Source: Fibrobacteria bacterium
GTDB taxonomy: Bacteria > Fibrobacterota > Fibrobacteria > UBA11236
Direction of reading: 5' to 3'
Assembly (NCBI GenBank): GCA_041746255.1
Contig: JBGTHM010000102.1
Coordinates: 28,758-92,757 of the forward strand
Length of the DNA stretch: 64,000 nucleotides
The position numbers were made by a program, and so were the translations under genes. Below, one piece after another: positions 1 through 64,000 of this stretch; within the stretch, counting starts at the first letter, position 1, and each line of letters begins with the position of its first letter. The notes below the pieces were generated by a model. The model saw nothing but the letters and a program-made list of their open reading frames with translations. It did not search any database and had not been told where the DNA came from.

Positions 1-31
1 GAGCGCCAAGAGTAAGCCGTTCAAATCCTTC

Positions 32-901
32 GTGTACTTTTACGAGGCCATGATCATTTTTTCGCGCAAGCATTTCGAATTGCGGGTGCTTCCGCTTTTT
101 GTTTTCTACTTGGGCGCCACTTTGTTGGCCTTCAGTAATTTTATTTCCACCCGTTTGCAAAAATGGCCGCGGTGGCTGATTGATCTGGCCCTGGTGAACG
201 GTATCATGGCGGGTACCGCTTACGCCTATATGAGATACATGCTTACTCCGCATCTAATCCTAAGCGACCGAAACCTTTACCTGTTCTGGCATTTGCTGGT
301 ATCGCTTTTCGTTGTCTTGCCCCTGGCTTATCTCGGCGACTATGGCCGGCGACTTCCCAAGGTCCGTACGGTCTTATATACCCTGACCGGTTCCTTCTTG
401 TTTTTTTTCGCCTTGGGTTATTTTATTCGCGAAGGATACTATTCCCGCATCGTGTTCGGGGCGACCGGCTTATTGAGCATTATCGCCTTGTCCGGATGGC
501 GCACCCTGATTACCCATGGGGGTCATTTTCTAGGTAAAATCATGGGTTCCATGAAACGCGTAGCCATCATCGGCCTAAACGACCGCGCCCGCCAGTTGGC
601 GGATTTGATGGAGAATGAAAAGCTGCGGGGCTATGAATTCGTCGGTTTCCTGAGTCTAACGCCTCCCATCCGACTCAGCCAGGAAATGCGGAGAAACTTC
701 ATTGGAGACATAAGTTCTCTGCCCTCATTGGCTAAAAAAGTGGAATTGGACCAAGTCATCGTTGCGGTGGAGGAGGGGGCCTATCAGGCCGCTTTGCAAA
801 TTCTGTCGGAAAACCTCTCAGGGTCGATGGAGGTCAAATTGTTGGTGGGAGAACCCCAGGCTGGATCTATTTCGTTGGTTGACTTAAATTTTGGAAAATG
901 A
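32..901 (+). CDS. Membrane protein with a CoA-binding-like domain. It resembles the N-terminal half of polyprenyl glycosylphosphotransferases (WbaP/WcaJ/EpsB type) but has no sugar-transferase catalytic domain. The reading frame stays open to the window edge, so the gene is probably 5'-partial.
   Basis: Several hydrophobic TM segments are followed by MKRVAIIGLNDRARQLADLMENEKLRGYEFVGFLS, a Rossmann/CoA-binding-like motif typical of the region before the transferase domain. The ORF ends at 901 before any FRTM/transferase motifs. The in-frame stretch 2..31 has no stop. Confidence 0.4.
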   Translation: MYFYEAMIIFSRKHFELRVLPLFVFYLGATLLAFSNFISTRLQKWPRWLIDLALVNGIMAGTAYAYMRYMLTPHLILSDRNLYLFWHLLVSLFVVLPLAYLGDYGRRLPKVRTVLYTLTGSFLFFFALGYFIREGYYSRIVFGATGLLSIIALSGWRTLITHGGHFLGKIMGSMKRVAIIGLNDRARQLADLMENEKLRGYEFVGFLSLTPPIRLSQEMRRNFIGDISSLPSLAKKVELDQVIVAVEEGAYQAALQILSENLSGSMEVKLLVGEPQAGSISLVDLNFGK

Positions 902-960
902 GAAAACGCCGGAAAATGCCGTCGTGTAAAGGCATTTTTGTCTGGAAAGGATATTAGTCC

Positions 961-1914
961 ATGCCTATTCCCAAGGGCCCTTACCTTGCTTTTGAACAGC
1001 CCATTGTAGAGCTTTCCTTAAAAATCGAAGATTTGATGAAAAACAGCGAGATTACCGCCGGAGATGTGCGGGAATTGCTGATCAAGAAGGAGAATCTCCA
1101 AAAAAAGGTTTATGGAAAGTTGACCGCCTGGAACCGGGTCGAATTGGCCCGGCGTTCCGGTAGACCCTATACCCTGGATTATATCCGGCATATTTTCACC
1201 GATTTCGTCGAATTGCACGGGGATCGCTGTTTCGGCGACGACCCCGCCATCGTCGCGGGACCCGCCAAACTCATGGACCAGCCGGTTATGATTATGGGGC
1301 ATCAAAAGGGCAGCGATACCAAGGAGAGTTTACGGCGGAATTTCGGCATGGCCCATCCGGAAGGCTATCGCAAAGCCTTACGTTGCATGAAAATGGCGGA
1401 AAAATTCAAGATGCCCATCATCTGCTTCGTCGACACCATGGGAGCCTATCCCGGGTTGGGAGCCGAAGAAAGGGGCCAAGCCGAGGCCATCGCCCATAAC
1501 CTACGCGAGATGGCCGTTCTCAAAACACCCATCGTGGTCATCATCATCGGTGAAGGCGCCAGCGGAGGCGCAGTGGGCATCGGTATTGGCGATCGTCTCC
1601 TGATGCTGGAAAACGCCTGGTTCGGAGTCATCTCTCCCGAAGGTTGCGCGACCATTCTCTGGGGTGACAGCAGTAAAAAGCAGGAATTAAGCGAGACCAT
1701 GAAGATTACCGCCAACGATCTTCTCGAATTGAAAATTATCGATCGAGTGATTCCCGAACCGGCGGGTGGCGCCCATTGGGATCCGGAACAAGTCTGTAAA
1801 ACGGTAAAAGCGGCCCTGATCGAAGAGGTCGCGACTCTGGTCAAACAAAAACCCGAAGAACGAGTAGCTGCCCGTATCGCCAAGTTGGCGGACATGGGAA
1901 TGTTTACCGGTTAG
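961..1914 (+). CDS. accA: Acetyl-CoA carboxylase carboxyltransferase alpha subunit
   Basis: The translation is collinear with E. coli AccA. Shared motifs include FEQPIxEL, RPYTLDY, PVMIIGHQKG, RRNFGMxxPEGYRKALRxMxMAExFKMPII, GAYPGxGAEERGQxEAIAxNLREM and ISPEGCAxILW. Confidence 0.92.
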   Translation: MPIPKGPYLAFEQPIVELSLKIEDLMKNSEITAGDVRELLIKKENLQKKVYGKLTAWNRVELARRSGRPYTLDYIRHIFTDFVELHGDRCFGDDPAIVAGPAKLMDQPVMIMGHQKGSDTKESLRRNFGMAHPEGYRKALRCMKMAEKFKMPIICFVDTMGAYPGLGAEERGQAEAIAHNLREMAVLKTPIVVIIIGEGASGGAVGIGIGDRLLMLENAWFGVISPEGCATILWGDSSKKQELSETMKITANDLLELKIIDRVIPEPAGGAHWDPEQVCKTVKAALIEEVATLVKQKPEERVAARIAKLADMGMFTG

Positions 1915-1930
1915 AAGAAAGGAACTTGCC

Positions 1931-2188
1931 GTGGTCGATCCTCAATTGTTGGAAATATTGTGCTGTCCCGAAACCAAGGAAGATGTTGCGTTGGAACAGG
2001 GGGAGTTGATCGAAAAAATCAATGCGCGTATCGACACGGGAGAGCTCAAAAACCGTGGCGGCGAAACCGTCAAGGAAAAAATGGAGGCCGGCCTGATGCG
2101 GGCCGACCGGAAATACCTCTACCCGATTCGAGACGATATTCCCATTATGTTGATTGATGAGGCAATTCCTATGGAAGGTTTGATATAA
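1931..2188 (+). CDS. Trm112 family protein (UPF0434/YcaR-like)
   Basis: 85 aa with the LLEILCCPETK motif near the N-terminus and a YPIRDDIPIMLIDEA tail, the classical Trm112/YcaR pattern. Start codon is GTG. Confidence 0.72.
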   Translation: MVDPQLLEILCCPETKEDVALEQGELIEKINARIDTGELKNRGGETVKEKMEAGLMRADRKYLYPIRDDIPIMLIDEAIPMEGLI

Positions 2189-2293
2189 TAAAGGCTTGTG
2201 ATCCGGGTCCCTTGGGCCCGGATGCCCAAGTCTAACCGCACCCGGGGGGTGCATGTACCGCGCGCTCCATTCAGGGACGATGTCGACGGGGGT

Positions 2294-4945
2294 ATGATGA
2301 GCATTCGCTACACGTCCGAACAGTTGCAGGAAAAATTCGGGCACGGTAATTCCGGTTTTGCCTTCGCCCGCATGGCGGACTCCCTTCGGGAAGAAGGGCG
2401 CATGGAAGAAGCCATTGCCCTGTGCACCCATAAAATACAGCAACATCCCGATTACCTTACCGGCCGTCTGGTAGGCGCCCGCTGTTTGCTTGAGGCCGAT
2501 CGGCTGCGACCGGCCCGGGAAGAGTTCGAAGCCGCCCTCAGGCTCGATCCGCGCTGTCTCGCCGCCTGGAAAGGACTGGCGCAGACGCTGGCGCGCATGT
2601 CGGATAAAGGCTCCGAAGCTTGTTTGGCGCGCATACAGGAAATCGATCCCTGGTTCGATACTTCTTCCCTAGTCGGAGGATCCTGGGCTCCTGCGGAGTC
2701 GACATTTGAAGAAAGCCTTTCTGGTGACAGGAACAAAACTCTCGAATTGTCTTTGGACGATGTGGGTGACTACCTGCCCTCTTCGGACGAGGAGTCTTTT
2801 ACTCTGGAAGCCGAGCCTAATCCGGACGAAACGGTAATTGCAGCCGGGATTGGCTTTGAGACCGAAACCGAGATTGTGGATTCTGAAGAGAGGATCGCGA
2901 TAGAGGACGGTGACGGTGACGTCCCGGTTTCAGGGCAGGATGTAGAAAATCGTTTAGACAGTATTTTTGGGGAAGAATCCTCGGATTCTTCCGGCGACGC
3001 CAGCGGGAACACTGGCTTTTTTGCCGAAGCCGCTGATGTCGGGGGCGATTCCCCAGACCTGACGGCTACCGCTTTCCAACCTTTCCCCGAAATCGGTGGG
3101 TCTTCCGTTGCAGACGCAGGCGAAACGGAATCCGAGCTTGATTCCGAATTGCTGACCGGTGAGGATGTTGCCGATCATCTGGATCGGTTTTTTGAAGAAG
3201 AGCCCGAACCTCTTCCGTTAACCCAGGAAAAGCATCAGGCAGAAGAGCCGCTCCCGCAAGAGCAGCCGGAAGCAGCTGTTCCGGTCGATGAATTCGTCGC
3301 TGAAACCGAAACGATTGAAACGGTTTCCCAGCCACAGGAAGAGGATGTCGATACTACGCGGCATGACAACAAAATTGTTTCCGGCTTTGAATTTTTAGGA
3401 GAAGACGCAGGTGGGCCTGCCGAAATCGAAAAGGAGGAGGGTTTCTCCTTTTCCGCCGCAGGGGATAGCAATGCCTTGGCTCGGGATTCGATGCAGGATT
3501 GGTTGATGGGAACCGAAGAGCCCGAAGCAACCGGGATTGAGGCGAACAATATTCCAGAAGTTTCGCTTGAATCTTCCACTCCATCCGAAATCAGCACCAG
3601 CGATACTTTTGCCAGCCTTTTCGCCGACGAAAGTATCGCCGAGGAATCATCCCCTCCCCGCGATGAGGCCGAAACCGCCCACGATTCCCCATCCGGTTCC
3701 GATACCGTAGCCTTTGAAATCGGCGCGCCGGAGGAAGGGGATCCCAGCGTTGAAGAGTTGACGGAAGAATTGGAGAATCGGCTGGACCAATTGTTCGATG
3801 ACGACGGCGAGGGGAGCGGCGAAAATCCTCCCGAGTCTGTAGCAGCGGAGGAGGATTCCAGCAGGCCAATGGCGGAGTTCCCGTTTTCAGCGGGTACGGA
3901 AACGCTGATCATGCCTCGCTCGGAGATGGAAAAGCACGCGGTTGAGGAGGAGGATACTGAGGAAGAGGTGCAAGAGACAGTGGATTTACGCCGCGATCCC
4001 TTCACGGATTCCGCAACGGCGACCGAATCTTCTCCCATGGCCGGCCTTTTTGAAGAACCCCTGGAATCCGAAGATGGGGATGCCGGTAGTCACAATCTAT
4101 TTGAAATAGAGTCACCCCAGGGAAGAAACTCTGGAGTCGACCCGGAAATAGTCAGTGGCCAGGATGTAACCCAGCGCTTGAATGAGTTATTCGGTTCCGA
4201 TCACCCTGACGACGGACCACTTGACGATGATGCGTCCTTAACCGGAGCCGATCAGACCACGATCGCACCTAAAGTCGAGCCATCCCTTGCGAAAGAGTTC
4301 GGGTTTGAGACGGAGACTGACTTCCCATCGGAAGAGGAAACCCCGCTTCAATCCGAAAAAGCCGGCGAGAAAGAACCGGTTCTATTCGAGGCGGAAGAGG
4401 AAAAATCGGCCTCAGACACCCATTTTATCGAAACCGACAAACATTCTCCGGTGGTATCGGGTGATGATATTTCCTCGCGGCTGGCCATGATGTTTGGAGA
4501 TTCAGAAGTCGGATCCGAGTCTGAAACCGTGAATTTGCTTCCAGTGCCGGAAACCACGCAGGAATCCGGATTGGACGCCGTTCTTCCTCACCAGGAGGAA
4601 AGGGCTGATAACCACCCGATTGGACAGGATTCCGGTGAGGACGAGGCGCCCCTGGAGGATGAAGAATCGGAAGAGATACCCACCAATGTTGCCACTGTTA
4701 CCTTGGCAGAGATATATTTCCAACAAGGCTTAAAAGAACAGGCCCTGCAAATCTACCGTCAGCTTCTTGATCGCGAGCCCGAGAATGAAGCGGCCCAGAA
4801 ACGAATTGCTGAGATTGAGGCCAGCAAGACGGAAGAGGATAATTCCGAGGACGATGCAACCGACCGACCGGGGCGCCAGCGAGGGGTAAGACCCGGAACC
4901 CGGCCTGGGTATCGGTCCGGCAGGCCTCCAAGGAGGCGGGGATGA
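2294..4945 (+). CDS. TPR-flanked, extremely acidic repeat protein, possibly a FimV/HubP-like polar scaffold
   Basis: The N-terminus (about 120 aa) and the C-terminus (TLAEIYFQQGLKEQALQIYRQLLDREPENEAAQKRIAEIEA) are TPR-like. The roughly 750 aa between them are D/E/S-rich and carry five copies of the motif [ST]G[QED]D[VI]xx[RH]L[DNA]x[ILMF]FG (SGQDVENRLDSIFG, TGEDVADHLDRFFE, LTEELENRLDQLFD, SGQDVTQRLNELFG, SGDDISSRLAMMFG). The protein ends in a basic RPGRQRG...RRRG tail. The ATG at 2294 (MMSIRY) is preferred over the GTG at 2198. Confidence 0.55.
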   Translation: MMSIRYTSEQLQEKFGHGNSGFAFARMADSLREEGRMEEAIALCTHKIQQHPDYLTGRLVGARCLLEADRLRPAREEFEAALRLDPRCLAAWKGLAQTLARMSDKGSEACLARIQEIDPWFDTSSLVGGSWAPAESTFEESLSGDRNKTLELSLDDVGDYLPSSDEESFTLEAEPNPDETVIAAGIGFETETEIVDSEERIAIEDGDGDVPVSGQDVENRLDSIFGEESSDSSGDASGNTGFFAEAADVGGDSPDLTATAFQPFPEIGGSSVADAGETESELDSELLTGEDVADHLDRFFEEEPEPLPLTQEKHQAEEPLPQEQPEAAVPVDEFVAETETIETVSQPQEEDVDTTRHDNKIVSGFEFLGEDAGGPAEIEKEEGFSFSAAGDSNALARDSMQDWLMGTEEPEATGIEANNIPEVSLESSTPSEISTSDTFASLFADESIAEESSPPRDEAETAHDSPSGSDTVAFEIGAPEEGDPSVEELTEELENRLDQLFDDDGEGSGENPPESVAAEEDSSRPMAEFPFSAGTETLIMPRSEMEKHAVEEEDTEEEVQETVDLRRDPFTDSATATESSPMAGLFEEPLESEDGDAGSHNLFEIESPQGRNSGVDPEIVSGQDVTQRLNELFGSDHPDDGPLDDDASLTGADQTTIAPKVEPSLAKEFGFETETDFPSEEETPLQSEKAGEKEPVLFEAEEEKSASDTHFIETDKHSPVVSGDDISSRLAMMFGDSEVGSESETVNLLPVPETTQESGLDAVLPHQEERADNHPIGQDSGEDEAPLEDEESEEIPTNVATVTLAEIYFQQGLKEQALQIYRQLLDREPENEAAQKRIAEIEASKTEEDNSEDDATDRPGRQRGVRPGTRPGYRSGRPPRRRG

Positions 4946-4969
4946 AAGAATTACCGGAAAGGTTATGGA

Positions 4970-5449
4970 ATGAAGCTCAGCGATGTGGCCCACCTGGTCA
5001 AGCTTTTGGACAAGAGCAGCTTGACGGAGTTAAGCTTTAGTGACGAAATAAGTCGGGTGGTGCTGAAAAAAGGGGTAACGGGAGTCGTTACGACCGTTTC
5101 TCCCCAACAGGCGCCCGCCCCCCAATATTTTCAGCCGGCTCCGGGGCCGTTTCCCGGGGCTAGCGCCTCTCCGGAAATATCCCCTCCGGCGGAAAAAGCC
5201 GGTCCCAAATTCAAGGAGGTCACCTCGCCCATGGTAGGTACCTTCTATGCTTCCTCCACCCCGGGCGCAGCCGCGATGGTAGAGGTGGGCTCTACAGTCA
5301 AGGCGGGACAGGTGGTGTGTATTATCGAAGCGATGAAAATCATGAACGAAATCGAATCGGACGTGGGCGGAGTCGTGGAGGAGGTCTGCGTGAAAAACGA
5401 AACCCCGGTTGAATACGGCACGGTCCTATTCCGGATCCGCCCGGGCTGA
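4970..5449 (+). CDS. accB: Acetyl-CoA carboxylase biotin carboxyl carrier protein
   Basis: Pro/Ala-rich linker followed by a biotinyl domain containing EAMKIMNEIE (AMKM biotinylation motif) and a C-terminus resembling E. coli BCCP. Confidence 0.88.
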   Translation: MKLSDVAHLVKLLDKSSLTELSFSDEISRVVLKKGVTGVVTTVSPQQAPAPQYFQPAPGPFPGASASPEISPPAEKAGPKFKEVTSPMVGTFYASSTPGAAAMVEVGSTVKAGQVVCIIEAMKIMNEIESDVGGVVEEVCVKNETPVEYGTVLFRIRPG

Positions 5450-5453
5450 ATCC

Positions 5454-6554
5454 GTGAATCTTGAAGTTTTATTGCGGGAAATGATGCACCGAAGTGCATC
5501 GGATCTCCACCTTAGGGTGGGAGGACAACCCGCATTCCGCATCAACGGGGAACTTTACCGGCTGCAAACCGAGCGCCTGCTTCCCGAGCAGATGGAACAA
5601 TTCATACTCGACCTGATGGATCGGAACCAAAAGGCACGGTTCGAGGAAAACATGGAGCTTGATTTCGCTGTGGGAGTACGCGGAGTGGGACGATTTCGCG
5701 TCAATGCCTATAAGCAACGCGGCACTCCCGCGCTATGCATTCGGGCCATTGTCGGCATTATTCCCCCCTTCGAACAATTGGGCCTCCCCGAGATTATCCG
5801 CGACATCGCCTTGAAGCGCCGCGGCCTCATCCTTGTCACGGGGACCACCGGATCGGGCAAATCCACTACCTTGGCTTCGATGATCGATCATATCAACGAG
5901 CACCTGGCCTGCAATATCATCACTATCGAAGACCCCATCGAATTTTTATACAAGGACAAAAAAAGCATCATTTCGCAGCGCGAGGTGAACCAGGATACCG
6001 TCAGCTACGCATCGGCTTTGAAAGCCGCTTTCCGGGAAGATCCGGACGTGATTCTCCTCGGTGAAATCCGCGACCAGGACACCATGTCCATTGCGCTGAC
6101 CGCGGCCGATACCGGCCATTTGGTGCTCTCCACCCTGCACACCATGAACGTGGTGGAAACCGTGAACCGCATCATCTCCTTTTTTCCTCCCCACCAACAC
6201 CAACAGGTTCGGCTTATGCTGAGCTCGGTGCTGGTTTCCGTCATCACCTTGCGGCTTGTCGTGCGCAAGGACGGACGAGGGCGGGCCCCGGCTTGCGAGA
6301 TCATGGTGAACAATGCCACTTTACGGGAATTACTCACGTATCCCGAGCACACGCACCAAATCGACGCGGCGATTCGTGAGGGCCATACTCAATACGGTTC
6401 GCAGTCATTCGATCAAAGTATTCTCAAGCTCTATCAAGACGATGTCATCAGCTACGAAACGGCCCTGGCGAACGCCAGCAATCCCGACGATTTCGAGCTC
6501 AAGGTTCGGGGCGTAGAAGGCACCTCCGACAGGAATTGGATAAGCGGTGTTTAA
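5454..6554 (+). CDS. pilT: Type IV pilus retraction ATPase PilT
   Basis: Near-collinear with P. aeruginosa PilT. Shared elements are ASDLHL, GVxRFRVNA, Walker [44 protein letters not shown] and [11 protein letters not shown]. The probable start is the GTG at 5454 just after the accB stop; the track's TTG at 5409 lies inside accB. Confidence 0.88.
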
Positions 6555-7914
6555 AAAAATTCTGATAGCCAATCGCGGCGAAATTGCGCTGCGAGTCATT
6601 CGTTCATGCAAAGAAATGGGAATCAAGACGGTGGCGGTACACTCCAGCGCCGATACCCATTCCTTGCACGTTCACTTTGCCGACGAAGATATTTGCATCG
6701 GTCCGCCCGATTCCAAGCGCAGCTACCTGAACATGCAACAGATTCTGGCTGCGGCGGAACTTACCAACGCCGATGCCATTCATCCCGGATATGGATTTTT
6801 ATCGGAGAACGCCAAATTCGCCGAAATGTGCGAAGACAACCGGGCAGTATTCATCGGCCCTTCGGCGGAAGTCATCCGGAGCATGGGCGACAAGAGCGTA
6901 GCCAAATCGACCATGAAAAAAGCGGGAGTGCCCACCATTCCGGGATCCGAAGGCGTGGTGGCGACCCTGGACGATGCCCTGGCCGCAGCCAAGACGGTAG
7001 GGTTTCCCGTCATCGTAAAGGCTTCGGCGGGAGGCGGCGGACGGGGCATGCGCGTGGCCCATTCGGAAGAAGAATTGAAGAAACTGTATCCGGTAGCCGC
7101 AGCCGAGGCGGTGGCCTGTTTTGGCCGAGGCGATTTGTATCTGGAACGCTATTTCACCGAGCCGCGCCATGTCGAAATCCAGCTTATCGGCGATAAGCAT
7201 GGGAACATGGTGTATTTGGGTGAACGCGACTGTTCCATCCAACGCAGGCATCAAAAACTCATCGAAGAATCTCCCAGTCCGGCAGTAACTCCCGAGATAC
7301 GTGAGAAAATGGGGAAGGTAGCGGTGGCGGGAGCCCGCTACGCCGGATATTACAATGCCGGAACCATCGAATTCCTTTTCGACAGCAAGGATTCCTCCTT
7401 CTTTTTCATGGAAATGAATACGCGCATCCAGGTGGAGCATCCCGTAACCGAAGCCACCACGGGAGTGGACCTGGTGCGGGCGCAAATCCAGGTGGCCGCG
7501 GGTGAACATCTGGAATTCACCCAGGAAAGCATCCAGCTTTTTGGGCACAGCATCGAATGCCGGATCAACGCGGAGGATCCGAACAACGACTTCCGGCCCA
7601 GCCCGGGCACCATCACCGAATTCCACCTTCCCGGGGGGATGGGGGTACGGATCGATACCCATTGTTATAGCGGTTACGTGGTTCCCCCCAATTACGACAG
7701 CATGATAGCCAAGCTGATCGTGCACGCGCCTACGCGGGAACAAGCCATTGAGCGTATGCTGCGCGCCCTGGACGAATTCATCATCGTAGGCATCAAGACG
7801 ACCATTTCCATGCATAAGCGCATCTTGCGCCATCCGAAATTCGCCCAGGGTGAATACAGCACCCGATTTTTGGAACTCTATCCCGAACTCCTAGTGGAGC
7901 CCCTCAATGCCTGA
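6547..7914 (+). CDS. accC: Acetyl-CoA carboxylase biotin carboxylase subunit
   Basis: N-terminus [30 protein letters not shown] matches E. coli AccC. An ATP-grasp domain follows, with [14 protein letters not shown]. The GTG start overlaps the pilT stop by 8 nt. Confidence 0.93.
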
Positions 7915-8893
7915 TATGTCCCAGCGTCTGAGTATTTCCAGCGCCTCCGAACTCACGGGGGTTTTTCCCGCCCTGTTCACTCCGCTCAAAGACGATGACC
8001 GGAAGCGTCTCAACAATTCCATCGACTACGAAAAGGCGAAAGTCATTATCGACGATCTGATTGCAGCCGGGGTATCGGGGCTGGTACCGGTGGGCACTAC
8101 GGGCCAAAGCCCCACGGTCAGCCATGCCCAGCATCTTGATTTTATCCGCTTCACCGCGGAATACGTGGAGAAGCGGGTGCCTATTATCGCGGGGGCGGGC
8201 TCCAACTGCACCCGGGAGTCGGTGGAAATGATCCAGAAGATCGGGAAATCGGTAGGCGATGTGGCAGTGCTTTGCGTGACGGGATATTATAATAACCCTC
8301 CGCAAGAAGGCGTAAAGCTCCATTATGAAACGCTGGCGGCCGAGACCGGAGCCAAAATCGTCGTTTACAACGTGCCGAGCCGCACGAATTCGTATGTCGA
8401 GCCCGAAACCCTGATTGCTTTAAGCGCGCTCCCGGGAATTATCGGCGTGAAGCAGGCGGTCGATTTCAGGGCGGAAGGCAAACATCGCGAGGATACGCGG
8501 AGGGTGCTGCAATCCGTCGATAAATCCCAATTCGCCGTGGTATCGGGAGAAGACGATTTGCTGTACGCCTTGCTCGAACTGGGCGGTACGGGTGTGATCA
8601 CCGCATCCGGAAACATACCCGAGGTGGCGAGGCTTTATCTGCGCATGATAAAAGCCTGGACAGACGGCGAGTCGAAATCCGCGGCTGCGCTTCAAGAAGA
8701 AGTATCCGAATTCGCGCGACTGGTCTTCATGCGCAAAAATCCGATACCGCTGGGTACCTTCTTCAATTCTCCCCTTTATCTTCCCTTGGTTTCCGTGAGG
8801 GAAACCGCGGACGGCGAAAAGGCTGAAGAGGAAATTCTCGCCTTCATCAAATCCAGGGCAATCTCGCTGGTAAAATACCATAATCGAGAGTAG
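7907..8893 (+). CDS. DapA-family class I aldolase (4-hydroxy-tetrahydrodipicolinate synthase-like)
   Basis: LFTPLKDDD...[18 protein letters not shown]..., YNVPSRT and a Schiff-base lysine context IIGVKQAVD fit the DHDPS/NAL family. The precise substrate cannot be assigned. Confidence 0.7.
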
Positions 8894-8912
8894 CTTCATC
8901 CGGAAGGAAAGC

Positions 8913-9485
8913 ATGTCCGACATCAAGGCTCCGACCCGTCCCGGCCTCGAAACCGCGGCTCTCATCAAAGCCCGCATCCGAACCATTCCCAATTGGCCCA
9001 AGCCGGGGGTTCAGTTCCGGGACGTCACCACCCTTTGGAATGATCCCGAAGGGTTCCGGCTCAGCGTGGACGCCTTCGCCGAATATTACGGGGGACTGGA
9101 TTTTACCACCATCGTCGGAATCGAAAGCCGGGGTTTCATCATCGGTGCGGCCTTGGCCGCCCGGCTGGGCAAGGGATTCGTACCCATCCGTAAAATGGGC
9201 AAGCTTCCCGCCGAAGTCGAAAGCCAGGAATACGAATTGGAATACGGCAGCGATTGCATTGAAATCCACCGGGATGCCATCATCGCGGGCCAAAAGGTTT
9301 TGCTGATGGACGATTTACTGGCTACCGGCGGGACCATGCGAGCGGCTTGCCACTTGCTTTCCAAACTGGGCGGAACGGTACTTTCCTGCGGAGTGATCGT
9401 GGACTTACCGGTGCTCGGTGGCCGCAAGGTGCTCGAGGCGGAAGGTTCCCATGTCTTCTCGCTGGTCGAGTTCGACGGAGACTGA
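8913..9485 (+). CDS. apt: Adenine phosphoribosyltransferase
   Basis: IRTIPNWPKPGVQFRDVTTL followed by the PRPP-binding motif VLLMDDLLATGGT, at a length of 190 aa. Confidence 0.9.
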   Translation: MSDIKAPTRPGLETAALIKARIRTIPNWPKPGVQFRDVTTLWNDPEGFRLSVDAFAEYYGGLDFTTIVGIESRGFIIGAALAARLGKGFVPIRKMGKLPAEVESQEYELEYGSDCIEIHRDAIIAGQKVLLMDDLLATGGTMRAACHLLSKLGGTVLSCGVIVDLPVLGGRKVLEAEGSHVFSLVEFDGD

Positions 9486-9652
9486 TCCGGGCCCATCCTC
9501 GGCGCTCCAATCCTGTTCATCCTACACGCCAAGCCCCGGCCAACTCAGAAGGAATTCGTGTCCGGCAATGGGTTCTGACCCGACATTTTATTTTTTCCCC
9601 GCTGCAGTGACACATTCCTCCCTTTGCGGTGTTCCAAGAATAGAATAGACAC

Positions 9653-10150
9653 ATGGACTCGGAAAAGCTGAAAAACCTGTACCGCCGGTATGGCCCGCTT
9701 GTGCTGCGGCGCTGCGGTCGACTATTGGGTAATTCCACCGAAGCCGAGGACGCCATGCAGGAGGTTTTCATGCAGATTCTAAGGAATCCCGCGCTGATCG
9801 ATGCCGAGTTTCCCTCCAGCCTTTTGTACAAGATCGCCACGAACACCTGTCTGAACCGTCTGCGAGGGCGTTCGCGTCGGGCCGAGACGCGCGAGGATGC
9901 CGCCTTGCTCGCCATCGCCTCGGAGGAGGACGTGGAGGCGCGCTCGGCTGCCGGGCGTTTGCTCGACCGGTTGTTTGGACGCCACCCCGAATCCACCCGC
10001 GTCATGGCCGTACTGCACTTCTTGGACGGTCTCACGCTTGAAGAAGTGGCGCGCGAGACCTCGCTCTCCGTATCCGGTGTTCGCAAGCGCCTTCGCGCGC
10101 TGAAGGATAGCTCCCTTAAACTCGGCGACACGGAGGTTGTCCATGGCTGA
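9653..10150 (+). CDS. ECF-subfamily RNA polymerase sigma-70 factor
   Basis: 165 aa with sigma-70 region 2 (LYRRYGPLVLRRCGRLLGNSTEAEDAMQEVF) and region 4 HTH (LDGLTLEEVARETSLSVSGVRKRL). Its end overlaps the next gene by 14 nt. Confidence 0.85.
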   Translation: MDSEKLKNLYRRYGPLVLRRCGRLLGNSTEAEDAMQEVFMQILRNPALIDAEFPSSLLYKIATNTCLNRLRGRSRRAETREDAALLAIASEEDVEARSAAGRLLDRLFGRHPESTRVMAVLHFLDGLTLEEVARETSLSVSGVRKRLRALKDSSLKLGDTEVVHG

Positions 10151-11006
10151 GCCCATTTTACCGGGATCCTCGGAACCCGTTTCCGACCTGCTTTTGGAGC
10201 GTTACGCGCTCGGCGAGTTGCCGCTCGATCTGAAACGGCGAGTTGAGGCGCGACTGGACGTGGATCCTGCGCTAAGCGCCCGCCTCGACTCTTTGCGCGC
10301 CTCCGACGAAACGTTGCTGAAGCAATATCCTCCCGAAGTCGTCGTGCCAAGCCTTAGAAACCTACTCCGACGCGAGCGGGTGGAAATGAATAACCGTAAC
10401 GCGCATACGGGACGGAGCTCGGCCTATTTTCTGGCAAAGCCTGTCTTCGCGGCCGCGCTTGTGTTAGCGGCGGTGTCCATCCCCCTGTGGCAGTTCGGGC
10501 GATCGGTGCTTCCACCTTTGGTGGATGAAGGCCTAGTCGCTGTTATTTCCGTCCCGGAACCTTCCGTAATTGCGCCGGAACCCACGAAAGAGGGCACACG
10601 AATCAAAGGACTGGATCCCGCCATCGCGCTGTTCCGACGCACGGATCAGGGCGCCGAGGCCCTCAAGCCTGGCGCGACGGTGCGTCCTGGCGATGTGCTC
10701 CGGGTCGGCTATCGCTCCGGCGGTTTTCCATTCGGCGCCATCTTTTCGGTGGACGGAAACGGTAGCGTTACCCGCCATTGGCCGCTTGCGGGCGACGGTG
10801 GGGGCCGCCTCGAGGCCGGAGAGCAACTGCTCCCCGGCGCGTTCATGCTGGATGCGGCCCCGGATTATGAACGATTTTTCCTGTTGGTTTCGGAAGAACC
10901 ATTCAATCTGAATCCCGAGCTGGAGGCGCTGCTTGCCGGTAATCCACCCAGGACACGCGGGCTCCAAACAATACGCTTCGAACTCCTGAAGGACAATGGA
11001 ATATGA
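10137..11006 (+). CDS. Membrane-spanning anti-sigma factor with a periplasmic DUF4384-like domain
   Basis: Translationally coupled to the ECF sigma gene. An N-terminal anti-sigma-like helix (LLERYALGELPLDLKRRVEARL) is followed by one TM segment (FAAALVLAAVSIPLW) and a C-terminal beta-rich domain (GDVLRVGYRSGGFPFGAIFSVDGNGSVTRHWP...FFLLVSEEPF). That domain recalls DUF4384, a domain I remember as often found with caspase domains. Confidence 0.6.
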   Translation: MSMAEPILPGSSEPVSDLLLERYALGELPLDLKRRVEARLDVDPALSARLDSLRASDETLLKQYPPEVVVPSLRNLLRRERVEMNNRNAHTGRSSAYFLAKPVFAAALVLAAVSIPLWQFGRSVLPPLVDEGLVAVISVPEPSVIAPEPTKEGTRIKGLDPAIALFRRTDQGAEALKPGATVRPGDVLRVGYRSGGFPFGAIFSVDGNGSVTRHWPLAGDGGGRLEAGEQLLPGAFMLDAAPDYERFFLLVSEEPFNLNPELEALLAGNPPRTRGLQTIRFELLKDNGI

Positions 11007-13399
11007 AAACCCCTCTCGCTCTCATACTGACGGCATCGCTCTGCCTGGCCCAAATTACTCATGCCGCGGCATCGGATGGCGCGACGCGCCGATTCGCGCT
11101 GGTAATCGGCGCGCACGAAGGCGGTAAGGGGCGCGACCGGCTCCTGTACTCCGGTTCGGATGCACGAGCCTTCCAGAATACGCTGCAGGAACTGGGCGGC
11201 CTGAGCTCGGTTGACGCGAATCTTTTGATTGATCCGGATAGCGCAGGCCTGCAGCGAGCCTTCGAAAAACTCGCGGCCCGGGTTCAGGTTGCGAGACGGG
11301 ACGGCGCGCGCACCGAGGCGGTCGTATACTACTCCGGCCATGCCGACGAGAACGGTTTGCAACTTGGCAAGGAGCGGTTCGACTATCGAGCCTTCCGGGA
11401 GCGGATGAACGCCCTCGGTGCGGATGTGCGCATCGCGGTAGTCGACGCCTGCGCGTCCGGAGCTCTCACCCGTATGAAGGGTGGCACGCCTGTGCAAGCT
11501 TTCATGGTGGACCGATCCGCGCGTGCCGAAGGTTACGCTTTCCTTACTTCCAGTTCCGAGAGCGAGGTGGCGCAGGAGAGCGATCGGCTGCGGGGATCCT
11601 TCTTCACTCATGCGCTCACCACGGGCCTTCGCGGCGCGGCCGACGCGACGCGGGACGGGCGCGTGACTTTGCACGAGGCCTATCAGTTCGCCTACCACGA
11701 AACCCTTGCCCGAACGGTGTCAACCCGAGGAGGGCCTCAGCATGCCGCCTACGACATCCAACTTAGTGGTAGCGGTGACGTGGTGCTTACCGATCTGCGT
11801 CAGGCCACGGCTTCACTGGTGCTGGCAGAAGCTTTGCACGGTCGGCTATTCATCCGGGACAGTCTCGATCATCTTACCGCCGAGTTGAATAAGCCCGCGG
11901 GACGCGAAATGAACTTTGGCCTACCGCCGGGAACCTACGGACTGCGCCTACAGCAGGGCACGAGTTGGAGCGGAGCCACGGTAACGTTGCTCGAAGGTAA
12001 ATCGGCCGTACTTGATCCGTCCTCCTTTCGCCCGGTCGAGAGCGAGCCCACGGCATTTCGCGGGGGGGAAGGCGATAGTGGTCGTGCGTTCCGGCATTTA
12101 CAGGGAACAGGAAATCCCGGATTTTCCGCCTCGTTCCTGTACGACGCGAAGAAAGAGGATTGGTACGGCACTCAGATCGCCCTGCTGGCCACCGATGGGC
12201 GCAAGAATCGCCGCGGCGGGCAGGTCGCGGTCGGGTTCAATTTTACGCGCGGGGATCTTGAGGGTTACCAGGGAGCAGCGGGCTTGAACGTGGTCGGGGG
12301 GGCGCTGCAGGGATTCCAGTTCGCGCAAATCGGAAACTTCACGGCTGAAGACGCACATGGCACGCAGTTCTCCGGGATCTTCGGAGCGACCGGCGGTGGT
12401 CTTAATGGTGTTCAGGTGGCCGGTATCCTTAACCTCGCCGGCGGCGGTGTCGAGGGCTTGCAAGGAGCCGGAATCTTCAACATCTCGGGCGATTCCGTAA
12501 GAGGCTTGCAAATAGGCGGTATCTTCAACATCGCTGCAGAAAGCGTACGCGGTGGACAAGGCGCCGGTATCTTCAATATCGCGGGCGGAAAGATAAAAGG
12601 CGGCCAAGGTGCCGGAATCTTCAACATCACCGCACGCGATATTATCGGAGGTCAGGGCGCCGGAATCTTCAACGTGGCCGGAGGCGACATCACAGGAGGT
12701 CAGGGCGCTGCCATTTTCAATGCGACTGCGGGATCTCTTAGAGGCATTCAAGGCTCGGCCATCTTGAATTTCGCCGGCCGGGTCGAGGGGCTTGCTTCGG
12801 ACAGGGGATCGATGCCGGGTTTCCAAATCACTTCCATTCTAAACGTCGCGGGGAAGGTCAATGGGCACCAAATCGGTTTGGTGAATCTATCGGATGACTA
12901 TCAATCGGGGTTTCCCCTGGGTCTCGTGAATATCAGCCGAAAAGGCGCGTTTCACGGCATAACGTGGGTGGACGAAACCGGCATGGCCTACGCGGGGCTG
13001 CGCACTGGGGTACGATCCGTATATTCCATCCTGGCGGTCGGAACGAATGCATTCGATGACCAGTCCCTGTTCGCTCCTACCTTCGGCATGGGCGCGCGTT
13101 TCTCCTTGGGCAAGTCCTGGTTCCTGGAACCCGACCTGATGTACAGCACGCTTTTCGAGTCGAAGAACTATTCATTCGATGACGCGGAAGTAAACACGGA
13201 GTGGTCGCGCCTAAGATTTGCCGCAGGGTGGGAATTTCTCCCCTACGCTTCCGTATTCTGGGGGGTGGCATACAATGTAGCAGTACACACCCAAACGGAT
13301 GCCCCGGTGACGGGAAGCAATTTTCCTTTTTTCACCTCGGTTTCCCATCACGTCAGCATGTGGCCCGGGGCATTCCTGGGAATTCGTGTCGGAAAGTGA
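11003..13399 (+). CDS. Secreted caspase-family (peptidase C14) protein with 17-aa tandem repeats and a beta-rich C-terminal domain
   Basis: Signal peptide MKTPLALILTASLCLAQITHAAAS. The caspase-like domain carries a His-Cys dyad context (VVYYSGHADENG ... IAVVDACASGALTR). The central region holds about 8 repeats of GGQGAGIFNIAGGxIx. The C-terminal roughly 190 aa alternate hydrophobic and polar residues in the manner of beta-strands. The start overlaps the anti-sigma stop by 4 nt. Confidence 0.72.
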   Translation: MKTPLALILTASLCLAQITHAAASDGATRRFALVIGAHEGGKGRDRLLYSGSDARAFQNTLQELGGLSSVDANLLIDPDSAGLQRAFEKLAARVQVARRDGARTEAVVYYSGHADENGLQLGKERFDYRAFRERMNALGADVRIAVVDACASGALTRMKGGTPVQAFMVDRSARAEGYAFLTSSSESEVAQESDRLRGSFFTHALTTGLRGAADATRDGRVTLHEAYQFAYHETLARTVSTRGGPQHAAYDIQLSGSGDVVLTDLRQATASLVLAEALHGRLFIRDSLDHLTAELNKPAGREMNFGLPPGTYGLRLQQGTSWSGATVTLLEGKSAVLDPSSFRPVESEPTAFRGGEGDSGRAFRHLQGTGNPGFSASFLYDAKKEDWYGTQIALLATDGRKNRRGGQVAVGFNFTRGDLEGYQGAAGLNVVGGALQGFQFAQIGNFTAEDAHGTQFSGIFGATGGGLNGVQVAGILNLAGGGVEGLQGAGIFNISGDSVRGLQIGGIFNIAAESVRGGQGAGIFNIAGGKIKGGQGAGIFNITARDIIGGQGAGIFNVAGGDITGGQGAAIFNATAGSLRGIQGSAILNFAGRVEGLASDRGSMPGFQITSILNVAGKVNGHQIGLVNLSDDYQSGFPLGLVNISRKGAFHGITWVDETGMAYAGLRTGVRSVYSILAVGTNAFDDQSLFAPTFGMGARFSLGKSWFLEPDLMYSTLFESKNYSFDDAEVNTEWSRLRFAAGWEFLPYASVFWGVAYNVAVHTQTDAPVTGSNFPFFTSVSHHVSMWPGAFLGIRVGK
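12405..12795 (+). repeat. Coding tandem repeat of about 8 units at 48-51 bp period, encoding the GxQGAGIFNIAGG motif
   Basis: The ggaatcttcaacatc / ggtatcttcaa(t/c)atcgc cores recur at about 12474, 12521, 12569, 12620, 12668, 12716 and 12764. The antisense ORFs (MLKIPAP repeats) reflect the same periodicity. Confidence 0.8.
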
Positions 13400-13550
13400 T
13401 TTTGAGATTGGCCGGAACATCGCGTAAGGGCTACGTCGGGCGAGAACCCATACCGGTACGCACCGCACGGTGTGATTGAGACCACAATTCAAGCAAGCGA
13501 TAATTATTCATTTTTCCTCCGACCGCCTCCAGGCGGGTGGAGGAATAAAA

Positions 13551-15119
13551 ATGATCAGACCCTTGCTTTTTTCCGGCGTAGGGTTACTCCTGTACGGATC
13601 GGTTCATGCTGAACTGCTGCTTTCCGAGGTTATGGCCGATCCGGCAGCGGTACCCGACGCCTCGGGAGAGTATCTCGAGCTGGGAAACTCCGGTGATAAG
13701 GAATTGTTCCTCCGGAAATTGTCTATTGCGGTGGACGGCGATACCCTGGTTTTCCCCGATGTGAAATTGTCGGCCGGAGGGGTGGCATTGCTATGCCGCG
13801 ATTCCCTTCCCGAACGGAACGGAGGCATGGCCTGCGACAGGAAGGCCGAGCGGCTTAGGCTCGCTAACGGTAGGCCAATCGCCATTGTACTTCGCCATGA
13901 CGAGGGCGACGTAACCTATGAGATTCCCGCTGCAAGATCCGGTCAAAGCTGGGAGAATACCTGGGACGAAAAATCCGGATATTCCCGATTCGCCCTTGCA
14001 AACGGAATCCATGCCGGTGGCGACAAGGGGTCTCCTGGCCATTCCAACAGCGTGAGTGTCGTACCTCCGCTTTTTGATTTGGCGCTGACGGAAATCACTT
14101 TCCGGAAAGAAACGCGCGAGGCGCGACTACGCATCGAGAATCGGGGGCGCCTGCTTCCGGATTCCGCATCCGTCTCCCTGATTTCCAACCGAATTTTGAA
14201 CGGCATTCCCCATGCCGTCCTTAAAACCCGGTCGTTGGACATCTCTTCCTGCCGACAGGAATGCACGGTTCCATTCCTTTTCGAATCGGGAGGGCCTCCC
14301 GTGGTTAACTTCGCCTTATCGGGGGATTCCAACCCTCTGAACGATACCCTCCTCTTTGTCCTTCCCGAATATCGGCGGGGAGGATTGCTCCGGCTCACGG
14401 AGGTTTGCGCCGCACCCACCGACGGAGCTCCCGAGTGGGTGGAGATACGCAATGGGTCTTCCTATGCGATTGCCATAGGCGACCTGCGCTTACAAGACCG
14501 GTTGGTTTTGGGCGAAGGGCGCGCGGCGACGCTCAAGCCGGGGGAATACCTGGTCCTGACGGAAGACGAAAAAGCCTTTCGGGAAATCCACGGCGGTTTG
14601 AAATTGCGCCTTGTGCAACCACCCTCGTGGAGAGTACTGCGAAATACGGGGGATACGGTTCGCCTGGCTCTCCCCTCGGGAACATTACTGGATAGCGTGG
14701 CCTACCGGGGGTTTCGTCCATCCGACAATACGGGATGCCTGGAAAGGATGGGTGAGGACCTTGCGCCAGTGCTCGGTGAATCGCATGTGCTGGGATCGAC
14801 TCCCGGTTTCGAGAAAACCCGGGATAAGCCCACTGGATGGAAAATTTCACCGAGAATTTTACGAACGGACGAGGGCGGTCGCATTGATATTCAGGTGACC
14901 GCTTCGCCGCAAAAAGCATATCGCCTGGAGATTTTCGATTTGTCGGGGTATTCCGTGCGCGCCTTTTGCTCACCTTGCACGGGTAGCCGTTCCTTTTCCT
15001 GGAAGGGGGAAGATGAACGGGGAAAATCGCTTCCCGTAGGCCCCTACATAGTCCTGTTCCATCCGCAGGGGGACAACCCCCATAAAAAATCCCTGGTCAT
15101 TTCGAGAAAGTTACGATGA
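13551..15119 (+). CDS. Secreted protein with two lamin-tail-domain (LTD)-like modules and a C-terminal Ig-like sorting tail (T9SS CTD / FlgD-Ig-like)
   Basis: Signal peptide MIRPLLFSGVGLLLYGSVHA follows a ggaggaataaaaATG RBS at 13551. LTD signatures are LLSEVMADP...GEYLELGNSG and LRLTEVCAAPTDGAPEWVEIRNGS. The C-terminus RLEIFDLSGYSVRAF...SFSWKGEDERGKSLPVGPYIVLF...KKSLVISRK follows the T9SS C-terminal domain pattern. Confidence 0.6.
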   Translation: MIRPLLFSGVGLLLYGSVHAELLLSEVMADPAAVPDASGEYLELGNSGDKELFLRKLSIAVDGDTLVFPDVKLSAGGVALLCRDSLPERNGGMACDRKAERLRLANGRPIAIVLRHDEGDVTYEIPAARSGQSWENTWDEKSGYSRFALANGIHAGGDKGSPGHSNSVSVVPPLFDLALTEITFRKETREARLRIENRGRLLPDSASVSLISNRILNGIPHAVLKTRSLDISSCRQECTVPFLFESGGPPVVNFALSGDSNPLNDTLLFVLPEYRRGGLLRLTEVCAAPTDGAPEWVEIRNGSSYAIAIGDLRLQDRLVLGEGRAATLKPGEYLVLTEDEKAFREIHGGLKLRLVQPPSWRVLRNTGDTVRLALPSGTLLDSVAYRGFRPSDNTGCLERMGEDLAPVLGESHVLGSTPGFEKTRDKPTGWKISPRILRTDEGGRIDIQVTASPQKAYRLEIFDLSGYSVRAFCSPCTGSRSFSWKGEDERGKSLPVGPYIVLFHPQGDNPHKKSLVISRKLR

Positions 15120-15997
15120 TGATTTGGCGTCTTGTCTGGGTTTGTATGGGAATGCTCCTTCCCGCGTCCGGTTTTTTCCGGGACGATTTGCAGGGAGGGA
15201 TTTACGGCTCCTCCCTCGGTGCCGGTGGCGGGACGGCCTGGGAACGCATGGCGCATGGGCAGAATCCGGCGGCATCCAAGGAGAGAGGATACGGAGCCTA
15301 CCTTGGCTACCATTCGCCCTTTGGTATGGATGGACTTAATGTGGTGGAAGCCGGACTCCATATCGATGGGCGGCGTTGGGGGACGGCATTGGGGTTTCTC
15401 CAAACCGAGGTCGAGGAATTCTATCGCGAACAAAGCCTGGAAGTCCAATTCTCATGGACCCTCGGGACGCTTTCCTTAGGCGGCATGGGTGTGCTTCGCC
15501 GTGTTCACCTTCCCGAACCGGAAAGCGAGCTAATCGGTGGAGAGGCATGGGGATTATTATGGCGCCCTTTTCCCAAGTTGGTTCTGGGTGGTTTTTGCCG
15601 TAATTTCGCCTCACGAAATATCTGGACGCGTGAACTCAATCCGATTGTACAGGTCGGATTTCGGGTTCAAGATGAGCAGGATGGTTCGCATCCTGGTGGC
15701 AGGGCGATTCGCCCTGCGCTGGCTTTCGACTTGCGCCGGGTCCGAAATTCATATTGGCGTGCGCTAATCGCACACAGTTTGTGCATTGGTCCCGACTTAG
15801 TGCTGACGGCCGGTTTGGCCAACCGGCCTTTTCAATTTTCGGTAGGCGCGGCCATAAGTTGGTCCGGCGCCACGATTTACTATGCGATGCGCACGCATAC
15901 GGCCTTGGGCCGGACGAATTACCCCGGTCTGGCTTTTGTTCGTTCGTTGGAAGAAGGTGGAATTTCCGGAGCGGCCGGAGAAAGGCACGCACCTTGA
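15116..15997 (+). CDS. Hypothetical membrane protein, possibly a PorP/SprF-like T9SS partner
   Basis: The start overlaps the preceding stop (ATGA). The protein is 293 aa with a hydrophobic N-terminus, an NPA-containing segment (HGQNPAASKERGYGAY) and an amphipathic beta-strand-like composition. Its position directly after a CTD-bearing cargo gene matches the usual SprF/PorP arrangement. The assignment is weak. Confidence 0.35.
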   Translation: MMIWRLVWVCMGMLLPASGFFRDDLQGGIYGSSLGAGGGTAWERMAHGQNPAASKERGYGAYLGYHSPFGMDGLNVVEAGLHIDGRRWGTALGFLQTEVEEFYREQSLEVQFSWTLGTLSLGGMGVLRRVHLPEPESELIGGEAWGLLWRPFPKLVLGGFCRNFASRNIWTRELNPIVQVGFRVQDEQDGSHPGGRAIRPALAFDLRRVRNSYWRALIAHSLCIGPDLVLTAGLANRPFQFSVGAAISWSGATIYYAMRTHTALGRTNYPGLAFVRSLEEGGISGAAGERHAP

Positions 15998-16086
15998 CTT
16001 TACCCGCTTTTTTCCCGACAATTACTGCAATCTTAACCTAAAGAGCAAATTCCGTAATTCGGTTCCTTAACGCCGCCTTCCGCTCC

Positions 16087-17313
16087 ATGCGGGTCCGGTT
16101 ACAAGGGTGTAAGGTTGTCATGATTCGCATGCACATGGATGAGGTTAAGGCGGGTATGGTCCTGGCCCGCTCCCTGGTGAAGGAAAACGGAGATTTGTTG
16201 CTGGCCTCGGGCTTCGTCATAACCGAGCGCGTTTTGGCCAAGCTTCGTGAAATCGGCCTTTCGGGGTGCTATGTCTACGAAGAAGGCACGGAATTCGTCA
16301 TTCCCGAAGAAATGATTTCGGAGCAGCTCGCCAATCAAACCCAGGGAATCTTGAAGGATAATGCCGAGGCGCTCAAGACCGCTCTCAAAACCCAGGAAAT
16401 CACCCAGGATAACCTGAAATCCGCGCTCAAGGACAAGTCCCGCTTTAAAAATATCATCGCGGTGGACCGCATGAAGAACGCCGCTCAGGATATTATCAAT
16501 AGCTTGATGGGGAGCGAGCCCGTAATCGTGAATATCAGTTCCATCCGCACCAAAAGCGGCTATGTCTTCCAACATGCGTTAGACGTCGCTGTTACCGCCA
16601 TCATGGTGGGAGTGCGTATCGGTTATTCGGAAAAGGAATTGGAGGAGTTGGCGATGGGTTGTCTGCTCATGGATTTGGGCATGGTCATGATATCGGATAG
16701 CATCGTTTACAAGACCTCGCCCTTGAACGATGCGGAGAAAAACCTGCTGCGCGAGCACACCACTCTAGGATACGCGATTTTGCGGGAGAATCAAAAAATC
16801 GCCTTGACCACGGCGCATGTCGCTTATCAACACCATGAGAGGCAGGACGGAACAGGTTTCCCCCGGGAATTGATCGGGGACAATACCCTTCCCATCAAGC
16901 GAATTTCGGGTGAGAGAAATCGAATGCACCGATATGCGGAAATAGCCGCCGTGGCAGACACTTATGTGAGCCTCCTCTCCCCGCGCCCGGGAACAGGCGT
17001 ATTGCGCACACCGGATGAAGTGATGAAACTTCTCATCCTAGGATCCGGAACCCATCTCAACAAGTCAATCGTGGACGGGTTAATCACCATGATCCCGATT
17101 TTTCCCGTGGGATCGCGCATTGCCGTGGTGGAGGATCGTAAGTTCGGAAAGTTGTTGGGTTGCACCGGAATCGTCACAAAAACCCGCATGGATGCGCCGG
17201 AACAGCCAGAAATCGTCGTTCTTTACGATAAGGAGAAGAATAAAATGACTCCGGTGATAATCGACTTACTCGAAGAGCCGGGAGTAAAAATCCAATTCGC
17301 GAAATTGCGATGA
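16087..17313 (+). CDS. HD-GYP domain c-di-GMP phosphodiesterase-like protein
   Basis: HD motif HALDVAVTAIMVG, HTTLGYAIL and the signature HHERQDGTGFP (GYP variant GFP). Confidence 0.75.
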   Translation: MRVRLQGCKVVMIRMHMDEVKAGMVLARSLVKENGDLLLASGFVITERVLAKLREIGLSGCYVYEEGTEFVIPEEMISEQLANQTQGILKDNAEALKTALKTQEITQDNLKSALKDKSRFKNIIAVDRMKNAAQDIINSLMGSEPVIVNISSIRTKSGYVFQHALDVAVTAIMVGVRIGYSEKELEELAMGCLLMDLGMVMISDSIVYKTSPLNDAEKNLLREHTTLGYAILRENQKIALTTAHVAYQHHERQDGTGFPRELIGDNTLPIKRISGERNRMHRYAEIAAVADTYVSLLSPRPGTGVLRTPDEVMKLLILGSGTHLNKSIVDGLITMIPIFPVGSRIAVVEDRKFGKLLGCTGIVTKTRMDAPEQPEIVVLYDKEKNKMTPVIIDLLEEPGVKIQFAKLR

Positions 17314-17331
17314 AGAGGCAAATGCGTCTAA

Positions 17332-18273
17332 TTGCTATTTTCCAGGAACATGACGGATAATCCCATATCGGCGGACGCGGAGGTGGCTTCGGCGGTAGAG
17401 GCTTATTTGGCTTTTATCAAAAATGAAAGAGGTTACTCCCGGCATACCCAGTCCGCTTACGCAGGCGACTTAGCCAAGCTAACCGCCTGGTTGGAACAAA
17501 CTTCCGTTCCTGGAGGCGCTCACGCCGCCCTGGAGATACTGGACAAGAAATTATTGCAAAGATTCCTGTTGGCTCAGCGCGGCGGCTTTTCCGCGGCTAC
17601 CCAGGAAAGGCTTGTGGCCTGCCTGAAAGGCTTCGGTAAATTTCTGGCATTGCGGTATTCGATGGATAAGAATCCGGCACAGGGCCTGGTTTTCCCACGT
17701 AAGGAAAAAAAATTGGCATCGGTCGCGGGCGAGGGATTTTTGAAGGAGTTGTTGGAGGTGGAAGTCGACGGGTTTACCGCCTTGCGAACCCGGCTGTGTC
17801 TGGAGATGTTTTATGGCTCCGGCTTGCGCCTTAGCGAGTTGGTGAATTTGAAGTGGAACCATATTTCCCGTGATGCCCGCATGGCCCGGGTATTGGGCAA
17901 AGGCAACAAAATGCGCACCGTACCCCTTACCCAATCCGCGCAGGAGGCGCTTGGCGCCTACCGGGCCGAATGCTCCCGACGGGCCTATCCCCGGGATGGA
18001 GCCCTGCTGCTTACGCAAACCGGCAAGCCGCTGGGCGGACGAAGCGTACAAAAGAATATCACGGATCTGCTGCGCACGATGGGCAGACAGGGCAAATCTT
18101 CTCCGCATATTCTCCGCCACTCCTTCGCGACCCACCTTTTGGATCATGGCGCGGATCTCATGGCGGTGAAGGAGATGCTCGGACATTCCTCCCTCTCGAC
18201 CACGCAAAAGTATACGCATGTGTCGGTCGCCAAATTGAAGGAGACCTATGGACGCGCGCATCCCAGGGCCTGA
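17332..18273 (+). CDS. Tyrosine site-specific recombinase, XerC/XerD type
   Basis: N-terminal core-binding domain (ERGYSRHTQSAYAGDLAKLTAWL) and catalytic domain with RTVPLT, LRHSFATHLLDHGADLMAVKEMLGHSSLSTTQKYTHV (R...HxxR...Y). The ATG at 17350 is an alternative start. Confidence 0.8.
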   Translation: MLFSRNMTDNPISADAEVASAVEAYLAFIKNERGYSRHTQSAYAGDLAKLTAWLEQTSVPGGAHAALEILDKKLLQRFLLAQRGGFSAATQERLVACLKGFGKFLALRYSMDKNPAQGLVFPRKEKKLASVAGEGFLKELLEVEVDGFTALRTRLCLEMFYGSGLRLSELVNLKWNHISRDARMARVLGKGNKMRTVPLTQSAQEALGAYRAECSRRAYPRDGALLLTQTGKPLGGRSVQKNITDLLRTMGRQGKSSPHILRHSFATHLLDHGADLMAVKEMLGHSSLSTTQKYTHVSVAKLKETYGRAHPRA

Positions 18274-18330
18274 TTCGCCTTCAGGCGAGTAGACCCACAT
18301 GACTCGCAGCATGGAAAGGCTGACTTAACT

Positions 18331-20607
18331 ATGACTGACTCACCGAATTCCGAATATGCCGTACGCACCCTCATGGAAAGGGTGGCTGTGCTGGAAGCCC
18401 GATGCGCGGAGCGTGAGGAGACCCTGAAGAGTCTGGGCAGTTTGACCGAAGGACGGGAATTGGAACTCAACCGTCTTAAGCTTCTATTCGACAATATTCC
18501 CGACGCCATCCACTTCAAAGACAAGGAAGGCCGTTACACCTGGGTAAACAAGGCCAAGGCGGATTCCATGGGGCTTAAAGACAGATCCGAGGCGATAGGC
18601 AAGACCATGTTCGAAACGTATTCGGCGCAATTCTCCTGGGAGGTTCTGGCGGAAGAGCAGAAACTGATGACGACTCAGGTTCCCATCATCGATAAAATCG
18701 AAAGGATAACCCGGAAAGATGGTGAGGTACGGTGGCATCAGGTGACCAAAATCGCCCTGCTCGACTCGGAGGGTCAGGTAGTGGGAACCGCTGGAGTCAT
18801 GCGGAATATCACCGAACGCAAGCAGATGGAGGACGAACTGTTCAAAGCAAGTATGCTATTGAATACTTTCCTCGATCAGGTTCCAGATGCGGTGTATTTC
18901 AAAGATGTGGAATGCCGTTTCATTCGAGTCAGCCGCAGTATCCACCTTGAGGGAATGAAAAACAAAGAGGAGGCCATAGGTAAGACCGATTTCGACTATT
19001 TCACGGAGGAGCATGCGCGCCAGGCTTATATAGACGAGCAGGAAATTATCCGAACCGGCGTTCCCATAATCGATAAAATTGAAAAGGAGACCTACCGCAA
19101 TAAGGAAGAGACCTGGGTTTCCACCACCAAGGTCCCCTACTACGATGCGGAAGGAAAGGTGGCCGGCATCATAGGCATATCCCGCGATGTTACCGAGCGA
19201 TTCCGGGCGCAGGAAGCCATACGGATGGCCAAGGAAGAATTGGAAATCCGGGTGCAGGAGCGCACGGCTGCGTTGGTGCAGGAAATTCGTGAGCATCTCA
19301 AAATGCAGAAGGCGCTCAGGGACAGCGAAGGAATGTTGCAGGACTCGAACGTTCGGCTGGAAACGCGCCTGTCGCAATTGAAATATTTGAACGCGACGGC
19401 GCATCAGCTTTCGCAATTCACCAGCAGGAAGGACTTGCTGCCCGCCATTCTCAGATCTTTTACTCAATGTTATCCGGGTCTCGAAATGGTCCTATGCGAA
19501 GGCTCTAACGGAGAGTTGCGCTGCACGGCGGCGACTCCGGGTCTGGATAATCCAGTCGCCAGGGCCGCCTGCGAAAAGGCTCTCTCCGCAGGATACGATT
19601 CCCTGGACGCCAGGCTCGTAGTCGACCGAAGGCTGGACCCGACGTTGGCCGGCCTGAATATCAAGGGTTTTGAGCATTTGACCGTGCATTTGGCGCTCCC
19701 GTTGGTCATGAAGAACAGGCGGATTGCCGTGGCGCAAATATTAGCCGCCAAAGAATTCGCGGAATGGTTTCCCCTGGAGCAGGAAATGATCGATACGCTG
19801 GCCGCGCAATCCGCTATCAGTCTGGACAACGCCAACAATTTCGAAGAATTGGAGAAGCGGGCCCGGGTGCAATCCGAACTCGACGTGGCCCAGCGCATCC
19901 AACGGCGCTTCACTCCGCAAGACCGGGTATCCATTCCCCGCCTCCAGGTTAAAGGTGTGTACCACCCTGCTTATGAAGTCGGCGGGGACTACCTGGATTA
20001 TTTCGAAACCAAATCCGGAAGTTGGGTGATTGTAATCGCAGACGTAAGCGGAAAAGGAATACCCGCGGCGTTGGTGATGACGATGTTGCGAAGTACCTTC
20101 CGGGCCGAGGCACGCTACGAGACTTCGGCCAAAAAACTGCTTTGCGCCGTGAACGACATGATGAGCCAGGATTTGGACGAAAAATCCTTCGTGACGGCCC
20201 TGTGCCTTATCGTCGACAAGGATGGACGTTCCATGACATACGCCCGCGTCGGCCACCCGCCTTTGGTGATTCGGCGTAAGAGCGTGGAGTCGCCGGAAAC
20301 CATCACTCCCAAGGGAATCGGACTGGGAATGGTGGATGCCGAAACGTTCACGCGTACCATTGAGGAAGTGCATATCGATTTGACCGAAGGCGACCGCTTT
20401 CTCATCTTCACCGACGGTCTCACGGAAGCGCGCGATTCAAACAAGGAGTCCTACGGAATGGAACGGGTTATGGGCCAATTATCGGGAGGAGAGCGCCTGG
20501 GTCCCGAAAAGGCCCTGAATAGACTTCTCAAAGACGTTGAGGCCTTTATCGGCAATGAACCTTATCATGATGATTTGACCATTTTGGCGATGGAAGTCAT
20601 CGGATAG
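18331..20607 (+). CDS. Multi-PAS / GAF sensor fused to a PP2C-type (SpoIIE/RsbU-like) serine phosphatase
   Basis: Three PAS-like modules, each ending ...RDVTERK / RNITERK, are followed by a GAF-like region and a C-terminal PP2C domain (GGDYLDYFE...VIADVSGKGIPAALVMTM...FTDGLTEARD). Confidence 0.8.
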   Translation: MTDSPNSEYAVRTLMERVAVLEARCAEREETLKSLGSLTEGRELELNRLKLLFDNIPDAIHFKDKEGRYTWVNKAKADSMGLKDRSEAIGKTMFETYSAQFSWEVLAEEQKLMTTQVPIIDKIERITRKDGEVRWHQVTKIALLDSEGQVVGTAGVMRNITERKQMEDELFKASMLLNTFLDQVPDAVYFKDVECRFIRVSRSIHLEGMKNKEEAIGKTDFDYFTEEHARQAYIDEQEIIRTGVPIIDKIEKETYRNKEETWVSTTKVPYYDAEGKVAGIIGISRDVTERFRAQEAIRMAKEELEIRVQERTAALVQEIREHLKMQKALRDSEGMLQDSNVRLETRLSQLKYLNATAHQLSQFTSRKDLLPAILRSFTQCYPGLEMVLCEGSNGELRCTAATPGLDNPVARAACEKALSAGYDSLDARLVVDRRLDPTLAGLNIKGFEHLTVHLALPLVMKNRRIAVAQILAAKEFAEWFPLEQEMIDTLAAQSAISLDNANNFEELEKRARVQSELDVAQRIQRRFTPQDRVSIPRLQVKGVYHPAYEVGGDYLDYFETKSGSWVIVIADVSGKGIPAALVMTMLRSTFRAEARYETSAKKLLCAVNDMMSQDLDEKSFVTALCLIVDKDGRSMTYARVGHPPLVIRRKSVESPETITPKGIGLGMVDAETFTRTIEEVHIDLTEGDRFLIFTDGLTEARDSNKESYGMERVMGQLSGGERLGPEKALNRLLKDVEAFIGNEPYHDDLTILAMEVIG

Positions 20608-20727
20608 GTTTTTTTCAGCCGTTACTTGGGTGTACCCATAATACCTCAATAACGGTGTTTTTTCCCTGAAACGGTTTATCCCCCATTAATTAGGCGAAAA
20701 ATAGAGTAACGCGCTATACTCAATAGC

Positions 20728-22329
20728 ATGCGAACCTTGATTCTTCTTATCCTGCTTTTTTCCGTCATCGGCGGGAAACAATCCTACGCCCAAACCCAGC
20801 CGCTTCCGAATTTTATGCTCATTGTCGCCGACGACATGGGACCGCAATTGGAAAAGTATGGCCACCCCGGCGCGCGGACTCCAACTCTGGACTCCCTCGC
20901 CAATCAGGGAGTGTTGTTCCGAAACGCGCAGGCGCCGGGGTCCACCTGCTCGGTCGCGCGCGCGTCGATCATGACCGGCACCCATCCCCATACCCATAAT
21001 GTGCGCATTAACGTGCATGAATACATGGGTCCGAAACCGAATTTCAGCAGCAATGAATTGAATTTGATGCAATCGCAGGCCCTTCCCGATTCCCTGGCTA
21101 CCTTGGTGGAGCTTCTGGTCAAGGCGGGCTATCGTACCGGACTTACCAAGAAATTCCATACCGCTTCCCATGACCGGTATCCCTATCACGAGTGGCTGAA
21201 AGGGGACGAAACTTCCGAGGTAAAAGCCTTTATCCAACGTGCCGGAGCTAAGCCCTGGTTCTTGATGGTGAATGTCAGTTCGCCCCATCGTCCCTTTCGC
21301 CTATTCCAAAGTGTAGGCCCGACGCCAAACGAATCCGTATTCAAACTTCCCGGTCACTTTCCGAATACTCCGGTGATTAAAAAAGATTGGACTGAATACC
21401 TGAAAGCCATCCAACGTACCGATGCCGAAGTGGGAATAGCCGTGAATTCCGTGCGCCAATTGAACCAGGCGAACAAAACCGTGATTATTTTCGTGGGCGA
21501 TCATGGTCCGCCCTACCATCGCGGGAAATACTCTACTTATGGATTCGGAGTGAACATACCTTTCATCGTTTCGGGGCCACCTGATTTGGTGAAGAAAAAT
21601 CCGCAAGGCGCGACTTCTTTGGTTAGCCTAGTCGATATCATGCCGACTTTACTGGATTATGCGGGTATTGCTAAACCGCGCGGCGTCCAGGGAGTTTCGT
21701 TGAGGCCATTATTGCTGGGAACTGCGGGGGCCAAAACCCATGATTATTTGTTTTCCGAGGTCCATCATGGCGGCGGGAGCCCGGGCTCTGCTTTGCAAGA
21801 GCGTTCGATTTTTGATGGCCGCTTCCGTTTGATCTTCCGGGATCATTTGCAGAAGCGCTATATCGTTCCGGGGGATAACCGCGAGGTCAGTCCTTGGGGT
21901 AACCCGGTTTATGCCGAAATCATCAAACGCAAAGGCGAATTCCCCGCTCAATATGCCATGCTGGCGCAACGGGATTCCGATTTGGAGGGGAACGCTCCCA
22001 TGGCGGAGTTCTACGACACCTCCACCGACCCGTGGGAAGTAAAAGATTTATGGAATTCCCAAAACCATAATGAGGATAAAAACCGGCTGATTCGGGCCTT
22101 GGCGGATTGGGGCCGGGAAACGGGAGACAGGTATCTCGACTATGCAAAGCTGGGAGGGACCATTTCCATTCATTCCCCAAAAACTTTCCCTGGATCGGAA
22201 GCGCTGAACGGCCGAACCACCAGCGGATTCGGTATCACTCCGCTGTTTGAATACCAGTCCGAGGACGGAAGTTTACAATTCCGCGATTCCCAGGGCCGTA
22301 GCCGGATTCCGGCGCTCTTGCCTCAGTAA
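20728..22329 (+). CDS. Sulfatase family protein, paralog 1, secreted
   Basis: Signal peptide followed by LIVADDMGPQLEKYGHPGARTPTLDSLA. The formylglycine motif is the CxAxR variant (CSVARASIMTG). The metal-binding GDHG is also present. Confidence 0.8.
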   Translation: MRTLILLILLFSVIGGKQSYAQTQPLPNFMLIVADDMGPQLEKYGHPGARTPTLDSLANQGVLFRNAQAPGSTCSVARASIMTGTHPHTHNVRINVHEYMGPKPNFSSNELNLMQSQALPDSLATLVELLVKAGYRTGLTKKFHTASHDRYPYHEWLKGDETSEVKAFIQRAGAKPWFLMVNVSSPHRPFRLFQSVGPTPNESVFKLPGHFPNTPVIKKDWTEYLKAIQRTDAEVGIAVNSVRQLNQANKTVIIFVGDHGPPYHRGKYSTYGFGVNIPFIVSGPPDLVKKNPQGATSLVSLVDIMPTLLDYAGIAKPRGVQGVSLRPLLLGTAGAKTHDYLFSEVHHGGGSPGSALQERSIFDGRFRLIFRDHLQKRYIVPGDNREVSPWGNPVYAEIIKRKGEFPAQYAMLAQRDSDLEGNAPMAEFYDTSTDPWEVKDLWNSQNHNEDKNRLIRALADWGRETGDRYLDYAKLGGTISIHSPKTFPGSEALNGRTTSGFGITPLFEYQSEDGSLQFRDSQGRSRIPALLPQ

Positions 22330-22340
22330 GGACCTCCATA

Positions 22341-22428
22341 CGATTGAATGCGGATACCGCCCACGAGCTGGGAGATGCCCGCAATGCTCGGAAAGGCAGG
22401 TTGTTGATGCGAATGGTATTGCGCTATA
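22341..22428 (-). pseudogene. Remnant of about 85 bp of a MacB/FtsX-type permease gene between the sulfatase paralogs
   Basis: Positions 22351..22392 are about 88% identical to 24441..24478. Positions 22392..22428 are about 87% identical to 24778..24812 of the intact permease gene, in the same orientation. The minus-strand translation NTIRINNLPFRAL matches the intact protein's KTIRINNLPFRVI. In the intact gene the two segments lie 300 bp apart and are flanked by the 8-bp direct repeat ctcgaaag. Confidence 0.55.
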
Positions 22429-22437
22429 TTCAATGGT

Positions 22438-24039
22438 ATGCGATCCTTAATACTTCCTATACTGCTTTTTTCCGTCATCGGCGGTAAACTATCCTTCGCC
22501 CAACCTCAGCCGCTTCCGAATATATTGCTCATTGTCGCCGACGATATGGGACCGCAACTGGAAAAGTACGGTCATCCCGGTCCGCGCACTCCCACCTTGG
22601 ATAGCCTCGCCAATGAGGGAGTATTATTCCGAAATGCCCAGGCGCCAGGGTCTACCTGCTCAGTTGCGCGCGCGTCGATAATGACCGGCACCCATCCGCA
22701 TACCCATAATGTGCGCATCAACGTGCTGGAGCACATGGGTCCGAAACCGAATTTCAGCGGCAACGAATTGGATTTAATGAATTCGCAGGCCCTTCCCGAT
22801 TCTTTGTCGACATTGGTGGAACTACTGGTCCAGGCAGGCTATATAACCGGAATTACCAAGAAATTCCATACCGCTTCCCATGATAAATACCCGTTTCACG
22901 AATGGATGAACGAAGGGGAGACCTCCCCGGCGCATTCTTTTATCCAGCGCGCGGGAGACAAACCCTGGTTCTTGATGGTCAATATCAGTTCGCCCCATCG
23001 GCCATTTTTTAAGTACCAAACGGTAGGCCCGACGCCTGACGAAGCGGTTATCAAACTCCCCGGCCACCTACCCTCCACTCCCACGATCAGGAAGGATTGG
23101 ATTGAATACCTGAAAGCCATTCAACGTACCGATGCTGAGGTGGAAAGGGTCGTCAGTTCCATACACCAATTGAATCGTGCGGGCAAAACCGTCATTATTT
23201 TCGTAGGCGATCATGGTCCAGCCTACCATCGGGGGAAATTCTCGACCTATGGATTCGGCGCGAACATACCCTTCATCGTCACGGGACCACCCGATTTAGT
23301 CAAGAGGAACCCGCAAGGGTCGGATGCTTTAGTCAGCTTGATAGATATTATGCCAACCTTACTGGATTATGCCGGTATCGGTAAACCCCGCGCCATACAG
23401 GGAGTCTCCCTGAGGCCATTATTGCTGGGAAATGCGGAGGCCAAAACCCATGATTATTTATTTTCCGAGGTTCATCACGGCGGCGGCAGTCCGGGCTCTG
23501 CTTTGCAGGAGCGTTCGATTTTCGATGGCCGCTTCCGCTTGATCTACCGGGACCATATGCAGTGGCGCTATATCGTTCCGGGGGATAATCGCGAGGTAAA
23601 TCTTTGGGAAAACCCGGTTTATGCCGAAATTATCCAGCGCAAAAGCGAGTTCCCTATTCAATACTCCATGCTGGCGCAAAGGGATTCCAATTTGGAGGGA
23701 GATGCTCCCATGGCGGAGTTCTATGACACTTCCACCGATCCGTGGGAAGTAAACGATCTTTGGAAGTCTCAAAACCAAACGGAAGATAAAAATCGGCTGA
23801 TTCTGGCTTTGGTGGATTGGGCCCGCGAAACAGGTGATACGTATCTCGACTATACAAAGATAGAGAAAACCGTTTCCATCCATTCCCGAAAAACAACCAC
23901 CGGAGGGGGAGAGTTGAACGGCCGAACCCCCATTGGGTTCGGTACTACTCCGCTGTTTGACTACCAGCCCAAGGATGGAAGTTTACAATTCCGCGATTCC
24001 CGGGGACGTAGCTGGATTCCGGCGCTATTGCCCCAGTAA
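22438..24039 (+). CDS. Sulfatase family protein, paralog 2, a tandem duplicate of 20728..22329
   Basis: Same length (533 aa) and about 80% identical to paralog 1 across the whole protein. The roughly 20 bp upstream of the start are also shared (cgctatattcaatggtatg versus cgctatactcaatagcatg). Confidence 0.8.
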   Translation: MRSLILPILLFSVIGGKLSFAQPQPLPNILLIVADDMGPQLEKYGHPGPRTPTLDSLANEGVLFRNAQAPGSTCSVARASIMTGTHPHTHNVRINVLEHMGPKPNFSGNELDLMNSQALPDSLSTLVELLVQAGYITGITKKFHTASHDKYPFHEWMNEGETSPAHSFIQRAGDKPWFLMVNISSPHRPFFKYQTVGPTPDEAVIKLPGHLPSTPTIRKDWIEYLKAIQRTDAEVERVVSSIHQLNRAGKTVIIFVGDHGPAYHRGKFSTYGFGANIPFIVTGPPDLVKRNPQGSDALVSLIDIMPTLLDYAGIGKPRAIQGVSLRPLLLGNAEAKTHDYLFSEVHHGGGSPGSALQERSIFDGRFRLIYRDHMQWRYIVPGDNREVNLWENPVYAEIIQRKSEFPIQYSMLAQRDSNLEGDAPMAEFYDTSTDPWEVNDLWKSQNQTEDKNRLILALVDWARETGDTYLDYTKIEKTVSIHSRKTTTGGGELNGRTPIGFGTTPLFDYQPKDGSLQFRDSRGRSWIPALLPQ

Positions 24040-24109
24040 CTCCGCAAAAGGCTCTCTGTCCCCGGGTTTGGACCGACATTCCTTTGGGGCCTTGATAGCG
24101 TCTTAGGGC

Positions 24110-25330
24110 TTATTCAAACCGCAGCGCATCGATGGGATTCAGGCGCGAGGCCTTGCCCGCCGGATACCAGCCAAAAAAAACACCGGTGGCGAAGGAAAAT
24201 CCGAAGGCCATCAGAATAGACGCGGTGGAGACTTCCACGGCCCAGCCCTGTGCGGATGCCAGGAATTGCGAGGCACCCACTCCCAAAGAAATGCCGAGTA
24301 TGCCTCCCAAGAGGCTGATGGCTACCGCCTCCACCAGGAATTGCAAGCGGATGTCGCGGCCCCGGGCGCCCAGCGCCAGGCGGATGCCGATTTCACGCGT
24401 TCTTTCCGTAACGGAAACCAACATGATGTTCATGATGCCGATGCCGCCCACCAGCAGGGAGATTCCCGCAATGCTCGAAAGCAGTAAAGCCAATGTCCGG
24501 GAGGTCGAGGTGGCCGCCTCGGTGATTTCGGTTTGGGTACGGATATTGAAGTCCGATTCTTGATTCGCGGCAATGCGTAGGCGTCGTCGCAGTATGGATT
24601 CGATTTGCGCCGATGCTTCCGGGATGGCCTCCTCCGATATGGCTGAGGCGAAGAGGCTTTCCACATAGGTGGTGCCGAGCATTTTCTTCTGGACGGTGGA
24701 GAAAGGCGCCAAGACGATATCGTCCTGATCCTGGCCGAAGGAGCTTTGGCCTTTGGATTCCAGCACACCGATGACTCGAAAGGGCAGATTGTTGATACGA
24801 ATGGTCTTGCCGATGGGATCCACTCCCTCCTCGAAAAGCCCGGCCGCGACGGTCGAGCCCAGGATGCATACCTTGGCTCCCCCGCGTTCTTCCGAAGGGC
24901 CATAGGCCGCGCCCTGGGCCAGGCCCCAATCCCGGATAAACAGGTATTCGGCATATACGCCATGTACCCGGGTTCGCCAATTGCGATTGCCGAATTTGAA
25001 TTGCGCCATGCTGCGCACCACTGGGGTGATATAACGTACCGCCGGTGATTCGGCATAAATGGCGTCGGCCTCGGCCTCGGTGAAGCGGCTTGCCGTGCCG
25101 GCCTCCTGGCGTGCTCCCGAAAGGTTACGCGATCCCGGATAAACGTTTATCACATTGGTGCCAAGACTGGAAATGGCGGCTTCAACCGAGAGGCGCGCTC
25201 CGGTACCCACGGCCATCATGGTGATGACGGCCGCCACTCCGATGATAATGCCCAACATGGTCAGAAAGGTGCGTAGCTTGTTTCGCGAAAGGGAGAGGAA
25301 GGCGATTTTAAGCAGTATGGTGGTCCGCAT
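24110..25330 (-). CDS. ABC transporter permease, MacB/FtsX family
   Basis: N-terminal TM segment (LRTFLTMLGIIIGVAAVITMMAVG), a large periplasmic domain, and a C-terminal FtsX-type TM bundle. Confidence 0.85.
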   Translation of the reverse strand: MRTTILLKIAFLSLSRNKLRTFLTMLGIIIGVAAVITMMAVGTGARLSVEAAISSLGTNVINVYPGSRNLSGARQEAGTASRFTEAEADAIYAESPAVRYITPVVRSMAQFKFGNRNWRTRVHGVYAEYLFIRDWGLAQGAAYGPSEERGGAKVCILGSTVAAGLFEEGVDPIGKTIRINNLPFRVIGVLESKGQSSFGQDQDDIVLAPFSTVQKKMLGTTYVESLFASAISEEAIPEASAQIESILRRRLRIAANQESDFNIRTQTEITEAATSTSRTLALLLSSIAGISLLVGGIGIMNIMLVSVTERTREIGIRLALGARGRDIRLQFLVEAVAISLLGGILGISLGVGASQFLASAQGWAVEVSTASILMAFGFSFATGVFFGWYPAGKASRLNPIDALRFE

Positions 25331-25332
25331 GT

Positions 25333-26079
25333 TCAGGTCTCCCCGATGTCGGTGAGAAATTGGGTTAATTCCGTCTGGGCCGAATGGGGGTGCGGATTTA
25401 GGGTATCCGATACGATGGATCCGTCGCGCACTACCACTTGGCGTCCGGTGAAGGCAGCGATATCCGGTTCATGGGTGACCAGTACCAGGGTAATGCCTTG
25501 GGCGTTCAGGTTTTGGAACAGGGTCATGATTTCCAGACTGGTACGGGTGTCCAGGTTACCCGTGGGCTCGTCCGCGAGAATGATGACCGGGTCGTTGACC
25601 AGAGAGCGCGCCACGGCCACCCGCTGCTGCTGGCCCCCCGACAATTGGTTGGGATGGTGGTGCATGCGATCGGCCAACCCCACGGATTGCAAGGCTTGCA
25701 CGGCCCGTTCCCGGATTTTAGCCGCCGGCACATCCTTGCGGTAGAGCAAGGGTAACTCTACGTTTTCCAACGCCGATGTACGTGAGAGAAGGTTGAAGGA
25801 TTGAAAGACGAATCCCAGTTTACGGTTGCGTACCTCAGCCAAATCGTCGGGCTTGAGGCTTTGGACTTCCTTGCCGTCAAGCCGATAGGATCCTTCCGTA
25901 GGGGCATCCAGGCAGCCGAGAATATTCATGAGGGTGGATTTTCCCGATCCGCTCGGACCGCTGACGGCGACGAATTCACCACGTTGGATGTCGAGATCCA
26001 CCCCACGCAAGGCTTTCAAGGTCACCTCGCCCATTTGGTAAATCTTGGTCAAGTTCCGTACCGAAACGATGGAATCCAT
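25333..26079 (-). CDS. ABC transporter ATP-binding protein, MacB/LolD-like
   Basis: Walker A GPSGSGKST, signature LSGGQQQRVAVARSL and Walker B ILADEPTGNLD. Confidence 0.9.
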   Translation of the reverse strand: MDSIVSVRNLTKIYQMGEVTLKALRGVDLDIQRGEFVAVSGPSGSGKSTLMNILGCLDAPTEGSYRLDGKEVQSLKPDDLAEVRNRKLGFVFQSFNLLSRTSALENVELPLLYRKDVPAAKIRERAVQALQSVGLADRMHHHPNQLSGGQQQRVAVARSLVNDPVIILADEPTGNLDTRTSLEIMTLFQNLNAQGITLVLVTHEPDIAAFTGRQVVVRDGSIVSDTLNPHPHSAQTELTQFLTDIGET

Positions 26080-26084
26080 AGCGA

Positions 26085-27329
26085 TTAACGCCTCCGCCGG
26101 GGCTGCATGCCAAAAGGGCTGGACGGCTGTCCGCCGGGTCTTGTTCCCTCCGCTTCCATGCCCGTAACTGCCAGGTCACCGGCTTGCAATTCTCCCCGGA
26201 CTTCGTTGCGAATCCCGTCGCTCAGGCCCACCCGCACGCGAACCGCCACGGGATTTCCATCCTTCAACAAAAAGACGCGTCCGGACGCCTCTCTGGCCCC
26301 GGCCTCTCCGTCCGAGGTTCGCCCATCCCTTCCCCCACCTGCCCGTCCTCCGCCGTCGCGGCGTTCGCCTGCTGGAGTCGAAGGCCGGCGCTCCCCGCCG
26401 TTATTGGACTTTTCCGTTACGGGGGGCCGAAAGCTGAGTGCCGCGGCGGGAACCACCAGCACGTTCTCGCGTCTATCGACGATAATGGCAAGATTCGCCG
26501 TCATGCCGGGCATGAGTCTTCTTTCGGGATTCGGTACGCGTATGACAACGTCGTAAGTGACCACGTTCTGTTCGACGAGGGGTTGCAGGCGCACCTGTTC
26601 CACCACTCCGGTGAAGGTTTCTTCGGGATAGGCGTCCACGCTGAAGGTCGCGGACTGGTCTTTTTGGATTTTTCCGATGTCGGCTTCGTCTACCGCCGCT
26701 TTCACCTGCATTTCACGCAGGTCTCCAGCCAGTATGAAGAGAGTAGGCGCGCTGAAGCTGGCGGCTACGGTCTGGCCTACGTCCACCGCGCGCGAGAGCA
26801 CGATGCCGTCGATGGGCGATGTGATGGTGGCGTAGCGGAGATTGATGCGGGAGCGGTCTACCTGGGCGCGGGCGGAGTTGGAATTGGCTTCGGCGACGCG
26901 GGCCTGCGCTTTGGCCCGGTCCAGCTCAGCTTGCGACATCAAGTCCTTGTCGAACAAGGCCTTGGTCCGTTTCAATTCCTCGTCAGCCTGGAAAGCCTGG
27001 GCTTCGGCGCGAGCCATGTTGGACAAAGCGTCTTGCAGGGCGGCGCTTAAAAGCGTGCTGTCGAGTCGGGCGATTACCTGGCCTTTTTTCACTTCGGAAT
27101 TGAAATCGGCGTATAAAGCGGCGATGGTTCCCGAAACCTGCGTGCCCACCAATACCGTGGTAAGCGCTTCGAGTTTGCCGGTGGCGGTAACCGATTTTTC
27201 CACGGATCCCAAGGTAACGGCGGCGGTACGCCAGGCGATATCCGGTTTTTTCTTGAAACCGAAATGAAAGGCGCCATACCCTAGGATGCCTAACAAGGCG
27301 AGAACCAGCGTGATTTTAGTTTTAGTCAT
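26085..27329 (-). CDS. Efflux periplasmic adaptor (HlyD/MacA family membrane fusion protein)
   Basis: N-terminal TM anchor, coiled-coil hairpin region and beta-barrel/lipoyl-like segments. A Gly/Arg/Asp-rich low-complexity insert lies near the C-terminus. Confidence 0.8.
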   Translation of the reverse strand: MTKTKITLVLALLGILGYGAFHFGFKKKPDIAWRTAAVTLGSVEKSVTATGKLEALTTVLVGTQVSGTIAALYADFNSEVKKGQVIARLDSTLLSAALQDALSNMARAEAQAFQADEELKRTKALFDKDLMSQAELDRAKAQARVAEANSNSARAQVDRSRINLRYATITSPIDGIVLSRAVDVGQTVAASFSAPTLFILAGDLREMQVKAAVDEADIGKIQKDQSATFSVDAYPEETFTGVVEQVRLQPLVEQNVVTYDVVIRVPNPERRLMPGMTANLAIIVDRRENVLVVPAAALSFRPPVTEKSNNGGERRPSTPAGERRDGGGRAGGGRDGRTSDGEAGAREASGRVFLLKDGNPVAVRVRVGLSDGIRNEVRGELQAGDLAVTGMEAEGTRPGGQPSSPFGMQPRRRR

Positions 27330-27357
27330 AAGCTTGTCCCTCTAATCCGAAAGCATG

Positions 27358-28677
27358 TTATAAAGGCGATTTGTTCTGTGGGGCTTCGACAATCAATCGT
27401 CCCGATAGGCGCTGTAACGATAATTCCGAAGATTTAGTGGATTGCCGGGCCGCGGCCAGACGGCTACGCGCGTCAAGCAACCTTTGCTGTGCCGCACGGA
27501 ATTCCAGCGAGGTGGAAGCGCCTGCGCGAAAAACTTCGCGTGCGGCTTCGGCTTGCATGCGCACTACTTCCAGATTACGCGCTTCCAGGTCAACCTGACG
27601 CAGGCCCGTAGCATAACTTTGCGCGGCGCGCTCGAAATCCGCCCGCACACTTTCTTGTTGTTGGACCAAGCGGGTTTCGCCTTGTCTAAGACCGAGGCGG
27701 GCATTTCCCACATTGCGCTGCGTGTTGAGCCGATCGAAAAGGGGCATGGAGAGGTTAATCCCGTATGAGGGTCCGCCGGTATTGCTGAATGCCGGTGCTT
27801 CGGGATTGAGGGCCTCGGGTTGGGCGGAATAGGAGATATTGCCGGAAACTCGCGGGAGATGGCCACCTCGGGCTTCTTTCACACTCAGGGCAGCCGCCTC
27901 TTTTTCGGCTCTGGCACGGGCGATGTCGGAATTTTTTTCGGTGAGATTCATGCGCCAGGTTTCCAAAGGAAGGTTTTCCGCCAAGGGAATGGTGTCGATA
28001 ACTTCGAAAGACGTAATGGGATCGCGGGCCAGGAGTTGATTCAATTGGATTTTGGCATTGTGCAAAGCCGTCTGTTGCGAAAACAGAGCGGAAGAGTCGG
28101 CGTTCAAATCCGCCAGCGATTGCAACTCTTCCAGCCGGGTGCCCGCTCCCAACTCCGCTCGGGCCGCCGCCAGCCGGGCCCTTTCGCGGGAAACTTCCAG
28201 CAGCTCTTCGAGAGCGGAAAGCCGTTGCCGTTGCTGCACGATTCCGAAATACCCGTCGAGTATGGCCTGCCAGGTCGCTTCAATCGCGGCCTGTTCGGAC
28301 AGCCTGGCGGAAATTTCCTGGGCCTGCAGGCGATTATACGTGTTGTAGGAGCGAAAGCCATCGAAAATAAGGAGTCCGAGTGAAGCGCCTACGGAGGTGC
28401 GGGCGGCTCCACCTTCAAAATCGCCGGTATGGCCTGCCGATGCCGAAAGTTCGGGGAGAAAGGGCCCGATGCCCGCACGACGGTTGTTCTCCGCAATGGA
28501 AGTCTGATCGCGGGCCAGCGACAGCGAGTGGTTATTTTCCAGGCCAATGCGAACAGCCGCTTCGGGGGTGAGTAATTGGGACTTTCCCGGCAAGAGCGAG
28601 TTGCAAAGCCCAAGCAGGAAAAACCGGGAAAAATTCTTCGAGGCTTTACCGGTTCGCAGTCTCATGTTCTCCTCCAT
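27358..28677 (-). CDS. TolC-family outer membrane efflux protein
   Basis: Signal peptide, two-fold repeated coiled-coil/beta architecture, typical TolC/OprM-like composition and a length of 439 aa. Confidence 0.8.
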   Translation of the reverse strand: MEENMRLRTGKASKNFSRFFLLGLCNSLLPGKSQLLTPEAAVRIGLENNHSLSLARDQTSIAENNRRAGIGPFLPELSASAGHTGDFEGGAARTSVGASLGLLIFDGFRSYNTYNRLQAQEISARLSEQAAIEATWQAILDGYFGIVQQRQRLSALEELLEVSRERARLAAARAELGAGTRLEELQSLADLNADSSALFSQQTALHNAKIQLNQLLARDPITSFEVIDTIPLAENLPLETWRMNLTEKNSDIARARAEKEAAALSVKEARGGHLPRVSGNISYSAQPEALNPEAPAFSNTGGPSYGINLSMPLFDRLNTQRNVGNARLGLRQGETRLVQQQESVRADFERAAQSYATGLRQVDLEARNLEVVRMQAEAAREVFRAGASTSLEFRAAQQRLLDARSRLAAARQSTKSSELSLQRLSGRLIVEAPQNKSPL

Positions 28678-28730
28678 CCATTACCTGAATCAACGTACCA
28701 ATCCCGCGTAGAGGGGAACCAGGCCCTTTT

Positions 28731-28748
28731 TGTAAACCCCATGTAAAC
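28731..28748. promoter_or_regulatory. Direct repeat TGTAAAC-N4-TGTAAAC in the divergent promoter region, a candidate CpxR-like response-regulator binding site
   Basis: Two exact 7-mers sit at 28731..28737 and 28742..28748. They lie about 70-90 bp upstream of the CpxR-like regulator gene, between the divergent efflux operons. The core GTAAA(N6)GTAAA is close to the E. coli CpxR box GTAAA(N5)GTAAA. Confidence 0.3.
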
Positions 28749-28819
28749 GTAGGTTAACTTATGCGTATCGCTCCCGTTTGCGGTCGCCGTGGGGGCGGGA
28801 TAAATGGTAAATTGCAGAA

Positions 28820-29521
28820 ATGCCGCAAGAAAAATCCGTACTGGTCATCGATGACGATAAAGAGTTGGGTGAGTTGCTTATTGAATATTTAGGGCAGTTC
28901 GGGTTCGCGGTGGAAGCGGCCTTACATCCCGACCAGGGTTTGGCTATGCTTCGCGCTCGCAAACCGGATTTGGTGGTGCTCGACGTTATGCTTCCGGGTA
29001 GGAATGGATTCGAAGTATGCAAAGAAATCCGCCGCGACAGCACTGTGCCCATCATCATGCTTACGGCCCGGGGTGAAGTGAGCGATAGGGTTTTGGGATT
29101 GGGCCTCGGCGCGGACGACTATCTTCCCAAACCCTTCGAGCCCAGGGAGTTGGTAGCCCGCATCGAATCGCTTTTTCGGCGCACCGGGGAGGTAAAAAAG
29201 CGGAGTTCCTTCCGATCCGGCGAATTACGGGTTGATTTAGACAGGCATTCGGCTCATCTCGGCAACGAGCCTCTCGAATTGACCCGGATGGAATTCCAGG
29301 TGCTCTCGCTGTTGGCATCCCAAGCGGGAACTACCGTAGACCGGGAGACTTTGTCGGCCAAGGTAAAAGGCATTGACTGGGATCCGCTCGACCGGACCCT
29401 GGACGTGATAATGGGCAGGCTCCGTTTGAAATTAGGAGACGACCCTCGCAACCCTCGTTTTATCCGCACTGTGCGCGGCGTCGGTTATCTTTTCGTGGAA
29501 AACGTGGTTTGGCATGAATAG
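28820..29521 (+). CDS. OmpR-family response regulator, CpxR-like
   Basis: Receiver domain plus winged helix. Long stretches match E. coli CpxR (IIMLTARGEVSDRVLGLGLGADDYLPKPFEPRELVARIESLFRR; TVRGVGYLF). Confidence 0.88.
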   Translation: MPQEKSVLVIDDDKELGELLIEYLGQFGFAVEAALHPDQGLAMLRARKPDLVVLDVMLPGRNGFEVCKEIRRDSTVPIIMLTARGEVSDRVLGLGLGADDYLPKPFEPRELVARIESLFRRTGEVKKRSSFRSGELRVDLDRHSAHLGNEPLELTRMEFQVLSLLASQAGTTVDRETLSAKVKGIDWDPLDRTLDVIMGRLRLKLGDDPRNPRFIRTVRGVGYLFVENVVWHE

Positions 29522-30887
29522 CCCCAGCCTGAAAACCCGCAGCGGGGGAATTTCGATATTTCTCAAGCTCTTCGGAATCTATATCGCCACCGTAGTAGTC
29601 GTGACGGTTTTGTCGATGGTTTTTCTCCAGGCGATTTTTTATTCCGGAAAATCCGATAAAAGCATTCGCGATAAGAACCGCGCCAAATACGTCAGCTTGC
29701 TGGTAGAGGAACTGGGAAATCCTCCGCGGCTGGATGCGGCGATGGCCTTATCCCGAAAGCTGGACATGCATATTCGTATGGAGGGGTCTACGGGCGGATG
29801 GACGACCTGGGACAGTCTACCGGCTATTTCGGAATTGGATTCAAAAAATTTTCGCCCCACCACCGAACCGCATACGCGCTTCGGTAAAATTAGAAACCAA
29901 CGCTTCACGGTCGCGGAAAGGAACGGACATACCTTTTTGTTCCTCTTTCAAGGAGGACCTTTTCGGGAAGCGCGCGTGGAACTGATTCCGGTTCTTTTGG
30001 CATTGGTGGGTGGACTGTTCGCGCTTAGCTTTCTTTGGCTACGCTATATTTTCAAGCCGCTGCATTGGCTGACCGAAGGGGTGAGCCAAGTCGCCCAGGG
30101 AAATCTCGATCACGGGGTCGCCGTAAGAGGTAATGATGAATTGGGTGAATTAGCCTCTTCTTTCAACGACATGACCCGGCGCATCCGCGACATGATGAAA
30201 TCGAAAGAGCAATTGCTGCTTGATGTCAGTCATGAATTGCGATCGCCGCTCACGCGCATCAAGGTGGCGTTGGAATTGAACAAGCCCAATGGCCAGGTCG
30301 TCATTCGTAGGAATATCATCGAGATGGAGACGATGATTTCGGAATTGCTCGAATCGGCCCGCCTCGACAGCGGACACGGGGGGCTGAGATTGGAACCGGT
30401 CGCCTTGCGCCCGTTGCTTGAAGAAGCTGTGGGCCTTTTCCCCGCGACCGCTCCCGGCATCCGCATACACTCCAATACGGAGGCGCTTTCGATTCACGCC
30501 GACAGAAATTCTTCCCTCACGGTATTCCGCAATCTTTTGGAGAATGCCGTCAAATACTCCTCCCACCAGGATAAGCCCGTGGAATTAAGCTCGGAGGCGT
30601 TCGCGGATAAGGTTAAGGTGCATGTCGTGGACTACGGTTACGGAATCCCGGAGACAGAATTGAAATCGATTTTCGAACCTTTCTATCGCGTCGACAAATC
30701 CAGAACCAAAAGTACCGGCGGCTATGGTTTGGGCTTGAGCCTGTGCCGGAAAATCATGGAAGCCCACGGGGGCGCCATCGTTTTGGAAAGCCGCGAGGGC
30801 GAAGGGACAAGAGTAACCTTGGAGTTTCCCTTGTCCCACGACCTTAACCCGTTCCGAAATCCAACCGAAAAGGATATCGCCGCTTGA
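29514..30887 (+). CDS. Sensor histidine kinase, CpxA/EnvZ-like
   Basis: Two TM segments, HAMP, HisKA H-box DVSHELRSPLTRI and HATPase_c N/G boxes (GYGIPE...GGYGLGLSL). The start overlaps the regulator stop. Confidence 0.85.
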   Translation: MNSPSLKTRSGGISIFLKLFGIYIATVVVVTVLSMVFLQAIFYSGKSDKSIRDKNRAKYVSLLVEELGNPPRLDAAMALSRKLDMHIRMEGSTGGWTTWDSLPAISELDSKNFRPTTEPHTRFGKIRNQRFTVAERNGHTFLFLFQGGPFREARVELIPVLLALVGGLFALSFLWLRYIFKPLHWLTEGVSQVAQGNLDHGVAVRGNDELGELASSFNDMTRRIRDMMKSKEQLLLDVSHELRSPLTRIKVALELNKPNGQVVIRRNIIEMETMISELLESARLDSGHGGLRLEPVALRPLLEEAVGLFPATAPGIRIHSNTEALSIHADRNSSLTVFRNLLENAVKYSSHQDKPVELSSEAFADKVKVHVVDYGYGIPETELKSIFEPFYRVDKSRTKSTGGYGLGLSLCRKIMEAHGGAIVLESREGEGTRVTLEFPLSHDLNPFRNPTEKDIAA

Positions 30888-33800
30888 AAGGCGGAATAAT
30901 CGGTTATTTCGCCGACCGGCATATTCTCGCCAACCTCCTGATGGTGGTTGTGTTTGTGGGTGGTTTTTACTCCTGGAAAAAAGCGGGCAAAGAGGAAATG
31001 CCCGACTTCGTCAACGACAGGGTGACGATTTCCGTAAGCTATCCCGGCGCCACGGCTCAGGAAGTGGAGTACTTCGTGGTACGTCCGCTGGAAGAGGCAA
31101 TAAAAGGGGTGGATGGAATCGAGGAAATCCGCAGTACGGCCTCTCCCGGCGGGGCCAGCATCAATGCCTATTTGGAAGACCAGCCCTCCCGCTTCCATGA
31201 AATCGTCACCGAGATAAAAAACGCGGCCCTCGATGCGCGGCTTCCCGAAGAAATCACCGAAGAGCCACGGGTAAGGCAATGGCAATCTTCCAAAAGCGCG
31301 ATCATCGACATCGCCATTTTCGATACGGCCCTGCATCTCTGGACTGTGGATGACCGCAAACGGTTGCAGTCAGTAGCCTTGACTTTGGAGAATGCCTTGA
31401 TCGGCTTGCCTCAGGTCAACTCCGTCAATCGGGGAGGGTTTCTCCGGGATGAAATCCGTATCAGTGCCAATCCTTTACGTTTACAGAATTACAACATTCC
31501 CCTAAATGCCCTGGCCGCCGAAATTCGCGGCAACAATCAGCGCCGACCCGCAGGATCCCTGAAGGACGCGGATGAATCGAAAGTCACCCTGGCCGGCGAA
31601 TTGACCGAGGTCGAGGAATTAAAAAATCTAATCGTGCAAGGCGGATTCGACGGGCCGGCCGTCAGGTTGGGCGACGTGGCGGAAGTGAACGTCGGTTTCG
31701 AAGAAACCCGTTCCATCCAGAAGGTGAATGGGCACGAGGCCGTCATTCTCAATGTGGTGAAAAACAGTTCGGCAGGAATCATCAAGGCCGTGGACGCGGT
31801 ACATGCCAATGTTGAAAGGTTCCAAAAGGAAAACCTCGCGGGAGAATCCGTTCGCATCCTTCTGCTCGACGACGAATCGCGGGACGTCCGCAACCGTTTA
31901 TCCATTATCGCTTCCAACGGAATCATAGGGATCGCTCTCATACTCCTGCTGCTCTTTCTGTTCCTGAATTTGCCGGCCGGGTTATGGGTGACCGTAGGCA
32001 TTCCTTTTTGCTTCGGTTTCACGCTTATCGGCGCCTATATGATGGGGCATACGGTGAACAATATGACTTTGGCGGCAGTCATCATTGTGATGGGAATGAT
32101 TGTGGACGATGCCATCGTAGTCGCGGAAAACATCATGCGCCTGCGAAACCAAAAAGGGAATGTCAGGGAGGCTTCCGTGGAAGGAGCCCGGTTCGTAAGT
32201 CTTCCCATCACGGCGGCCATAATCACCACCTGCGCGGCATTTCTCCCGCTTCTTTTTTTCGAAAACCGTTTCGGCAACCTCATCAAGGTCATTCCTCCCG
32301 TCGTTTCTTTGATGCTTATTGCCAGCCTGATCGAATCGCTGCTTATCCTCCCGGGGCATATGGCCCTTTCTCCGCCCAAGTGGGTGCGTCGTTTAGGCGG
32401 AAAATTCCGCAAAACCGTTCCCACGTCGGAAGGCCGGGCGCCGAAGAAACATTGGTTCGATAATGTGGAATCAGTCTACGCTTTCGTGCTGTACCGGATT
32501 TTGCGTTTCAAATGGCTGGTGTTTCCGGTGTTCGGTGTGTTGCTATTCTGGACCGCGCATATTTTCACGAACGATATGAAATTCGTGCTCTTTCCCAATG
32601 AAGAAACCACTCAAGTAAGGGTGGACATAGAGGCGCCGGTGGAGGTGAGGCGTTATGAAATGGCGGAACTCACGCGCAAGGTTGAGGGATTCCTGCAACC
32701 CTATATAGGCCATGAATTGATAGGACATCGTACCGAAATCGCCCGCAGTCGCTGGGGAAGGCCGGTGCAGGAAAACATCGCCTCGATGCGGGTGGAATTG
32801 GTGGCGCGGGAAAAACGGGAGAAATCGGCGCGACAATTGATTGCCGAATGGCGGGCGCTTGCCGATTCCCTGCAGGGCTTCACGAAAATTGATTTCCGCA
32901 CTTCCCGTTTTGGACAAGAAAGCGGAAGTTCCATCGAGATCCAAGTACTGGAAAACAATGACGGGGTGCGTAATCGCGTGGCGGACTCCTTGGCGGCTGC
33001 GCTAATGGCGAATCCAGCCCTGGTCGATGTCGAAATCGACAGGCCGCTTGACAATCCGGAATTTCTGCTCAAACTGAATCGCGACCGGATCAAACGCCTT
33101 TCCATTAATCCCGCGAATATCGCCCAAACCTTACGAACCTTGTTGGAAGGTCAGGTCCTGTATGAAATTGCGGGAGATCAGGAAGAAGTCTCGGTGGTGT
33201 TGACGGCCAAGGATGCCGTCAAAGGAAATATCCGCGATATTTTAGCGCTGCCCGTAGAAAACAGCAGGGACTATCTGGTGCCGTTGTCGTCGGTCGTTTC
33301 GGTGGAAGAGAGCACGACTCCGGCCAGCATTGAAAGGGAGCGGTACAAACGGGTTACCAAAGTGATTGCCGATTTGCGCTCAAATAGCAGCGTTACTCCC
33401 CTCGAGATAGCCGATCAACTTGAAGCGGAAGTATTCCCCCGCCTCCTGAGGAATAACCCGAACACCCAGTTGGCTTTCACGGGAGAGGTCAAAGATACGC
33501 GCGAATCGCAAGGAAATTTCGAAATGGCTATTTTTACCGTGATTATTCTTATATACGGGATTCTAGCCTTGCTTTTCAATTCGCTGTTAACCCCTTTCAT
33601 CATCATGGCCAGCATTCCTTTTGGCGTAGTGGGGGTGGTCTTGGCCTTCAAATTCCACGGAATGCAGCAATACGGATTTTTCGCGGCTGTGGGCATATTG
33701 GGTTTGATGGGGGTGGTCATCAACGATTCCATCGTGATGCTGGTAAAACTAAAAAAAAGATTTACCGCCCCCACCGAGGGAATTGAAGACGATTCCGAAC

Positions 33801-34081
33801 CCGAGGTTTCGACCGGAGTTAAATCCATTTCGGACTACAAGGTGGCGCATGTTTCCAAAACCAGGCTCCGTGCCGTTATCTTAACTACGCTTACCACCGT
33901 GGCGGGACTTTTCCCCACCGCTTACGGCATCGCAGGCTACGACGCCATGTTGGCGGAAATGATGCTGGCTATGGGTTGGGGGCTACTATTCGGAACCTTG
34001 ATAACCCTGGTGTTGGTGCCCTCCCTGTATGCGGCTGGGTTACAAATTCGGGGCTGGTTCGCTGCCCAAGGAAACGTTTAA
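30884..34081 (+). CDS. RND family efflux transporter permease (AcrB/HAE-type), 1065 aa
   Basis: 12-TM plus two large periplasmic loops; the N-terminal ILANLLMVVVFVGG is typical of AcrB-like pumps. The start overlaps the kinase stop. Confidence 0.9.
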   Translation: MKGGIIGYFADRHILANLLMVVVFVGGFYSWKKAGKEEMPDFVNDRVTISVSYPGATAQEVEYFVVRPLEEAIKGVDGIEEIRSTASPGGASINAYLEDQPSRFHEIVTEIKNAALDARLPEEITEEPRVRQWQSSKSAIIDIAIFDTALHLWTVDDRKRLQSVALTLENALIGLPQVNSVNRGGFLRDEIRISANPLRLQNYNIPLNALAAEIRGNNQRRPAGSLKDADESKVTLAGELTEVEELKNLIVQGGFDGPAVRLGDVAEVNVGFEETRSIQKVNGHEAVILNVVKNSSAGIIKAVDAVHANVERFQKENLAGESVRILLLDDESRDVRNRLSIIASNGIIGIALILLLLFLFLNLPAGLWVTVGIPFCFGFTLIGAYMMGHTVNNMTLAAVIIVMGMIVDDAIVVAENIMRLRNQKGNVREASVEGARFVSLPITAAIITTCAAFLPLLFFENRFGNLIKVIPPVVSLMLIASLIESLLILPGHMALSPPKWVRRLGGKFRKTVPTSEGRAPKKHWFDNVESVYAFVLYRILRFKWLVFPVFGVLLFWTAHIFTNDMKFVLFPNEETTQVRVDIEAPVEVRRYEMAELTRKVEGFLQPYIGHELIGHRTEIARSRWGRPVQENIASMRVELVAREKREKSARQLIAEWRALADSLQGFTKIDFRTSRFGQESGSSIEIQVLENNDGVRNRVADSLAAALMANPALVDVEIDRPLDNPEFLLKLNRDRIKRLSINPANIAQTLRTLLEGQVLYEIAGDQEEVSVVLTAKDAVKGNIRDILALPVENSRDYLVPLSSVVSVEESTTPASIERERYKRVTKVIADLRSNSSVTPLEIADQLEAEVFPRLLRNNPNTQLAFTGEVKDTRESQGNFEMAIFTVIILIYGILALLFNSLLTPFIIMASIPFGVVGVVLAFKFHGMQQYGFFAAVGILGLMGVVINDSIVMLVKLKKRFTAPTEGIEDDSEPEVSTGVKSISDYKVAHVSKTRLRAVILTTLTTVAGLFPTAYGIAGYDAMLAEMMLAMGWGLLFGTLITLVLVPSLYAAGLQIRGWFAAQGNV

Positions 34082-34082
34082 G

Positions 34083-35507
34083 ATGTCGTTATTAAGGGCG
34101 CTTTGCTTGGGGTTCTGTTTCGGCTTCCTTTTCCTCGAAGCCAACGGCCAAGCGTCCGATTCGGTTCCGGATTCCGGGCGGCATCTCACGCTGGAAGCCT
34201 TCATCGAACAAGCCAGCCGTAGAGACAGTGTTTTCCAGGAAATTCTGATAGACGAGTTGACACTGCAATACCAGCGCACCCTGGCGCTCCCTCCGCGCGA
34301 TCTGGTTCTTTCAGTGCGCGGGGAGTTCGGCCTTTCCTTGGACGGCACTCCCAGACCCGACTTGACCGCTTCGCTGGAGCGCCTTTTTCCCCTCCAGGGC
34401 GCCTCCATGGCCTTGCAATTCGAAAGCGTCTCGCGCAGCGCCGCCGATCGAAACAATGAGTTGTCTCTGGTGTTCGGAATGGAGTTGGCCCGTAACGCCT
34501 TCGGTCGTTCCACGCAAATGCTGGATAAACTTACGGGAATGGAAACCGAAATCGCCCGACATCAAATCGTGGAGGCCTATGAGGACTATCTCGCGTCGCT
34601 CATCGTAAGCTATTACAGGTGGACGGCCGCTTGGGAAAGTGTCAAGGCCGCGCAGTCGGCGGTAGAAGAAGGGGAGAAGCTGCTGACCAACATCCAATCG
34701 AAGCAACGCAGTCATATCGCCTATCAAGTCGATGTCGATAAAGCCCGCTTTCAATTGCTGGGAAAACAAGAAAGCCGAGTCTCGGCTCAGGATGAATACG
34801 ATGGACTGACTTTGCATATAGCCCGGGCCGTGGGCGGGAATCCCGACGGACTGCGCCCCGATTCGGTCGGGTTGCATCGCGATGGCAACATCGATGTGCA
34901 GAGGGAAAGGGAAGCATTTTTCGAGTCTGGTCGCACCGAGAGCATTTTGCGTCTGTTACAAGATAGGGATTCGCTTGCGCTGGAACGTGCGGCCGACAAT
35001 CTTCTGCCCTCACTGCAAGCCTATGGAGGCCTGGGTTTGGGCGATTCCGAACCCACGGTTGCGGAGAATACCCGCGCCTTCGTGGGTCTCAGTCTGGGCT
35101 ACTCTTTTCAGAAAAGCAGGGAGAAGGCTACGGTTGAGGTGACCAAGTTGACCTCGCAAAAGCAGCGTCTCGCGGCAGGGAATGCTCGTTCCCGACTCGT
35201 GGCGGACCTGGAGAGTTTATTCCAGACTATCGAGGCGCAAAAAGTGGCCATCGGGCTTTCGGAACAACGATTAATCCTGGCGCAGTCCATTTCCGACGCG
35301 GAGTCACGGGATTATATCTATGGGCGCGCCGATATCAACGACTTGATTCAGGCCTTGAATACTTTACAGGAAACCCGCTTCAGTAAAATCCGGCAGGAAA
35401 TAGAACTCGACATCCTTCTGGTGGAATGGCGCAGGCTCACCGATCAGCTGGTTTCGCGAAGAGAAGCCTTCGAACGCTCACTTCCCGCCGTCATCAGTCC
35501 GGAATAG
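34083..35507 (+). CDS. TolC-like outer membrane efflux protein
   Basis: Signal peptide MSLLRALCLGFCFGFLFLEANGQA with coiled-coil-rich OMP composition. It starts 2 nt after the RND stop (ATG at 34083). Confidence 0.7.
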   Translation: MSLLRALCLGFCFGFLFLEANGQASDSVPDSGRHLTLEAFIEQASRRDSVFQEILIDELTLQYQRTLALPPRDLVLSVRGEFGLSLDGTPRPDLTASLERLFPLQGASMALQFESVSRSAADRNNELSLVFGMELARNAFGRSTQMLDKLTGMETEIARHQIVEAYEDYLASLIVSYYRWTAAWESVKAAQSAVEEGEKLLTNIQSKQRSHIAYQVDVDKARFQLLGKQESRVSAQDEYDGLTLHIARAVGGNPDGLRPDSVGLHRDGNIDVQREREAFFESGRTESILRLLQDRDSLALERAADNLLPSLQAYGGLGLGDSEPTVAENTRAFVGLSLGYSFQKSREKATVEVTKLTSQKQRLAAGNARSRLVADLESLFQTIEAQKVAIGLSEQRLILAQSISDAESRDYIYGRADINDLIQALNTLQETRFSKIRQEIELDILLVEWRRLTDQLVSRREAFERSLPAVISPE

Positions 35508-35568
35508 CGCTCGCAGCGCGCCCGCGTTTGTTCCCGTCAGGGCCAACGAATTGTTTCGGAGACCGGCG

Positions 35569-35889
35569 CTAGCCGAAGGAACAAATATATTCCGTTTGGC
35601 CCTTGGCTACCGCGATTTCAAAAGAGGAGTTGCCGGGTATGGAAAAAGACGCGCCGGCGCCGTAATTTTCCCAATCGGATTTTCCCGCCAATCGCACGCG
35701 GCATTCACCAGCCACGATTTCCATCAATTCGGGGGCGGCGGTATCGAAACGAAACTCACCGGGGTAAATCAAGCCCAAGGTTTTTTTCGAACCATCGGAA
35801 AATAACAAGGAGTGGCTAATCACCTTACCATCGAAGTAAATATTGGCTTTGGCCGGTACGGTGACGCCTTCGAATCGCTGGGTGGACAT
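35569..35889 (-). CDS. ppnP: Pyrimidine/purine nucleoside phosphorylase PpnP (YaiE/DUF1255 family)
   Basis: About 100 aa, collinear with E. coli YaiE (NIYFDGKV..., EFRFDTAAPELMEIVAG..., SDWENYGAGASFSIPGNSSFEI). The true start may be the internal V residues, which would shorten the overlap with the upstream gene. Confidence 0.72.
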   Translation of the reverse strand: MSTQRFEGVTVPAKANIYFDGKVISHSLLFSDGSKKTLGLIYPGEFRFDTAAPELMEIVAGECRVRLAGKSDWENYGAGASFSIPGNSSFEIAVAKGQTEYICSFG

Positions 35890-36899
35890 GGAGTTTCCTC
35901 TTTAAGGGGTTTGGGAAAAAAGATAATTCGCAGACGATAAAGCATCCAGCGTAATTCCATGCGCAAGGCGAGCTTTAGTGAGAGCGCAACGAATCGCGGC
36001 GGAGCCATGCCTCCGAAAACGCCTGCGATGGCGTAAAGAGCGCCGGGGCGGAAAGGGGAATTCGCGATTCGCGCATAAACCGGCTCCCAATGAGTGGGAC
36101 GAAATTTCACTTTGAAAGATTCCAAGCCCTTGAAATTGTAAAATCGCGTTGCGTGTTCGCGCATCCAGGCGAAAGCCAGCCGCACCCACCAGGGATTCCG
36201 CTCCCGGGACTCCGCCGAATAGCGGGCCAATGGGACCAAACCCAAGGTGAGGTACTCCCTGCCTTCGTCCTGTGCCGCGCACATGGCAGCATCCACCAAT
36301 AACTCCGAGGTTCCGTTGGGAGCTTGGCGCCCTCTCACGATTTGTTCGATAAGCCAACCCTGGCGCGCGGGAATGGGAGTGGCGATGAGATAAGCTAAGG
36401 GACGGCCCTGCTTCAGGGCCACGAACACCCGACGGTCTTCCAGATTTTGGAGCAAATCCGGTTCCACCAAAAAATGGAGAGGAAGCATGCGCCGGGTAGA
36501 GAGCCATTCCCGGAGCACCGGACGCAGCCGGGCGTGCAGCGATTCCTCTCCGCTCAAGCTGATACCTGTCCCCCAAGTTTCCACCGTAACGCCCTTATTG
36601 CGGGCGCGGTTGATTTGGGCGCGCAGCGAGGGCGTTTTCGCAAGAATTCCGGACCATTCCCCGGGGTTCCAGACAGGCTGTGAACCAATCACCACGGAAT
36701 AAGGTGAATTGGCCGATGCGCCTTCCCCGGCGAAATAGCACACTTTTTTGCCGTGCGTAGAGGATTCTTTTTCGAATTCGCGCGCGATGGCATCCTCCGT
36801 TCCCGGAGGGCAGACCGGCTCGCCCGATGCCACCCGGTAGCGGCCAAACGACTGATAGCCCACCACTCCTTCTTTTTTCCGGGAAATCCACAGACGCAT
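35820..36899 (-). CDS. DUF2156-like protein (lysyl-phosphatidylglycerol synthase C-terminal domain family, GNAT-like)
   Basis: Stand-alone domain of about 360 aa. The chosen start, ATG (MRLWISRK) at 36899, avoids the 78-nt overlap with hisC that the track's start at 37073 would imply. The family assignment is from memory of MprF C-terminal domain features (...GTSELLVDAAM...GLVPLAR). Confidence 0.5.
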   Translation of the reverse strand: MRLWISRKKEGVVGYQSFGRYRVASGEPVCPPGTEDAIAREFEKESSTHGKKVCYFAGEGASANSPYSVVIGSQPVWNPGEWSGILAKTPSLRAQINRARNKGVTVETWGTGISLSGEESLHARLRPVLREWLSTRRMLPLHFLVEPDLLQNLEDRRVFVALKQGRPLAYLIATPIPARQGWLIEQIVRGRQAPNGTSELLVDAAMCAAQDEGREYLTLGLVPLARYSAESRERNPWWVRLAFAWMREHATRFYNFKGLESFKVKFRPTHWEPVYARIANSPFRPGALYAIAGVFGGMAPPRFVALSLKLALRMELRWMLYRLRIIFFPKPLKEETPCPPSDSKASPYRPKPIFTSMVR

Positions 36900-36994
36900 G
36901 CGGGGATGGAGAATGGGATAGGCGGTGGAAGCGGATCCATATCGAAGCGCCAATTTTCGCGCCCTTGCGCCGCTACTTTCGGAAGCGTTCGTCG

Positions 36995-38083
36995 TCAACC
37001 GGCCAACAGTTTTTCCGCCTCTTTCAAAAAGGCCTCGTTTTGTTCCCGCGTGCCGATGGTAACCCGGCTCCAATTATCCAGGCCGAAGCTTTTCAAGGGG
37101 CGGATGATGATACCGCGGCGCGCGAGGTCTTCACAGAAATCCACGGCGGGCCGTTCAGTGCGGAAGCAGATGAAATTCGCCTGGGTGGCGATGAATTCCA
37201 ATTGCAGACGATGCAGCTCCGACTCAAGGTAGGCGCGCCCCTCATTATTCACTTCCAATGACCTGCGTACGAACTCCTTATCCTCCAAGGCGGCCACGCC
37301 CGCGACTTGGGCCAGGGTTCCCACGTTGAACGGGGATTTGACGCGTCCCATTTCCAACAGCAGGTCCGGATGCGCGATAGCGTATCCGAGACGCAATGCC
37401 GCCAAAGCATAGAGTTTGCTGAAGGTGCGGCTGACGATAAGATTGGGGTAGGTGCGCATCAGCTTCAGGCAATCGGGAAAGTCGGAAGCCGTCGCGAATT
37501 CGCCGTAGGCTTCGTCCACTACCACCAGGGTTTGAGGTGAAGATTCCGTAAGCAGCGATTCCAACTCGCCATGGGTGAAATAGGATCCGGTGGGATTGTT
37601 CGGATTGCACAAGAAAACCAGGCGCGTTTTGCCGTCAAGCCGTTCCCGAAATCCGGCGAGGTCGTAACGGTTGTGTAATTGGGGGACCTTCACGATTTCG
37701 CCATCGAAGATGCGTCCGGAAAATTCGTATTCCGAAAAAGTATTCTCGCTGACCAGCACCTCTTCGCCCGGATTCAAAAAAGCGGCGGCAATCATCAAAA
37801 GCACTTCGTCCGAACCGTTCCCGGCCATGAACCATTCCATGGGAAGGCCGAAGTGTTGCGCTAGCGCCCGGCGTAAGGCTCGGCTGGCACCGTCGGGATA
37901 GAGATGGATTTGCTCGAGCGCCCCCTGAATAGCCGCAGTCACTTTCGGGTTGGCGCCCAAGGGGTTTTCGTTGGAGCCCAACTTGACGATACGGGGCGGC
38001 TGGTATTGCGCGCGCACATCGGCGATGGATCGACCTGGAACATAGGGTTGCAAGGCTTGAATACAGGAACGACCGATCTTCAT
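36995..38083 (-). CDS. hisC: Histidinol-phosphate aminotransferase
   Basis: The N-terminus MKIGRSCIQALQPYVPGRSI..IVKLGSNENPLG (with an ATG at 38083) and a PLP-lysine region ...IVSRTFSKLYALAALRLGY are typical of HisC. The 97-aa extension in the track is a spurious upstream frame. Confidence 0.85.
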   Translation of the reverse strand: MKIGRSCIQALQPYVPGRSIADVRAQYQPPRIVKLGSNENPLGANPKVTAAIQGALEQIHLYPDGASRALRRALAQHFGLPMEWFMAGNGSDEVLLMIAAAFLNPGEEVLVSENTFSEYEFSGRIFDGEIVKVPQLHNRYDLAGFRERLDGKTRLVFLCNPNNPTGSYFTHGELESLLTESSPQTLVVVDEAYGEFATASDFPDCLKLMRTYPNLIVSRTFSKLYALAALRLGYAIAHPDLLLEMGRVKSPFNVGTLAQVAGVAALEDKEFVRRSLEVNNEGRAYLESELHRLQLEFIATQANFICFRTERPAVDFCEDLARRGIIIRPLKSFGLDNWSRVTIGTREQNEAFLKEAEKLLAG

Positions 38084-38168
38084 ACCTGCAAAGGTACTCT
38101 CAGGGCTCCGATGTCTGCAAATGCGCCGCGGTTTTAGCCGTTTTTCCAACGCTCTACCCGAATCCGGA

Positions 38169-40193
38169 CTATAGCATCGACAGGGGATCCATATCCGACC
38201 GCAGCTTGGTTTCCTGGGGACGGTCGGGCCGGTATTCCACCAGGGTTTGCCGCAACAGCCATTGTAGCTGATTCGCCGCGCGTCCTTTGGCGATAATCTG
38301 GGCGCGGTATTGGCGATTGATGCGCTTAAGAGCTGCGAAAGCGGGTCCCAAGACCTGGGCCTCCACCTGCTTCGCATGGTTTTTGAACGCCGTGGCGAAC
38401 AACGCCATATGTTTTTCCACCCACTCTTCGCGGGGCCCGGAAATCTCCACCAGGAGAAGTTTTCGGTAGGGCGGAAAATGCAAATCCTTGCGCACCTGCA
38501 ATTCTTCGGTCACAAAGCTCTCGTAATCCTGGGACAGGGCATGCAACAAAACCGGATCCTGGGGCTTGAAAGTTTGCAGGTAAACCTCCCCGGTTTCCCC
38601 ATGCCTTCCCGCCCGTCCCGCCACCTGGGTGATGAGTTGGAAGAGCCTCTCTTGCGCCCGGAAATCAGAAAGTCCCATTCCTGTATCGGCATCCACGACT
38701 CCGACCAGGTTCACATTGGGAAAGTCATGCCCTTTGGCCACCATCTGGGTTCCCAATAAGATGCGCGTCGCCCCGCTTTTAAACTCTTCGAGCACCTTGT
38801 CGGCGCCCCCGATTCCCCCGGTGGTATCGCGGTCCAACCTCGAAATACCCACTCCGGGGAAAATGCCCTGGAGGTATTCCTCCACCTTTTCGATTGCCAA
38901 CCCGAAGTCCACGAATTCATGGCTTCCGCAATCGCGGCAACCCTCATGCACGGCCATGGCGTAGTCGCAGTAATGGCATTTCAATTTCTGCGCCAGCTTG
39001 TGATACACCAGCGGGAGCAGGCAATTGGGGCATTGACGGTGTTGCCCGCATTTGGCGCATTGCCGCTTGGGAGCGTAACCCCGGCGATTCTGTAGTAAGA
39101 TGGCCTGCTCTCCGCGTTGTAGCCGGTATTGTAACGCGTCTCGCAGGGGAATGGAGAGGGGTAGCACACCCTGCAATTCCAATTGTTCGCGCATATCCAC
39201 GATATGCACCTTGGGAAGTTTGCCGCTGGCCCGCTGTTTCAAAGAAAGCAAAGTGTACTTGCCGGTGAGGGCTGCATGGTACGACTCCAGCGAGGGCGTG
39301 GCGCTTCCCAGCACAACGGGGCAGCTCTCCTGTCTACCTCGGTAAAGAGCCACGTCGCGCGCGTTATAGCGTGGGGAAGCATCCGATTGCTTGTAGCTGC
39401 TTTCATGCTCCTCGTCCACTATGATGAGACCTAGATTGTCGAGGGGCGCCAAAATCGTGGAACGAGCGCCTACGATGATCCGCGCCTTCCCCGCGAACAA
39501 GGCCTGCCATAATTCCCTTTTGTCGCGCGCCCCCAGGTTATGGTGCATGGCATGCACCTGCTCCGGAAGAAAAGATCGGAATCGGGAAAGGGTCTGGGCG
39601 GTCAGGGCGATTTCGGGAAGCAGCACCAATACGTTTTTGCCTTGTTCCAGGGCCTGTTTGGCCAAATGGAGGTAAACCAGGGTTTTACCGCTGCCGGTAA
39701 TGCCGTGCAGCAGAAAGGCTTCGAAACGGGAGGCGACCTGAGCCGCGCCGATGGATGCGATGGCTGCCGCTTGTTCCGCCGTGGGCTGCAAGGCCGGCTG
39801 GTTGTCCTTTTCCAAAAATTTGGACCTGGATTTGACCGCCCGGGGTTTCCGGGGAGGCGCGAACAAAGAGGTCAGGGATTGCTTGGGCAGACATGCCATG
39901 CCAACGGCGGGCAAGGGTGTGGAGTAATAGTCGCTCATCCATTCCAGGAGTTTCATCCAACTCGCGGGGAGCGCGCGTATATTCGCGGCGAAATCATGGG
40001 CCGGTTTGGTCTTGAAGTCCAACTCGGGATAGCCCTTTTCGACGATCAGGCCGATTTGCAGTCGGCCCCGCAAGGGAACCCGGACAATGCCGCCCACCGG
40101 CAATTCGTCAGGGGATAAAGTCCCGGAATCGTACCAAAAAAGGTCCGGCATTCCGCCGGTCAAGAGCACTTTTAGGCGTATGGGCGTTTCCAC
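38169..40193 (-). CDS. priA: Primosomal protein N' (replication restart helicase PriA)
   Basis: Walker A GITGSGKT, DExH-box DEEHESSYKQ, and Cys4-type zinc-binding region CAKCGQHRQCPNC...CHYCDY...CRDCGS. Confidence 0.9.
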   Translation of the reverse strand: METPIRLKVLLTGGMPDLFWYDSGTLSPDELPVGGIVRVPLRGRLQIGLIVEKGYPELDFKTKPAHDFAANIRALPASWMKLLEWMSDYYSTPLPAVGMACLPKQSLTSLFAPPRKPRAVKSRSKFLEKDNQPALQPTAEQAAAIASIGAAQVASRFEAFLLHGITGSGKTLVYLHLAKQALEQGKNVLVLLPEIALTAQTLSRFRSFLPEQVHAMHHNLGARDKRELWQALFAGKARIIVGARSTILAPLDNLGLIIVDEEHESSYKQSDASPRYNARDVALYRGRQESCPVVLGSATPSLESYHAALTGKYTLLSLKQRASGKLPKVHIVDMREQLELQGVLPLSIPLRDALQYRLQRGEQAILLQNRRGYAPKRQCAKCGQHRQCPNCLLPLVYHKLAQKLKCHYCDYAMAVHEGCRDCGSHEFVDFGLAIEKVEEYLQGIFPGVGISRLDRDTTGGIGGADKVLEEFKSGATRILLGTQMVAKGHDFPNVNLVGVVDADTGMGLSDFRAQERLFQLITQVAGRAGRHGETGEVYLQTFKPQDPVLLHALSQDYESFVTEELQVRKDLHFPPYRKLLLVEISGPREEWVEKHMALFATAFKNHAKQVEAQVLGPAFAALKRINRQYRAQIIAKGRAANQLQWLLRQTLVEYRPDRPQETKLRSDMDPLSML

Positions 40194-40306
40194 GGAGGTT
40201 AAATATAGCCCATCGCCCGCTTATAATTTGCATCCTGCGAGTTCCCAGCCCTATAATTACTCGGGTAAAGATCCCACGGTTATCGCGGCCGCTGCCAAAG
40301 TGGGTT

Positions 40307-41881
40307 GTGGCGCTTTATTCCGTAGGCTCGTCATGGCACCACAGGGAAGTCGAGAGGCCAGTGAACGCACCGGAAGAACCATCCAAAGCACAAGATGCGG
40401 TTTCACGATTGTCAAAAACCGCTGATTCCGGCCTGCCTGCGGATGCCGAAGCGAGCGCATTCAAACCCTCATCGGCGGCTGTAGGCCGCTCGACGCCCCC
40501 GGAGATTTCCATTCGTCTGAGTCCGGATCGGATAAGGGCTTTTCTTTCTGTAAAAACCGGCGAAGGAAATGTCGGCGATTTATCCATGGATGCCATAGTG
40601 AAGGCATTGAAGGAAACCGGAATCTCTCGCGGGGTGCAAACCGACTTTATCGTTCAATTCGTGGCGCGGTGGAATACCATCAAGAAGTCCATGGTGGACA
40701 TCCCGGTGGCCGAGTCACCGGATATACCCATCTCGGGCATACCAGGCCGCCTGGAGATTTTGGCGCACCCGAAAGGGGAGCCGGAGGGCGAGTCCGCTTC
40801 GGGAAAAGTGGATTTCCGGGAGAAAAAGACTTTGATCGAAGTCGCGGCGGGCCAAGATCTGGCCCGCTGGCATCCCCCCAAGGCTCCCCAAAATGGGGTG
40901 GACCTATTCGGTGAGAATGTGGTTCCTCCCGTTCCACCGGGTAACGCTCCCATAGCCGGACCCGGTGTCGAGGTTCCGGGGAATGATCCCTCGCTGTACC
41001 GGGCGCTACGGCCGGGTTTCCTACGTATCCATGCGGGAACGGTAGAAGTAGGTGAACATTACGTCGTAGACGGGGACGTGGATTATTCCAGCGGTAACAT
41101 CACCTACCTTCATTCCGTCCGAGTGACCGGCGACGTTCGCAACGGATTCCACCTTAAAGTAGGCGGCGATTTACGTATTGACGGAATTGTGGAAGACAGT
41201 TTTATCCTCTGTTCGGGTGATTTGATAGTCGGCACCGGCTGTGTGGGCACCGGGAAAGGCCTCATTAATATCAAGGGCAGCGCGAATATCGGGTTCGTCA
41301 CCAATCAGGCGGTCAAAAGCCGGGTGGACATCCTAATCGAGCGGGACAGTATGAATGCGAATCTTTACGGAGCCAAAATGGTGCAGGTCTTGGGCCACGT
41401 GGTGGGGGGCCAGGTTATGGCAGGGGAATTGGTGCATGTGGGGTCGATTGGAAACGATTCCGGTACACGCACTGAAATTGAATTGGGTAAGGATTATTTT
41501 CTCCATGAAACCCTGGCGACCATCCAAGCGAAAATCGAGGAATTAATCGGGGCGGTGACGCGAATATCCTTGAATTTGAACCGACTCAGGGAAAAACACG
41601 GGACGGACGGCTTGACGGGTTTCGAAAATGCCCAGTTGTTGGAGATGAGGATGGTGCGCGACGGCATTGAGGAGAAGATGCCGCTTTTGCAGGAGAAAAA
41701 AAGCCAGGTCGAAGAACGCATCCGCCAAGAGTATTTTCAAGAGAACCTCAAGATTAAAGTCGAGAAGAAAATCCACCCGGGAACGGTGATCAAAGTCTGC
41801 GGCGAAATCCTCACCTTCAATGAGACGTTGTCGGGTCCAAAAACCATCGCCTTCAGCGACGGTCGCTTGAAAATATTCTGA
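40307..41881 (+). CDS. DUF342 / FapA-like protein (beta-helical polymer-forming region plus C-terminal coiled coil)
   Basis: The central region has repetitive G-D/V/I-rich turns (HYVVDGDVDYSSGNITYLHSVRVTGDVRNGFHLKVGGDLRIDGIVEDSFILCSGDLIVGTG...), as remembered for DUF342. A coiled-coil segment follows. The gene ends 12 nt before the HD-GYP gene. Confidence 0.5.
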   Translation: MALYSVGSSWHHREVERPVNAPEEPSKAQDAVSRLSKTADSGLPADAEASAFKPSSAAVGRSTPPEISIRLSPDRIRAFLSVKTGEGNVGDLSMDAIVKALKETGISRGVQTDFIVQFVARWNTIKKSMVDIPVAESPDIPISGIPGRLEILAHPKGEPEGESASGKVDFREKKTLIEVAAGQDLARWHPPKAPQNGVDLFGENVVPPVPPGNAPIAGPGVEVPGNDPSLYRALRPGFLRIHAGTVEVGEHYVVDGDVDYSSGNITYLHSVRVTGDVRNGFHLKVGGDLRIDGIVEDSFILCSGDLIVGTGCVGTGKGLINIKGSANIGFVTNQAVKSRVDILIERDSMNANLYGAKMVQVLGHVVGGQVMAGELVHVGSIGNDSGTRTEIELGKDYFLHETLATIQAKIEELIGAVTRISLNLNRLREKHGTDGLTGFENAQLLEMRMVRDGIEEKMPLLQEKKSQVEERIRQEYFQENLKIKVEKKIHPGTVIKVCGEILTFNETLSGPKTIAFSDGRLKIF

Positions 41882-41892
41882 CGGGAGAATGT

Positions 41893-43101
41893 ATGGCAAA
41901 CACCCCGGGAGAAGACGAGGAAATCAAGAAAATCCTATCCATGGATTTGGATGCGCTGGAAAGCATCGATTTACCCGATCCATTCATTGAACTGGAAAAG
42001 CCGCAAGCGGGTAAAAGCAATGCACCCACGCAAATCCTCGATCGCATTCTGGCCACGCCCAAATACCAGGAGTTAGAAGGAAAATGGCGCTCGGGCCGGG
42101 AAGAGGATGTCCCCGCCGGCAGGGCTTATTCGCAAAGCCTGATGCAATTGCTTGCATCGGAAAGAACTTCCGCTTATAAGAACAATGCCTTGCAGAATTA
42201 TCGAAATGCGGTATCCCAAACCAAAGACCTTTATGGGCAAATACTGGTAGGGGAAATGCTGACCGCGGGGCCGTTGCGGTCTTTGACCATGACGCTGGCT
42301 GATATGTTTTCCAAGGATCGCAATCTCTTATTAAGCCTGGCTTTGGGCCCGGTGGATACCGGTGATGATTTTCGCTACCGGCAGTCCCTAAATACCTGCT
42401 TACTCTCGATGGCCGCCGCCTCGGCTGCCGGCTTCGCGCGCGCGCAAGTGCTGGATATCGCTCAGGGCGCGCTTCTGGCTGATGTGGGAATGTTTCTGGT
42501 TCCCGATTCGGTAGTGAATAAATCCGGACGCCTTACCGAGGATGAGTTACGGGAAATCCACAAGCACCCCTTGCTGGGCTTTGGATTGCTGGAAAAAACC
42601 CAGGGGCTTTCGGATTCCGTTTTCGCGGCCGTGCTCCAGCACCACGAAAGGTTGTCGGGCGCCGGTTATCCGGGGAGATTGAAGGGCGCGCAAATCACAC
42701 ATGCAGGTCGCATCGTCGGCATCGCCGATACCCTGGCCGCCATGGCCCATAAACGCAATCATCGCGAAGCCATGACTCCCGCGGAGGCGCTGCAAAGCGT
42801 GATCAAAATGGGCAAGGTGGGGTTTTTCGACGCCGCGCATATCCGCACCCTGCTGGGATATCTTGGAATATACCCTCTGGGATCACTTGTTCGTCTGACC
42901 AGCGGTAAGATCGCGAAGGTGGTTGAAGCCCATCCCGACGATTTAAACAACCCCACCGTATCCATTCTCTTCAATGAAAAAGGGCAGGCATTGCCTACCC
43001 AGAATCCCTTGCAATTGGATTTACGCCGATCGGAGAAAGAGAAAGTCATTGCTGCACTGGGTCATGGTGACATGAAAAATGAAGTTCTAGACGGCTTTTA
43101 A
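41893..43101 (+). CDS. HD-GYP domain protein (second copy in window)
   Basis: HKHPLLGFGLL (HD) and the canonical HHERLSGAGYPGRL (HHExxDGxGYP) signature. Confidence 0.8.
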   Translation: MANTPGEDEEIKKILSMDLDALESIDLPDPFIELEKPQAGKSNAPTQILDRILATPKYQELEGKWRSGREEDVPAGRAYSQSLMQLLASERTSAYKNNALQNYRNAVSQTKDLYGQILVGEMLTAGPLRSLTMTLADMFSKDRNLLLSLALGPVDTGDDFRYRQSLNTCLLSMAAASAAGFARAQVLDIAQGALLADVGMFLVPDSVVNKSGRLTEDELREIHKHPLLGFGLLEKTQGLSDSVFAAVLQHHERLSGAGYPGRLKGAQITHAGRIVGIADTLAAMAHKRNHREAMTPAEALQSVIKMGKVGFFDAAHIRTLLGYLGIYPLGSLVRLTSGKIAKVVEAHPDDLNNPTVSILFNEKGQALPTQNPLQLDLRRSEKEKVIAALGHGDMKNEVLDGF

Positions 43102-43129
43102 AGCGACCGATACCCCGAGCGGGTTATAC

Positions 43130-44140
43130 TCAGCCGGACCGTTGGCTGGAGGCGCGAATACGGAGCTGGGAATGCAGGGTTTGCTGCACGGGACCGTGGG
43201 CATCCGCTTCCAAGAGGTGGGTGACGGCGTTGATGGCTTCTTCGCCCATGGCCTGCTTGGGCTGGGACACGGTGGTGAGCGGCGGATTCAGAAATGCGCT
43301 GTAAGGCAGGTCGTCATGCCCGGCTAAGAGGATGTCGCGGCCCACGCGCAAATTCTTTTCCTCGAAGGCGCGCATGGCGCCGATAGCGATGGAATCGGTG
43401 GCGCAAAACAGGCCCGATGGGGCGGCATGCTCCTTCAAGTAGGCCGTCACGCTGGCATAGCCATAATCTTCGTTGTCGATATGTCCGTTGCGATGACCGG
43501 GAATGAGGAGCGGCTCCAATCCGGCGGTTTCCATGGCGGCACGGTAACCGCGTTCTCGATCCAGAAAAGCGCGGTTTAAAATACCGTGAAAGCTTCCCAG
43601 ATAGGCGGGCTGAATACCCTGCTCCAACAGGTGAGAAGTGACCAGGGCGGCGCTTTCATAGTTATCGTTTACGACATGATGGCTGGCGTCGGCGAAGTAG
43701 CGGTCTATATAAACCAGGGGCAACCGTTTATCCAGTTGCGCTAGTAAATCCCGGTTTTCGTCGGTGATTACCGGCGAGAGGATGATTCCGCAAACTTTTA
43801 AGGATAGGAAATGGCGCAACGCCGCAGCTTCGGTGGCCGCGTCCATATACGAACATCGATAAACCAGCTGATATCCCAGGCGGGCGGCCTCCTTTTCGGC
43901 GGCTTCGATAATCTCACCGTAAAATGGATTGACGATTTGGGAAACAATCATGCCGATGGTGTTGCTGGTTTTGGATACCAGGTTGACGGCGTAGAGATTC
44001 CGTTCGTAGCCCAGTTCCTCACAAGCGGCCAGCACCCTTTCGCGGGTGGCTTTTTTAACCGAGGTATTCCCATTCACCACCTTCGATACGGTGTATAGGG
44101 AATATCCGGCCATTTTGGCCACATCGCTCATGGTTGCCAT
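43130..44140 (-). CDS. LacI-family transcriptional regulator
   Basis: N-terminal HTH MATMSDVAKMAGYSLYTVSKVVNG followed by a periplasmic-binding-fold sugar-binding domain. The ATG at 44140 is preferred over the track start at 44188. Confidence 0.8.
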   Translation of the reverse strand: MATMSDVAKMAGYSLYTVSKVVNGNTSVKKATRERVLAACEELGYERNLYAVNLVSKTSNTIGMIVSQIVNPFYGEIIEAAEKEAARLGYQLVYRCSYMDAATEAAALRHFLSLKVCGIILSPVITDENRDLLAQLDKRLPLVYIDRYFADASHHVVNDNYESAALVTSHLLEQGIQPAYLGSFHGILNRAFLDRERGYRAAMETAGLEPLLIPGHRNGHIDNEDYGYASVTAYLKEHAAPSGLFCATDSIAIGAMRAFEEKNLRVGRDILLAGHDDLPYSAFLNPPLTTVSQPKQAMGEEAINAVTHLLEADAHGPVQQTLHSQLRIRASSQRSG

Positions 44141-44247
44141 AGTATTTGCTTCGTACCAAATAATAGTGCGGAATAAGTTAAACCGCAACCCATCGTCTAA
44201 TAAGACTGTTGATTGCCGTTATTATTTTGAAACACTTTTGGAAATAA

Positions 44248-44275
44248 TAAAGGCCCCTAACTCGGTAGGGGCCTT
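44248..44275 (-). terminator. Rho-independent terminator hairpin downstream of ahcY
   Basis: aaaggcccctaACTCGGtaggggccttt forms a perfect 11-bp GC-rich stem with a 6-nt loop. The sequence is palindromic with A/T runs on both sides and lies 24 nt after the ahcY stop. Confidence 0.55.
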
Positions 44276-44298
44276 TAGGGATTAAGCGAAATTACAGC

Positions 44299-45765
44299 CT
44301 AGTAACGGTAATGATCGGGCTTATAAGGCCCTTCTACCGGTACTCCAATATAGGCTGCCTGCTTGGGGGTCAGCTTGGTGAGTTTGACCCCCAGCTTTTC
44401 CAGGTGCAGGCGCGCAACTTCTTCGTCCAGGGCCTTGGGCAGCACGTAAACGCCTACCGGACGGCGGTTCTTCCACAGGTCGAGCTGGGCCAGAACCTGG
44501 TTGGTGAAAGAAGACGACATCACGAAGGAGGGATGGCCGGTGGCGCAACCCAAGTTTACCAAGCGGCCTTCCGCGAGGATGAAAATGGAACGACCGTCGG
44601 CGAAGATGTATTCGTCCACCTGCGGCTTGATTTCGCGTTTCTTCACGCCCGGCAGGGCTTTCAAGCCCGCCAGGTCCACTTCGCTATCGAAATGTCCGAT
44701 GTTGCAAACGATGCTCTGATCCTTCATCTTGCTCATATGCTCGGCGGTGATAATGCCGACATTTCCCGTGGTGGTGACGAAGATATTCGCTTCGGATAGG
44801 GCATCCTCGATAGTGGTGACTTTATAGCCTTCCATCGCGGCCTGCAAAGCGCAAATGGGATCCACTTCGGTGACTATCACGCGGGCGCCGAAACCGCGCA
44901 TCGATTGGGCGCAGCCCTTGCCCACGTCGCCGTATCCGCAGACCACGACGACCTTGCCGGCCACCATCACGTCGGTGGCGCGTTTAATGCCGTCGGCCAG
45001 CGACTCGCGGCAACCGTAAAGGTTGTCGAACTTGGATTTGGTCACGCTGTCGTTCACGTTGATGGCGGGAATCAGCAATTCCTTGCGCTCGAGCATTTGG
45101 TAAAGGCGGTGTACGCCGGTGGTGGTCTCTTCGGAGACGCCGATCCATTCCTTGACGATATTCGCCCACATGCCGGGGCGCTCTTTCAAGGTGCGCTTGA
45201 GCAGTTTCAAAATCACGGCTTCTTCTTCATGCTCGGGAGTTTTGTCGAGAATGGAGGCGTCTTTTTCGGCAGCCGCGCCCATGTGGATGAGCAAGGTGGC
45301 GTCGCCACCGTCGTCCACGATGAGTTGCGGACCTTTGCCGTCGGGAAAAGTGAGCGCGTCCAAGGTGCATTCCCAATATTCTTCCAAGGTCTCACCCTTC
45401 CAGGCGAAAACGGGAGTACCGGCTTTGGCGATAGCGGCGGCGGCGTGGTCCTGGGTGGAAAAAATATTGCACGAGCACCAGCGCACGTCGGCGCCGAGAT
45501 CGTTCAAGGTTTCGATGAGAACCGCGGTTTGGATGGTCATGTGGAGCGAACCCATGATGCGGGCGCCCTGCAGAGGTTTCTCCTTGCCGTACTTTTGACG
45601 CACGGACATGAGACCGGGCATTTCCTTTTCGGATACTTCGATTTCCTTACGGCCCCAATCGGCGAGGCTTAGGTCCGCGACTTTGAAGTCGGGCGCGCTT
45701 TCGCGAGCTGAACCGGTTTTCTCTCCGGAAGGAGGTGCTTTGGTGGAAGACGTGGCTGATATCAT
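44299..45765 (-). CDS. ahcY: Adenosylhomocysteinase
   Basis: Full-length SAH hydrolase pattern: the NAD-binding segment [17 protein letters not shown], a conserved N-terminal [16 protein letters not shown] and a C-terminal KPDHYRY. Confidence 0.92.
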
Positions 45766-45808
45766 GAAATTCCTTTCTCTAGTGTTAAACTTGCGAACCC
45801 AATGGGCC

Positions 45809-47020
45809 TTAAGCGTTTACCGTTTCGGCTTTGGCCGGGAAGGTTTTTATTACGGCGGATTTCTCGGCGGCTTTCCGCAGCGCATCGGCTTTGTCGGTCT
45901 TTTCCCAGGTGAAGTTCTCATGGTTGCGCCCGAAATGCCCGTGGGCGGCGGTCATGAAATAACGGGGTTTCAAAAGATCGAGCGTGCGGATGATGCCGGC
46001 GGGAGTAAGATCGAAATTTTCCTGCACAAGCGCTTCCATGGCTTCTGGGCTGAGCTTTCCGGTGCCGAAGGTGTCGACATAAATGGAAACGGGGCGGGGG
46101 TAGCCGATGGCATAGGCAAGCTGCACTTCACAGCGCGTGGCCAAGCCGGCCGCGACGATGTTCTTGGCGACGTAGCGCGCGGCGTAAGCGGCGCTTCGAT
46201 CCACCTTGGAGGGGTCTTTGCCGGAAAAGGCGCCGCCGCCATGTCGGCCCATGCCGCCATAGGTATCGACGATGATTTTTCGACCGGTGAGGCCGCAATC
46301 GCCCTGGGGGCCGCCGACTACGAAGCGCCCGGTGGGATTGATGAGGTAACGGGTTTTTTCCGTGAGCAATTCCTTGGGAATCACTTCCTTAATGGCCCTT
46401 TCGATGACTTCCCTCTCGATGGTGGCATGATCAACGTCTTCGGAATGTTGGGTCGAGACGACGATGGTATCGATGGATTTGACCTTGCCGTTCACGTATT
46501 CCACCGTAACCTGGGACTTCGAGTCGGGCCGTAACCAGGGCAACACTTTGGTTTCGCGCAAGTTGGCGAGTTTCTCCACCAAACGGTGGGACAGATGAAT
46601 GGGCAGAGGCATAAGTTCGGGAGTTTCATCACAGGCATATCCGAACATCAAACCCTGGTCGCCCGCGCCCTGTTCCTTGTGAAGACCTTCGCCTTCGGTC
46701 ACGCCCTGTGCGATATCAGGGGACTGTTTGTCCACTACGGTCATGACGGCGCAGGTGCGGTAGTCGAAACCCATGTCGCCATCGGTGTATCCGATGCGCT
46801 TGACGGTGTCGCGAACCACTTGCTGATAATCAACGATTCCCTTGCTGGTGATTTCACCGGCGATAACCACGAGGCCCGTGGTGATCATGGTTTCGCAAGC
46901 GACCCGGCTTTTGGGGTCTTGAGCCAGGAAGGCATCCAATATGGCATCGGAAATCTGGTCGGCCATTTTGTCGGGATGGCCCATGGATACGGATTCGGAG
47001 GTGAAGAGTTGTCTGGACAT
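45809..47020 (-). CDS. metK: S-adenosylmethionine synthetase
   Basis: Canonical MetK motifs: [25 protein letters not shown], and DTYGG...[19 protein letters not shown]. Confidence 0.93.
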
Positions 47021-47483
47021 GAAAGCTCCTTTAAAGGGAAGTACGGATTAGGACTATTCGTGGGCATGGGTCCTGCGGACCCGAATTGACTGCCATAAGG
47101 TCTATTGTAAAAAAATTCCGACCGCCGTGCATCGGTTTATCATGATTTACCGATATTTATTAGTAAAGTTCAATAATTTGCCCATTTTCGCCAATAACAC
47201 CCATCTTGGAGATGATGGGAGCCGGCAATCTGAAATAAATGATTATTTGGGCATGGTGGGAAGGGGGAAAAGGGGGTAATTAAACCAAAATCCATGGCTT
47301 AGGCGGTATTCGAGTCATTCCATTTTGACGAGATGGAAAAAACGGACAGATTATTTGTTGAAACCCTTATAAATTTGAAACGTATCAATATTTGGCTTTG
47401 TTTGATTACGGTTGGGCGTCAGACGGGAATCTGTAGGCAAGCACCAGGTAATTGGGTAGGGATGAAAATAAGGCTTGGATTTC

Positions 47484-48572
47484 ATGTTGAATGATAAATC
47501 GTTGAATTCGGCATGGGTTGCAGGCTTGGTCTGGGCTTTGATTTCATTTTCTGGCGCCCAGGAAGCCAATACCCTCTCTTCCGCGGAGACTGAAGCCGGG
47601 TACGACCCTTTGTTCAACGGTAAGGATTTGAATAACTGGCATGCGTACAGAAGCGACAAGGTTACAGATGCATGGCGTGTAAAAACAGACGCGCCCCTTG
47701 GACCTCGCATTGAAAACGTTGCCGGAGAAAAACGCTCGATTATGACCGACAACAAATACCAAAACTTTGACATCAAGATTGATGTCAAAGTTACTCGAGA
47801 TGGAAATAGCGGGATTTTTACCCGATATGAAGAGACTGCACTGACCGAGAAAGATGCCCGATCCGGTCCTGAATTCCAAGTATGTGGGCCTGAAAATAAC
47901 GATTGCAGTTTGGAAAAGAGGCATTTTGGCTCAGTCTACGATTTGTTCGGAGTGTCCAGCTCGATCCGTGATACCTGGTACAACGCCCATGGTCAATGGA
48001 ATCAAATTCGCATCGTGGCCTTCGATAGCAATTATGCCCATTATGGAAACGGAAAAAAATTGCTCGAATATAAAATCGGAACAGCCGAGTTCATCAAAGC
48101 CTTCAATGCCAGCAAATATGCCAATGATGTAAACAACCGCCGCTACTACCATATTCATCCGGGTGCGATAATGTTGCAGCATCATGGCGAGCATGGCATG
48201 GCTTTCCGAAACCTGAAAGCCAAGGAATTAACAGTTCACCCTTTCCTGAAGGAATTTCCGGATGGAAAATGGCCTGAAGAATTGCCCCAGGATTTTGTTT
48301 TCGGGCCGCCCACGACAAGTTTGGGTTCGGGAATGGAGTTGGTCCCGTCCCAAATCACCGCTAGGCATCGAGGTTCCGGCGCTATCATGGTAAGCGTTCC
48401 GCTTGGGCACATCGATTTCCAAGTCACGGATGTCCATGGAAGGCAGGTGCCATTCATAGAAATGGGCGAGGGGAGATATTCGCTTTCACGACACGAAGGT
48501 AAATTCGGAATAGTCGTTATTCGCGCCATCTTGGGCAATCAGTCATTGTCGACGATCATCAATCTCTATTAG
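47484..48572 (+). CDS. Secreted DUF1080-family protein (3-keto-disaccharide hydrolase-like, concanavalin-like fold)
   Basis: Signal peptide MLNDKSLNSAWVAGLVWALISFSGAQEA followed by the DUF1080 hallmark LFNGKDLNNWH and ...FDIKIDVKV...GNSGIF. The ATG at 47484 is preferred over the TTG at 47475. Confidence 0.62.
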   Translation: MLNDKSLNSAWVAGLVWALISFSGAQEANTLSSAETEAGYDPLFNGKDLNNWHAYRSDKVTDAWRVKTDAPLGPRIENVAGEKRSIMTDNKYQNFDIKIDVKVTRDGNSGIFTRYEETALTEKDARSGPEFQVCGPENNDCSLEKRHFGSVYDLFGVSSSIRDTWYNAHGQWNQIRIVAFDSNYAHYGNGKKLLEYKIGTAEFIKAFNASKYANDVNNRRYYHIHPGAIMLQHHGEHGMAFRNLKAKELTVHPFLKEFPDGKWPEELPQDFVFGPPTTSLGSGMELVPSQITARHRGSGAIMVSVPLGHIDFQVTDVHGRQVPFIEMGEGRYSLSRHEGKFGIVVIRAILGNQSLSTIINLY

Positions 48573-48584
48573 GATTTGGCCCCT

Positions 48585-48915
48585 TCATTTTGAGAGACCC
48601 TCTTTCCCAAAACATCCTTGTGACCCTCCATCGAAACGCCGATGGCCAAGTACACACATTTGTTTTGCACGTGGCCACCCTCCCGGCCTGTGCAGCGAAA
48701 GGATTTTGTCATCGAAGCCGTCGAATCGGCTCTTTCCGGAATTATTGCCTTCGGTAGTATGCTTGGAATAACAGAGGTGATCGGTCATCTCTCCTCACAG
48801 GACCCGTTCCAATAGGGCTTTGGTCAGCTGCTTCAGAATCGCATTTTCCCCGAGCATGTCCTCGGGCTTTTGGTAATCTTTCAGCAATTCATCGAGAAGT
48901 TCATTTTTAATGGTC
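48585..48915 (-). pseudogene. Degraded IS256-family (mutator-type) transposase remnant
   Basis: Minus-strand translation from 48915 gives MTIKNELLDELLKDYQKPEDMLGENAILKQLTKALLERVL, then a stop. This is the characteristic N-terminus of IS256-family transposases. The next frame (48585..48788) continues with MTDHLCYSKHTTEGNNSGKSRFDGFDDKILSL..., again IS256-like but with internal deletions and a frameshift. No intact catalytic DDE region is present. Confidence 0.6.
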
Positions 48916-49166
48916 ATCAGTTTCCGTTCAAGGAAAAGTTAGCCTTATAGGCAATGATCATTTACACGGAACTTTTTACACCCTCCCGGTTTATGAGCTA
49001 TGTGTTTCCCAAATTCTGTGTTGGCATCCATTCGCCGAACTTAACGTTAATGCTAAGTTCGAGCGGAAAAATTGTGGAGTTTTCTGATGTGTGTACGACT
49101 TGCAAAGGAATACGCTTGATGGACCTTCTGGAAGGAATGGTTTCTGCCTTTCCAACCATATATCCT

Positions 49167-50897
49167 TTATGCGAGTTGCTTCTTCCTGAAAATCTGCACC
49201 GCTAATGCGAACACGATAAATGCGACCGCGATGGAAACTCCGGTCCAATGGGCCTTGTCCCAAATGCTCCAGCCGGCGGCTATCAGCGCTCCCAAAGTGG
49301 CGACTCCCATAAGCAAATTCCAAAGCAAGCGTTGGTTACCGCGAACAATCTGGTCACCCATCAGGCTTTTAGAGTTCATCATCAGGAGAAAGGTCAAGTA
49401 GGCGATAGGCAAGAATATCATGCCGATGATGGAAGTGGGCACGGCCAGCCAGAAAGCGGTTTTACCCGACCAGATGAAGGGGCCCAACACGCCCACCGAT
49501 GCCAGCATGGCGCCTATACGATGGGTTTTGCCACCCTGAGGGACTCCTAACATCTCGCATACCACGAAGCCGGAAATAAGCATGAGTATGACAATGGTGG
49601 ATAGTCCCATGCCCAGCACTCCCAGGCCGAAGACTGCGTTGGCCACCGTGCTTCCGGTTAAAGGCGCCAAGGCGCTGGAGAGATGGAAGGCGTCGCGCTT
49701 GACCAGCATGGCGGCCATGCGTTTATCGCCCTCGGGTAGGGCAGCGCGGATTTCCGCTTTGGCTTCAGGGGCGAGCGAGGTATAGTCCGCTCCCATCTCG
49801 GCGGACAGCCTAGAATCCAACAGCCCATTAAATTGGCCAACCAATGCGGGTGGCGCATTGCCACCGTCCAATAATCCCGCTCCGGGTTTTGCATGGAATT
49901 GGCTGGCGGAGGCAATGACGATACATCCGGTGACCAATACGAAGGGGATGACCATACCGGTGCTGAGATCGAAAATCGCCAACCCGCGAAAATGTTTATC
50001 CCAGCCCCGCGCCAACATCGAATAGGGTAAGAGAAAAGTCATATTGATTCCCACAGCGGCGGCGGCGGCGGCAATCATTACATCGCGTTGCATGGAAAGA
50101 ATGTTATTCGACCAGAAGGCACGAAATTCGGGCGCAACAGCTTGCAAGGCGGGGCCAAAAGTTTCGGCGGGGTGGCTCCATTGTGAGAGGTCGGGGATGA
50201 ATCCGCTGAAGATCTCACCCCAGGGTAGACCATCGCCGGTAAAGGCGAGTTTAAGGACCACGCCAAAAAAGCTGATAACGACCAATCCTACCAGGCCTTT
50301 CAAAAGCCTTTCGAACAATTTTACGCCTTTTCCTTTGCTGTCGTAAGTAAAGACAATAGCCGTGGCGGTGATAAAAAGAAGCGCACAAATAATGATTTTT
50401 CCGCCTATATCGCCGAAGATTCCTTCCGCTCCTAGAATTCCGGGAAGCAGGTTTTGCTGCACCACGGCTGTACTCAAGCTGAATTGAGGCAGACACCAGA
50501 CCATACTGGCCATAAGGGATGCCAAGGCCCATCCCCATCCCAGAACCGGATTAATATGCCGGTTGATGGCGGCAAAGGGCCTTTCCCGGGTGGAAAGGGT
50601 GACATAGGAGATGGCCGAAAGCATGACCACGCCCAGTACGACTGCGAGAACCTGCAACCAAAGCATGGAATAACCCGCGATTACCCCCAGAAACAAAGCA
50701 CCGGAGAGAGAGCCGCCCCCCAGCGTGATGGCGCTTTGCAGCCATCCGGGACCGGAGAGTTTCACATATGCTTTGAGGGCGGGCCCGGTTCCCCGGGCTT
50801 GGGCATCGCGCAATAGGGCACGATCGGCCGCCACTTGGGCGGATGGTTCAATCTGGGCCGCTTCGCGCGTTGCGCTGGACGTTTCAGCTGATTTCAT
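49167..50897 (-). CDS. NRAMP-like divalent metal cation transporter family membrane protein (divergent)
   Basis: About 11-12 TM segments. The N-terminal motif region LSGPGWLQSAITLGGGSL...GYSMLWLQVLAVVLGVVML parallels the NRAMP consensus GPGxLxSxxxxDPGN...GYxLLWVLLLxxLMA. Confidence 0.5.
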   Translation of the reverse strand: MKSAETSSATREAAQIEPSAQVAADRALLRDAQARGTGPALKAYVKLSGPGWLQSAITLGGGSLSGALFLGVIAGYSMLWLQVLAVVLGVVMLSAISYVTLSTRERPFAAINRHINPVLGWGWALASLMASMVWCLPQFSLSTAVVQQNLLPGILGAEGIFGDIGGKIIICALLFITATAIVFTYDSKGKGVKLFERLLKGLVGLVVISFFGVVLKLAFTGDGLPWGEIFSGFIPDLSQWSHPAETFGPALQAVAPEFRAFWSNNILSMQRDVMIAAAAAAVGINMTFLLPYSMLARGWDKHFRGLAIFDLSTGMVIPFVLVTGCIVIASASQFHAKPGAGLLDGGNAPPALVGQFNGLLDSRLSAEMGADYTSLAPEAKAEIRAALPEGDKRMAAMLVKRDAFHLSSALAPLTGSTVANAVFGLGVLGMGLSTIVILMLISGFVVCEMLGVPQGGKTHRIGAMLASVGVLGPFIWSGKTAFWLAVPTSIIGMIFLPIAYLTFLLMMNSKSLMGDQIVRGNQRLLWNLLMGVATLGALIAAGWSIWDKAHWTGVSIAVAFIVFALAVQIFRKKQLA

Positions 50898-51206
50898 AGG
50901 GTTTCCTTGATGTTTTTGAATGGTCGGACCCGCGCGAAAGCCGATTCGCGGGACAGGGTAATAAATTTAGATCCAATCTATACACTTCAGAAATTATTTC
51001 CTGAAAAAAGTTGATATGTAACTACTTTTTCAGAGAAAAATTGTGCAACCCCTTCCCAAACAGAGCAATTCCGGGGAAAACGATTTGCACTCCTGGAAAG
51101 AGGCTGGATCAAGGTCTGGCGCCGATTTGGCCTGTTGCGCCGGATTTTTTCCATTTTTCCGGATACGAAATCGTACCCTGGAACGTTTTTAACATTGAGG
51201 AAAAAA

Positions 51207-52184
51207 ATGATCCGAGTTCTTGTTACCACTACATCCTTTCAAGATACCCCAGGTCCTCATCACCAGCAATTGGCGGATGCCGGTTATGAAATGATTACCG
51301 CCAGAGGCCCTTTGTCCGAAGACCAACTTTTGGAGTTGGTCGGCGATGTGGATGCGATTTTGTGCGGGGACGACGTCATCAGCGAAAAGGTATTGAAAAA
51401 GGCCTTGCCCCGATTGAAAGTCATCAGCAAATACGGTATCGGCGTGGATAAAATCGACGTCAAGGCCGTAACCGAGGCAGGCATTCCTCTGGGTTTCTGT
51501 CCGGGAGTGAATCACACCACGGTGGCCGAACATGTATTCCTTCTCATGCTGGCGCTTTCCAAAAACTTTCTGGAACAAGCCGATATTACACGCACGGGGT
51601 CGTGGAAAAGGTTGATTGGCCATGAAATCCGGGATAAGACCCTTGGGATTCTCGGCATGGGGCGTATCGGAAAAGAAGTGGCGATACGGGGCGCAGCCTT
51701 TGGAATGAAGGTGATTGCCCACGATGTTTATTGGGACGAGGCTTTCGCCGCTTCTCACAACGTGAAAAGAGCCGCTAACGTCGAAGAGTTACTGGCCGCC
51801 GTGGACGTGGTCTCCATTCATACCAATCTCAGCGATTCGACGCGAAACCTTTTTAATCGCCGTACCTTCGACATGATGAAAAAAGGCGCGGTTATCATCA
51901 ATACCGCCCGCGGAGAAATCGTCAATACCGCGGATATGGTCGAAGCCCTGGCATCGGGAAGTATCGGCGGGTTCGGAACCGACGTGCTCGACGTCGAGCC
52001 TCCTCCCGCGGATCATCCGCTGTTGCGCGCCAAGAATTGCATCGTGACTCCCCATATCGGTTCCCGGACCTACGAAAGCGTGGTTCGGCAGGCAGGCATG
52101 GCAACCGACAATCTGATTTTGATGCTGCAAGGCAAAAAACCCTTGGCTCAGGTCAACGAAGTGGCTCCCATAAAACCAGCGTAA
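51207..52184 (+). CDS. D-isomer-specific 2-hydroxyacid dehydrogenase family protein (NAD-binding)
   Basis: GILGMGRIGKEVAIRGAAFGMKV (GxGxxG Rossmann fold) with catalytic region ...TPHIGSRT. An ATG at 51207 is preceded by gaggaaaaa; the track's upstream extension is unlikely. Confidence 0.8.
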   Translation: MIRVLVTTTSFQDTPGPHHQQLADAGYEMITARGPLSEDQLLELVGDVDAILCGDDVISEKVLKKALPRLKVISKYGIGVDKIDVKAVTEAGIPLGFCPGVNHTTVAEHVFLLMLALSKNFLEQADITRTGSWKRLIGHEIRDKTLGILGMGRIGKEVAIRGAAFGMKVIAHDVYWDEAFAASHNVKRAANVEELLAAVDVVSIHTNLSDSTRNLFNRRTFDMMKKGAVIINTARGEIVNTADMVEALASGSIGGFGTDVLDVEPPPADHPLLRAKNCIVTPHIGSRTYESVVRQAGMATDNLILMLQGKKPLAQVNEVAPIKPA

Positions 52185-52214
52185 CCTACACATAACCCCT
52201 TAAGCGAGTAAAAC

Positions 52215-53306
52215 ATGACCGAAGAATTTTTCGTCGTGCCCCAAGACCAGCACGACCAATTGATTAAGCAAGCCTACCTTCACCGCGGTTACTCCCAGTC
52301 GGAATCCGAACTGGCGGCGCGGTTCTCCAGCTATGCTTCGCGGCATGGCATTCGAACCCACAATGCCATCAAGGCCTTGCATCTCGACCACCTCTTCGGA
52401 AGCGGCGCCGGTGGCTGTAAACCCAATGTGGCCATCGAAAAATTGCCCAGCCGTTTCCCTGCATCCGAAGTATGGAACGCCAACCTCAAATTGGGTCAAG
52501 CCGTCGCCTACGAAGCCATGGATAGGGCGATGGAATTGGCCGACAAATATGGCGTCGGCATGGTTTCCGTAGATAACGCATTTCATTATCTCTGGGGAGG
52601 CGGTTACGTCATGTATGCCGCCAATAAGGGATATATCGCTTATACCAATTGCACCGCCGCGCTCGCGGAAGTAGTCCCCTTCAAGGGAAGCAAGGCCACC
52701 TTGGGCACCAATCCCCATAGTTGGGGATTTCCCACTACCGATGCCGTCGGATTTCCCATTGTCGTGGATTGGGCTACTTCCGTCATGGCCATGGGTCGCG
52801 TTCAGCAATTGGTGCGTGAGGGCAAGCCGCTTCCGCCGGACGCAGCGGTAGACAAGGATGGCCGCCCGACCACCGTGGCTGCGGAAGCCGTGGCCCTGTT
52901 GCCTTTCGGAGCGCATAAGGGGTATAGCCTTTCTTTAATCAACGAAATCGTGGGCGCCTTTATCGGCGGATCCTTGCCGACCGTCCGCAGCCGCTGGGCG
53001 GATGACGGCGAGAAGCACAGCCCCTGTTTCTTTTTCCAGGTTATTCACCCCGACGCGATTTCTTCCGGCAGCTTCGCTCAAGGCAGGAATCAATCGGCCA
53101 ACATCAAGGCCGTCATTGCGGACATCCTCTCGGGCGGCAACAGCGAATGTCTGCTGCCCGGACAATTGGAAGCCGAGGCGGCGAAGCGTAGTGACAAAAA
53201 TAACGGACTGCTTTTTTCGGGAGCCGAGATACAGGCCTTGGCCGAAATCGCAACCGAGTGCGGTTTCCAGGGTTGGGATCCCGCGGAGTTTTCCAAAGCA
53301 ATCTGA
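52215..53306 (+). CDS. Ldh_2 family dehydrogenase (malate/L-lactate/sulfolactate dehydrogenase type 2)
   Basis: Motifs are GRPTTVAAEAVALLPFGAHKGYSLSL and WGFPTTDAVGFPIVVDWATS. The length of 363 aa is typical of the Ldh_2 family. Confidence 0.72.
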   Translation: MTEEFFVVPQDQHDQLIKQAYLHRGYSQSESELAARFSSYASRHGIRTHNAIKALHLDHLFGSGAGGCKPNVAIEKLPSRFPASEVWNANLKLGQAVAYEAMDRAMELADKYGVGMVSVDNAFHYLWGGGYVMYAANKGYIAYTNCTAALAEVVPFKGSKATLGTNPHSWGFPTTDAVGFPIVVDWATSVMAMGRVQQLVREGKPLPPDAAVDKDGRPTTVAAEAVALLPFGAHKGYSLSLINEIVGAFIGGSLPTVRSRWADDGEKHSPCFFFQVIHPDAISSGSFAQGRNQSANIKAVIADILSGGNSECLLPGQLEAEAAKRSDKNNGLLFSGAEIQALAEIATECGFQGWDPAEFSKAI

Positions 53307-53332
53307 TACACAAATTCTGAAAGGCAATTTCC

Positions 53333-54124
53333 ATGTCGACTTCCGAAACTTTTCTCGCTTCCCTGTTTTCCCTGGAAGGAAAAGCCGCACTCGTCATCGG
53401 AGGCACGGGTGAGCTCTGCGGCGTAATGGCCGAAGGCTTGGCCCAGGCCGGCGCCGAAGTCGTGCTGGTGGGAAGAAACCGCGAAAAGGCGGATGCCCGC
53501 TTGCAACGCATAACCGAGGCCGGCGGCAAAGGTTGGTTTCTGGAAGCGGATGTTTGCGAGAAGTCGGCCTTTGAAGATGTGCTCGCTAAAACCGTCGCCA
53601 AATGCGGGCGGGTGGACATTCTCATCAACGGCGCCGGAGTCAATTCGGCTACTCCTTTTTTCGAAATCAGCGAAGAAGAGAATCAGCGCATCTTCGATGT
53701 CAATTACAAGTCCGTCCTGCAAGGATGCCAGGTCGTCGGCCGGCACATGGTCGAATCCGGAAAGGGCGGCTCCATTATCAACCTCGGGTCCATGAGTGGA
53801 GTGGTGCCGCTTTCGCGGGTCTTTACCTATTCCGCCTCCAAAGCCGCGGTGCATAATCTTTCCAAGAACCTGGCCAGGGAGTGGGCTCCGAAAGGGGTTC
53901 GCGTCAATACTTTGGTGCCCGGTTTTTTCCCCGCGGAGCAGAACCGTAAAGTGCTCACTCCCGATCGGGTGGAAAAAATCATGGGGCATACTCCCATGTC
54001 ACGCTTCGGCGAGGGACGGGAACTTATCGGCGCCACCCTTTTATTGGCCGCACAGGGCGCGGGAAGTTTTATCACCGGGCTGGAATTGATCGTCGACGGC
54101 GGCTATTCCTCCATGACCATTTAA
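53333..54124 (+). CDS. SDR-family oxidoreductase (short-chain dehydrogenase/reductase)
   Basis: [34 protein letters not shown] (TGxxxGxG), NGAG, and catalytic Y..K ([13 protein letters not shown]). Confidence 0.8.
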
Positions 54125-54174
54125 TCCGCCGACCACAGCGGACAACGGATCGCACAGCAAAACAAGGATTCACA

Positions 54175-55590
54175 ATGAGTTTCATCACAGATAATTTCAT
54201 GCTGCAAAGCGACGTCGCGGCCAGGCTGTATCACGAACATGCCGCCAAACAACCTATCATCGATTATCACTGCCACCTTTTCCCCCAAGACGTGGCCAAC
54301 AATCGCCGTTTCGCCAACCTATTCGAGATATGGCTGGAAGGCGACCATTATAAATGGCGGGCTATGCGCGCGAACGGCGAGCCGGAATCGCTCGTAACGG
54401 GTAGCGGAGATCCCCATGCCAAGTGCATGGCTTGGGCGAGAACCGTCCCCGCCGCTTTGCGGAATCCCCTTTACCATTGGAGTCACCTCGAGCTCAAACG
54501 CTATCTCGGCATCGATTTGCTTATCAATGAGAAGAACGGTGAAGAAATCTGGCGTCAGGCCAACGAAAAGCTGAAAAGCCCCGAGTTGTCGGCCCATGGA
54601 ATTTTGAACAATTTCCGCGTTCACGTGGTTTGCACCACCGACGATCCCGCCGACGACCTGGCCCACCACAAGACCATCGCCGCTTCCGGATTGCGTACCA
54701 AGGTGTATCCTACCTTTCGGCCGGACAACTCCTTGGCCATCGAAGACGCCCGAAACTTCAATGAGTGGATAGGCAAGTTGGAGCGCGTGACCGGCAAGGA
54801 AATCACTTCCTTGGACGGCTTGCTTGACGCGCTTAAGGGACGGCACGACTATTTTCATTCCCTGGGCTGCCGAGTCTCCGATCACGGGCTACCCCATTGC
54901 CATGCGGAGGATTGCACCGAAAGGGAGGCCGCCACCCTGTTCGATAGAACGCGTTCGGGAAAAGACGCTTCTCCGGCGGAGCGGGAGAAATTCGCTTCCT
55001 ATATGATGCATTTTTTCGGAATTCTCGACGCCGAAAAAGGCTGGACCAAACAATTGCACCTGGGGCCCATCCGCAACAACAATACTCGCCTGTTCAAATC
55101 GCTTGGGCGGGACGTGGGAGGGGACTCCATCGGCGACTACCCGCAAGCGGCATCGCTCTCCCGTTACCTCGACCGGCTGGATTCTCTCGGCAAGCTACCC
55201 AAAACCATCGTCTACAACATCAACCCGAGTGACAATTACGTTTTAGCCACCATGATTGCCAACTTCCAGGACGGCAGCATTCCGGGAAAGATGCAATTCG
55301 GATCGGGTTGGTGGCATCTCGACCAGCAAGACGCCATGGAATGGCAAATCAATGCGCTGTCGCGCCTGGGGCTTCTCAGCCGCTTCGTGGGCATGCTTAC
55401 CGATTCGCGCAGCTTTCTTTCTTACACGCGTCACGAATACTTCCGCCGCATTCTCTGTAACATCCTGGGCGAAGATGTCCGCCGCGGCGAAATTCCCAAC
55501 GACATGGAAATGCTGGGCGGTTTGGTGGAAGATATTTGCTACAACAACGCCAAGAACTACTTCGGTTTTAAAATCGGCGATTGGGGCTGA
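54175..55590 (+). CDS. uxaC: Glucuronate isomerase
   Basis: The N-terminus FMLQSDVAARLYHEHAAKQPIIDYHCHL matches the classical UxaC start; length 471 aa. Confidence 0.9.
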   Translation: MSFITDNFMLQSDVAARLYHEHAAKQPIIDYHCHLFPQDVANNRRFANLFEIWLEGDHYKWRAMRANGEPESLVTGSGDPHAKCMAWARTVPAALRNPLYHWSHLELKRYLGIDLLINEKNGEEIWRQANEKLKSPELSAHGILNNFRVHVVCTTDDPADDLAHHKTIAASGLRTKVYPTFRPDNSLAIEDARNFNEWIGKLERVTGKEITSLDGLLDALKGRHDYFHSLGCRVSDHGLPHCHAEDCTEREAATLFDRTRSGKDASPAEREKFASYMMHFFGILDAEKGWTKQLHLGPIRNNNTRLFKSLGRDVGGDSIGDYPQAASLSRYLDRLDSLGKLPKTIVYNINPSDNYVLATMIANFQDGSIPGKMQFGSGWWHLDQQDAMEWQINALSRLGLLSRFVGMLTDSRSFLSYTRHEYFRRILCNILGEDVRRGEIPNDMEMLGGLVEDICYNNAKNYFGFKIGDWG

Positions 55591-55655
55591 CGGTTCGAGC
55601 GGATGAAGCCGGACGGTAGCCACCGCCGGTTTCATCCTCGTAAGCAAATGGCGCC

Positions 55656-56825
55656 CTATAGCCCGCCGTTTTTGTTTAACTTCATTATCCAGGCCGCTTC
55701 TTCGTCTTCGTAGTCGCCTTGCTTGGTGCCGAATACGATTGAGCCACCGCCCGGGGATTTGAGCACATCACTGAAGCTGCTGAAAGAGGCGATATAGGGA
55801 TTGCGAGGGTAAAACTTCGTCCAGATTGCTTTACCCTTCAAATCGGCTTCCACAATAGCGGGATCGTTGTTGGCCTCTCCAACCAAAATCATGGTCGAAC
55901 TGGTGTTCTTATAGAATCCGTTGACTCTTGTCAACGGGGTATTCAAAGTCAGATACCGGGTGGCGAGTCCACTATGTGCGGTAACGGTGATTAAGGTGGT
56001 GTTCGCGAAAATGACCAGGTTCCCATTGGTGGAATGATCCAATTTATGGGCGACGCGGGTTTTGTAGTAGACTTTATCCGTAGGCGCTTGATGGTATTCG
56101 CGACGGTAATTTACTTTCAGATTTTCTTCAAAGCGAACCAGCAACGGTTTTCCGGAAATTCGGCTGAATCCGGAAACCAACAGACTCCCGTTTGAGAATT
56201 GCATTACCGACTGGAATTCATCGCCCTTTTTGCCGATAAAACTCTTCATTTTGAAGCGATTGTTTTCATCGAAGCCGCCCAAGACGAAATACGGGTAGAA
56301 AGTCAACACCCCGCTTTCCACTCTACGGATATGCCCAACTCCCGCCATACCGCCATCTATCGTTGCCAACGATTCTATAAAGTGAATCAATTCGTTTGTT
56401 GGGTGATTGGTGAACCATGTTATCGCACCTTCTTCGTCAAAACCGTAAAAAGCGATTCCATAAGGAAAACCGTAAATGGACCCCACTCCTAATATTTCGT
56501 TTCTGCTGCCGCTGTAATCCGTAGTGAAATAACGAAAATCGCTTAATTTGGTTTTCTTAAGGGTTTTGCCATTCGGGTTGATGATGGATAGAAAGGCGTC
56601 ATAGGTGGTGATATCGCCGTCGTTGTCCGAGTAAGCATTGTTCATCGCTGCAAAATTGCCGCTGGGTAAAATGCTGACATCCCTCACGTTTTCGGAACGC
56701 TGATACCGGAGCGGATTATTGAACTCGACAATTTCCCAGGTGTTGATTTTCGCCGAGACCGGGGAAAAATTGATTGAAATGCAAGCGCTCAAGGCCAGCA
56801 GGGAGGAAAGCGCGGCTTTTGGCAT
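55656..56825 (-). CDS. Hypothetical lipoprotein (lipobox LSAC), visibly AT-richer than neighbours
   Basis: The signal peptide MPKAALSSLLALSAC contains L-S-A-C. The body is beta-rich. No recognisable catalytic motif. Confidence 0.5.
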   Translation of the reverse strand: MPKAALSSLLALSACISINFSPVSAKINTWEIVEFNNPLRYQRSENVRDVSILPSGNFAAMNNAYSDNDGDITTYDAFLSIINPNGKTLKKTKLSDFRYFTTDYSGSRNEILGVGSIYGFPYGIAFYGFDEEGAITWFTNHPTNELIHFIESLATIDGGMAGVGHIRRVESGVLTFYPYFVLGGFDENNRFKMKSFIGKKGDEFQSVMQFSNGSLLVSGFSRISGKPLLVRFEENLKVNYRREYHQAPTDKVYYKTRVAHKLDHSTNGNLVIFANTTLITVTAHSGLATRYLTLNTPLTRVNGFYKNTSSTMILVGEANNDPAIVEADLKGKAIWTKFYPRNPYIASFSSFSDVLKSPGGGSIVFGTKQGDYEDEEAAWIMKLNKNGGL

Positions 56826-56989
56826 TGTAATCTATCTTTGGTTTAGGTGAGTAAATATTACATCGTTACGGCTGCGAAAATAATTTCCTTATGATCTGAA
56901 AGTCAATTTGAATATGTTTTAAAATTATTTCGGTCACGGCGATTTCAGTTACGAACCCCCTTGAGTTGGATAAAGGGCGTAAGCTCCAT

Positions 56990-57022
56990 AAAAAAGGGCC
57001 CCGGTCTGTCGACCAGGGCCCC
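56990..57022 (-). terminator. Rho-independent terminator after the Gfo/Idh/MocA gene (end of the minus-strand uronate operon)
   Basis: Plus-strand aaaaaaGGGCCCcggtctgtcgaccaGGGCCCc: a GGGCCC/GGGCCC stem of 6+2 bp with an 8-nt loop. On the minus strand it is followed by a run of six U residues. It lies 45 nt after the stop at 57069. Confidence 0.5.
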
Positions 57023-57068
57023 TGCTTTGCAATTCGGCACAGAGGGCTGCCGCGTTTGTCGTGGCGAT

Positions 57069-58169
57069 TTAGTTGAAGCTGCGACGTTCGGGAGTTTTCG
57101 TCAGGGGCAATCTGACTTCTTTGCCGCCTTCCAAGGCGGATTGGTAAATGGCCAGGATGATCTCCACCGATTTCCGGCTCTCTTCTCCATTGATGGCCGG
57201 TTCGCGACCCTCTTTGACGGCTCGCGCGGCGTCTTCGAAAACCTTTTTGTGATCCTCGAAATTAATGGCTTTGGGGTCGGCCGCTCCCACGCCCGCGGCC
57301 CCGGCTTGGGCCCCGTATTTCTTAAGCACTTCGGCATCGCCGGGTAGGCTTTGCTTGAAATCCCAAACCGTGAAGGAATTATCCTTCATGAAGATGGAAC
57401 CTTCCGAACCCGAAACATGCACTTCCGCCCCGTGCCCCGTATTGGAGAAACACGCGGTGGAACCCTCGATCACGCCCAGCGCACCGTTCTTGAACTTGAG
57501 AATGGCGACCGCCACGTCCTCCACTTCGATACGTTCGTGAATGGATCGCCTGGCGAAAGCGCACACCGATTCGATTTCTCCGACCAGGTAATACAGTTGG
57601 TCGATGGTATGGATGGACTGGTTCATCAGCGCGCCGCCCCCGTCCATTTTCCAGGTGCCGCGCCAGCCGCCCTGATCGTAATACTCCTGGGTCCGGTACC
57701 ATTTGATATAGGCGTCCGCGACGGTAACCGTGCCGAGTCTGCCGGCATCGATGGCCGCTTTGAATTCCCGCACGGAATCGAAAAAGCGGCGCTGGTGCAC
57801 TCCGGCGAGAATCACTCCGTTTTTCCGGCAGGCGGAAATGATGGCGTCGATGCGTTCCAGAGTGATTTCCAGCGGTTTCTCGCAAATGACATGCTTGCCC
57901 GCCTCGGCGGCCTTTACCGCGGGTTCCATATGCGAGCCGCTGGGGGTGCCGATGGTGACGACGTTGAGGCCGGGATGTTTCAAAAAATCCTCGAAATTGG
58001 AATACGCTTTGACGCCGTATTCATTCGCCAACCGGTCGGCGCTTTCTTGCCTCAAGTCGAAGACGCATTCCAGATGGCCTCCTTCCATGGCCTGAATGGC
58101 CTTGGCATGGAAATGGCCTATCATTCCGCATCCGATGATTCCGAAACCGAGTCCTGACTTGTCCTTCAT
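57069..58169 (-). CDS. Gfo/Idh/MocA-family NAD(P)-dependent oxidoreductase
   Basis: N-terminal Rossmann GFGIIGCGMIGHFHAKA and the EKP motif (VICEKPLEITLERID) typical of the family. Confidence 0.85.
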   Translation of the reverse strand: MKDKSGLGFGIIGCGMIGHFHAKAIQAMEGGHLECVFDLRQESADRLANEYGVKAYSNFEDFLKHPGLNVVTIGTPSGSHMEPAVKAAEAGKHVICEKPLEITLERIDAIISACRKNGVILAGVHQRRFFDSVREFKAAIDAGRLGTVTVADAYIKWYRTQEYYDQGGWRGTWKMDGGGALMNQSIHTIDQLYYLVGEIESVCAFARRSIHERIEVEDVAVAILKFKNGALGVIEGSTACFSNTGHGAEVHVSGSEGSIFMKDNSFTVWDFKQSLPGDAEVLKKYGAQAGAAGVGAADPKAINFEDHKKVFEDAARAVKEGREPAINGEESRKSVEIILAIYQSALEGGKEVRLPLTKTPERRSFN

Positions 58170-58246
58170 TTCAATTCCTTTCCAGAATCCTTAAAGTATG
58201 TGCCACCGTATTCGCCCCGTGGCTTGAATAAATCCATCCTAAAGGA

Positions 58247-59551
58247 TCAACCCAGAGGCTTGGCAGGCGAGGCAAAAGCTTTTTTCCGGGCTTCCACCAG
58301 CAAGGTATACTTCGATACGATGTTGGCTCGTAACTCGGAAGGCTCGGATCCGGTGGCCAGCATGTCCAAAAATGCGCTTCTGGCTTCGCCGAAATGCTGC
58401 TCGTGAGTTGTGCGCAGCGCCTGTGGCACGTTGATGAGAAACTTATCACCTTCCCGTTCCAAGGACAATCCCGGATATTTCTCCGCATGTTTTTCCAAGG
58501 CAGCCCGGATGGGCACCTCCAGCGCCTGTGAGTCGCCGTGAGGGGCAATCAGAAATTCAGACAGGTATTTGCGCTCCGCCAATTGCCGTACTTCCAGGTT
58601 GGAGCGCGTGCCGCGTATGAGGGATCGATGCGTGTCGCCGGCTCCCGCAGGCGGCTCCAGATTCCAAATCACTTTCAGGTGGACGGGGACGCCGCGCACC
58701 TGGTACAGGATTTCGCCATTGCAGAAAAGGTCGAGGATTCCATTCCGCACGGAATCTTTTACTCCGGCGGGAAAATCGGAATGCTGGGTGATTTTCGAAA
58801 ACTTTTCCAAGGGCACCTGGGTGGCCCAGCGACGGGCTTCCATGATTTGGATATCGCGGGCGAAGTCGATGCTTTCACCGGGAAAGGCCATCCAATGCGT
58901 CATATCCACCAGATGGGTAGTAACGTCTACGATACCCTCGCCCTGGACCTTCACGTCGAAATACCAAGGCGGCCTTTTAAGCGGCTTGCCGTTGACCACT
59001 TTATACAGATGATGTACGGACTCCTTGAAAATGGCGGGCGCGCCTGAGTCCACCATGAATTCACCGAAGATATCGGGTTCCGCCAAAAACATCTTTTGCA
59101 GGATGGTGGTTATTTCGAAGCGTTCGGTCATGATGTCCAGGGTGAGCGGACGCTCCTTTTCCATGGCCCGACGAAGCGACTCCAACCCTACTTCGTCGGT
59201 AACCCAGGGCTTATCCGCGAAAATGCGGTAGCCGGCCCGGTTCAGCTTTTCGATGTTGGCTATCTTGGCGTCGTTCTTGCCCGCCAGGATGGCGATGCCT
59301 CCTCGGCCCTCGCGCAGCAGGGCTTCCAGGGAATCTTCGCCGGTATGGACTTTAAGATTCCATTGCGTAGGCTCGTTTTGGCGGGCGTTGAAATCCTTGA
59401 GAAATTGGACGAAGGACTGCAACTCCTCGCCCTCGGGAGCGAATACATGCACCTCATCCGATAGGGACGGATGCGATTCCCGCAGGCTCAAAGCCGCATG
59501 GAAATGCCCGGGATTCAAAACGGAGACGGGGTATTTTTGCATGGTAGACAC
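58247..59551 (-). CDS. Putative oxidoreductase, divergent Gfo/Idh/MocA-like
   Basis: 434 aa. The N-terminus VSVLNPGHFHAALSL and overall length resemble the putative-oxidoreductase C-terminal domain proteins that accompany Gfo/Idh/MocA genes in sugar catabolic loci. The assignment is weak. Confidence 0.35.
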   Translation of the reverse strand: MSTMQKYPVSVLNPGHFHAALSLRESHPSLSDEVHVFAPEGEELQSFVQFLKDFNARQNEPTQWNLKVHTGEDSLEALLREGRGGIAILAGKNDAKIANIEKLNRAGYRIFADKPWVTDEVGLESLRRAMEKERPLTLDIMTERFEITTILQKMFLAEPDIFGEFMVDSGAPAIFKESVHHLYKVVNGKPLKRPPWYFDVKVQGEGIVDVTTHLVDMTHWMAFPGESIDFARDIQIMEARRWATQVPLEKFSKITQHSDFPAGVKDSVRNGILDLFCNGEILYQVRGVPVHLKVIWNLEPPAGAGDTHRSLIRGTRSNLEVRQLAERKYLSEFLIAPHGDSQALEVPIRAALEKHAEKYPGLSLEREGDKFLINVPQALRTTHEQHFGEARSAFLDMLATGSEPSELRANIVSKYTLLVEARKKAFASPAKPLG

Positions 59552-60649
59552 TTAGCGTTGCACGCGCGCGCTGCCGCCCTTGGCCAGTTTTTCCACTTCG
59601 GCCAGCGAGGCCATGGAAGTGTCGCCAGGCGTGGTCATGGCCAAAGCTCCGTGAGCGGCGCCGTATTCGACCGCCTGCAGCACGTCGCCTTTTTCCAGCA
59701 AACCGTAGATGAGGCCGGAAGCGAAACTGTCGCCGCCTCCCACGCGGTCGTAGATCTCCAGGGATTCACGATGGGTGGCGACGTGGAATTTGCCCTCGGC
59801 CCAGGCGATGGCGCCCCAGTCGTTATTGCTCGCCGATTTCACGCCGCGCAGGGTGGTGGCGATGACTTTGAAGTTGGGGAAGTCTTTGATGACCTTTTCG
59901 ATCATCCGTTTGAAGTTACCGACGTCGAGGGAACTGAGGTTTTCGTCGACACCCTCGACTTCAAAGCCGAGCGAGGCGGTGAAGTCCTCTTCATTACCGA
60001 TCATCACGTCGACGTATTGCGCCAGGGAACGGTTCACCTTACGGGCCTGTTCCAGTCCGCCGAAGTTCTTCCAAAGGCTGGGACGGTAATTGAGGTCATA
60101 AGAGATGATGGTGCCGTGTTTTTTGGCGGCTTTCATCGCCTCTTCAATCACTTCCGGCGTCGTTTCCGAAAGGGCCGCGTAAATTCCACCGGTGTGGAAC
60201 CAGCGTACGCCCCGAGAGAAAATGCCTTCCCAATCGATATCGCCTTTTTTGAGCTGCGAAGCCGCGGTGTGACCTCGGTCCGACACTCCCACCGCGCCAC
60301 GAACGCCATAACCTCTTTCGGTAAAATTCAAACCGTTGCGAACGCTGCGACCGAGGCCGTCATAGGGTGCCCAACGGATATTGGAAGTGTCCACCCCGCC
60401 TTGCAGGATAAAATCCTCCAGCAAGCGGCCTACGTCGTTTTCGGCGAAAGCGGTAACCAGGGTGGTGCGCATGCCGAAGCATTTGCGTAAACCACGGGCC
60501 ACGTTATATTCACCGCCTCCTTCCCATGCTTTGAATTCGCGGGCGGTGCGGATGCGCGAATCGCCCGGATCCAGGCGCAACATGACTTCACCGAGGGAGA
60601 TTTCATCAAATTGGCAGTCGGCTTTATCGCGGATTTTCAAAACGGACAT
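59552..60649 (-). CDS. kdgK: PfkB-family sugar kinase, likely 2-dehydro-3-deoxygluconokinase
   Basis: PfkB signature DRVGGGDSFASGLIYG and the N-terminal GG pair. It lies directly downstream of eda in the same operon. Confidence 0.7.
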   Translation of the reverse strand: MSVLKIRDKADCQFDEISLGEVMLRLDPGDSRIRTAREFKAWEGGGEYNVARGLRKCFGMRTTLVTAFAENDVGRLLEDFILQGGVDTSNIRWAPYDGLGRSVRNGLNFTERGYGVRGAVGVSDRGHTAASQLKKGDIDWEGIFSRGVRWFHTGGIYAALSETTPEVIEEAMKAAKKHGTIISYDLNYRPSLWKNFGGLEQARKVNRSLAQYVDVMIGNEEDFTASLGFEVEGVDENLSSLDVGNFKRMIEKVIKDFPNFKVIATTLRGVKSASNNDWGAIAWAEGKFHVATHRESLEIYDRVGGGDSFASGLIYGLLEKGDVLQAVEYGAAHGALAMTTPGDTSMASLAEVEKLAKGGSARVQR

Positions 60650-60688
60650 GAGATTTTCCTGTTCCTTGTAATGAAGTTTTCGGCCCTT

Positions 60689-61330
60689 TTAGGCCGGTTT
60701 GACCTGTGCAACGGCTTGGCGCGTAAGCCGGGTTATTTCCTCGAATGCGCCGGAATCGATTAAATCGGCCTTGACCATCCAACTCCCGCCGCAGGCGATG
60801 ACCTGCTTCAGCTGCAAATAGGAGGCGATGTTTTCCGGGCCGATGCCTCCGGTGGGAATGAAAGACATCATGCCATAGGGGCCGGAGATGGCCTTCAGGG
60901 TTTTCACGCCGCCATATGCCTCGGCAGGGAAAAATTTAACGGCTCTCAGGCTAAAACTCAAGGCCATTTCGATGTCGGTGGGATTGCATACCCCGGGAAA
61001 AATCGGCATGTCCTTACTCAAGGCATATTCCACCACATTGGGGTTGAATCCGGGGCTTACCAGAAAGGCGGCGCCGGAATCGATTGCCATTTGCGCCTGT
61101 TCGACGGTAAGCACCGTACCGGCTCCCAGCAGCAAGTCGGAGTTTTTCCCCAAAATTGCAATGGCCTTGGCGGCGGCCGGGGTACGGAAGGTGATTTCAG
61201 CGCAGGGCAAGCCGCCCGCTTTGAGGGCATCCGCCAAGGCGCGCGCCTTGGATGCTTCATGGATTTCCACTACGGGTACGATACGTAGCGTGCGGAGTCG
61301 GTCGGTAATTTGCTCGGTTTTGTTTTCCAT
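60689..61330 (-). CDS. eda: KDPG / KHG aldolase (2-dehydro-3-deoxyphosphogluconate aldolase)
   Basis: 213 aa. IVPVV...AEITFRTPAAAKAI...GAGTVLT...GAAFLVSPG, with a Schiff-base lysine region GVKTLKAISGPYG, the typical Eda TIM-barrel pattern. Confidence 0.85.
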   Translation of the reverse strand: MENKTEQITDRLRTLRIVPVVEIHEASKARALADALKAGGLPCAEITFRTPAAAKAIAILGKNSDLLLGAGTVLTVEQAQMAIDSGAAFLVSPGFNPNVVEYALSKDMPIFPGVCNPTDIEMALSFSLRAVKFFPAEAYGGVKTLKAISGPYGMMSFIPTGGIGPENIASYLQLKQVIACGGSWMVKADLIDSGAFEEITRLTRQAVAQVKPA

Positions 61331-61424
61331 AATTCATTTAAAAATGCTTAATTAAAGCAAAGTTGTTGGGAAATAAAACGAATTTGAAGGTAAAAAACGC
61401 TTGCGAAGCTGCGCAAGCCGGGGC

Positions 61425-62207
61425 TTATAGCCGTTGCAGGGTCAGGCCGCCATCCACCGTAAGCACCTGCCCGGTGGCATAAGGTATTTCGCCCCGGGCC
61501 AAAGCCGCCGCCGCGCGACCGATATCGTCGGGCACTCCCCAACGTGGTTCCACCAACAAGCCTTCGGCGATGAGTTTATCATATTTCTCGCCGACTCCGG
61601 CCGTCATGTCGGTTTTGATGACCCCGGGACGGATTTCGTATACGGCAATACCGAATTCGCCCAATCGCGCGGCCCATAACTTGGTCGCCATGGCCACGCC
61701 CGCTTTGGTCAGGCAATAATCCCCACGGTTGACCGAGGCCACGATAGCCGAAACCGAAGAAATATTGATTATGGCGCCGCTAAAGTCGCCGGCCGACTTT
61801 TTCTGCTCCACCATCCAACGCGCCGCGAGTTGCGTCAAAAAATACGGGCCTTGTAAATTGACGCGCATCAGCCGTTCGAAACTCTCTTCGGAGGCTTCCA
61901 AAATGTCGCTGCGTTGCGTGGGGGCCACCCCGGCATTGTTGACCAGGAGATGCAGTGCGCCGAATTGTCCGCGCGTTTCCTCGATGAGCCGTTGGCGCGC
62001 CGCGGCCTCGCTCACATCGGCCTGACAATACTCAGCCTTAACTCCCAAGGCGCGAAGGCTCTCCATCGCCTCTTGTACGGCCTCTAGGGGGCGAATGCCG
62101 GAAATCATGAGGTTGAAGCCGCTACGAGCCAGATGCTGCGAGATTCCCAGGCCTATGCCACGGCCGCCACCGGTGACCAGCGCAACCTTATTCTTGGTGG
62201 TGTTCAC
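61425..62207 (-). CDS. SDR-family oxidoreductase, KduD/DhuD-like candidate (2-dehydro-3-deoxy-D-gluconate 5-dehydrogenase-like)
   Basis: VALVTGGGRGIGLGISQHLARSG, NNAG and the YxxxK region. The GTG start at 62207 sits 1 nt after the GH88 stop. The track's 536-aa ORF is an out-of-frame upstream extension. Confidence 0.72.
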   Translation of the reverse strand: MNTTKNKVALVTGGGRGIGLGISQHLARSGFNLMISGIRPLEAVQEAMESLRALGVKAEYCQADVSEAAARQRLIEETRGQFGALHLLVNNAGVAPTQRSDILEASEESFERLMRVNLQGPYFLTQLAARWMVEQKKSAGDFSGAIINISSVSAIVASVNRGDYCLTKAGVAMATKLWAARLGEFGIAVYEIRPGVIKTDMTAGVGEKYDKLIAEGLLVEPRWGVPDDIGRAAAALARGEIPYATGQVLTVDGGLTLQRL

Positions 62208-62208
62208 G

Positions 62209-63603
62209 TTACTGCTTTTTCTCCGGCTGTGGTCCGAAAAAGGAATAATAGGTTTTCTCTTCGGCCAGGCGCTGGACATACAAAGCAGCCTCACGCATGT
62301 GGTAATCGCCCCACATGCTCGATTCGCCGCGCGGGACCCCTTTGCCGCCGGGAATATGATCCCAGCCATTGGGGCGGTGGTAAACCGAATGGAGCAGCAG
62401 CCCTTGATGGCTGGTGTCGCCGCTAAGATAGGGTTCGTCCAATAGGGTGCGTAATACGGTAAGGCCCGCCTGACGGTATTGGGTAGCGTTCGCCTGACCT
62501 CGACGCCCCAGTTCGACTCCCAGACGGACCAGGCCTTGCGCGCAAATGGCGGCTGCCGAGCTGTCCACCGGCTCGAAGGGATTTTCAGGATCGGCGGGTT
62601 TCTCCAGGTAGCTTTCCAGTTTATGCAGGTTGGGCGCGCCGGTATCCCAATAGGGGACGCCATCCGTCGGGGTTTCGCGAAGGTAAAAGTCCGCGGTAGC
62701 CATTCCTGCTTTAAGCAAAGGCGCTTCGGCCTTTTCACGTCCCCCCGATTCCGCGAATTCGGAATCGGGCAAACTCGCCAGGTATTCCAACTGTTCGGCG
62801 CAGCCAAGCAGAATCCAAGCCAGGCCGCGCGTCCAGGTGGTGAAGGGGGAATAGCCTTGCTGGGAATTGGGGCAGCGGTAGCTGCCGTCGTTGGTATTGA
62901 AAATACTTTCATGGGCCACGCGACCCCGCATATCGTAACTATCGCGGCCTTCGCCATAGTAGACGGCGTATTCGGCGGTGGTGCGGGCATGCTGTAAAAG
63001 GCGGTCCAGCAGCGAGATGCGCCGGTCTTTTTCATCCATCAAGGCATGGCCCAGGGAGTGAGCCAGCGACAGCGCCCGCAGCGAGCGGATGGTGTCGGCG
63101 AAAAGAGAATGCGGGCCATTGAAGGAATAAATGAAACCTTCGCCTTCGCCGATCGGGGTCCAGCGCCTGGCTTGCACGGCGCCCGAGTTCTTCAGGGCCA
63201 GTTCATAAAACGACAGCTCCCAATTATTGGTGGGAATGCGGCCTTCCAGCATCAGCCGGCGGAGATTTCCGTAGGTACTCACATTATTAAATCCGTGATC
63301 ATGGACACCCATGTGCGTAATATGCGGAGCCATCAGCTCCCGGGTTTTGTCGCGGCCGATATCCAGGAAGGATTTTTCGCCGGTGACGTCGAACTGCAGC
63401 AGAGCGGATCCGAACTGAAACCCCTGCGTCCATTCCGTCCAACCGCGCGAAACATAGCGGCCCTCTACGGTGAAAACCGGCGATCCGTCGGAAGGGTTCC
63501 ATTTTTTTTCGATGGCGTCGATTTTGACGGCGGACAATTCCCACATCCGCTTCAAGGCGGGGAGGAGATCATTAGGATTCAAAGAATCATCGATGCGTAT
63601 CAT
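62209..63603 (-). CDS. Glycoside hydrolase family 88 (unsaturated glucuronyl hydrolase, UGL-like)
   Basis: Collinear with Bacillus UGL motifs: GWTEWTQGF, HDHGF, TWTRGLAW, VPYWDT, DSSAAAICAQGL, MWGDYHMREA. Confidence 0.75.
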   Translation of the reverse strand: MIRIDDSLNPNDLLPALKRMWELSAVKIDAIEKKWNPSDGSPVFTVEGRYVSRGWTEWTQGFQFGSALLQFDVTGEKSFLDIGRDKTRELMAPHITHMGVHDHGFNNVSTYGNLRRLMLEGRIPTNNWELSFYELALKNSGAVQARRWTPIGEGEGFIYSFNGPHSLFADTIRSLRALSLAHSLGHALMDEKDRRISLLDRLLQHARTTAEYAVYYGEGRDSYDMRGRVAHESIFNTNDGSYRCPNSQQGYSPFTTWTRGLAWILLGCAEQLEYLASLPDSEFAESGGREKAEAPLLKAGMATADFYLRETPTDGVPYWDTGAPNLHKLESYLEKPADPENPFEPVDSSAAAICAQGLVRLGVELGRRGQANATQYRQAGLTVLRTLLDEPYLSGDTSHQGLLLHSVYHRPNGWDHIPGGKGVPRGESSMWGDYHMREAALYVQRLAEEKTYYSFFGPQPEKKQ

Positions 63604-64000
63604 TCAAACCGCCCTTCCCTTGCGAAGATGGATAATGAGAAGCTTGCAATCGGAAATGGCGCGATAGGTATGTTTCAGCACCGCGTCGAATTGAAGGGCG
63701 TCCCCCTCTTTGAGCACGTGCGACTCGTCGTTCAGCATGATTTCGACGTTTCCCTGCAAGGCCCAGCAGATTTCGATATCGTTATGATGGACCTCGGGTC
63801 GGCTGACGGTTCCGCCGCCCATGGAGGTTCCCACGAAACATTGCAGGTTCATGAAGTTGATATGTTGGAATTGGAAGCTGCCGGAAACGTAATGCTGCGC
63901 GGTCACCAATTGCTTGTGTTTCGATTCCGCGAGGCCGAGCAAATCGGATGCGGCGATCCCGAAGGCCTTGCCGAGCCGATAGATGGTATCCAATTCGGGA
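63604..64000 (-). CDS. XRE-family HTH regulator with a C-terminal cupin sensor domain; 5'-partial because the start lies beyond the window end
   Basis: The visible part begins with the end of an HTH (IYRLGKAFGIAASDLL) and continues with a cupin fold (HHNDIEICWALQGNVEIML...GDALQFDA). The frame stays open to the window edge. Confidence 0.5.
   Translation of the reverse strand, partial: PELDTIYRLGKAFGIAASDLLGLAESKHKQLVTAQHYVSGSFQFQHINFMNLQCFVGTSMGGGTVSRPEVHHNDIEICWALQGNVEIMLNDESHVLKEGDALQFDAVLKHTYRAISDCKLLIIHLRKGRAV

Follow-up and report, generated by a model that had tools for sequence, protein, structure and literature searches.

Within the window, that is, the whole stretch of 64,000 nucleotides that was analysed, a gene here called X encodes a protein of 883 aa composed of an N-terminal TPR domain with three repeats, a disordered region of 670 aa, a single C-terminal TPR hairpin and an Arg-rich tail. 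It lies among the following genes:

1931..2188, +, Trm112-like gene, 85 aa, immediately upstream of X (NCBIfam Trm112_arch, E 1.6e-6, below cutoff)
2294..4945, +, gene X, putative scaffold protein of the form TPR / acidic disordered region / TPR, 883 aa (ORF and translation)
4970..5449, +, accB, biotin carboxyl carrier protein, separating X from pilT (TIGR00531, 150.7 bits against a cutoff of 115.2)
5454..6554, +, pilT, PilT/PilU-family type IVa pilus ATPase (TIGR01420, 454 bits against a cutoff of 319)
6547..7914, +, accC, biotin carboxylase, the gene that follows pilT (ORF; Pfam annotation of the orthologue in locus L001)

The pilT gene is inserted between accB and accC and overlaps the latter, and its closest named homologues are PilT proteins of Fibrobacterota with 61-65% identity. 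An earlier note on this DNA had put pilT just downstream of X; the gene is real and does lie downstream, though accB intervenes and pilT is not the next gene. No convincing intergenic terminator was found from accA to apt, and there are overlaps between several genes; both features would fit a single transcript, and X and pilT are probably co-transcribed. Among the window ORFs scanned, up to about 45.8 kb of the 64 kb, there is no further pilus gene, and an Rfam scan of the whole window gave no match, rRNA and tRNA included.

The true start of X is probably the second ATG, at 2297, since its relatives begin with MSI[RQ]Y, and a longer GTG ORF from 2198 is probably not used. The protein is rich in E (16%), D (9%) and S (9%), and its residues 126-795, disordered by AlphaFold2 prediction, carry a net charge of -160 with 28% D+E and 4% K+R; the acidic, TPR-flanked protein described earlier is thus found as described, with a length of 883 instead of 900 aa. 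Inspection of the full protein reveals neither a signal peptide nor a membrane segment, and it has no hydrophobic segment, the highest Kyte-Doolittle mean over 19 residues being 0.63 and located in the TPR hairpin. Judged from its sequence X is cytoplasmic, a placement that the earlier note had suggested as possible.

TPR modules and the repeated helix motif

The features within X, all on the same strand as the gene, are listed below, where P0001 is an orthologue 48% identical to X over 98% of its length and block pLDDT is the AlphaFold2 mean over blocks of 10 residues:

2315..2653, +, N-terminal TPR domain, aa ~8-120, three TPRs with flanking helices (Pfam TPR_19, AlphaFold2)
2744..2779, +, conserved island ELSLDDVGDYLP, aa 151-162, akin to the main motif but shorter (invariant in the X/P0001 alignment)
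2924..2971, +, motif copy 1, PVSGQDVENRLDSIFG, aa 211-226, predicted helix H214-225 (block pLDDT 76 and 66, hydrophobic moment 0.53)
3149..3196, +, motif copy 2, LLTGEDVADHLDRFFE, aa 286-301, predicted helix H289-300 (block pLDDT 74, hydrophobic moment 0.78)
3752..3799, +, motif copy 3, EELTEELENRLDQLFD, aa 487-502, predicted helix H486-501 (block pLDDT 76), the most degenerate copy, with the SGxD cap replaced
4148..4195, +, motif copy 4, IVSGQDVTQRLNELFG, aa 619-634, predicted helix H622-633 (block pLDDT 77)
4451..4498, +, motif copy 5, VVSGDDISSRLAMMFG, aa 720-735, predicted helix H723-734 (block pLDDT 66)
4682..4849, +, C-terminal TPR hairpin with capping helix, aa 797-852, 'VATVTLAEIYFQQGLKEQALQIYRQLL..EP.NE' (Pfam TPR_14)
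4865..4942, +, basic tail RPGRQRGVRPGTRPGYRSGRPPRRRG, 10 K/R in 26 residues (sequence composition)

Both folded parts of X are canonical TPRs, by profile as well as by fold. Pfam TPR_19 matches aa 31-96 (E 1.3e-12) and TPR_14 matches aa 802-840 (E 1.3e-10), both above the Pfam cutoffs, and the profile scan that the earlier note had suggested bears out the TPR-like ends it described. The N-terminal domain is modelled by AlphaFold2 with pLDDT > 90 (helices H8-117) and the hairpin with pLDDT 86-95; in Foldseek the former matches OGT, consensus TPR and MamA, with a 3-repeat designed TPR at an rmsd of 1.5-1.9 A, and a phmmer search of the PDB with the C-terminus has consensus or designed TPR and OGT chains among the 60 matches listed. 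The corresponding PDB search with the N-terminal TPR part likewise gave generic TPR matches only.

The family of X was recovered by an exhaustive HMMER search, with clusters at 50% identity taken as representatives. An earlier word-index search with full X was dominated by low-complexity candidates and gave one orthologue and N-TPR matches in Gemmatimonadota, while an N-TPR profile found little besides fragments from Gemmatimonadaceae. The architecture of X (N-TPR / motif-bearing insert / hairpin / tail) is present in dozens of cluster representatives, and the family ranges over Fibrobacterota, Gemmatimonadota, Krumholzibacteriota and their relatives; it is defined by four sequence modules and a pilT at most three genes downstream, all of which X has. 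The hairpin is its most conserved part, with T801, T803, L804, A805, Y808, Q811 and Y821 as invariant columns in 44 sequences. Moreover, the TPR core, namely the N-terminal three TPRs plus the C-terminal hairpin, is kept in every member, including mini forms of ~200 aa that retain both TPR modules, show 42-59% identity over the aligned (mostly TPR) columns and have zero motifs. Fold searches with the full-length and the mini-form models yield generic TPR folds only. The N-TPR and the hairpin might form one continuous TPR domain from which the disordered region loops out, but even the packing of the two modules is conjectural, the mini-form model having a pTM of 0.58 and full-span Foldseek alignments an rmsd > 10 A. 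No curated family in Pfam or NCBIfam represents the architecture or the motif, the NCBIfam matches being all far below cutoffs; the databases name the relatives 'TPR protein' or, wrongly, 'FimV', and no paper on the family was found in the literature. As for a 559-aa 'X' at locus L112, it proved to be an ORF-calling artefact, an upstream frame running through accA/trm112, and the real protein there is a mini form.

In the AlphaFold2 model of X, the disordered region has pLDDT < 50 except for five helices, which coincide exactly with the five motif copies and have hydrophobic moments of 0.46-0.78, the mean for the region being 0.23. All five copies proposed in the earlier note are present, at most about 20 nt from where it had put them, the motif proper starting at nt 2930, 3155, 3758, 4154 and 4457. 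The compositional bias of the region invites the reading that they are chance likenesses within D/E/S-rich low complexity and that the ORF is an ordinary acidic protein. However, the pattern [DE][VIL]xx[RH]Lxx[ILMF]F has 5 matches in the disordered region, while 20,000 shuffles of the same region give a mean of 0.0002 and never more than one match per shuffle, and in the alignment with P0001 the five copies stand out as conserved islands while the remaining disordered region has diverged. The consensus in the family is [VI][ST]GxD[VI]xxR[LIM]Dx[LIM]F, and in the search across homologues 95 cluster representatives yielded 364 instances, with G at 95%, D at 94%, R at 88% and F at 97%. At least three copies occur in 71 of the 96 proteins of 600 aa or more, where five is the commonest number, and relatives with the architecture of X have 3-7 copies, again with 5 as the commonest number. 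Because of the shuffle counts, the conservation in the orthologue and across the family, and the match to the sole predicted helices of the disordered region, chance similarity is refuted, and sequence comparison confirms that the motif is under selection, a conserved short linear motif on an acidic disordered scaffold. The earlier note would have withdrawn its repeated motifs had they been unconserved in orthologues with no TPR or FimV profile matching the protein; the motifs are conserved and TPR profiles do match.

The strict pattern has no occurrence outside X in the window or in loci L001, L084, L086, L088, L089 and L090. By a long-motif HMM the long motif is absent from the Gemmatimonadota homologues, and what is common to both is only a shorter 'LDxhF' core; 'LSLDxV' occurs in the Gemmatimonadota X proteins, and the island ELSLDDVGDYLP, which is kept in the closer clade, corresponds to their 'ELSLDxVF' motif. 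The motif bears some resemblance to the ESCRT MIM1 'LxxRLxxL', the paxillin LD motif and the beta-clamp 'QLxLF', and the tail to the AT-hook, but none of these patterns is an exact match.

Comparison with FimV/HubP

The link of an acidic TPR protein to a pilus gene naturally recalls the polar-landmark proteins FimV, HubP and TspA, which are defined by an N-terminal LysM-like, peptidoglycan-binding domain in the periplasm, a single TM segment, a large acidic cytoplasmic region and a C-terminal FimV domain (PMC12918733). Like X, the members of this group (COG3170) have a large, acidic, mostly disordered body and TPR elements including one near the C-terminus, are tied genetically to type IV pili and are thought of as multi-partner hubs. 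X could thus be a true but divergent member that has lost the periplasmic LysM domain and the membrane anchor, and in fact three relatives (P0134, P0174 and P0183) bear the automatic JGI/IMG name 'pilus assembly protein FimV'. Of the defining parts, however, X has only the large acidic cytoplasmic region, with no LysM, no TM segment and no TIGR03504. The scan for TIGR03504, which the earlier note had proposed, gave no match at E <= 10, nor did TIGR03505, and neither ranks among the 25 families that 44 relatives match most often (E <= 1); the HMMER filters can drop matches with E above ~0.1. The Pfam scan at E <= 10 contains TPR-type families only and no LysM, which together with the Kyte-Doolittle maximum given above agrees with the earlier remark that X lacks a LysM/TM N-terminus. 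No FimV chain is among the 60 PDB matches listed for the C-terminal hairpin, and the resemblance once seen between the C-terminal helix pair and FimV finds no profile support, the hairpin being a generic TPR. Moreover, X has an N-terminal cytoplasmic 3-TPR domain and a polybasic tail, neither of which FimV is known to have; its repeat unit is a helix motif of 14 aa, whereas the acidic repeats of HubP are ~46 aa long; and it is distributed in Fibrobacterota, Gemmatimonadota, Krumholzibacteriota and relatives while the FimV group belongs to Proteobacteria. Membership in the FimV group is therefore very improbable. By analogy, 'cytoplasmic analogue of FimV' may fit how X works and does not describe its family membership, and the earlier interpretation as a whole is partly supported.

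Gene order around X and pilT

X is located upstream of pilT in at least four gene arrangements, in Fibrobacterota-like lineages, Gemmatimonadota and Krumholzibacteriota. The order accA-trm112-X-accB-pilT-accC is seen in the window and in L001, L084 and L088; X-aroQ-pepP-accB-pilT-accC in Gemmatimonadota and X...accB-pilT-accC in one Krumholzibacteriota MAG; coaD-X-pepP-pilT-FecR, with no acc genes, in Chitinivibrionales and a MAG labelled Fibrobacter sp.; X-pepP-pilT, also with no acc genes, in Chitinispirillum alkaliphilum; and trm112-like-X-pilT, directly adjacent, in L090. The Trm112-like gene precedes X likewise in L001, L084, L088, L090 and L093. Our comparison thus strongly supports a link between X and pilT that is conserved synteny across arrangements and phyla, beyond the adjacency in the window.

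More specifically, the long insert follows the presence of pilT, which was scored for these counts at the gene cluster. In the sister clade of the window, accB-accC is found without pilT at 7 loci, and X there is a mini form of ~180-235 aa from which the disordered insert, the motif and the basic tail are all absent. X proteins with the tail 'RPRPGLKVPKRKK', on the other hand, stand at accB-pilT-accC in 10/10 loci. The tail of relatives reads 'RRPRPGLKVPKRKK' or 'PLSGVRIKKKFK..', and in the clade of the window the basic tail is present at every pilT-followed locus and in no mini form; L116, a pilT-linked relative, is without it. Among the X proteins of Gemmatimonadota, the short 'hydrophobic-D-x-hydrophobic-F' core is present in 44/53 of those whose cluster includes pilT (a mean of 1.58, where 0.07 is expected) and in 0/6 of those whose cluster does not. 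The motifs are therefore absent where pilT is absent from the cluster in two separate clades, and since each observation represents a single clade, the co-loss amounts to two evolutionary events, not 13 independent ones.

The genes that flank X (acc, dapA, apt, pepP and aroQ) are housekeeping genes, so that inheritance of gene order may account for part of the synteny. On this basis X might serve AccA/B/C, the Trm112-like protein or PepP as a TPR adaptor with a housekeeping role, in which case the nearness of pilT is inherited order and the insert is a lineage-specific expansion that recruits a partner unrelated to pili. Such a role agrees with the position of X between accA/trm112 and accB in the window, with the TPR-only mini form that remains in trm112-X-accB-accC when pilT is absent, and with the six Gemmatimonadota loci that retain X...accB-accC without pilT. 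However, Chitinivibrionales, Chitinispirillum, the 'Fibrobacter sp.' MAG and L090 have X beside pilT although their clusters contain no acc gene, and because such loci exist pilT is the more general neighbour; besides, the insert, the motifs and the tail vanish exactly where pilT vanishes. We consider an adaptor of this kind unlikely. The persistence of the TPR core beside accB/accC without pilT does mean that part of the role of X is independent of PilT.

A candidate docking scaffold for PilT

Considering the evidence above, the reading that we favour, with a probability of roughly 0.55, is that X acts together with the PilT retraction ATPase as a multivalent docking scaffold in the cytoplasm, analogous and not homologous to FimV, its partner being inferred. 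The family is probably a new kind of scaffold for the pilus-retraction motor. It would be built of two modules, a small TPR core made of the N-terminal three TPRs and the C-terminal hairpin, and a pilT-associated part made of a long polyanionic disordered insert, about five N-capped amphipathic helices of three turns and a polybasic C-terminal tip. The motif helices would serve as docking sites whose V/L/L/F face enters a groove of the partner, flanked by the invariant D and R, and the partner would most likely be PilT or a pilus component associated with PilT. The acidic chain would keep the docking sites extended and accessible, and X would be anchored at the anionic membrane by the basic tip or, in Gemmatimonadota, by the amphipathic 'FxxWLxGLKK' end. 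In this way X would form a hub at which the retraction motor is concentrated, positioned or sequestered. The identity of the partner, the binding of the tail to the membrane and any polar localisation are what we infer from these features. As a tentative and rather doubtful extension, the ~5 helices may dock the protomers of the PilT hexamer, so that X would be a membrane-tethered polyanionic leash capturing, storing or positioning the motor.

The motifs could also bind the TPR modules of X itself, in cis or in trans, giving a self-associating multivalent network, whether as a condensate-forming hub or as an autoinhibited scaffold, with PilT as a client at most. Short peptides and helices are classic ligands of TPR domains with three repeats, the closest folds include the peptide-bound TPRs of CTPR390-Hsp90 peptide and CHIP/STUB1, the two TPR modules and about five motifs provide the valency for networks, and the motif helices have block pLDDT of 66-77 in the full-length model. 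The mini forms, however, retain both TPR modules without any motif, and it follows that the conservation of the TPR surfaces does not depend on the motifs; self-binding seems quite improbable to us.

The docking of PilT, which remains our preferred reading, would bear on a less understood part of type IV pilus biology, that is, how PilT is recruited, positioned and switched. The known organisers FimV, SgmX and PilZ/FimX have to do mainly with assembly, extension or polarity, and no paper describing a dedicated PilT scaffold was found in the literature. If true, the leash would provide a FimV-independent control of when and where type IV pili retract, possibly via a condensate-like hub, evolved in Fibrobacterota, Gemmatimonadota and related phyla, and would be the first dedicated PilT scaffold described. 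What is new here is a large unannotated protein family whose repeated helix motif is sharply defined and whose evolution is coupled unusually tightly to pilT, which together lead to a concrete hypothesis at the peptide level. X also offers a natural example of a modular disordered scaffold in which the insert is gained and lost together with its presumed client. Fibrobacteres genomes are known to encode complete sets of type IV pilus proteins and to have pilT in 2-3 copies (PMC4704652), and pili are implicated in the attachment to cellulose or chitin in Fibrobacter and chitin-degrading relatives (PMC4704652, PMC6851124), so that the family may bear on polymer degradation in guts and soils.

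Among other known systems, SgmX of Myxococcus xanthus is described as a TPR protein that, together with MglA and FrzS, promotes the formation of type IV pili (PMC7519303, PMC7668184, PMC9811614). As X would be, it is a cytoplasmic TPR-containing regulator or adaptor of pili and no structural part of them. SgmX consists of TPR arrays for nearly its whole length and affects pilus extension, at the leading pole and via MglA-GTP, whereas X, compared with it by description only, has 3+1 TPRs, an acidic insert of 670 aa with helix motifs and a link to the gene of the retraction ATPase. At the level of mechanism only, X can be compared with the C-terminal half of RNase E and with PopZ. These bacterial disordered scaffolds with short docking microdomains likewise combine a charged disordered chain, short conserved helices that recruit partners and a short terminal or amphipathic element that binds the membrane or the pole, but they are not known to be homologous to X, have another partner set and lack its folded TPR modules. 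Finally, generic TPR proteins (TPR_19, TPR_14, TPR_16; consensus TPR, OGT, MamA) resemble X in both folded parts, and X differs from them by the combination of N-TPR, acidic insert, hairpin 'ATVTLAEIYFQQG' and basic tail together with the SGxDVxxRLDxLF helices.

Architecture of X and its repeated motif

The gene at 2294-4945 (+) encodes protein X, whose start is likely the second ATG, at 2297, because its relatives open with 'MSI[RQ]Y...'. The TPR-like ends described in the earlier note are both recovered by profile, and the positions it gave for five copies of an SGxDVxxRLxxxFG motif agree to about 20 nt with those listed here.

Features of X, with nucleotide starts of the motif copies and helices predicted by AlphaFold2
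2294-4945 (+), ORF of X, translation 883 aa
aa 31-96, N-terminal TPR domain (Pfam TPR_19, E 1e-12)
aa 126-795, acidic region, 670 aa, net charge -160, D+E 28%, K+R 4%
aa 211-226 (nt 2930, +), motif copy, helix H214-225
aa 286-301 (nt 3155, +), motif copy, helix H289-300
aa 487-502 (nt 3758, +), motif copy, helix H486-501
aa 619-634 (nt 4154, +), motif copy, helix H622-633
aa 720-735 (nt 4457, +), motif copy, helix H723-734
aa 802-840, single TPR hairpin (TPR_14, E 1e-10)
C-terminal tail, 26 aa, 10 Arg

X has no hydrophobic 19-residue window (maximum Kyte-Doolittle mean 0.63) and LysM was not matched in the Pfam scan, from which it is judged to be a cytoplasmic, soluble protein. Word-index searches for relatives were flooded by low-complexity matches, and the family was recovered when 1.84 billion cluster representatives were searched exhaustively with HMMER, which gave 37 matches below 1e-30. 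The best 60 or so matches have a common plan: after the N-terminal TPR comes an acidic insert, whose net charge ranges from about -50 to -240, and then the hairpin 'ATVTLAEIYFQQGLKEQALQIYRQLL' and a basic C-terminal tail of the form 'RRPRPGLKVPKRKK' or 'PLSGVRIKKKFK...'. No Pfam or NCBIfam model describes this family, and a publication on it was not found in our literature search; its members are named 'tetratricopeptide repeat protein' by NCBI and, in some IMG auto-labels, 'pilus assembly protein FimV'.

That the motifs are chance low complexity is refuted. In fact the pattern [DE][VIL]xx[RH]Lxx[ILMF]F occurs five times in the disordered region of X, against a mean of 0.0002 and a maximum of 1 in 20,000 same-composition shuffles; and in P0001, the sole close orthologue (48% identity, identical synteny), all five copies are kept almost letter for letter while the linkers are diverged and indel-rich. 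Further short islands kept between the two are ELSLDDVGDYLP, TFQPFP, IVSGFEFL, DSMQDWLMGTE and EVQETVDLRRDPF. The search across homologues proposed in the earlier note, made with a motif HMM, gave 364 instances in 95 cluster representatives, with the consensus [VI]-[ST]-G-x-D-[VI]-x-x-R-[LIM]-D-x-[LIM]-F-[G/E] (G 95%, D 94%, R 88%, F 97%), and at least three copies are present in 71 of the 96 proteins of 600 aa or more, the mode being five. Some branches have a drifted form, 'EDDVxSAIDE[IL]xG' in P0166 and P0174. Judged by eye, a large and recent duplication, nearly perfect and well over 100 aa long, seems to lie within the acidic insert of P0166 (locus L088) and to include the drifted copies 'LPSEDDVANAIDEITGLE' and 'PNEDDVGSAIDELAGTE' (R to A, F to G or T). 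If real, it illustrates a route of change in copy number, and the P0166 copies show that residues called 'invariant' are free to drift in some lineages still having pilT.

AlphaFold2 on full-length X with a 44-sequence alignment gives pLDDT above 90 at residues ~20-125 and 86-95 at ~800-850; between them it is below 50 apart from five helices, which coincide exactly with the five motifs (block pLDDT 66-77). Taken as a helix, the motif consists of an S/T-G-x-D N-cap, three turns and a Gly or acidic C-cap, with V, L, [LIM] and F on one face, and the hydrophobic moments are 0.46-0.78, versus 0.23 on average across the disordered region; this predicted anatomy is that of a docking helix. A fold search places both folded parts among generic TPRs; as for whether they pack together, the model of the mini form (a TPR-only X) reaches a pTM of 0.58, and rmsd exceeds 10 Å in full-span alignments.

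Coupling of X with pilT across gene arrangements

In the window X belongs to a tightly packed run of genes on one strand, in the order accA, Trm112-like (85 aa), X, accB, pilT, accC, dapA, apt; several starts and stops overlap, and a convincing intergenic terminator was not seen ahead of the apt end. TIGR01420 (454 bits versus a cutoff of 319) identifies the pilT product as a genuine ATPase of the PilT/PilU family, and its closest named homologues, 61-65% identical, come from Fibrobacterota. The pilT link put forward in the earlier note reaches beyond the window, since X precedes pilT in no fewer than four distinct arrangements in several phyla.

Arrangements of X and pilT (L numbers, related loci)
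accA-trm112-X-accB-pilT-accC: window, L001, L084/85, L088, ten metagenome loci
X-aroQ-pepP-accB-pilT-accC: about 50 Gemmatimonadota species; X...accB-pilT-accC: one Krumholzibacteriota MAG
coaD-X-pepP-pilT-FecR, without acc genes: Chitinivibrionales MAG, L089, a MAG labelled Fibrobacter sp.; X-pepP-pilT: cultured Chitinispirillum alkaliphilum, X cut by the contig end
trm112-like-X-pilT, direct neighbours: L090

The intervening genes vary but the pair is kept across phyla, a classical signature of functional coupling.

As for the neighbours, pilT (block 4970-7914) lies between accB and accC and overlaps both at its ends, an order shared by the window's lineage, Gemmatimonadota and Krumholzibacteriota (53 of the 59 loci with flank reaching accC). 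The acetyl-CoA carboxylase genes accB and accC are adjacent almost universally, and we know of no reason for a pilus motor gene inside their operon. The Trm112/YcaR-like gene directly ahead of X (1931-2188; NCBIfam E 1.6e-6, below cutoff) has equal-sized counterparts preceding X also without accA (L090) and ahead of mini forms (L093), and it may encode a partner for the TPR core. A ~250-aa FecR-domain protein (PF04773) follows pilT in Fibrobacterota-type loci L086, L089, L090, L092 and L116; the window has none at this position.

Co-loss of motif and pilT, and a proposed scaffold model

In the AccB tree, the sister clade of the window's clade has trm112-X-accB-accC without pilT, and in 7/7 such loci X is a mini form of ~180-235 aa, with N-terminal TPR, short linker and hairpin, and without acidic insert, motif or basic tail (carriers: loci L093 and L106-L113; proteins P0157, P0158, P0163, P0165). 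This clade amounts to a naturally occurring deletion series for the scaffold. Where X has the tail 'RPRPGLKVPKRKK', pilT lies between accB and accC in 10 of 10 loci. The X of the Gemmatimonadota and Krumholzibacteriota branch has the N-terminal TPR and hairpin in common with X of the window; the long motif is absent, one to three shorter cores ('ELSLDxVF', 'FSFDQFF(G)') being present instead, and the extreme C-terminus is amphipathic and basic ('FxxWLxGLKK'). Independently of the sister clade, the short core occurs among Gemmatimonadota X proteins in 44 of the 53 whose cluster includes pilT (mean 1.58 versus 0.07 expected) and in 0 of the 6 whose cluster lacks it. As these losses are two evolutionary events and not many, the evidence is suggestive, not statistical, that the motifs (in the window's clade the whole insert-motif-tail module) are the pilT-associated part of X, and that the TPR core has a role persisting without pilT.

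The most economical reading, to which we give a probability of about 0.55, is a PilT-coupled, two-module cytoplasmic scaffold. In this reading the conserved TPR core bears a polyanionic disordered insert presenting about five docking helices, the basic or amphipathic C-terminal tip would probably bind anionic membrane, and the client would most likely be PilT or something acting with PilT; direct binding of the motif to PilT seems rather unlikely, and X may conceivably be polar. The foremost rival, ranked in plausibility before self-association, FimV membership and chance low complexity in that order, takes X as a housekeeping adaptor whose proximity to pilT is inherited gene order, and it is weakened by the arrangements without acc genes and by the co-loss of motif and pilT. 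Self-association of X by TPR-motif binding is possible, yet the TPR surfaces are kept in mini forms without any motif.

Relation to FimV/HubP and further observations

In outline X resembles FimV/HubP: both are acidic, disordered hubs that bear TPRs and are linked to pili. The motif scaffold and pilT link of the earlier interpretation stand, whereas homology to FimV does not: LysM, membrane segment and FimV domain are missing, the profile of the FimV C-terminal domain that had been suggested gave no match to X at E<=10 and is not among the 25 families most often matched by 44 relatives, and true membership is rejected on 4 of 5 defining features, as given in PMC12918733. SgmX, an all-TPR, MglA-dependent activator of extension, also differs from X. 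Fibrobacteres genomes are reported to have full sets of type IV pilus genes, with pilT in 2-3 copies (PMC4704652), and pili are implicated in cellulose and chitin attachment (PMC4704652; PMC6851124). The observation on X is confirmed and generalised beyond the window: X adds a new form, non-homologous to FimV, to the acidic hub proteins associated with type IV pili, and it brings a well-defined peptide motif with a testable partner hypothesis.

Besides, a 612-aa JGI metagenome protein (P0009) fuses 3-dehydroquinate synthase (AroB) to TPR, an acidic linker and an X-like C-terminal hairpin ('TVTLADVYWSQGERESAL'); with aroQ adjoining X in Gemmatimonadota, the hairpin module may be linked to shikimate-pathway genes. 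The window's only close relative in GTDB representatives, CAYNXV010000002.1 (L004 / L001), is labelled 'uncultured Bifidobacteriales bacterium', which looks wrong because its PilT, X and a DUF4423 gene indicate instead a lineage related to Fibrobacterota.

Elsewhere, a scan of window ORFs up to about 45.8 kb brought up no further pilus genes. The window has a FapA (flagellar assembly protein A) gene at 40307-41881 and two HD-GYP-type (HD_5) genes, 16087-17313 and 41893-43101, one with a receiver-type match; a flagellum and c-di-GMP signalling are thus probable for this organism. Tandem sulfatase paralogues of 533 aa each lie at 20728-22329 and 22438-24039. Just after an ECF sigma/anti-sigma pair (9653-11006), the gene at 11003-13399 encodes a 798-aa protein whose N-terminal part is a caspase-like domain of the EACC1-associated type (E 2.5e-13), followed by a long Gly-rich repeat run 'GxQGAGIFNIAGGxIxG' and a probably beta-rich C-terminal region.

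Follow-up and report, generated by a model that had tools for sequence, protein, structure and literature searches.

A 108-bp spacer (22330–22437) between two adjacent sulfatase genes of a Fibrobacteria bacterium contains 75 nucleotides (22348–22422) that are very probably the dead relic of a second copy of a MacB-type permease gene, co-duplicated with the sulfatase and then eroded by deletion. Coordinates throughout refer to the window, the whole 64,000-nt stretch of DNA that was analyzed. The evidence comprises two collinear matches to the intact permease gene downstream, a joint between them that falls on a short direct repeat of that gene, and the tandem relationship of the flanking sulfatases.

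The two sulfatase genes lie on the plus strand and are closely related. Paralogue 1 (20728–22329) encodes 533 aa with Pfam Sulfatase and SGSH_C domains, a CSVAR active-site motif, and a signal peptide; paralogue 2 (22438–24039), also of 533 aa, aligns to it without indels at 82.4% nucleotide and 80.7% amino acid identity. Divergence between them amounts to a dS of 0.60 and a dN of 0.11 (omega 0.18; pS 0.415 by NG86), and third codon positions are 70% identical. A search of 5.8 billion proteins places the two paralogues nearest to each other (81% amino acid identity); the best match beyond the pair is at 46%, in an unrelated context, and no intermediate was found in that collection.

Homology between the two genes extends into their flanks, from 17 (perhaps 22) nt before the ATG (20711 or 20706, corresponding to 22421 or 22416) through the stop codon. 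Within the 5′ leader of sulfatase 1 (20706–20727, plus strand), homology with sulfatase 2 is certain from 20711 and possible from 20706: positions 20711–20760 and 22421–22470 are identical at 42 of 50 sites, and the corresponding pair in a repeat search of the window (D1) begins at 20706 and 22416. Adjacent, on the same strand, mutually closest in sequence, and homologous into their flanks, the sulfatases are evidently a lineage-specific tandem pair. Upstream of the pair lie a PAS-PAS-SpoIIE (PP2C-type) phosphatase gene (18331–20607) and an XerC/D-like tyrosine recombinase ORF (17332–18273) with Phage_integrase and SAM-like N-terminal domains.

Downstream of sulfatase 2, and convergent with it on the minus strand, is a four-gene efflux operon. 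It consists of the intact MacB-type permease gene (24110–25330; 406 aa, MacB_PCD and FtsX domains), presumed to be the sister of the lost copy, followed by genes for an ABC ATPase (25333–26079), a HlyD-type membrane fusion protein (MFP; 26085–27329), and an outer membrane factor (OEP; 27358–28677), an arrangement typical of the OEP–MFP–ABC–permease operons of MacAB–TolC-type tripartite pumps. The closest permease homologues, at 65–70% amino acid identity, are in Fibrobacteres/Fibrobacteria metagenome-assembled genomes (MAGs), which makes that phylum the probable source of the window, and the same OEP–MFP–ABC–MacB operon is kept in Fibrobacterota-like relatives (L086 and L087). The relatives that share the operon have unrelated genes 3′ of the permease, which makes the sulfatase a lineage-specific neighbor. 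Downstream of the operon, one of these two relatives carries a TetR regulator and a second efflux system, and the other a Cu-oxidase and an FGE-sulfatase-domain protein.

BLASTN of 22300–22470 against the whole window returned exactly two strong matches besides self and the flanks of the other sulfatase; both fall within the permease gene, in collinear order and without a change of strand. The first, segment A, aligns 22348–22393 to 24435–24480 with 40 of 46 positions identical (87%; E = 6e-11, 57.2 bits); the second, segment B, aligns 22387–22422 to 24775–24810 with 31 of 36 identical (86%; E = 1e-6, 43.7 bits). An independent repeat search of the window returned both pairs (D6 and D13). When the 75-nt core was shuffled 1,000 times, the best score against the window was 31.9 bits, and neither observed score was approached. 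The first-pass annotation had reported two permease-like segments in this spacer, in the same orientation as the gene, and had called for a check against chance; BLASTN and the shuffles uphold both segments. Its coordinates, which were 1–6 nt off, are revised: Segment A had been placed at 22351–22392, matching 24441–24478, and segment B at 22392–22428, matching 24778–24812, whereas B in fact ends at 22422.

The minus-strand translations agree with this picture. Segment B reads NTIRINNLPFRAL where the gene has KTIRINNLPFRVI, a correspondence already claimed in the first-pass annotation, and segment A, in a different frame, reads SIAGISQLVGGIRIQS against SIAGISLLVGGIGIMN; the permease peptides encoded by the relic are TIRINNLPFRAL and SIAGISQLVGGIRIQS. 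In nucleotides and in translation, the similarity lies beyond chance, as expected of a relic—a pseudogene fragment—of a MacB/FtsX-type permease gene.

Read from left to right, the spacer runs from the sulfatase 1 stop codon through 18 nt (22330–22347), permease codons ~298–286, a solo repeat copy, codons 186–175, and a GTATTGC joint to a 17-nt leader. Segment A without the repeat (22348–22386, minus strand) corresponds to codons ~286–298 (SIAGISLLVGGIG), in the FtsX domain's TM/VGGIG motif, and has two inactivating changes, L292Q and G298R. Segment B (22387–22422, minus strand) corresponds to codons 175–186 (KTIRINNLPFRV) in the MacB periplasmic core domain. At the joint between relic and leader (22416–22422), GTATTGC aligns both to GTCTTGC in the permease (24804–24810) and to GTAACGC in the sulfatase 1 leader (20706–20712), with a shared microhomology, read directly from the sequence, of at least 2 nt (GC). 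The 17-nt leader (22421–22437, plus strand) is all that sulfatase 2 retains of its original upstream region. The relic as a whole lies 3′ of sulfatase 1 and convergent with it, mirroring the intact permease 3′ of sulfatase 2.

Nothing in the relic could still be translated as a permease: It lacks a start codon, its two segments are out of frame with each other, and stop codons occur close by. Both L292Q and G298R change residues that are invariant in 14 homologues, which fits a pseudogene fragment. The relic matches the periplasmic-core and TM motif regions of a MacAB–TolC-type permease but is itself no gene: Only ~25 codons are left, split over two frames, and invariant residues are altered. 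Gapped alignment of the 18 nt (22330–22347) to 24040–24440 gave at best 12 of 17 identities, to 24070–24086, which is not significant. No remnant of the ATPase, MFP, or OEP genes and no further permease remnant was found in 20500–22450, and the 64-kb window holds no second permease gene.

The alignments of segments A and B overlap exactly on CTCGGAAAG (22387–22395), a slightly mutated single copy of the direct repeat CTCGAAAG; the intact gene has this repeat at 24474–24481 and again, 301 bp away, at 24775–24782. An overlap of 8 nt between randomly joined ends has a chance of ~4^-8. The sister gene has the repeat at both breakpoints and the spacer keeps one copy, as a deletion between short repeats leaves it; because 301 bp is not a multiple of three, the reading frame changes between the segments. 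The first-pass annotation had seen here a substrate for microhomology-mediated deletion, and the coincidence of the joint with the 8-bp repeat bears this out. It had given the repeat as ctcgaaag at 24473 and 24775, 300 bp apart: The repeat itself stands, and the first position and the distance are corrected to 24474 and 301 bp. In the intact gene, two 9-mer direct repeats, GATGCCGAT (24383 and 24434) and CGATGGGAT (24130 and 24811), sit right next to the outer limits of segments A and B; as possible endpoints, they yielded no consistent scheme of deletion or duplication.

Joints of this kind have precedents. Duplicated genes are documented to be lost through deletions flanked by short direct repeats (3–24 bp; PMC2893956), and in Escherichia coli RecA-independent deletion between nearby short direct repeats is documented, through slippage during replication or template switching at post-replication gaps (PMC7145654). 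In the fractionation of maize homeologues (PMC2893956), as here, a redundant duplicate is lost piecemeal, and the surviving sister has both copies of a short repeat (8 bp in our case) of which the eroded copy keeps one. The maize losses followed a whole-genome duplication, whereas the present case concerns a bacterial tandem duplication of a few kilobases, of which only 75 nt of surplus sequence survive, without an outgroup from which to reconstruct the state before deletion. The E. coli events (PMC7145654) resemble ours in repeats a few hundred base pairs apart (301 here), the retention of one copy, and the loss of exactly the repeat-to-repeat distance; the difference is that here the mechanism is read from a fossil joint.

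The classical lacI deletions of E. coli, described by Albertini et al. in 1982, reportedly ran between short direct repeats as well. The gradual disappearance of such remnants has a parallel of its own in bacterial pseudogenes, which are said, following Mira, Ochman and Moran in 2001, to erode under a deletional bias. As in that process, in which nonfunctional DNA shrinks by successive deletions to short intergenic remnants, little of the permease copy is left; unlike the usual remnant, this one sits where a tandem duplication was joined and so also shows how far the duplicated unit reached.

The segments are shown to be homologous to the permease gene, to be collinear with it, to read in two frames, and to meet on a repeat, and the sulfatases are shown to be paralogues; a short series of events would account for all this. 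An ancestral segment containing the sulfatase gene and at least the adjacent part of the convergent permease gene would have been duplicated in tandem; the unit would have run from just upstream of the sulfatase into the permease, over ~2.39 kb if it ended at codon 175. In the upstream copy, the permease sequence would then have been removed by illegitimate deletions of RecA-independent type. One of these would have taken ~395 bp, comprising the permease 3′ end and the intergenic region, and put 18 nt in their place; another would have removed the 301 bp between the two CTCGAAAG copies, leaving one copy and a frameshift. Codon 175 would have been joined to position −17/−22 of the sulfatase 2 leader, either at the duplication junction or by deletion. 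The remnant, without coding capacity, would now be only the intercistronic spacer of a probable two-sulfatase transcription unit. We infer the order and number of these events, the size of the original unit, and the co-transcription of the sulfatases, and the single-genome basis limits how closely this history can be followed.

Related genomes were searched for intermediate stages, as the first-pass annotation had suggested, and none turned up in any collection searched. The permease had a best match of 70% among 5.8 billion proteins and of 56% among genome contigs, the latter with no intermediate stage; sulfatase 1 had nothing closer than 25% in metagenomes, and an exact look-up of the window's sulfatases gave no match. 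In the genomic context of relatives with the four-gene operon, a sulfatase stood beside the operon in none, and no relative in any collection searched had a longer permease fragment or a second copy of the operon. The spacer had been called direct evidence that the duplication unit once included part of the permease gene. Permease-derived sequence is indeed present; "direct" claims too much, since the searches returned no intermediate-stage genome and the argument is inferential.

How much of the permease was duplicated, and how long the copy remained intact, bears on the pattern of substitutions. Counted without doubling the joint, relic and gene differ at 10 positions (11 with it), of which 7 (8) are third codon positions; 7 changes are synonymous and three are replacements (L292Q, G298R, and K175N). 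The NG86 estimates (pS 0.33, pN 0.09, omega 0.22) give a profile almost that of the sulfatase pair, and the proximity of the relic's pS to the sulfatases' 0.415 is compatible with a single duplication event. A relic evolving neutrally since a duplication at dS 0.6 would be expected to show an overall identity near 70% and ~13 replacement-site differences; it shows 3, in ~55 sites. These counts hint that the relic has kept more of its sequence than neutral decay over its apparent age would have left.

One variant of the co-duplication account takes up this deficit and differs from it in unit size and timing: The duplicated unit would have contained a complete, expressed permease gene, most likely within the whole OEP–MFP–ATPase–permease operon, which stayed under purifying selection for most of the time since the duplication and was deleted only recently. 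We consider this quite possible, if somewhat short of an even chance. The excess of third-position and synonymous differences, an omega like that of two intact sulfatases, the few replacements, and a synonymous divergence similar to that of the sulfatases all favor it, and a copy that was partial and dead from the start fits the replacement-site deficit less well than a working copy that persisted. Against the proper null, an internal one with one neutral and one constrained lineage, the departure reaches only P ~0.06 in a small sample. The sulfatase-clock test gives P ~0.01 or lower but is post hoc and biased, since only a well-kept relic gets noticed. Polarization by orthologues, tentative with synonymous sites near saturation, assigns 4 synonymous changes to the gene lineage and 6 changes to the relic lineage, 4 at third and 2 at first or second positions (P = 0.10). 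Nor is any ATPase, MFP, or OEP relic left near sulfatase 1. The same substitution pattern would follow from early gene conversion or from constraint imposed by what the spacer does today. Taken at this strength, the data hint that the lost copy may have been a complete gene, long under selection, most likely together with its operon, and deleted late.

A one-step rearrangement is improbable by our estimate, though not negligible. Here serial template switching, of the MMBIR or post-replication-gap type, would have built the duplication junction itself: Two short permease patches would have been copied before re-entry upstream of the sulfatase, and there would never have been a long fragment or any trimming. 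Microhomology occurs at every joint: the 8-bp CTCGAAAG internally and, where the leader begins, GC or an imperfect 7-mer. Both patches are short and come from close by in collinear order, and switching of templates between direct repeats is documented to occur independently of RecA (PMC7145654). The 18 nt also show an inverted match to the start region of sulfatase 2, of the sort that templated filler would leave, but it is weak and not significant (P ~0.08). The forward-only jumps are equally explained by successive deletions, and the neutral decay since duplication that this course predicts fits poorly with the low replacement-site divergence. The earlier description of the permease sequence as "later trimmed" fits the deletions, but a single complex template switch would leave the same joints.

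Whether the relic derives from the neighboring gene or from another member of the family was addressed by comparing its two segments, position by position, with the DNA of orthologous permeases of 67–70% amino acid identity (L084–L087). The segments behave differently. Across the 39 nt of segment A, which encode the invariant S-I-A-G-I-S-L-L-V-G-G-I-G block, the local gene and the orthologues agree at 35 positions, the spacer and the gene at 34, and the spacer and the orthologues at 32; even a Bacteroidetes MAG, with a permease at 56% amino acid identity, shares an exact 29-mer (29/29) with the gene here. Segment A is as similar in distant orthologues and therefore shows MacB ancestry but not which MacB gene was the source. 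Across the 36 nt of segment B, the gene and the orthologues agree at 21–27 positions, the spacer and the gene at 31, and the spacer and the orthologues at 22–28, and in 80 more distant loci the best was 20 of 22. Segment B is thus informative: Among the sequences compared, it appears to match the local gene best, by a modest margin.

The conservation of segment A at the nucleotide level is an observation in its own right. The stretch 24435–24473 (codons 286–298) is identical at 35 of 39 nt in orthologues whose overall third-position identity is ~48% (L084–L087), and the Bacteroidetes MAG shares its 29-mer; synonymous sites of the VGGIG region therefore look constrained across phyla.

A fragment of a different MacB-family gene, whether a distant paralogue or foreign DNA, would owe its likeness to the local gene to motif conservation across the family. 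Both segments do lie in the family's most conserved blocks, and the figures for segment A are those such a source would give. We nevertheless regard it as very unlikely: Segment B sides with the local gene, the relic is placed and oriented as the intact permease is at sulfatase 2, and the 8-bp repeat of the joint is present at both sites of the local gene. The caveat is that segment B together with the mirrored position and orientation, and not segment A, appears to tie the relic to its neighbor. With the joint repeat at both local sites added to position and orientation, co-duplication is much the simplest way to explain where the relic came from. A chance resemblance can be set aside as next to impossible, and so can an assembly artifact, given E-values of 6e-11 and 1e-6, none of 1,000 shuffles above 31.9 bits, and an identity of 87% where a mis-assembly would yield 100%.

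The relic, on the co-duplication account, leaves sulfatase 2 with only a 17-nt leader, so that it probably depends on the sulfatase 1 promoter and is co-transcribed with sulfatase 1. A scan of 22330–22437, made without the promoter types of this phylum, found no sigma-70 promoter or intrinsic terminator consensus, and such sites elsewhere in the scanned region were at chance level. No Rfam family matched the spacer; the single hit, sR43, scored 15.3 bits (E = 0.27), far below its gathering score of 45. The stretch 22327–22449 is predicted to fold as a single long, imperfect hairpin at −45.5 kcal/mol (z = −2.35; 3 of 200 shuffles as good). The relic lies inside this hairpin, and the sulfatase 1 stop codon is paired with the sulfatase 2 start codon. 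The idea that substitutions in the relic built the hairpin found no support: With the relic reverted to the state of the gene, the stretch still folds into it (−40.8 vs. −45.5 kcal/mol), and 8% of trials with random substitutions gave as good a fold (P = 0.08).

Over 39 + 36 nt, the sulfatase transcript would also be ~87% complementary to the mRNA of the permease. The relic might have been kept by co-option, with the hairpin or the complementarity tuning translation of sulfatase 2 or linking the sulfatases to the efflux pump; we hold this to be a long shot. If true, it would also explain why the relic is preserved beyond neutral expectation.

Read as the remnant of a co-duplicated permease, the spacer is a clear instance of known, ordinary gene decay and involves no new mechanism or element. 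Removal of the surplus permease by short-repeat deletions would follow a route known from experiment in E. coli and from comparison in plant genomes. For annotation, the relic accounts for an otherwise odd spacer. For this lineage, it is a datable scar, indicating that the duplication of the sulfatase probably reached into or across the neighboring efflux operon.
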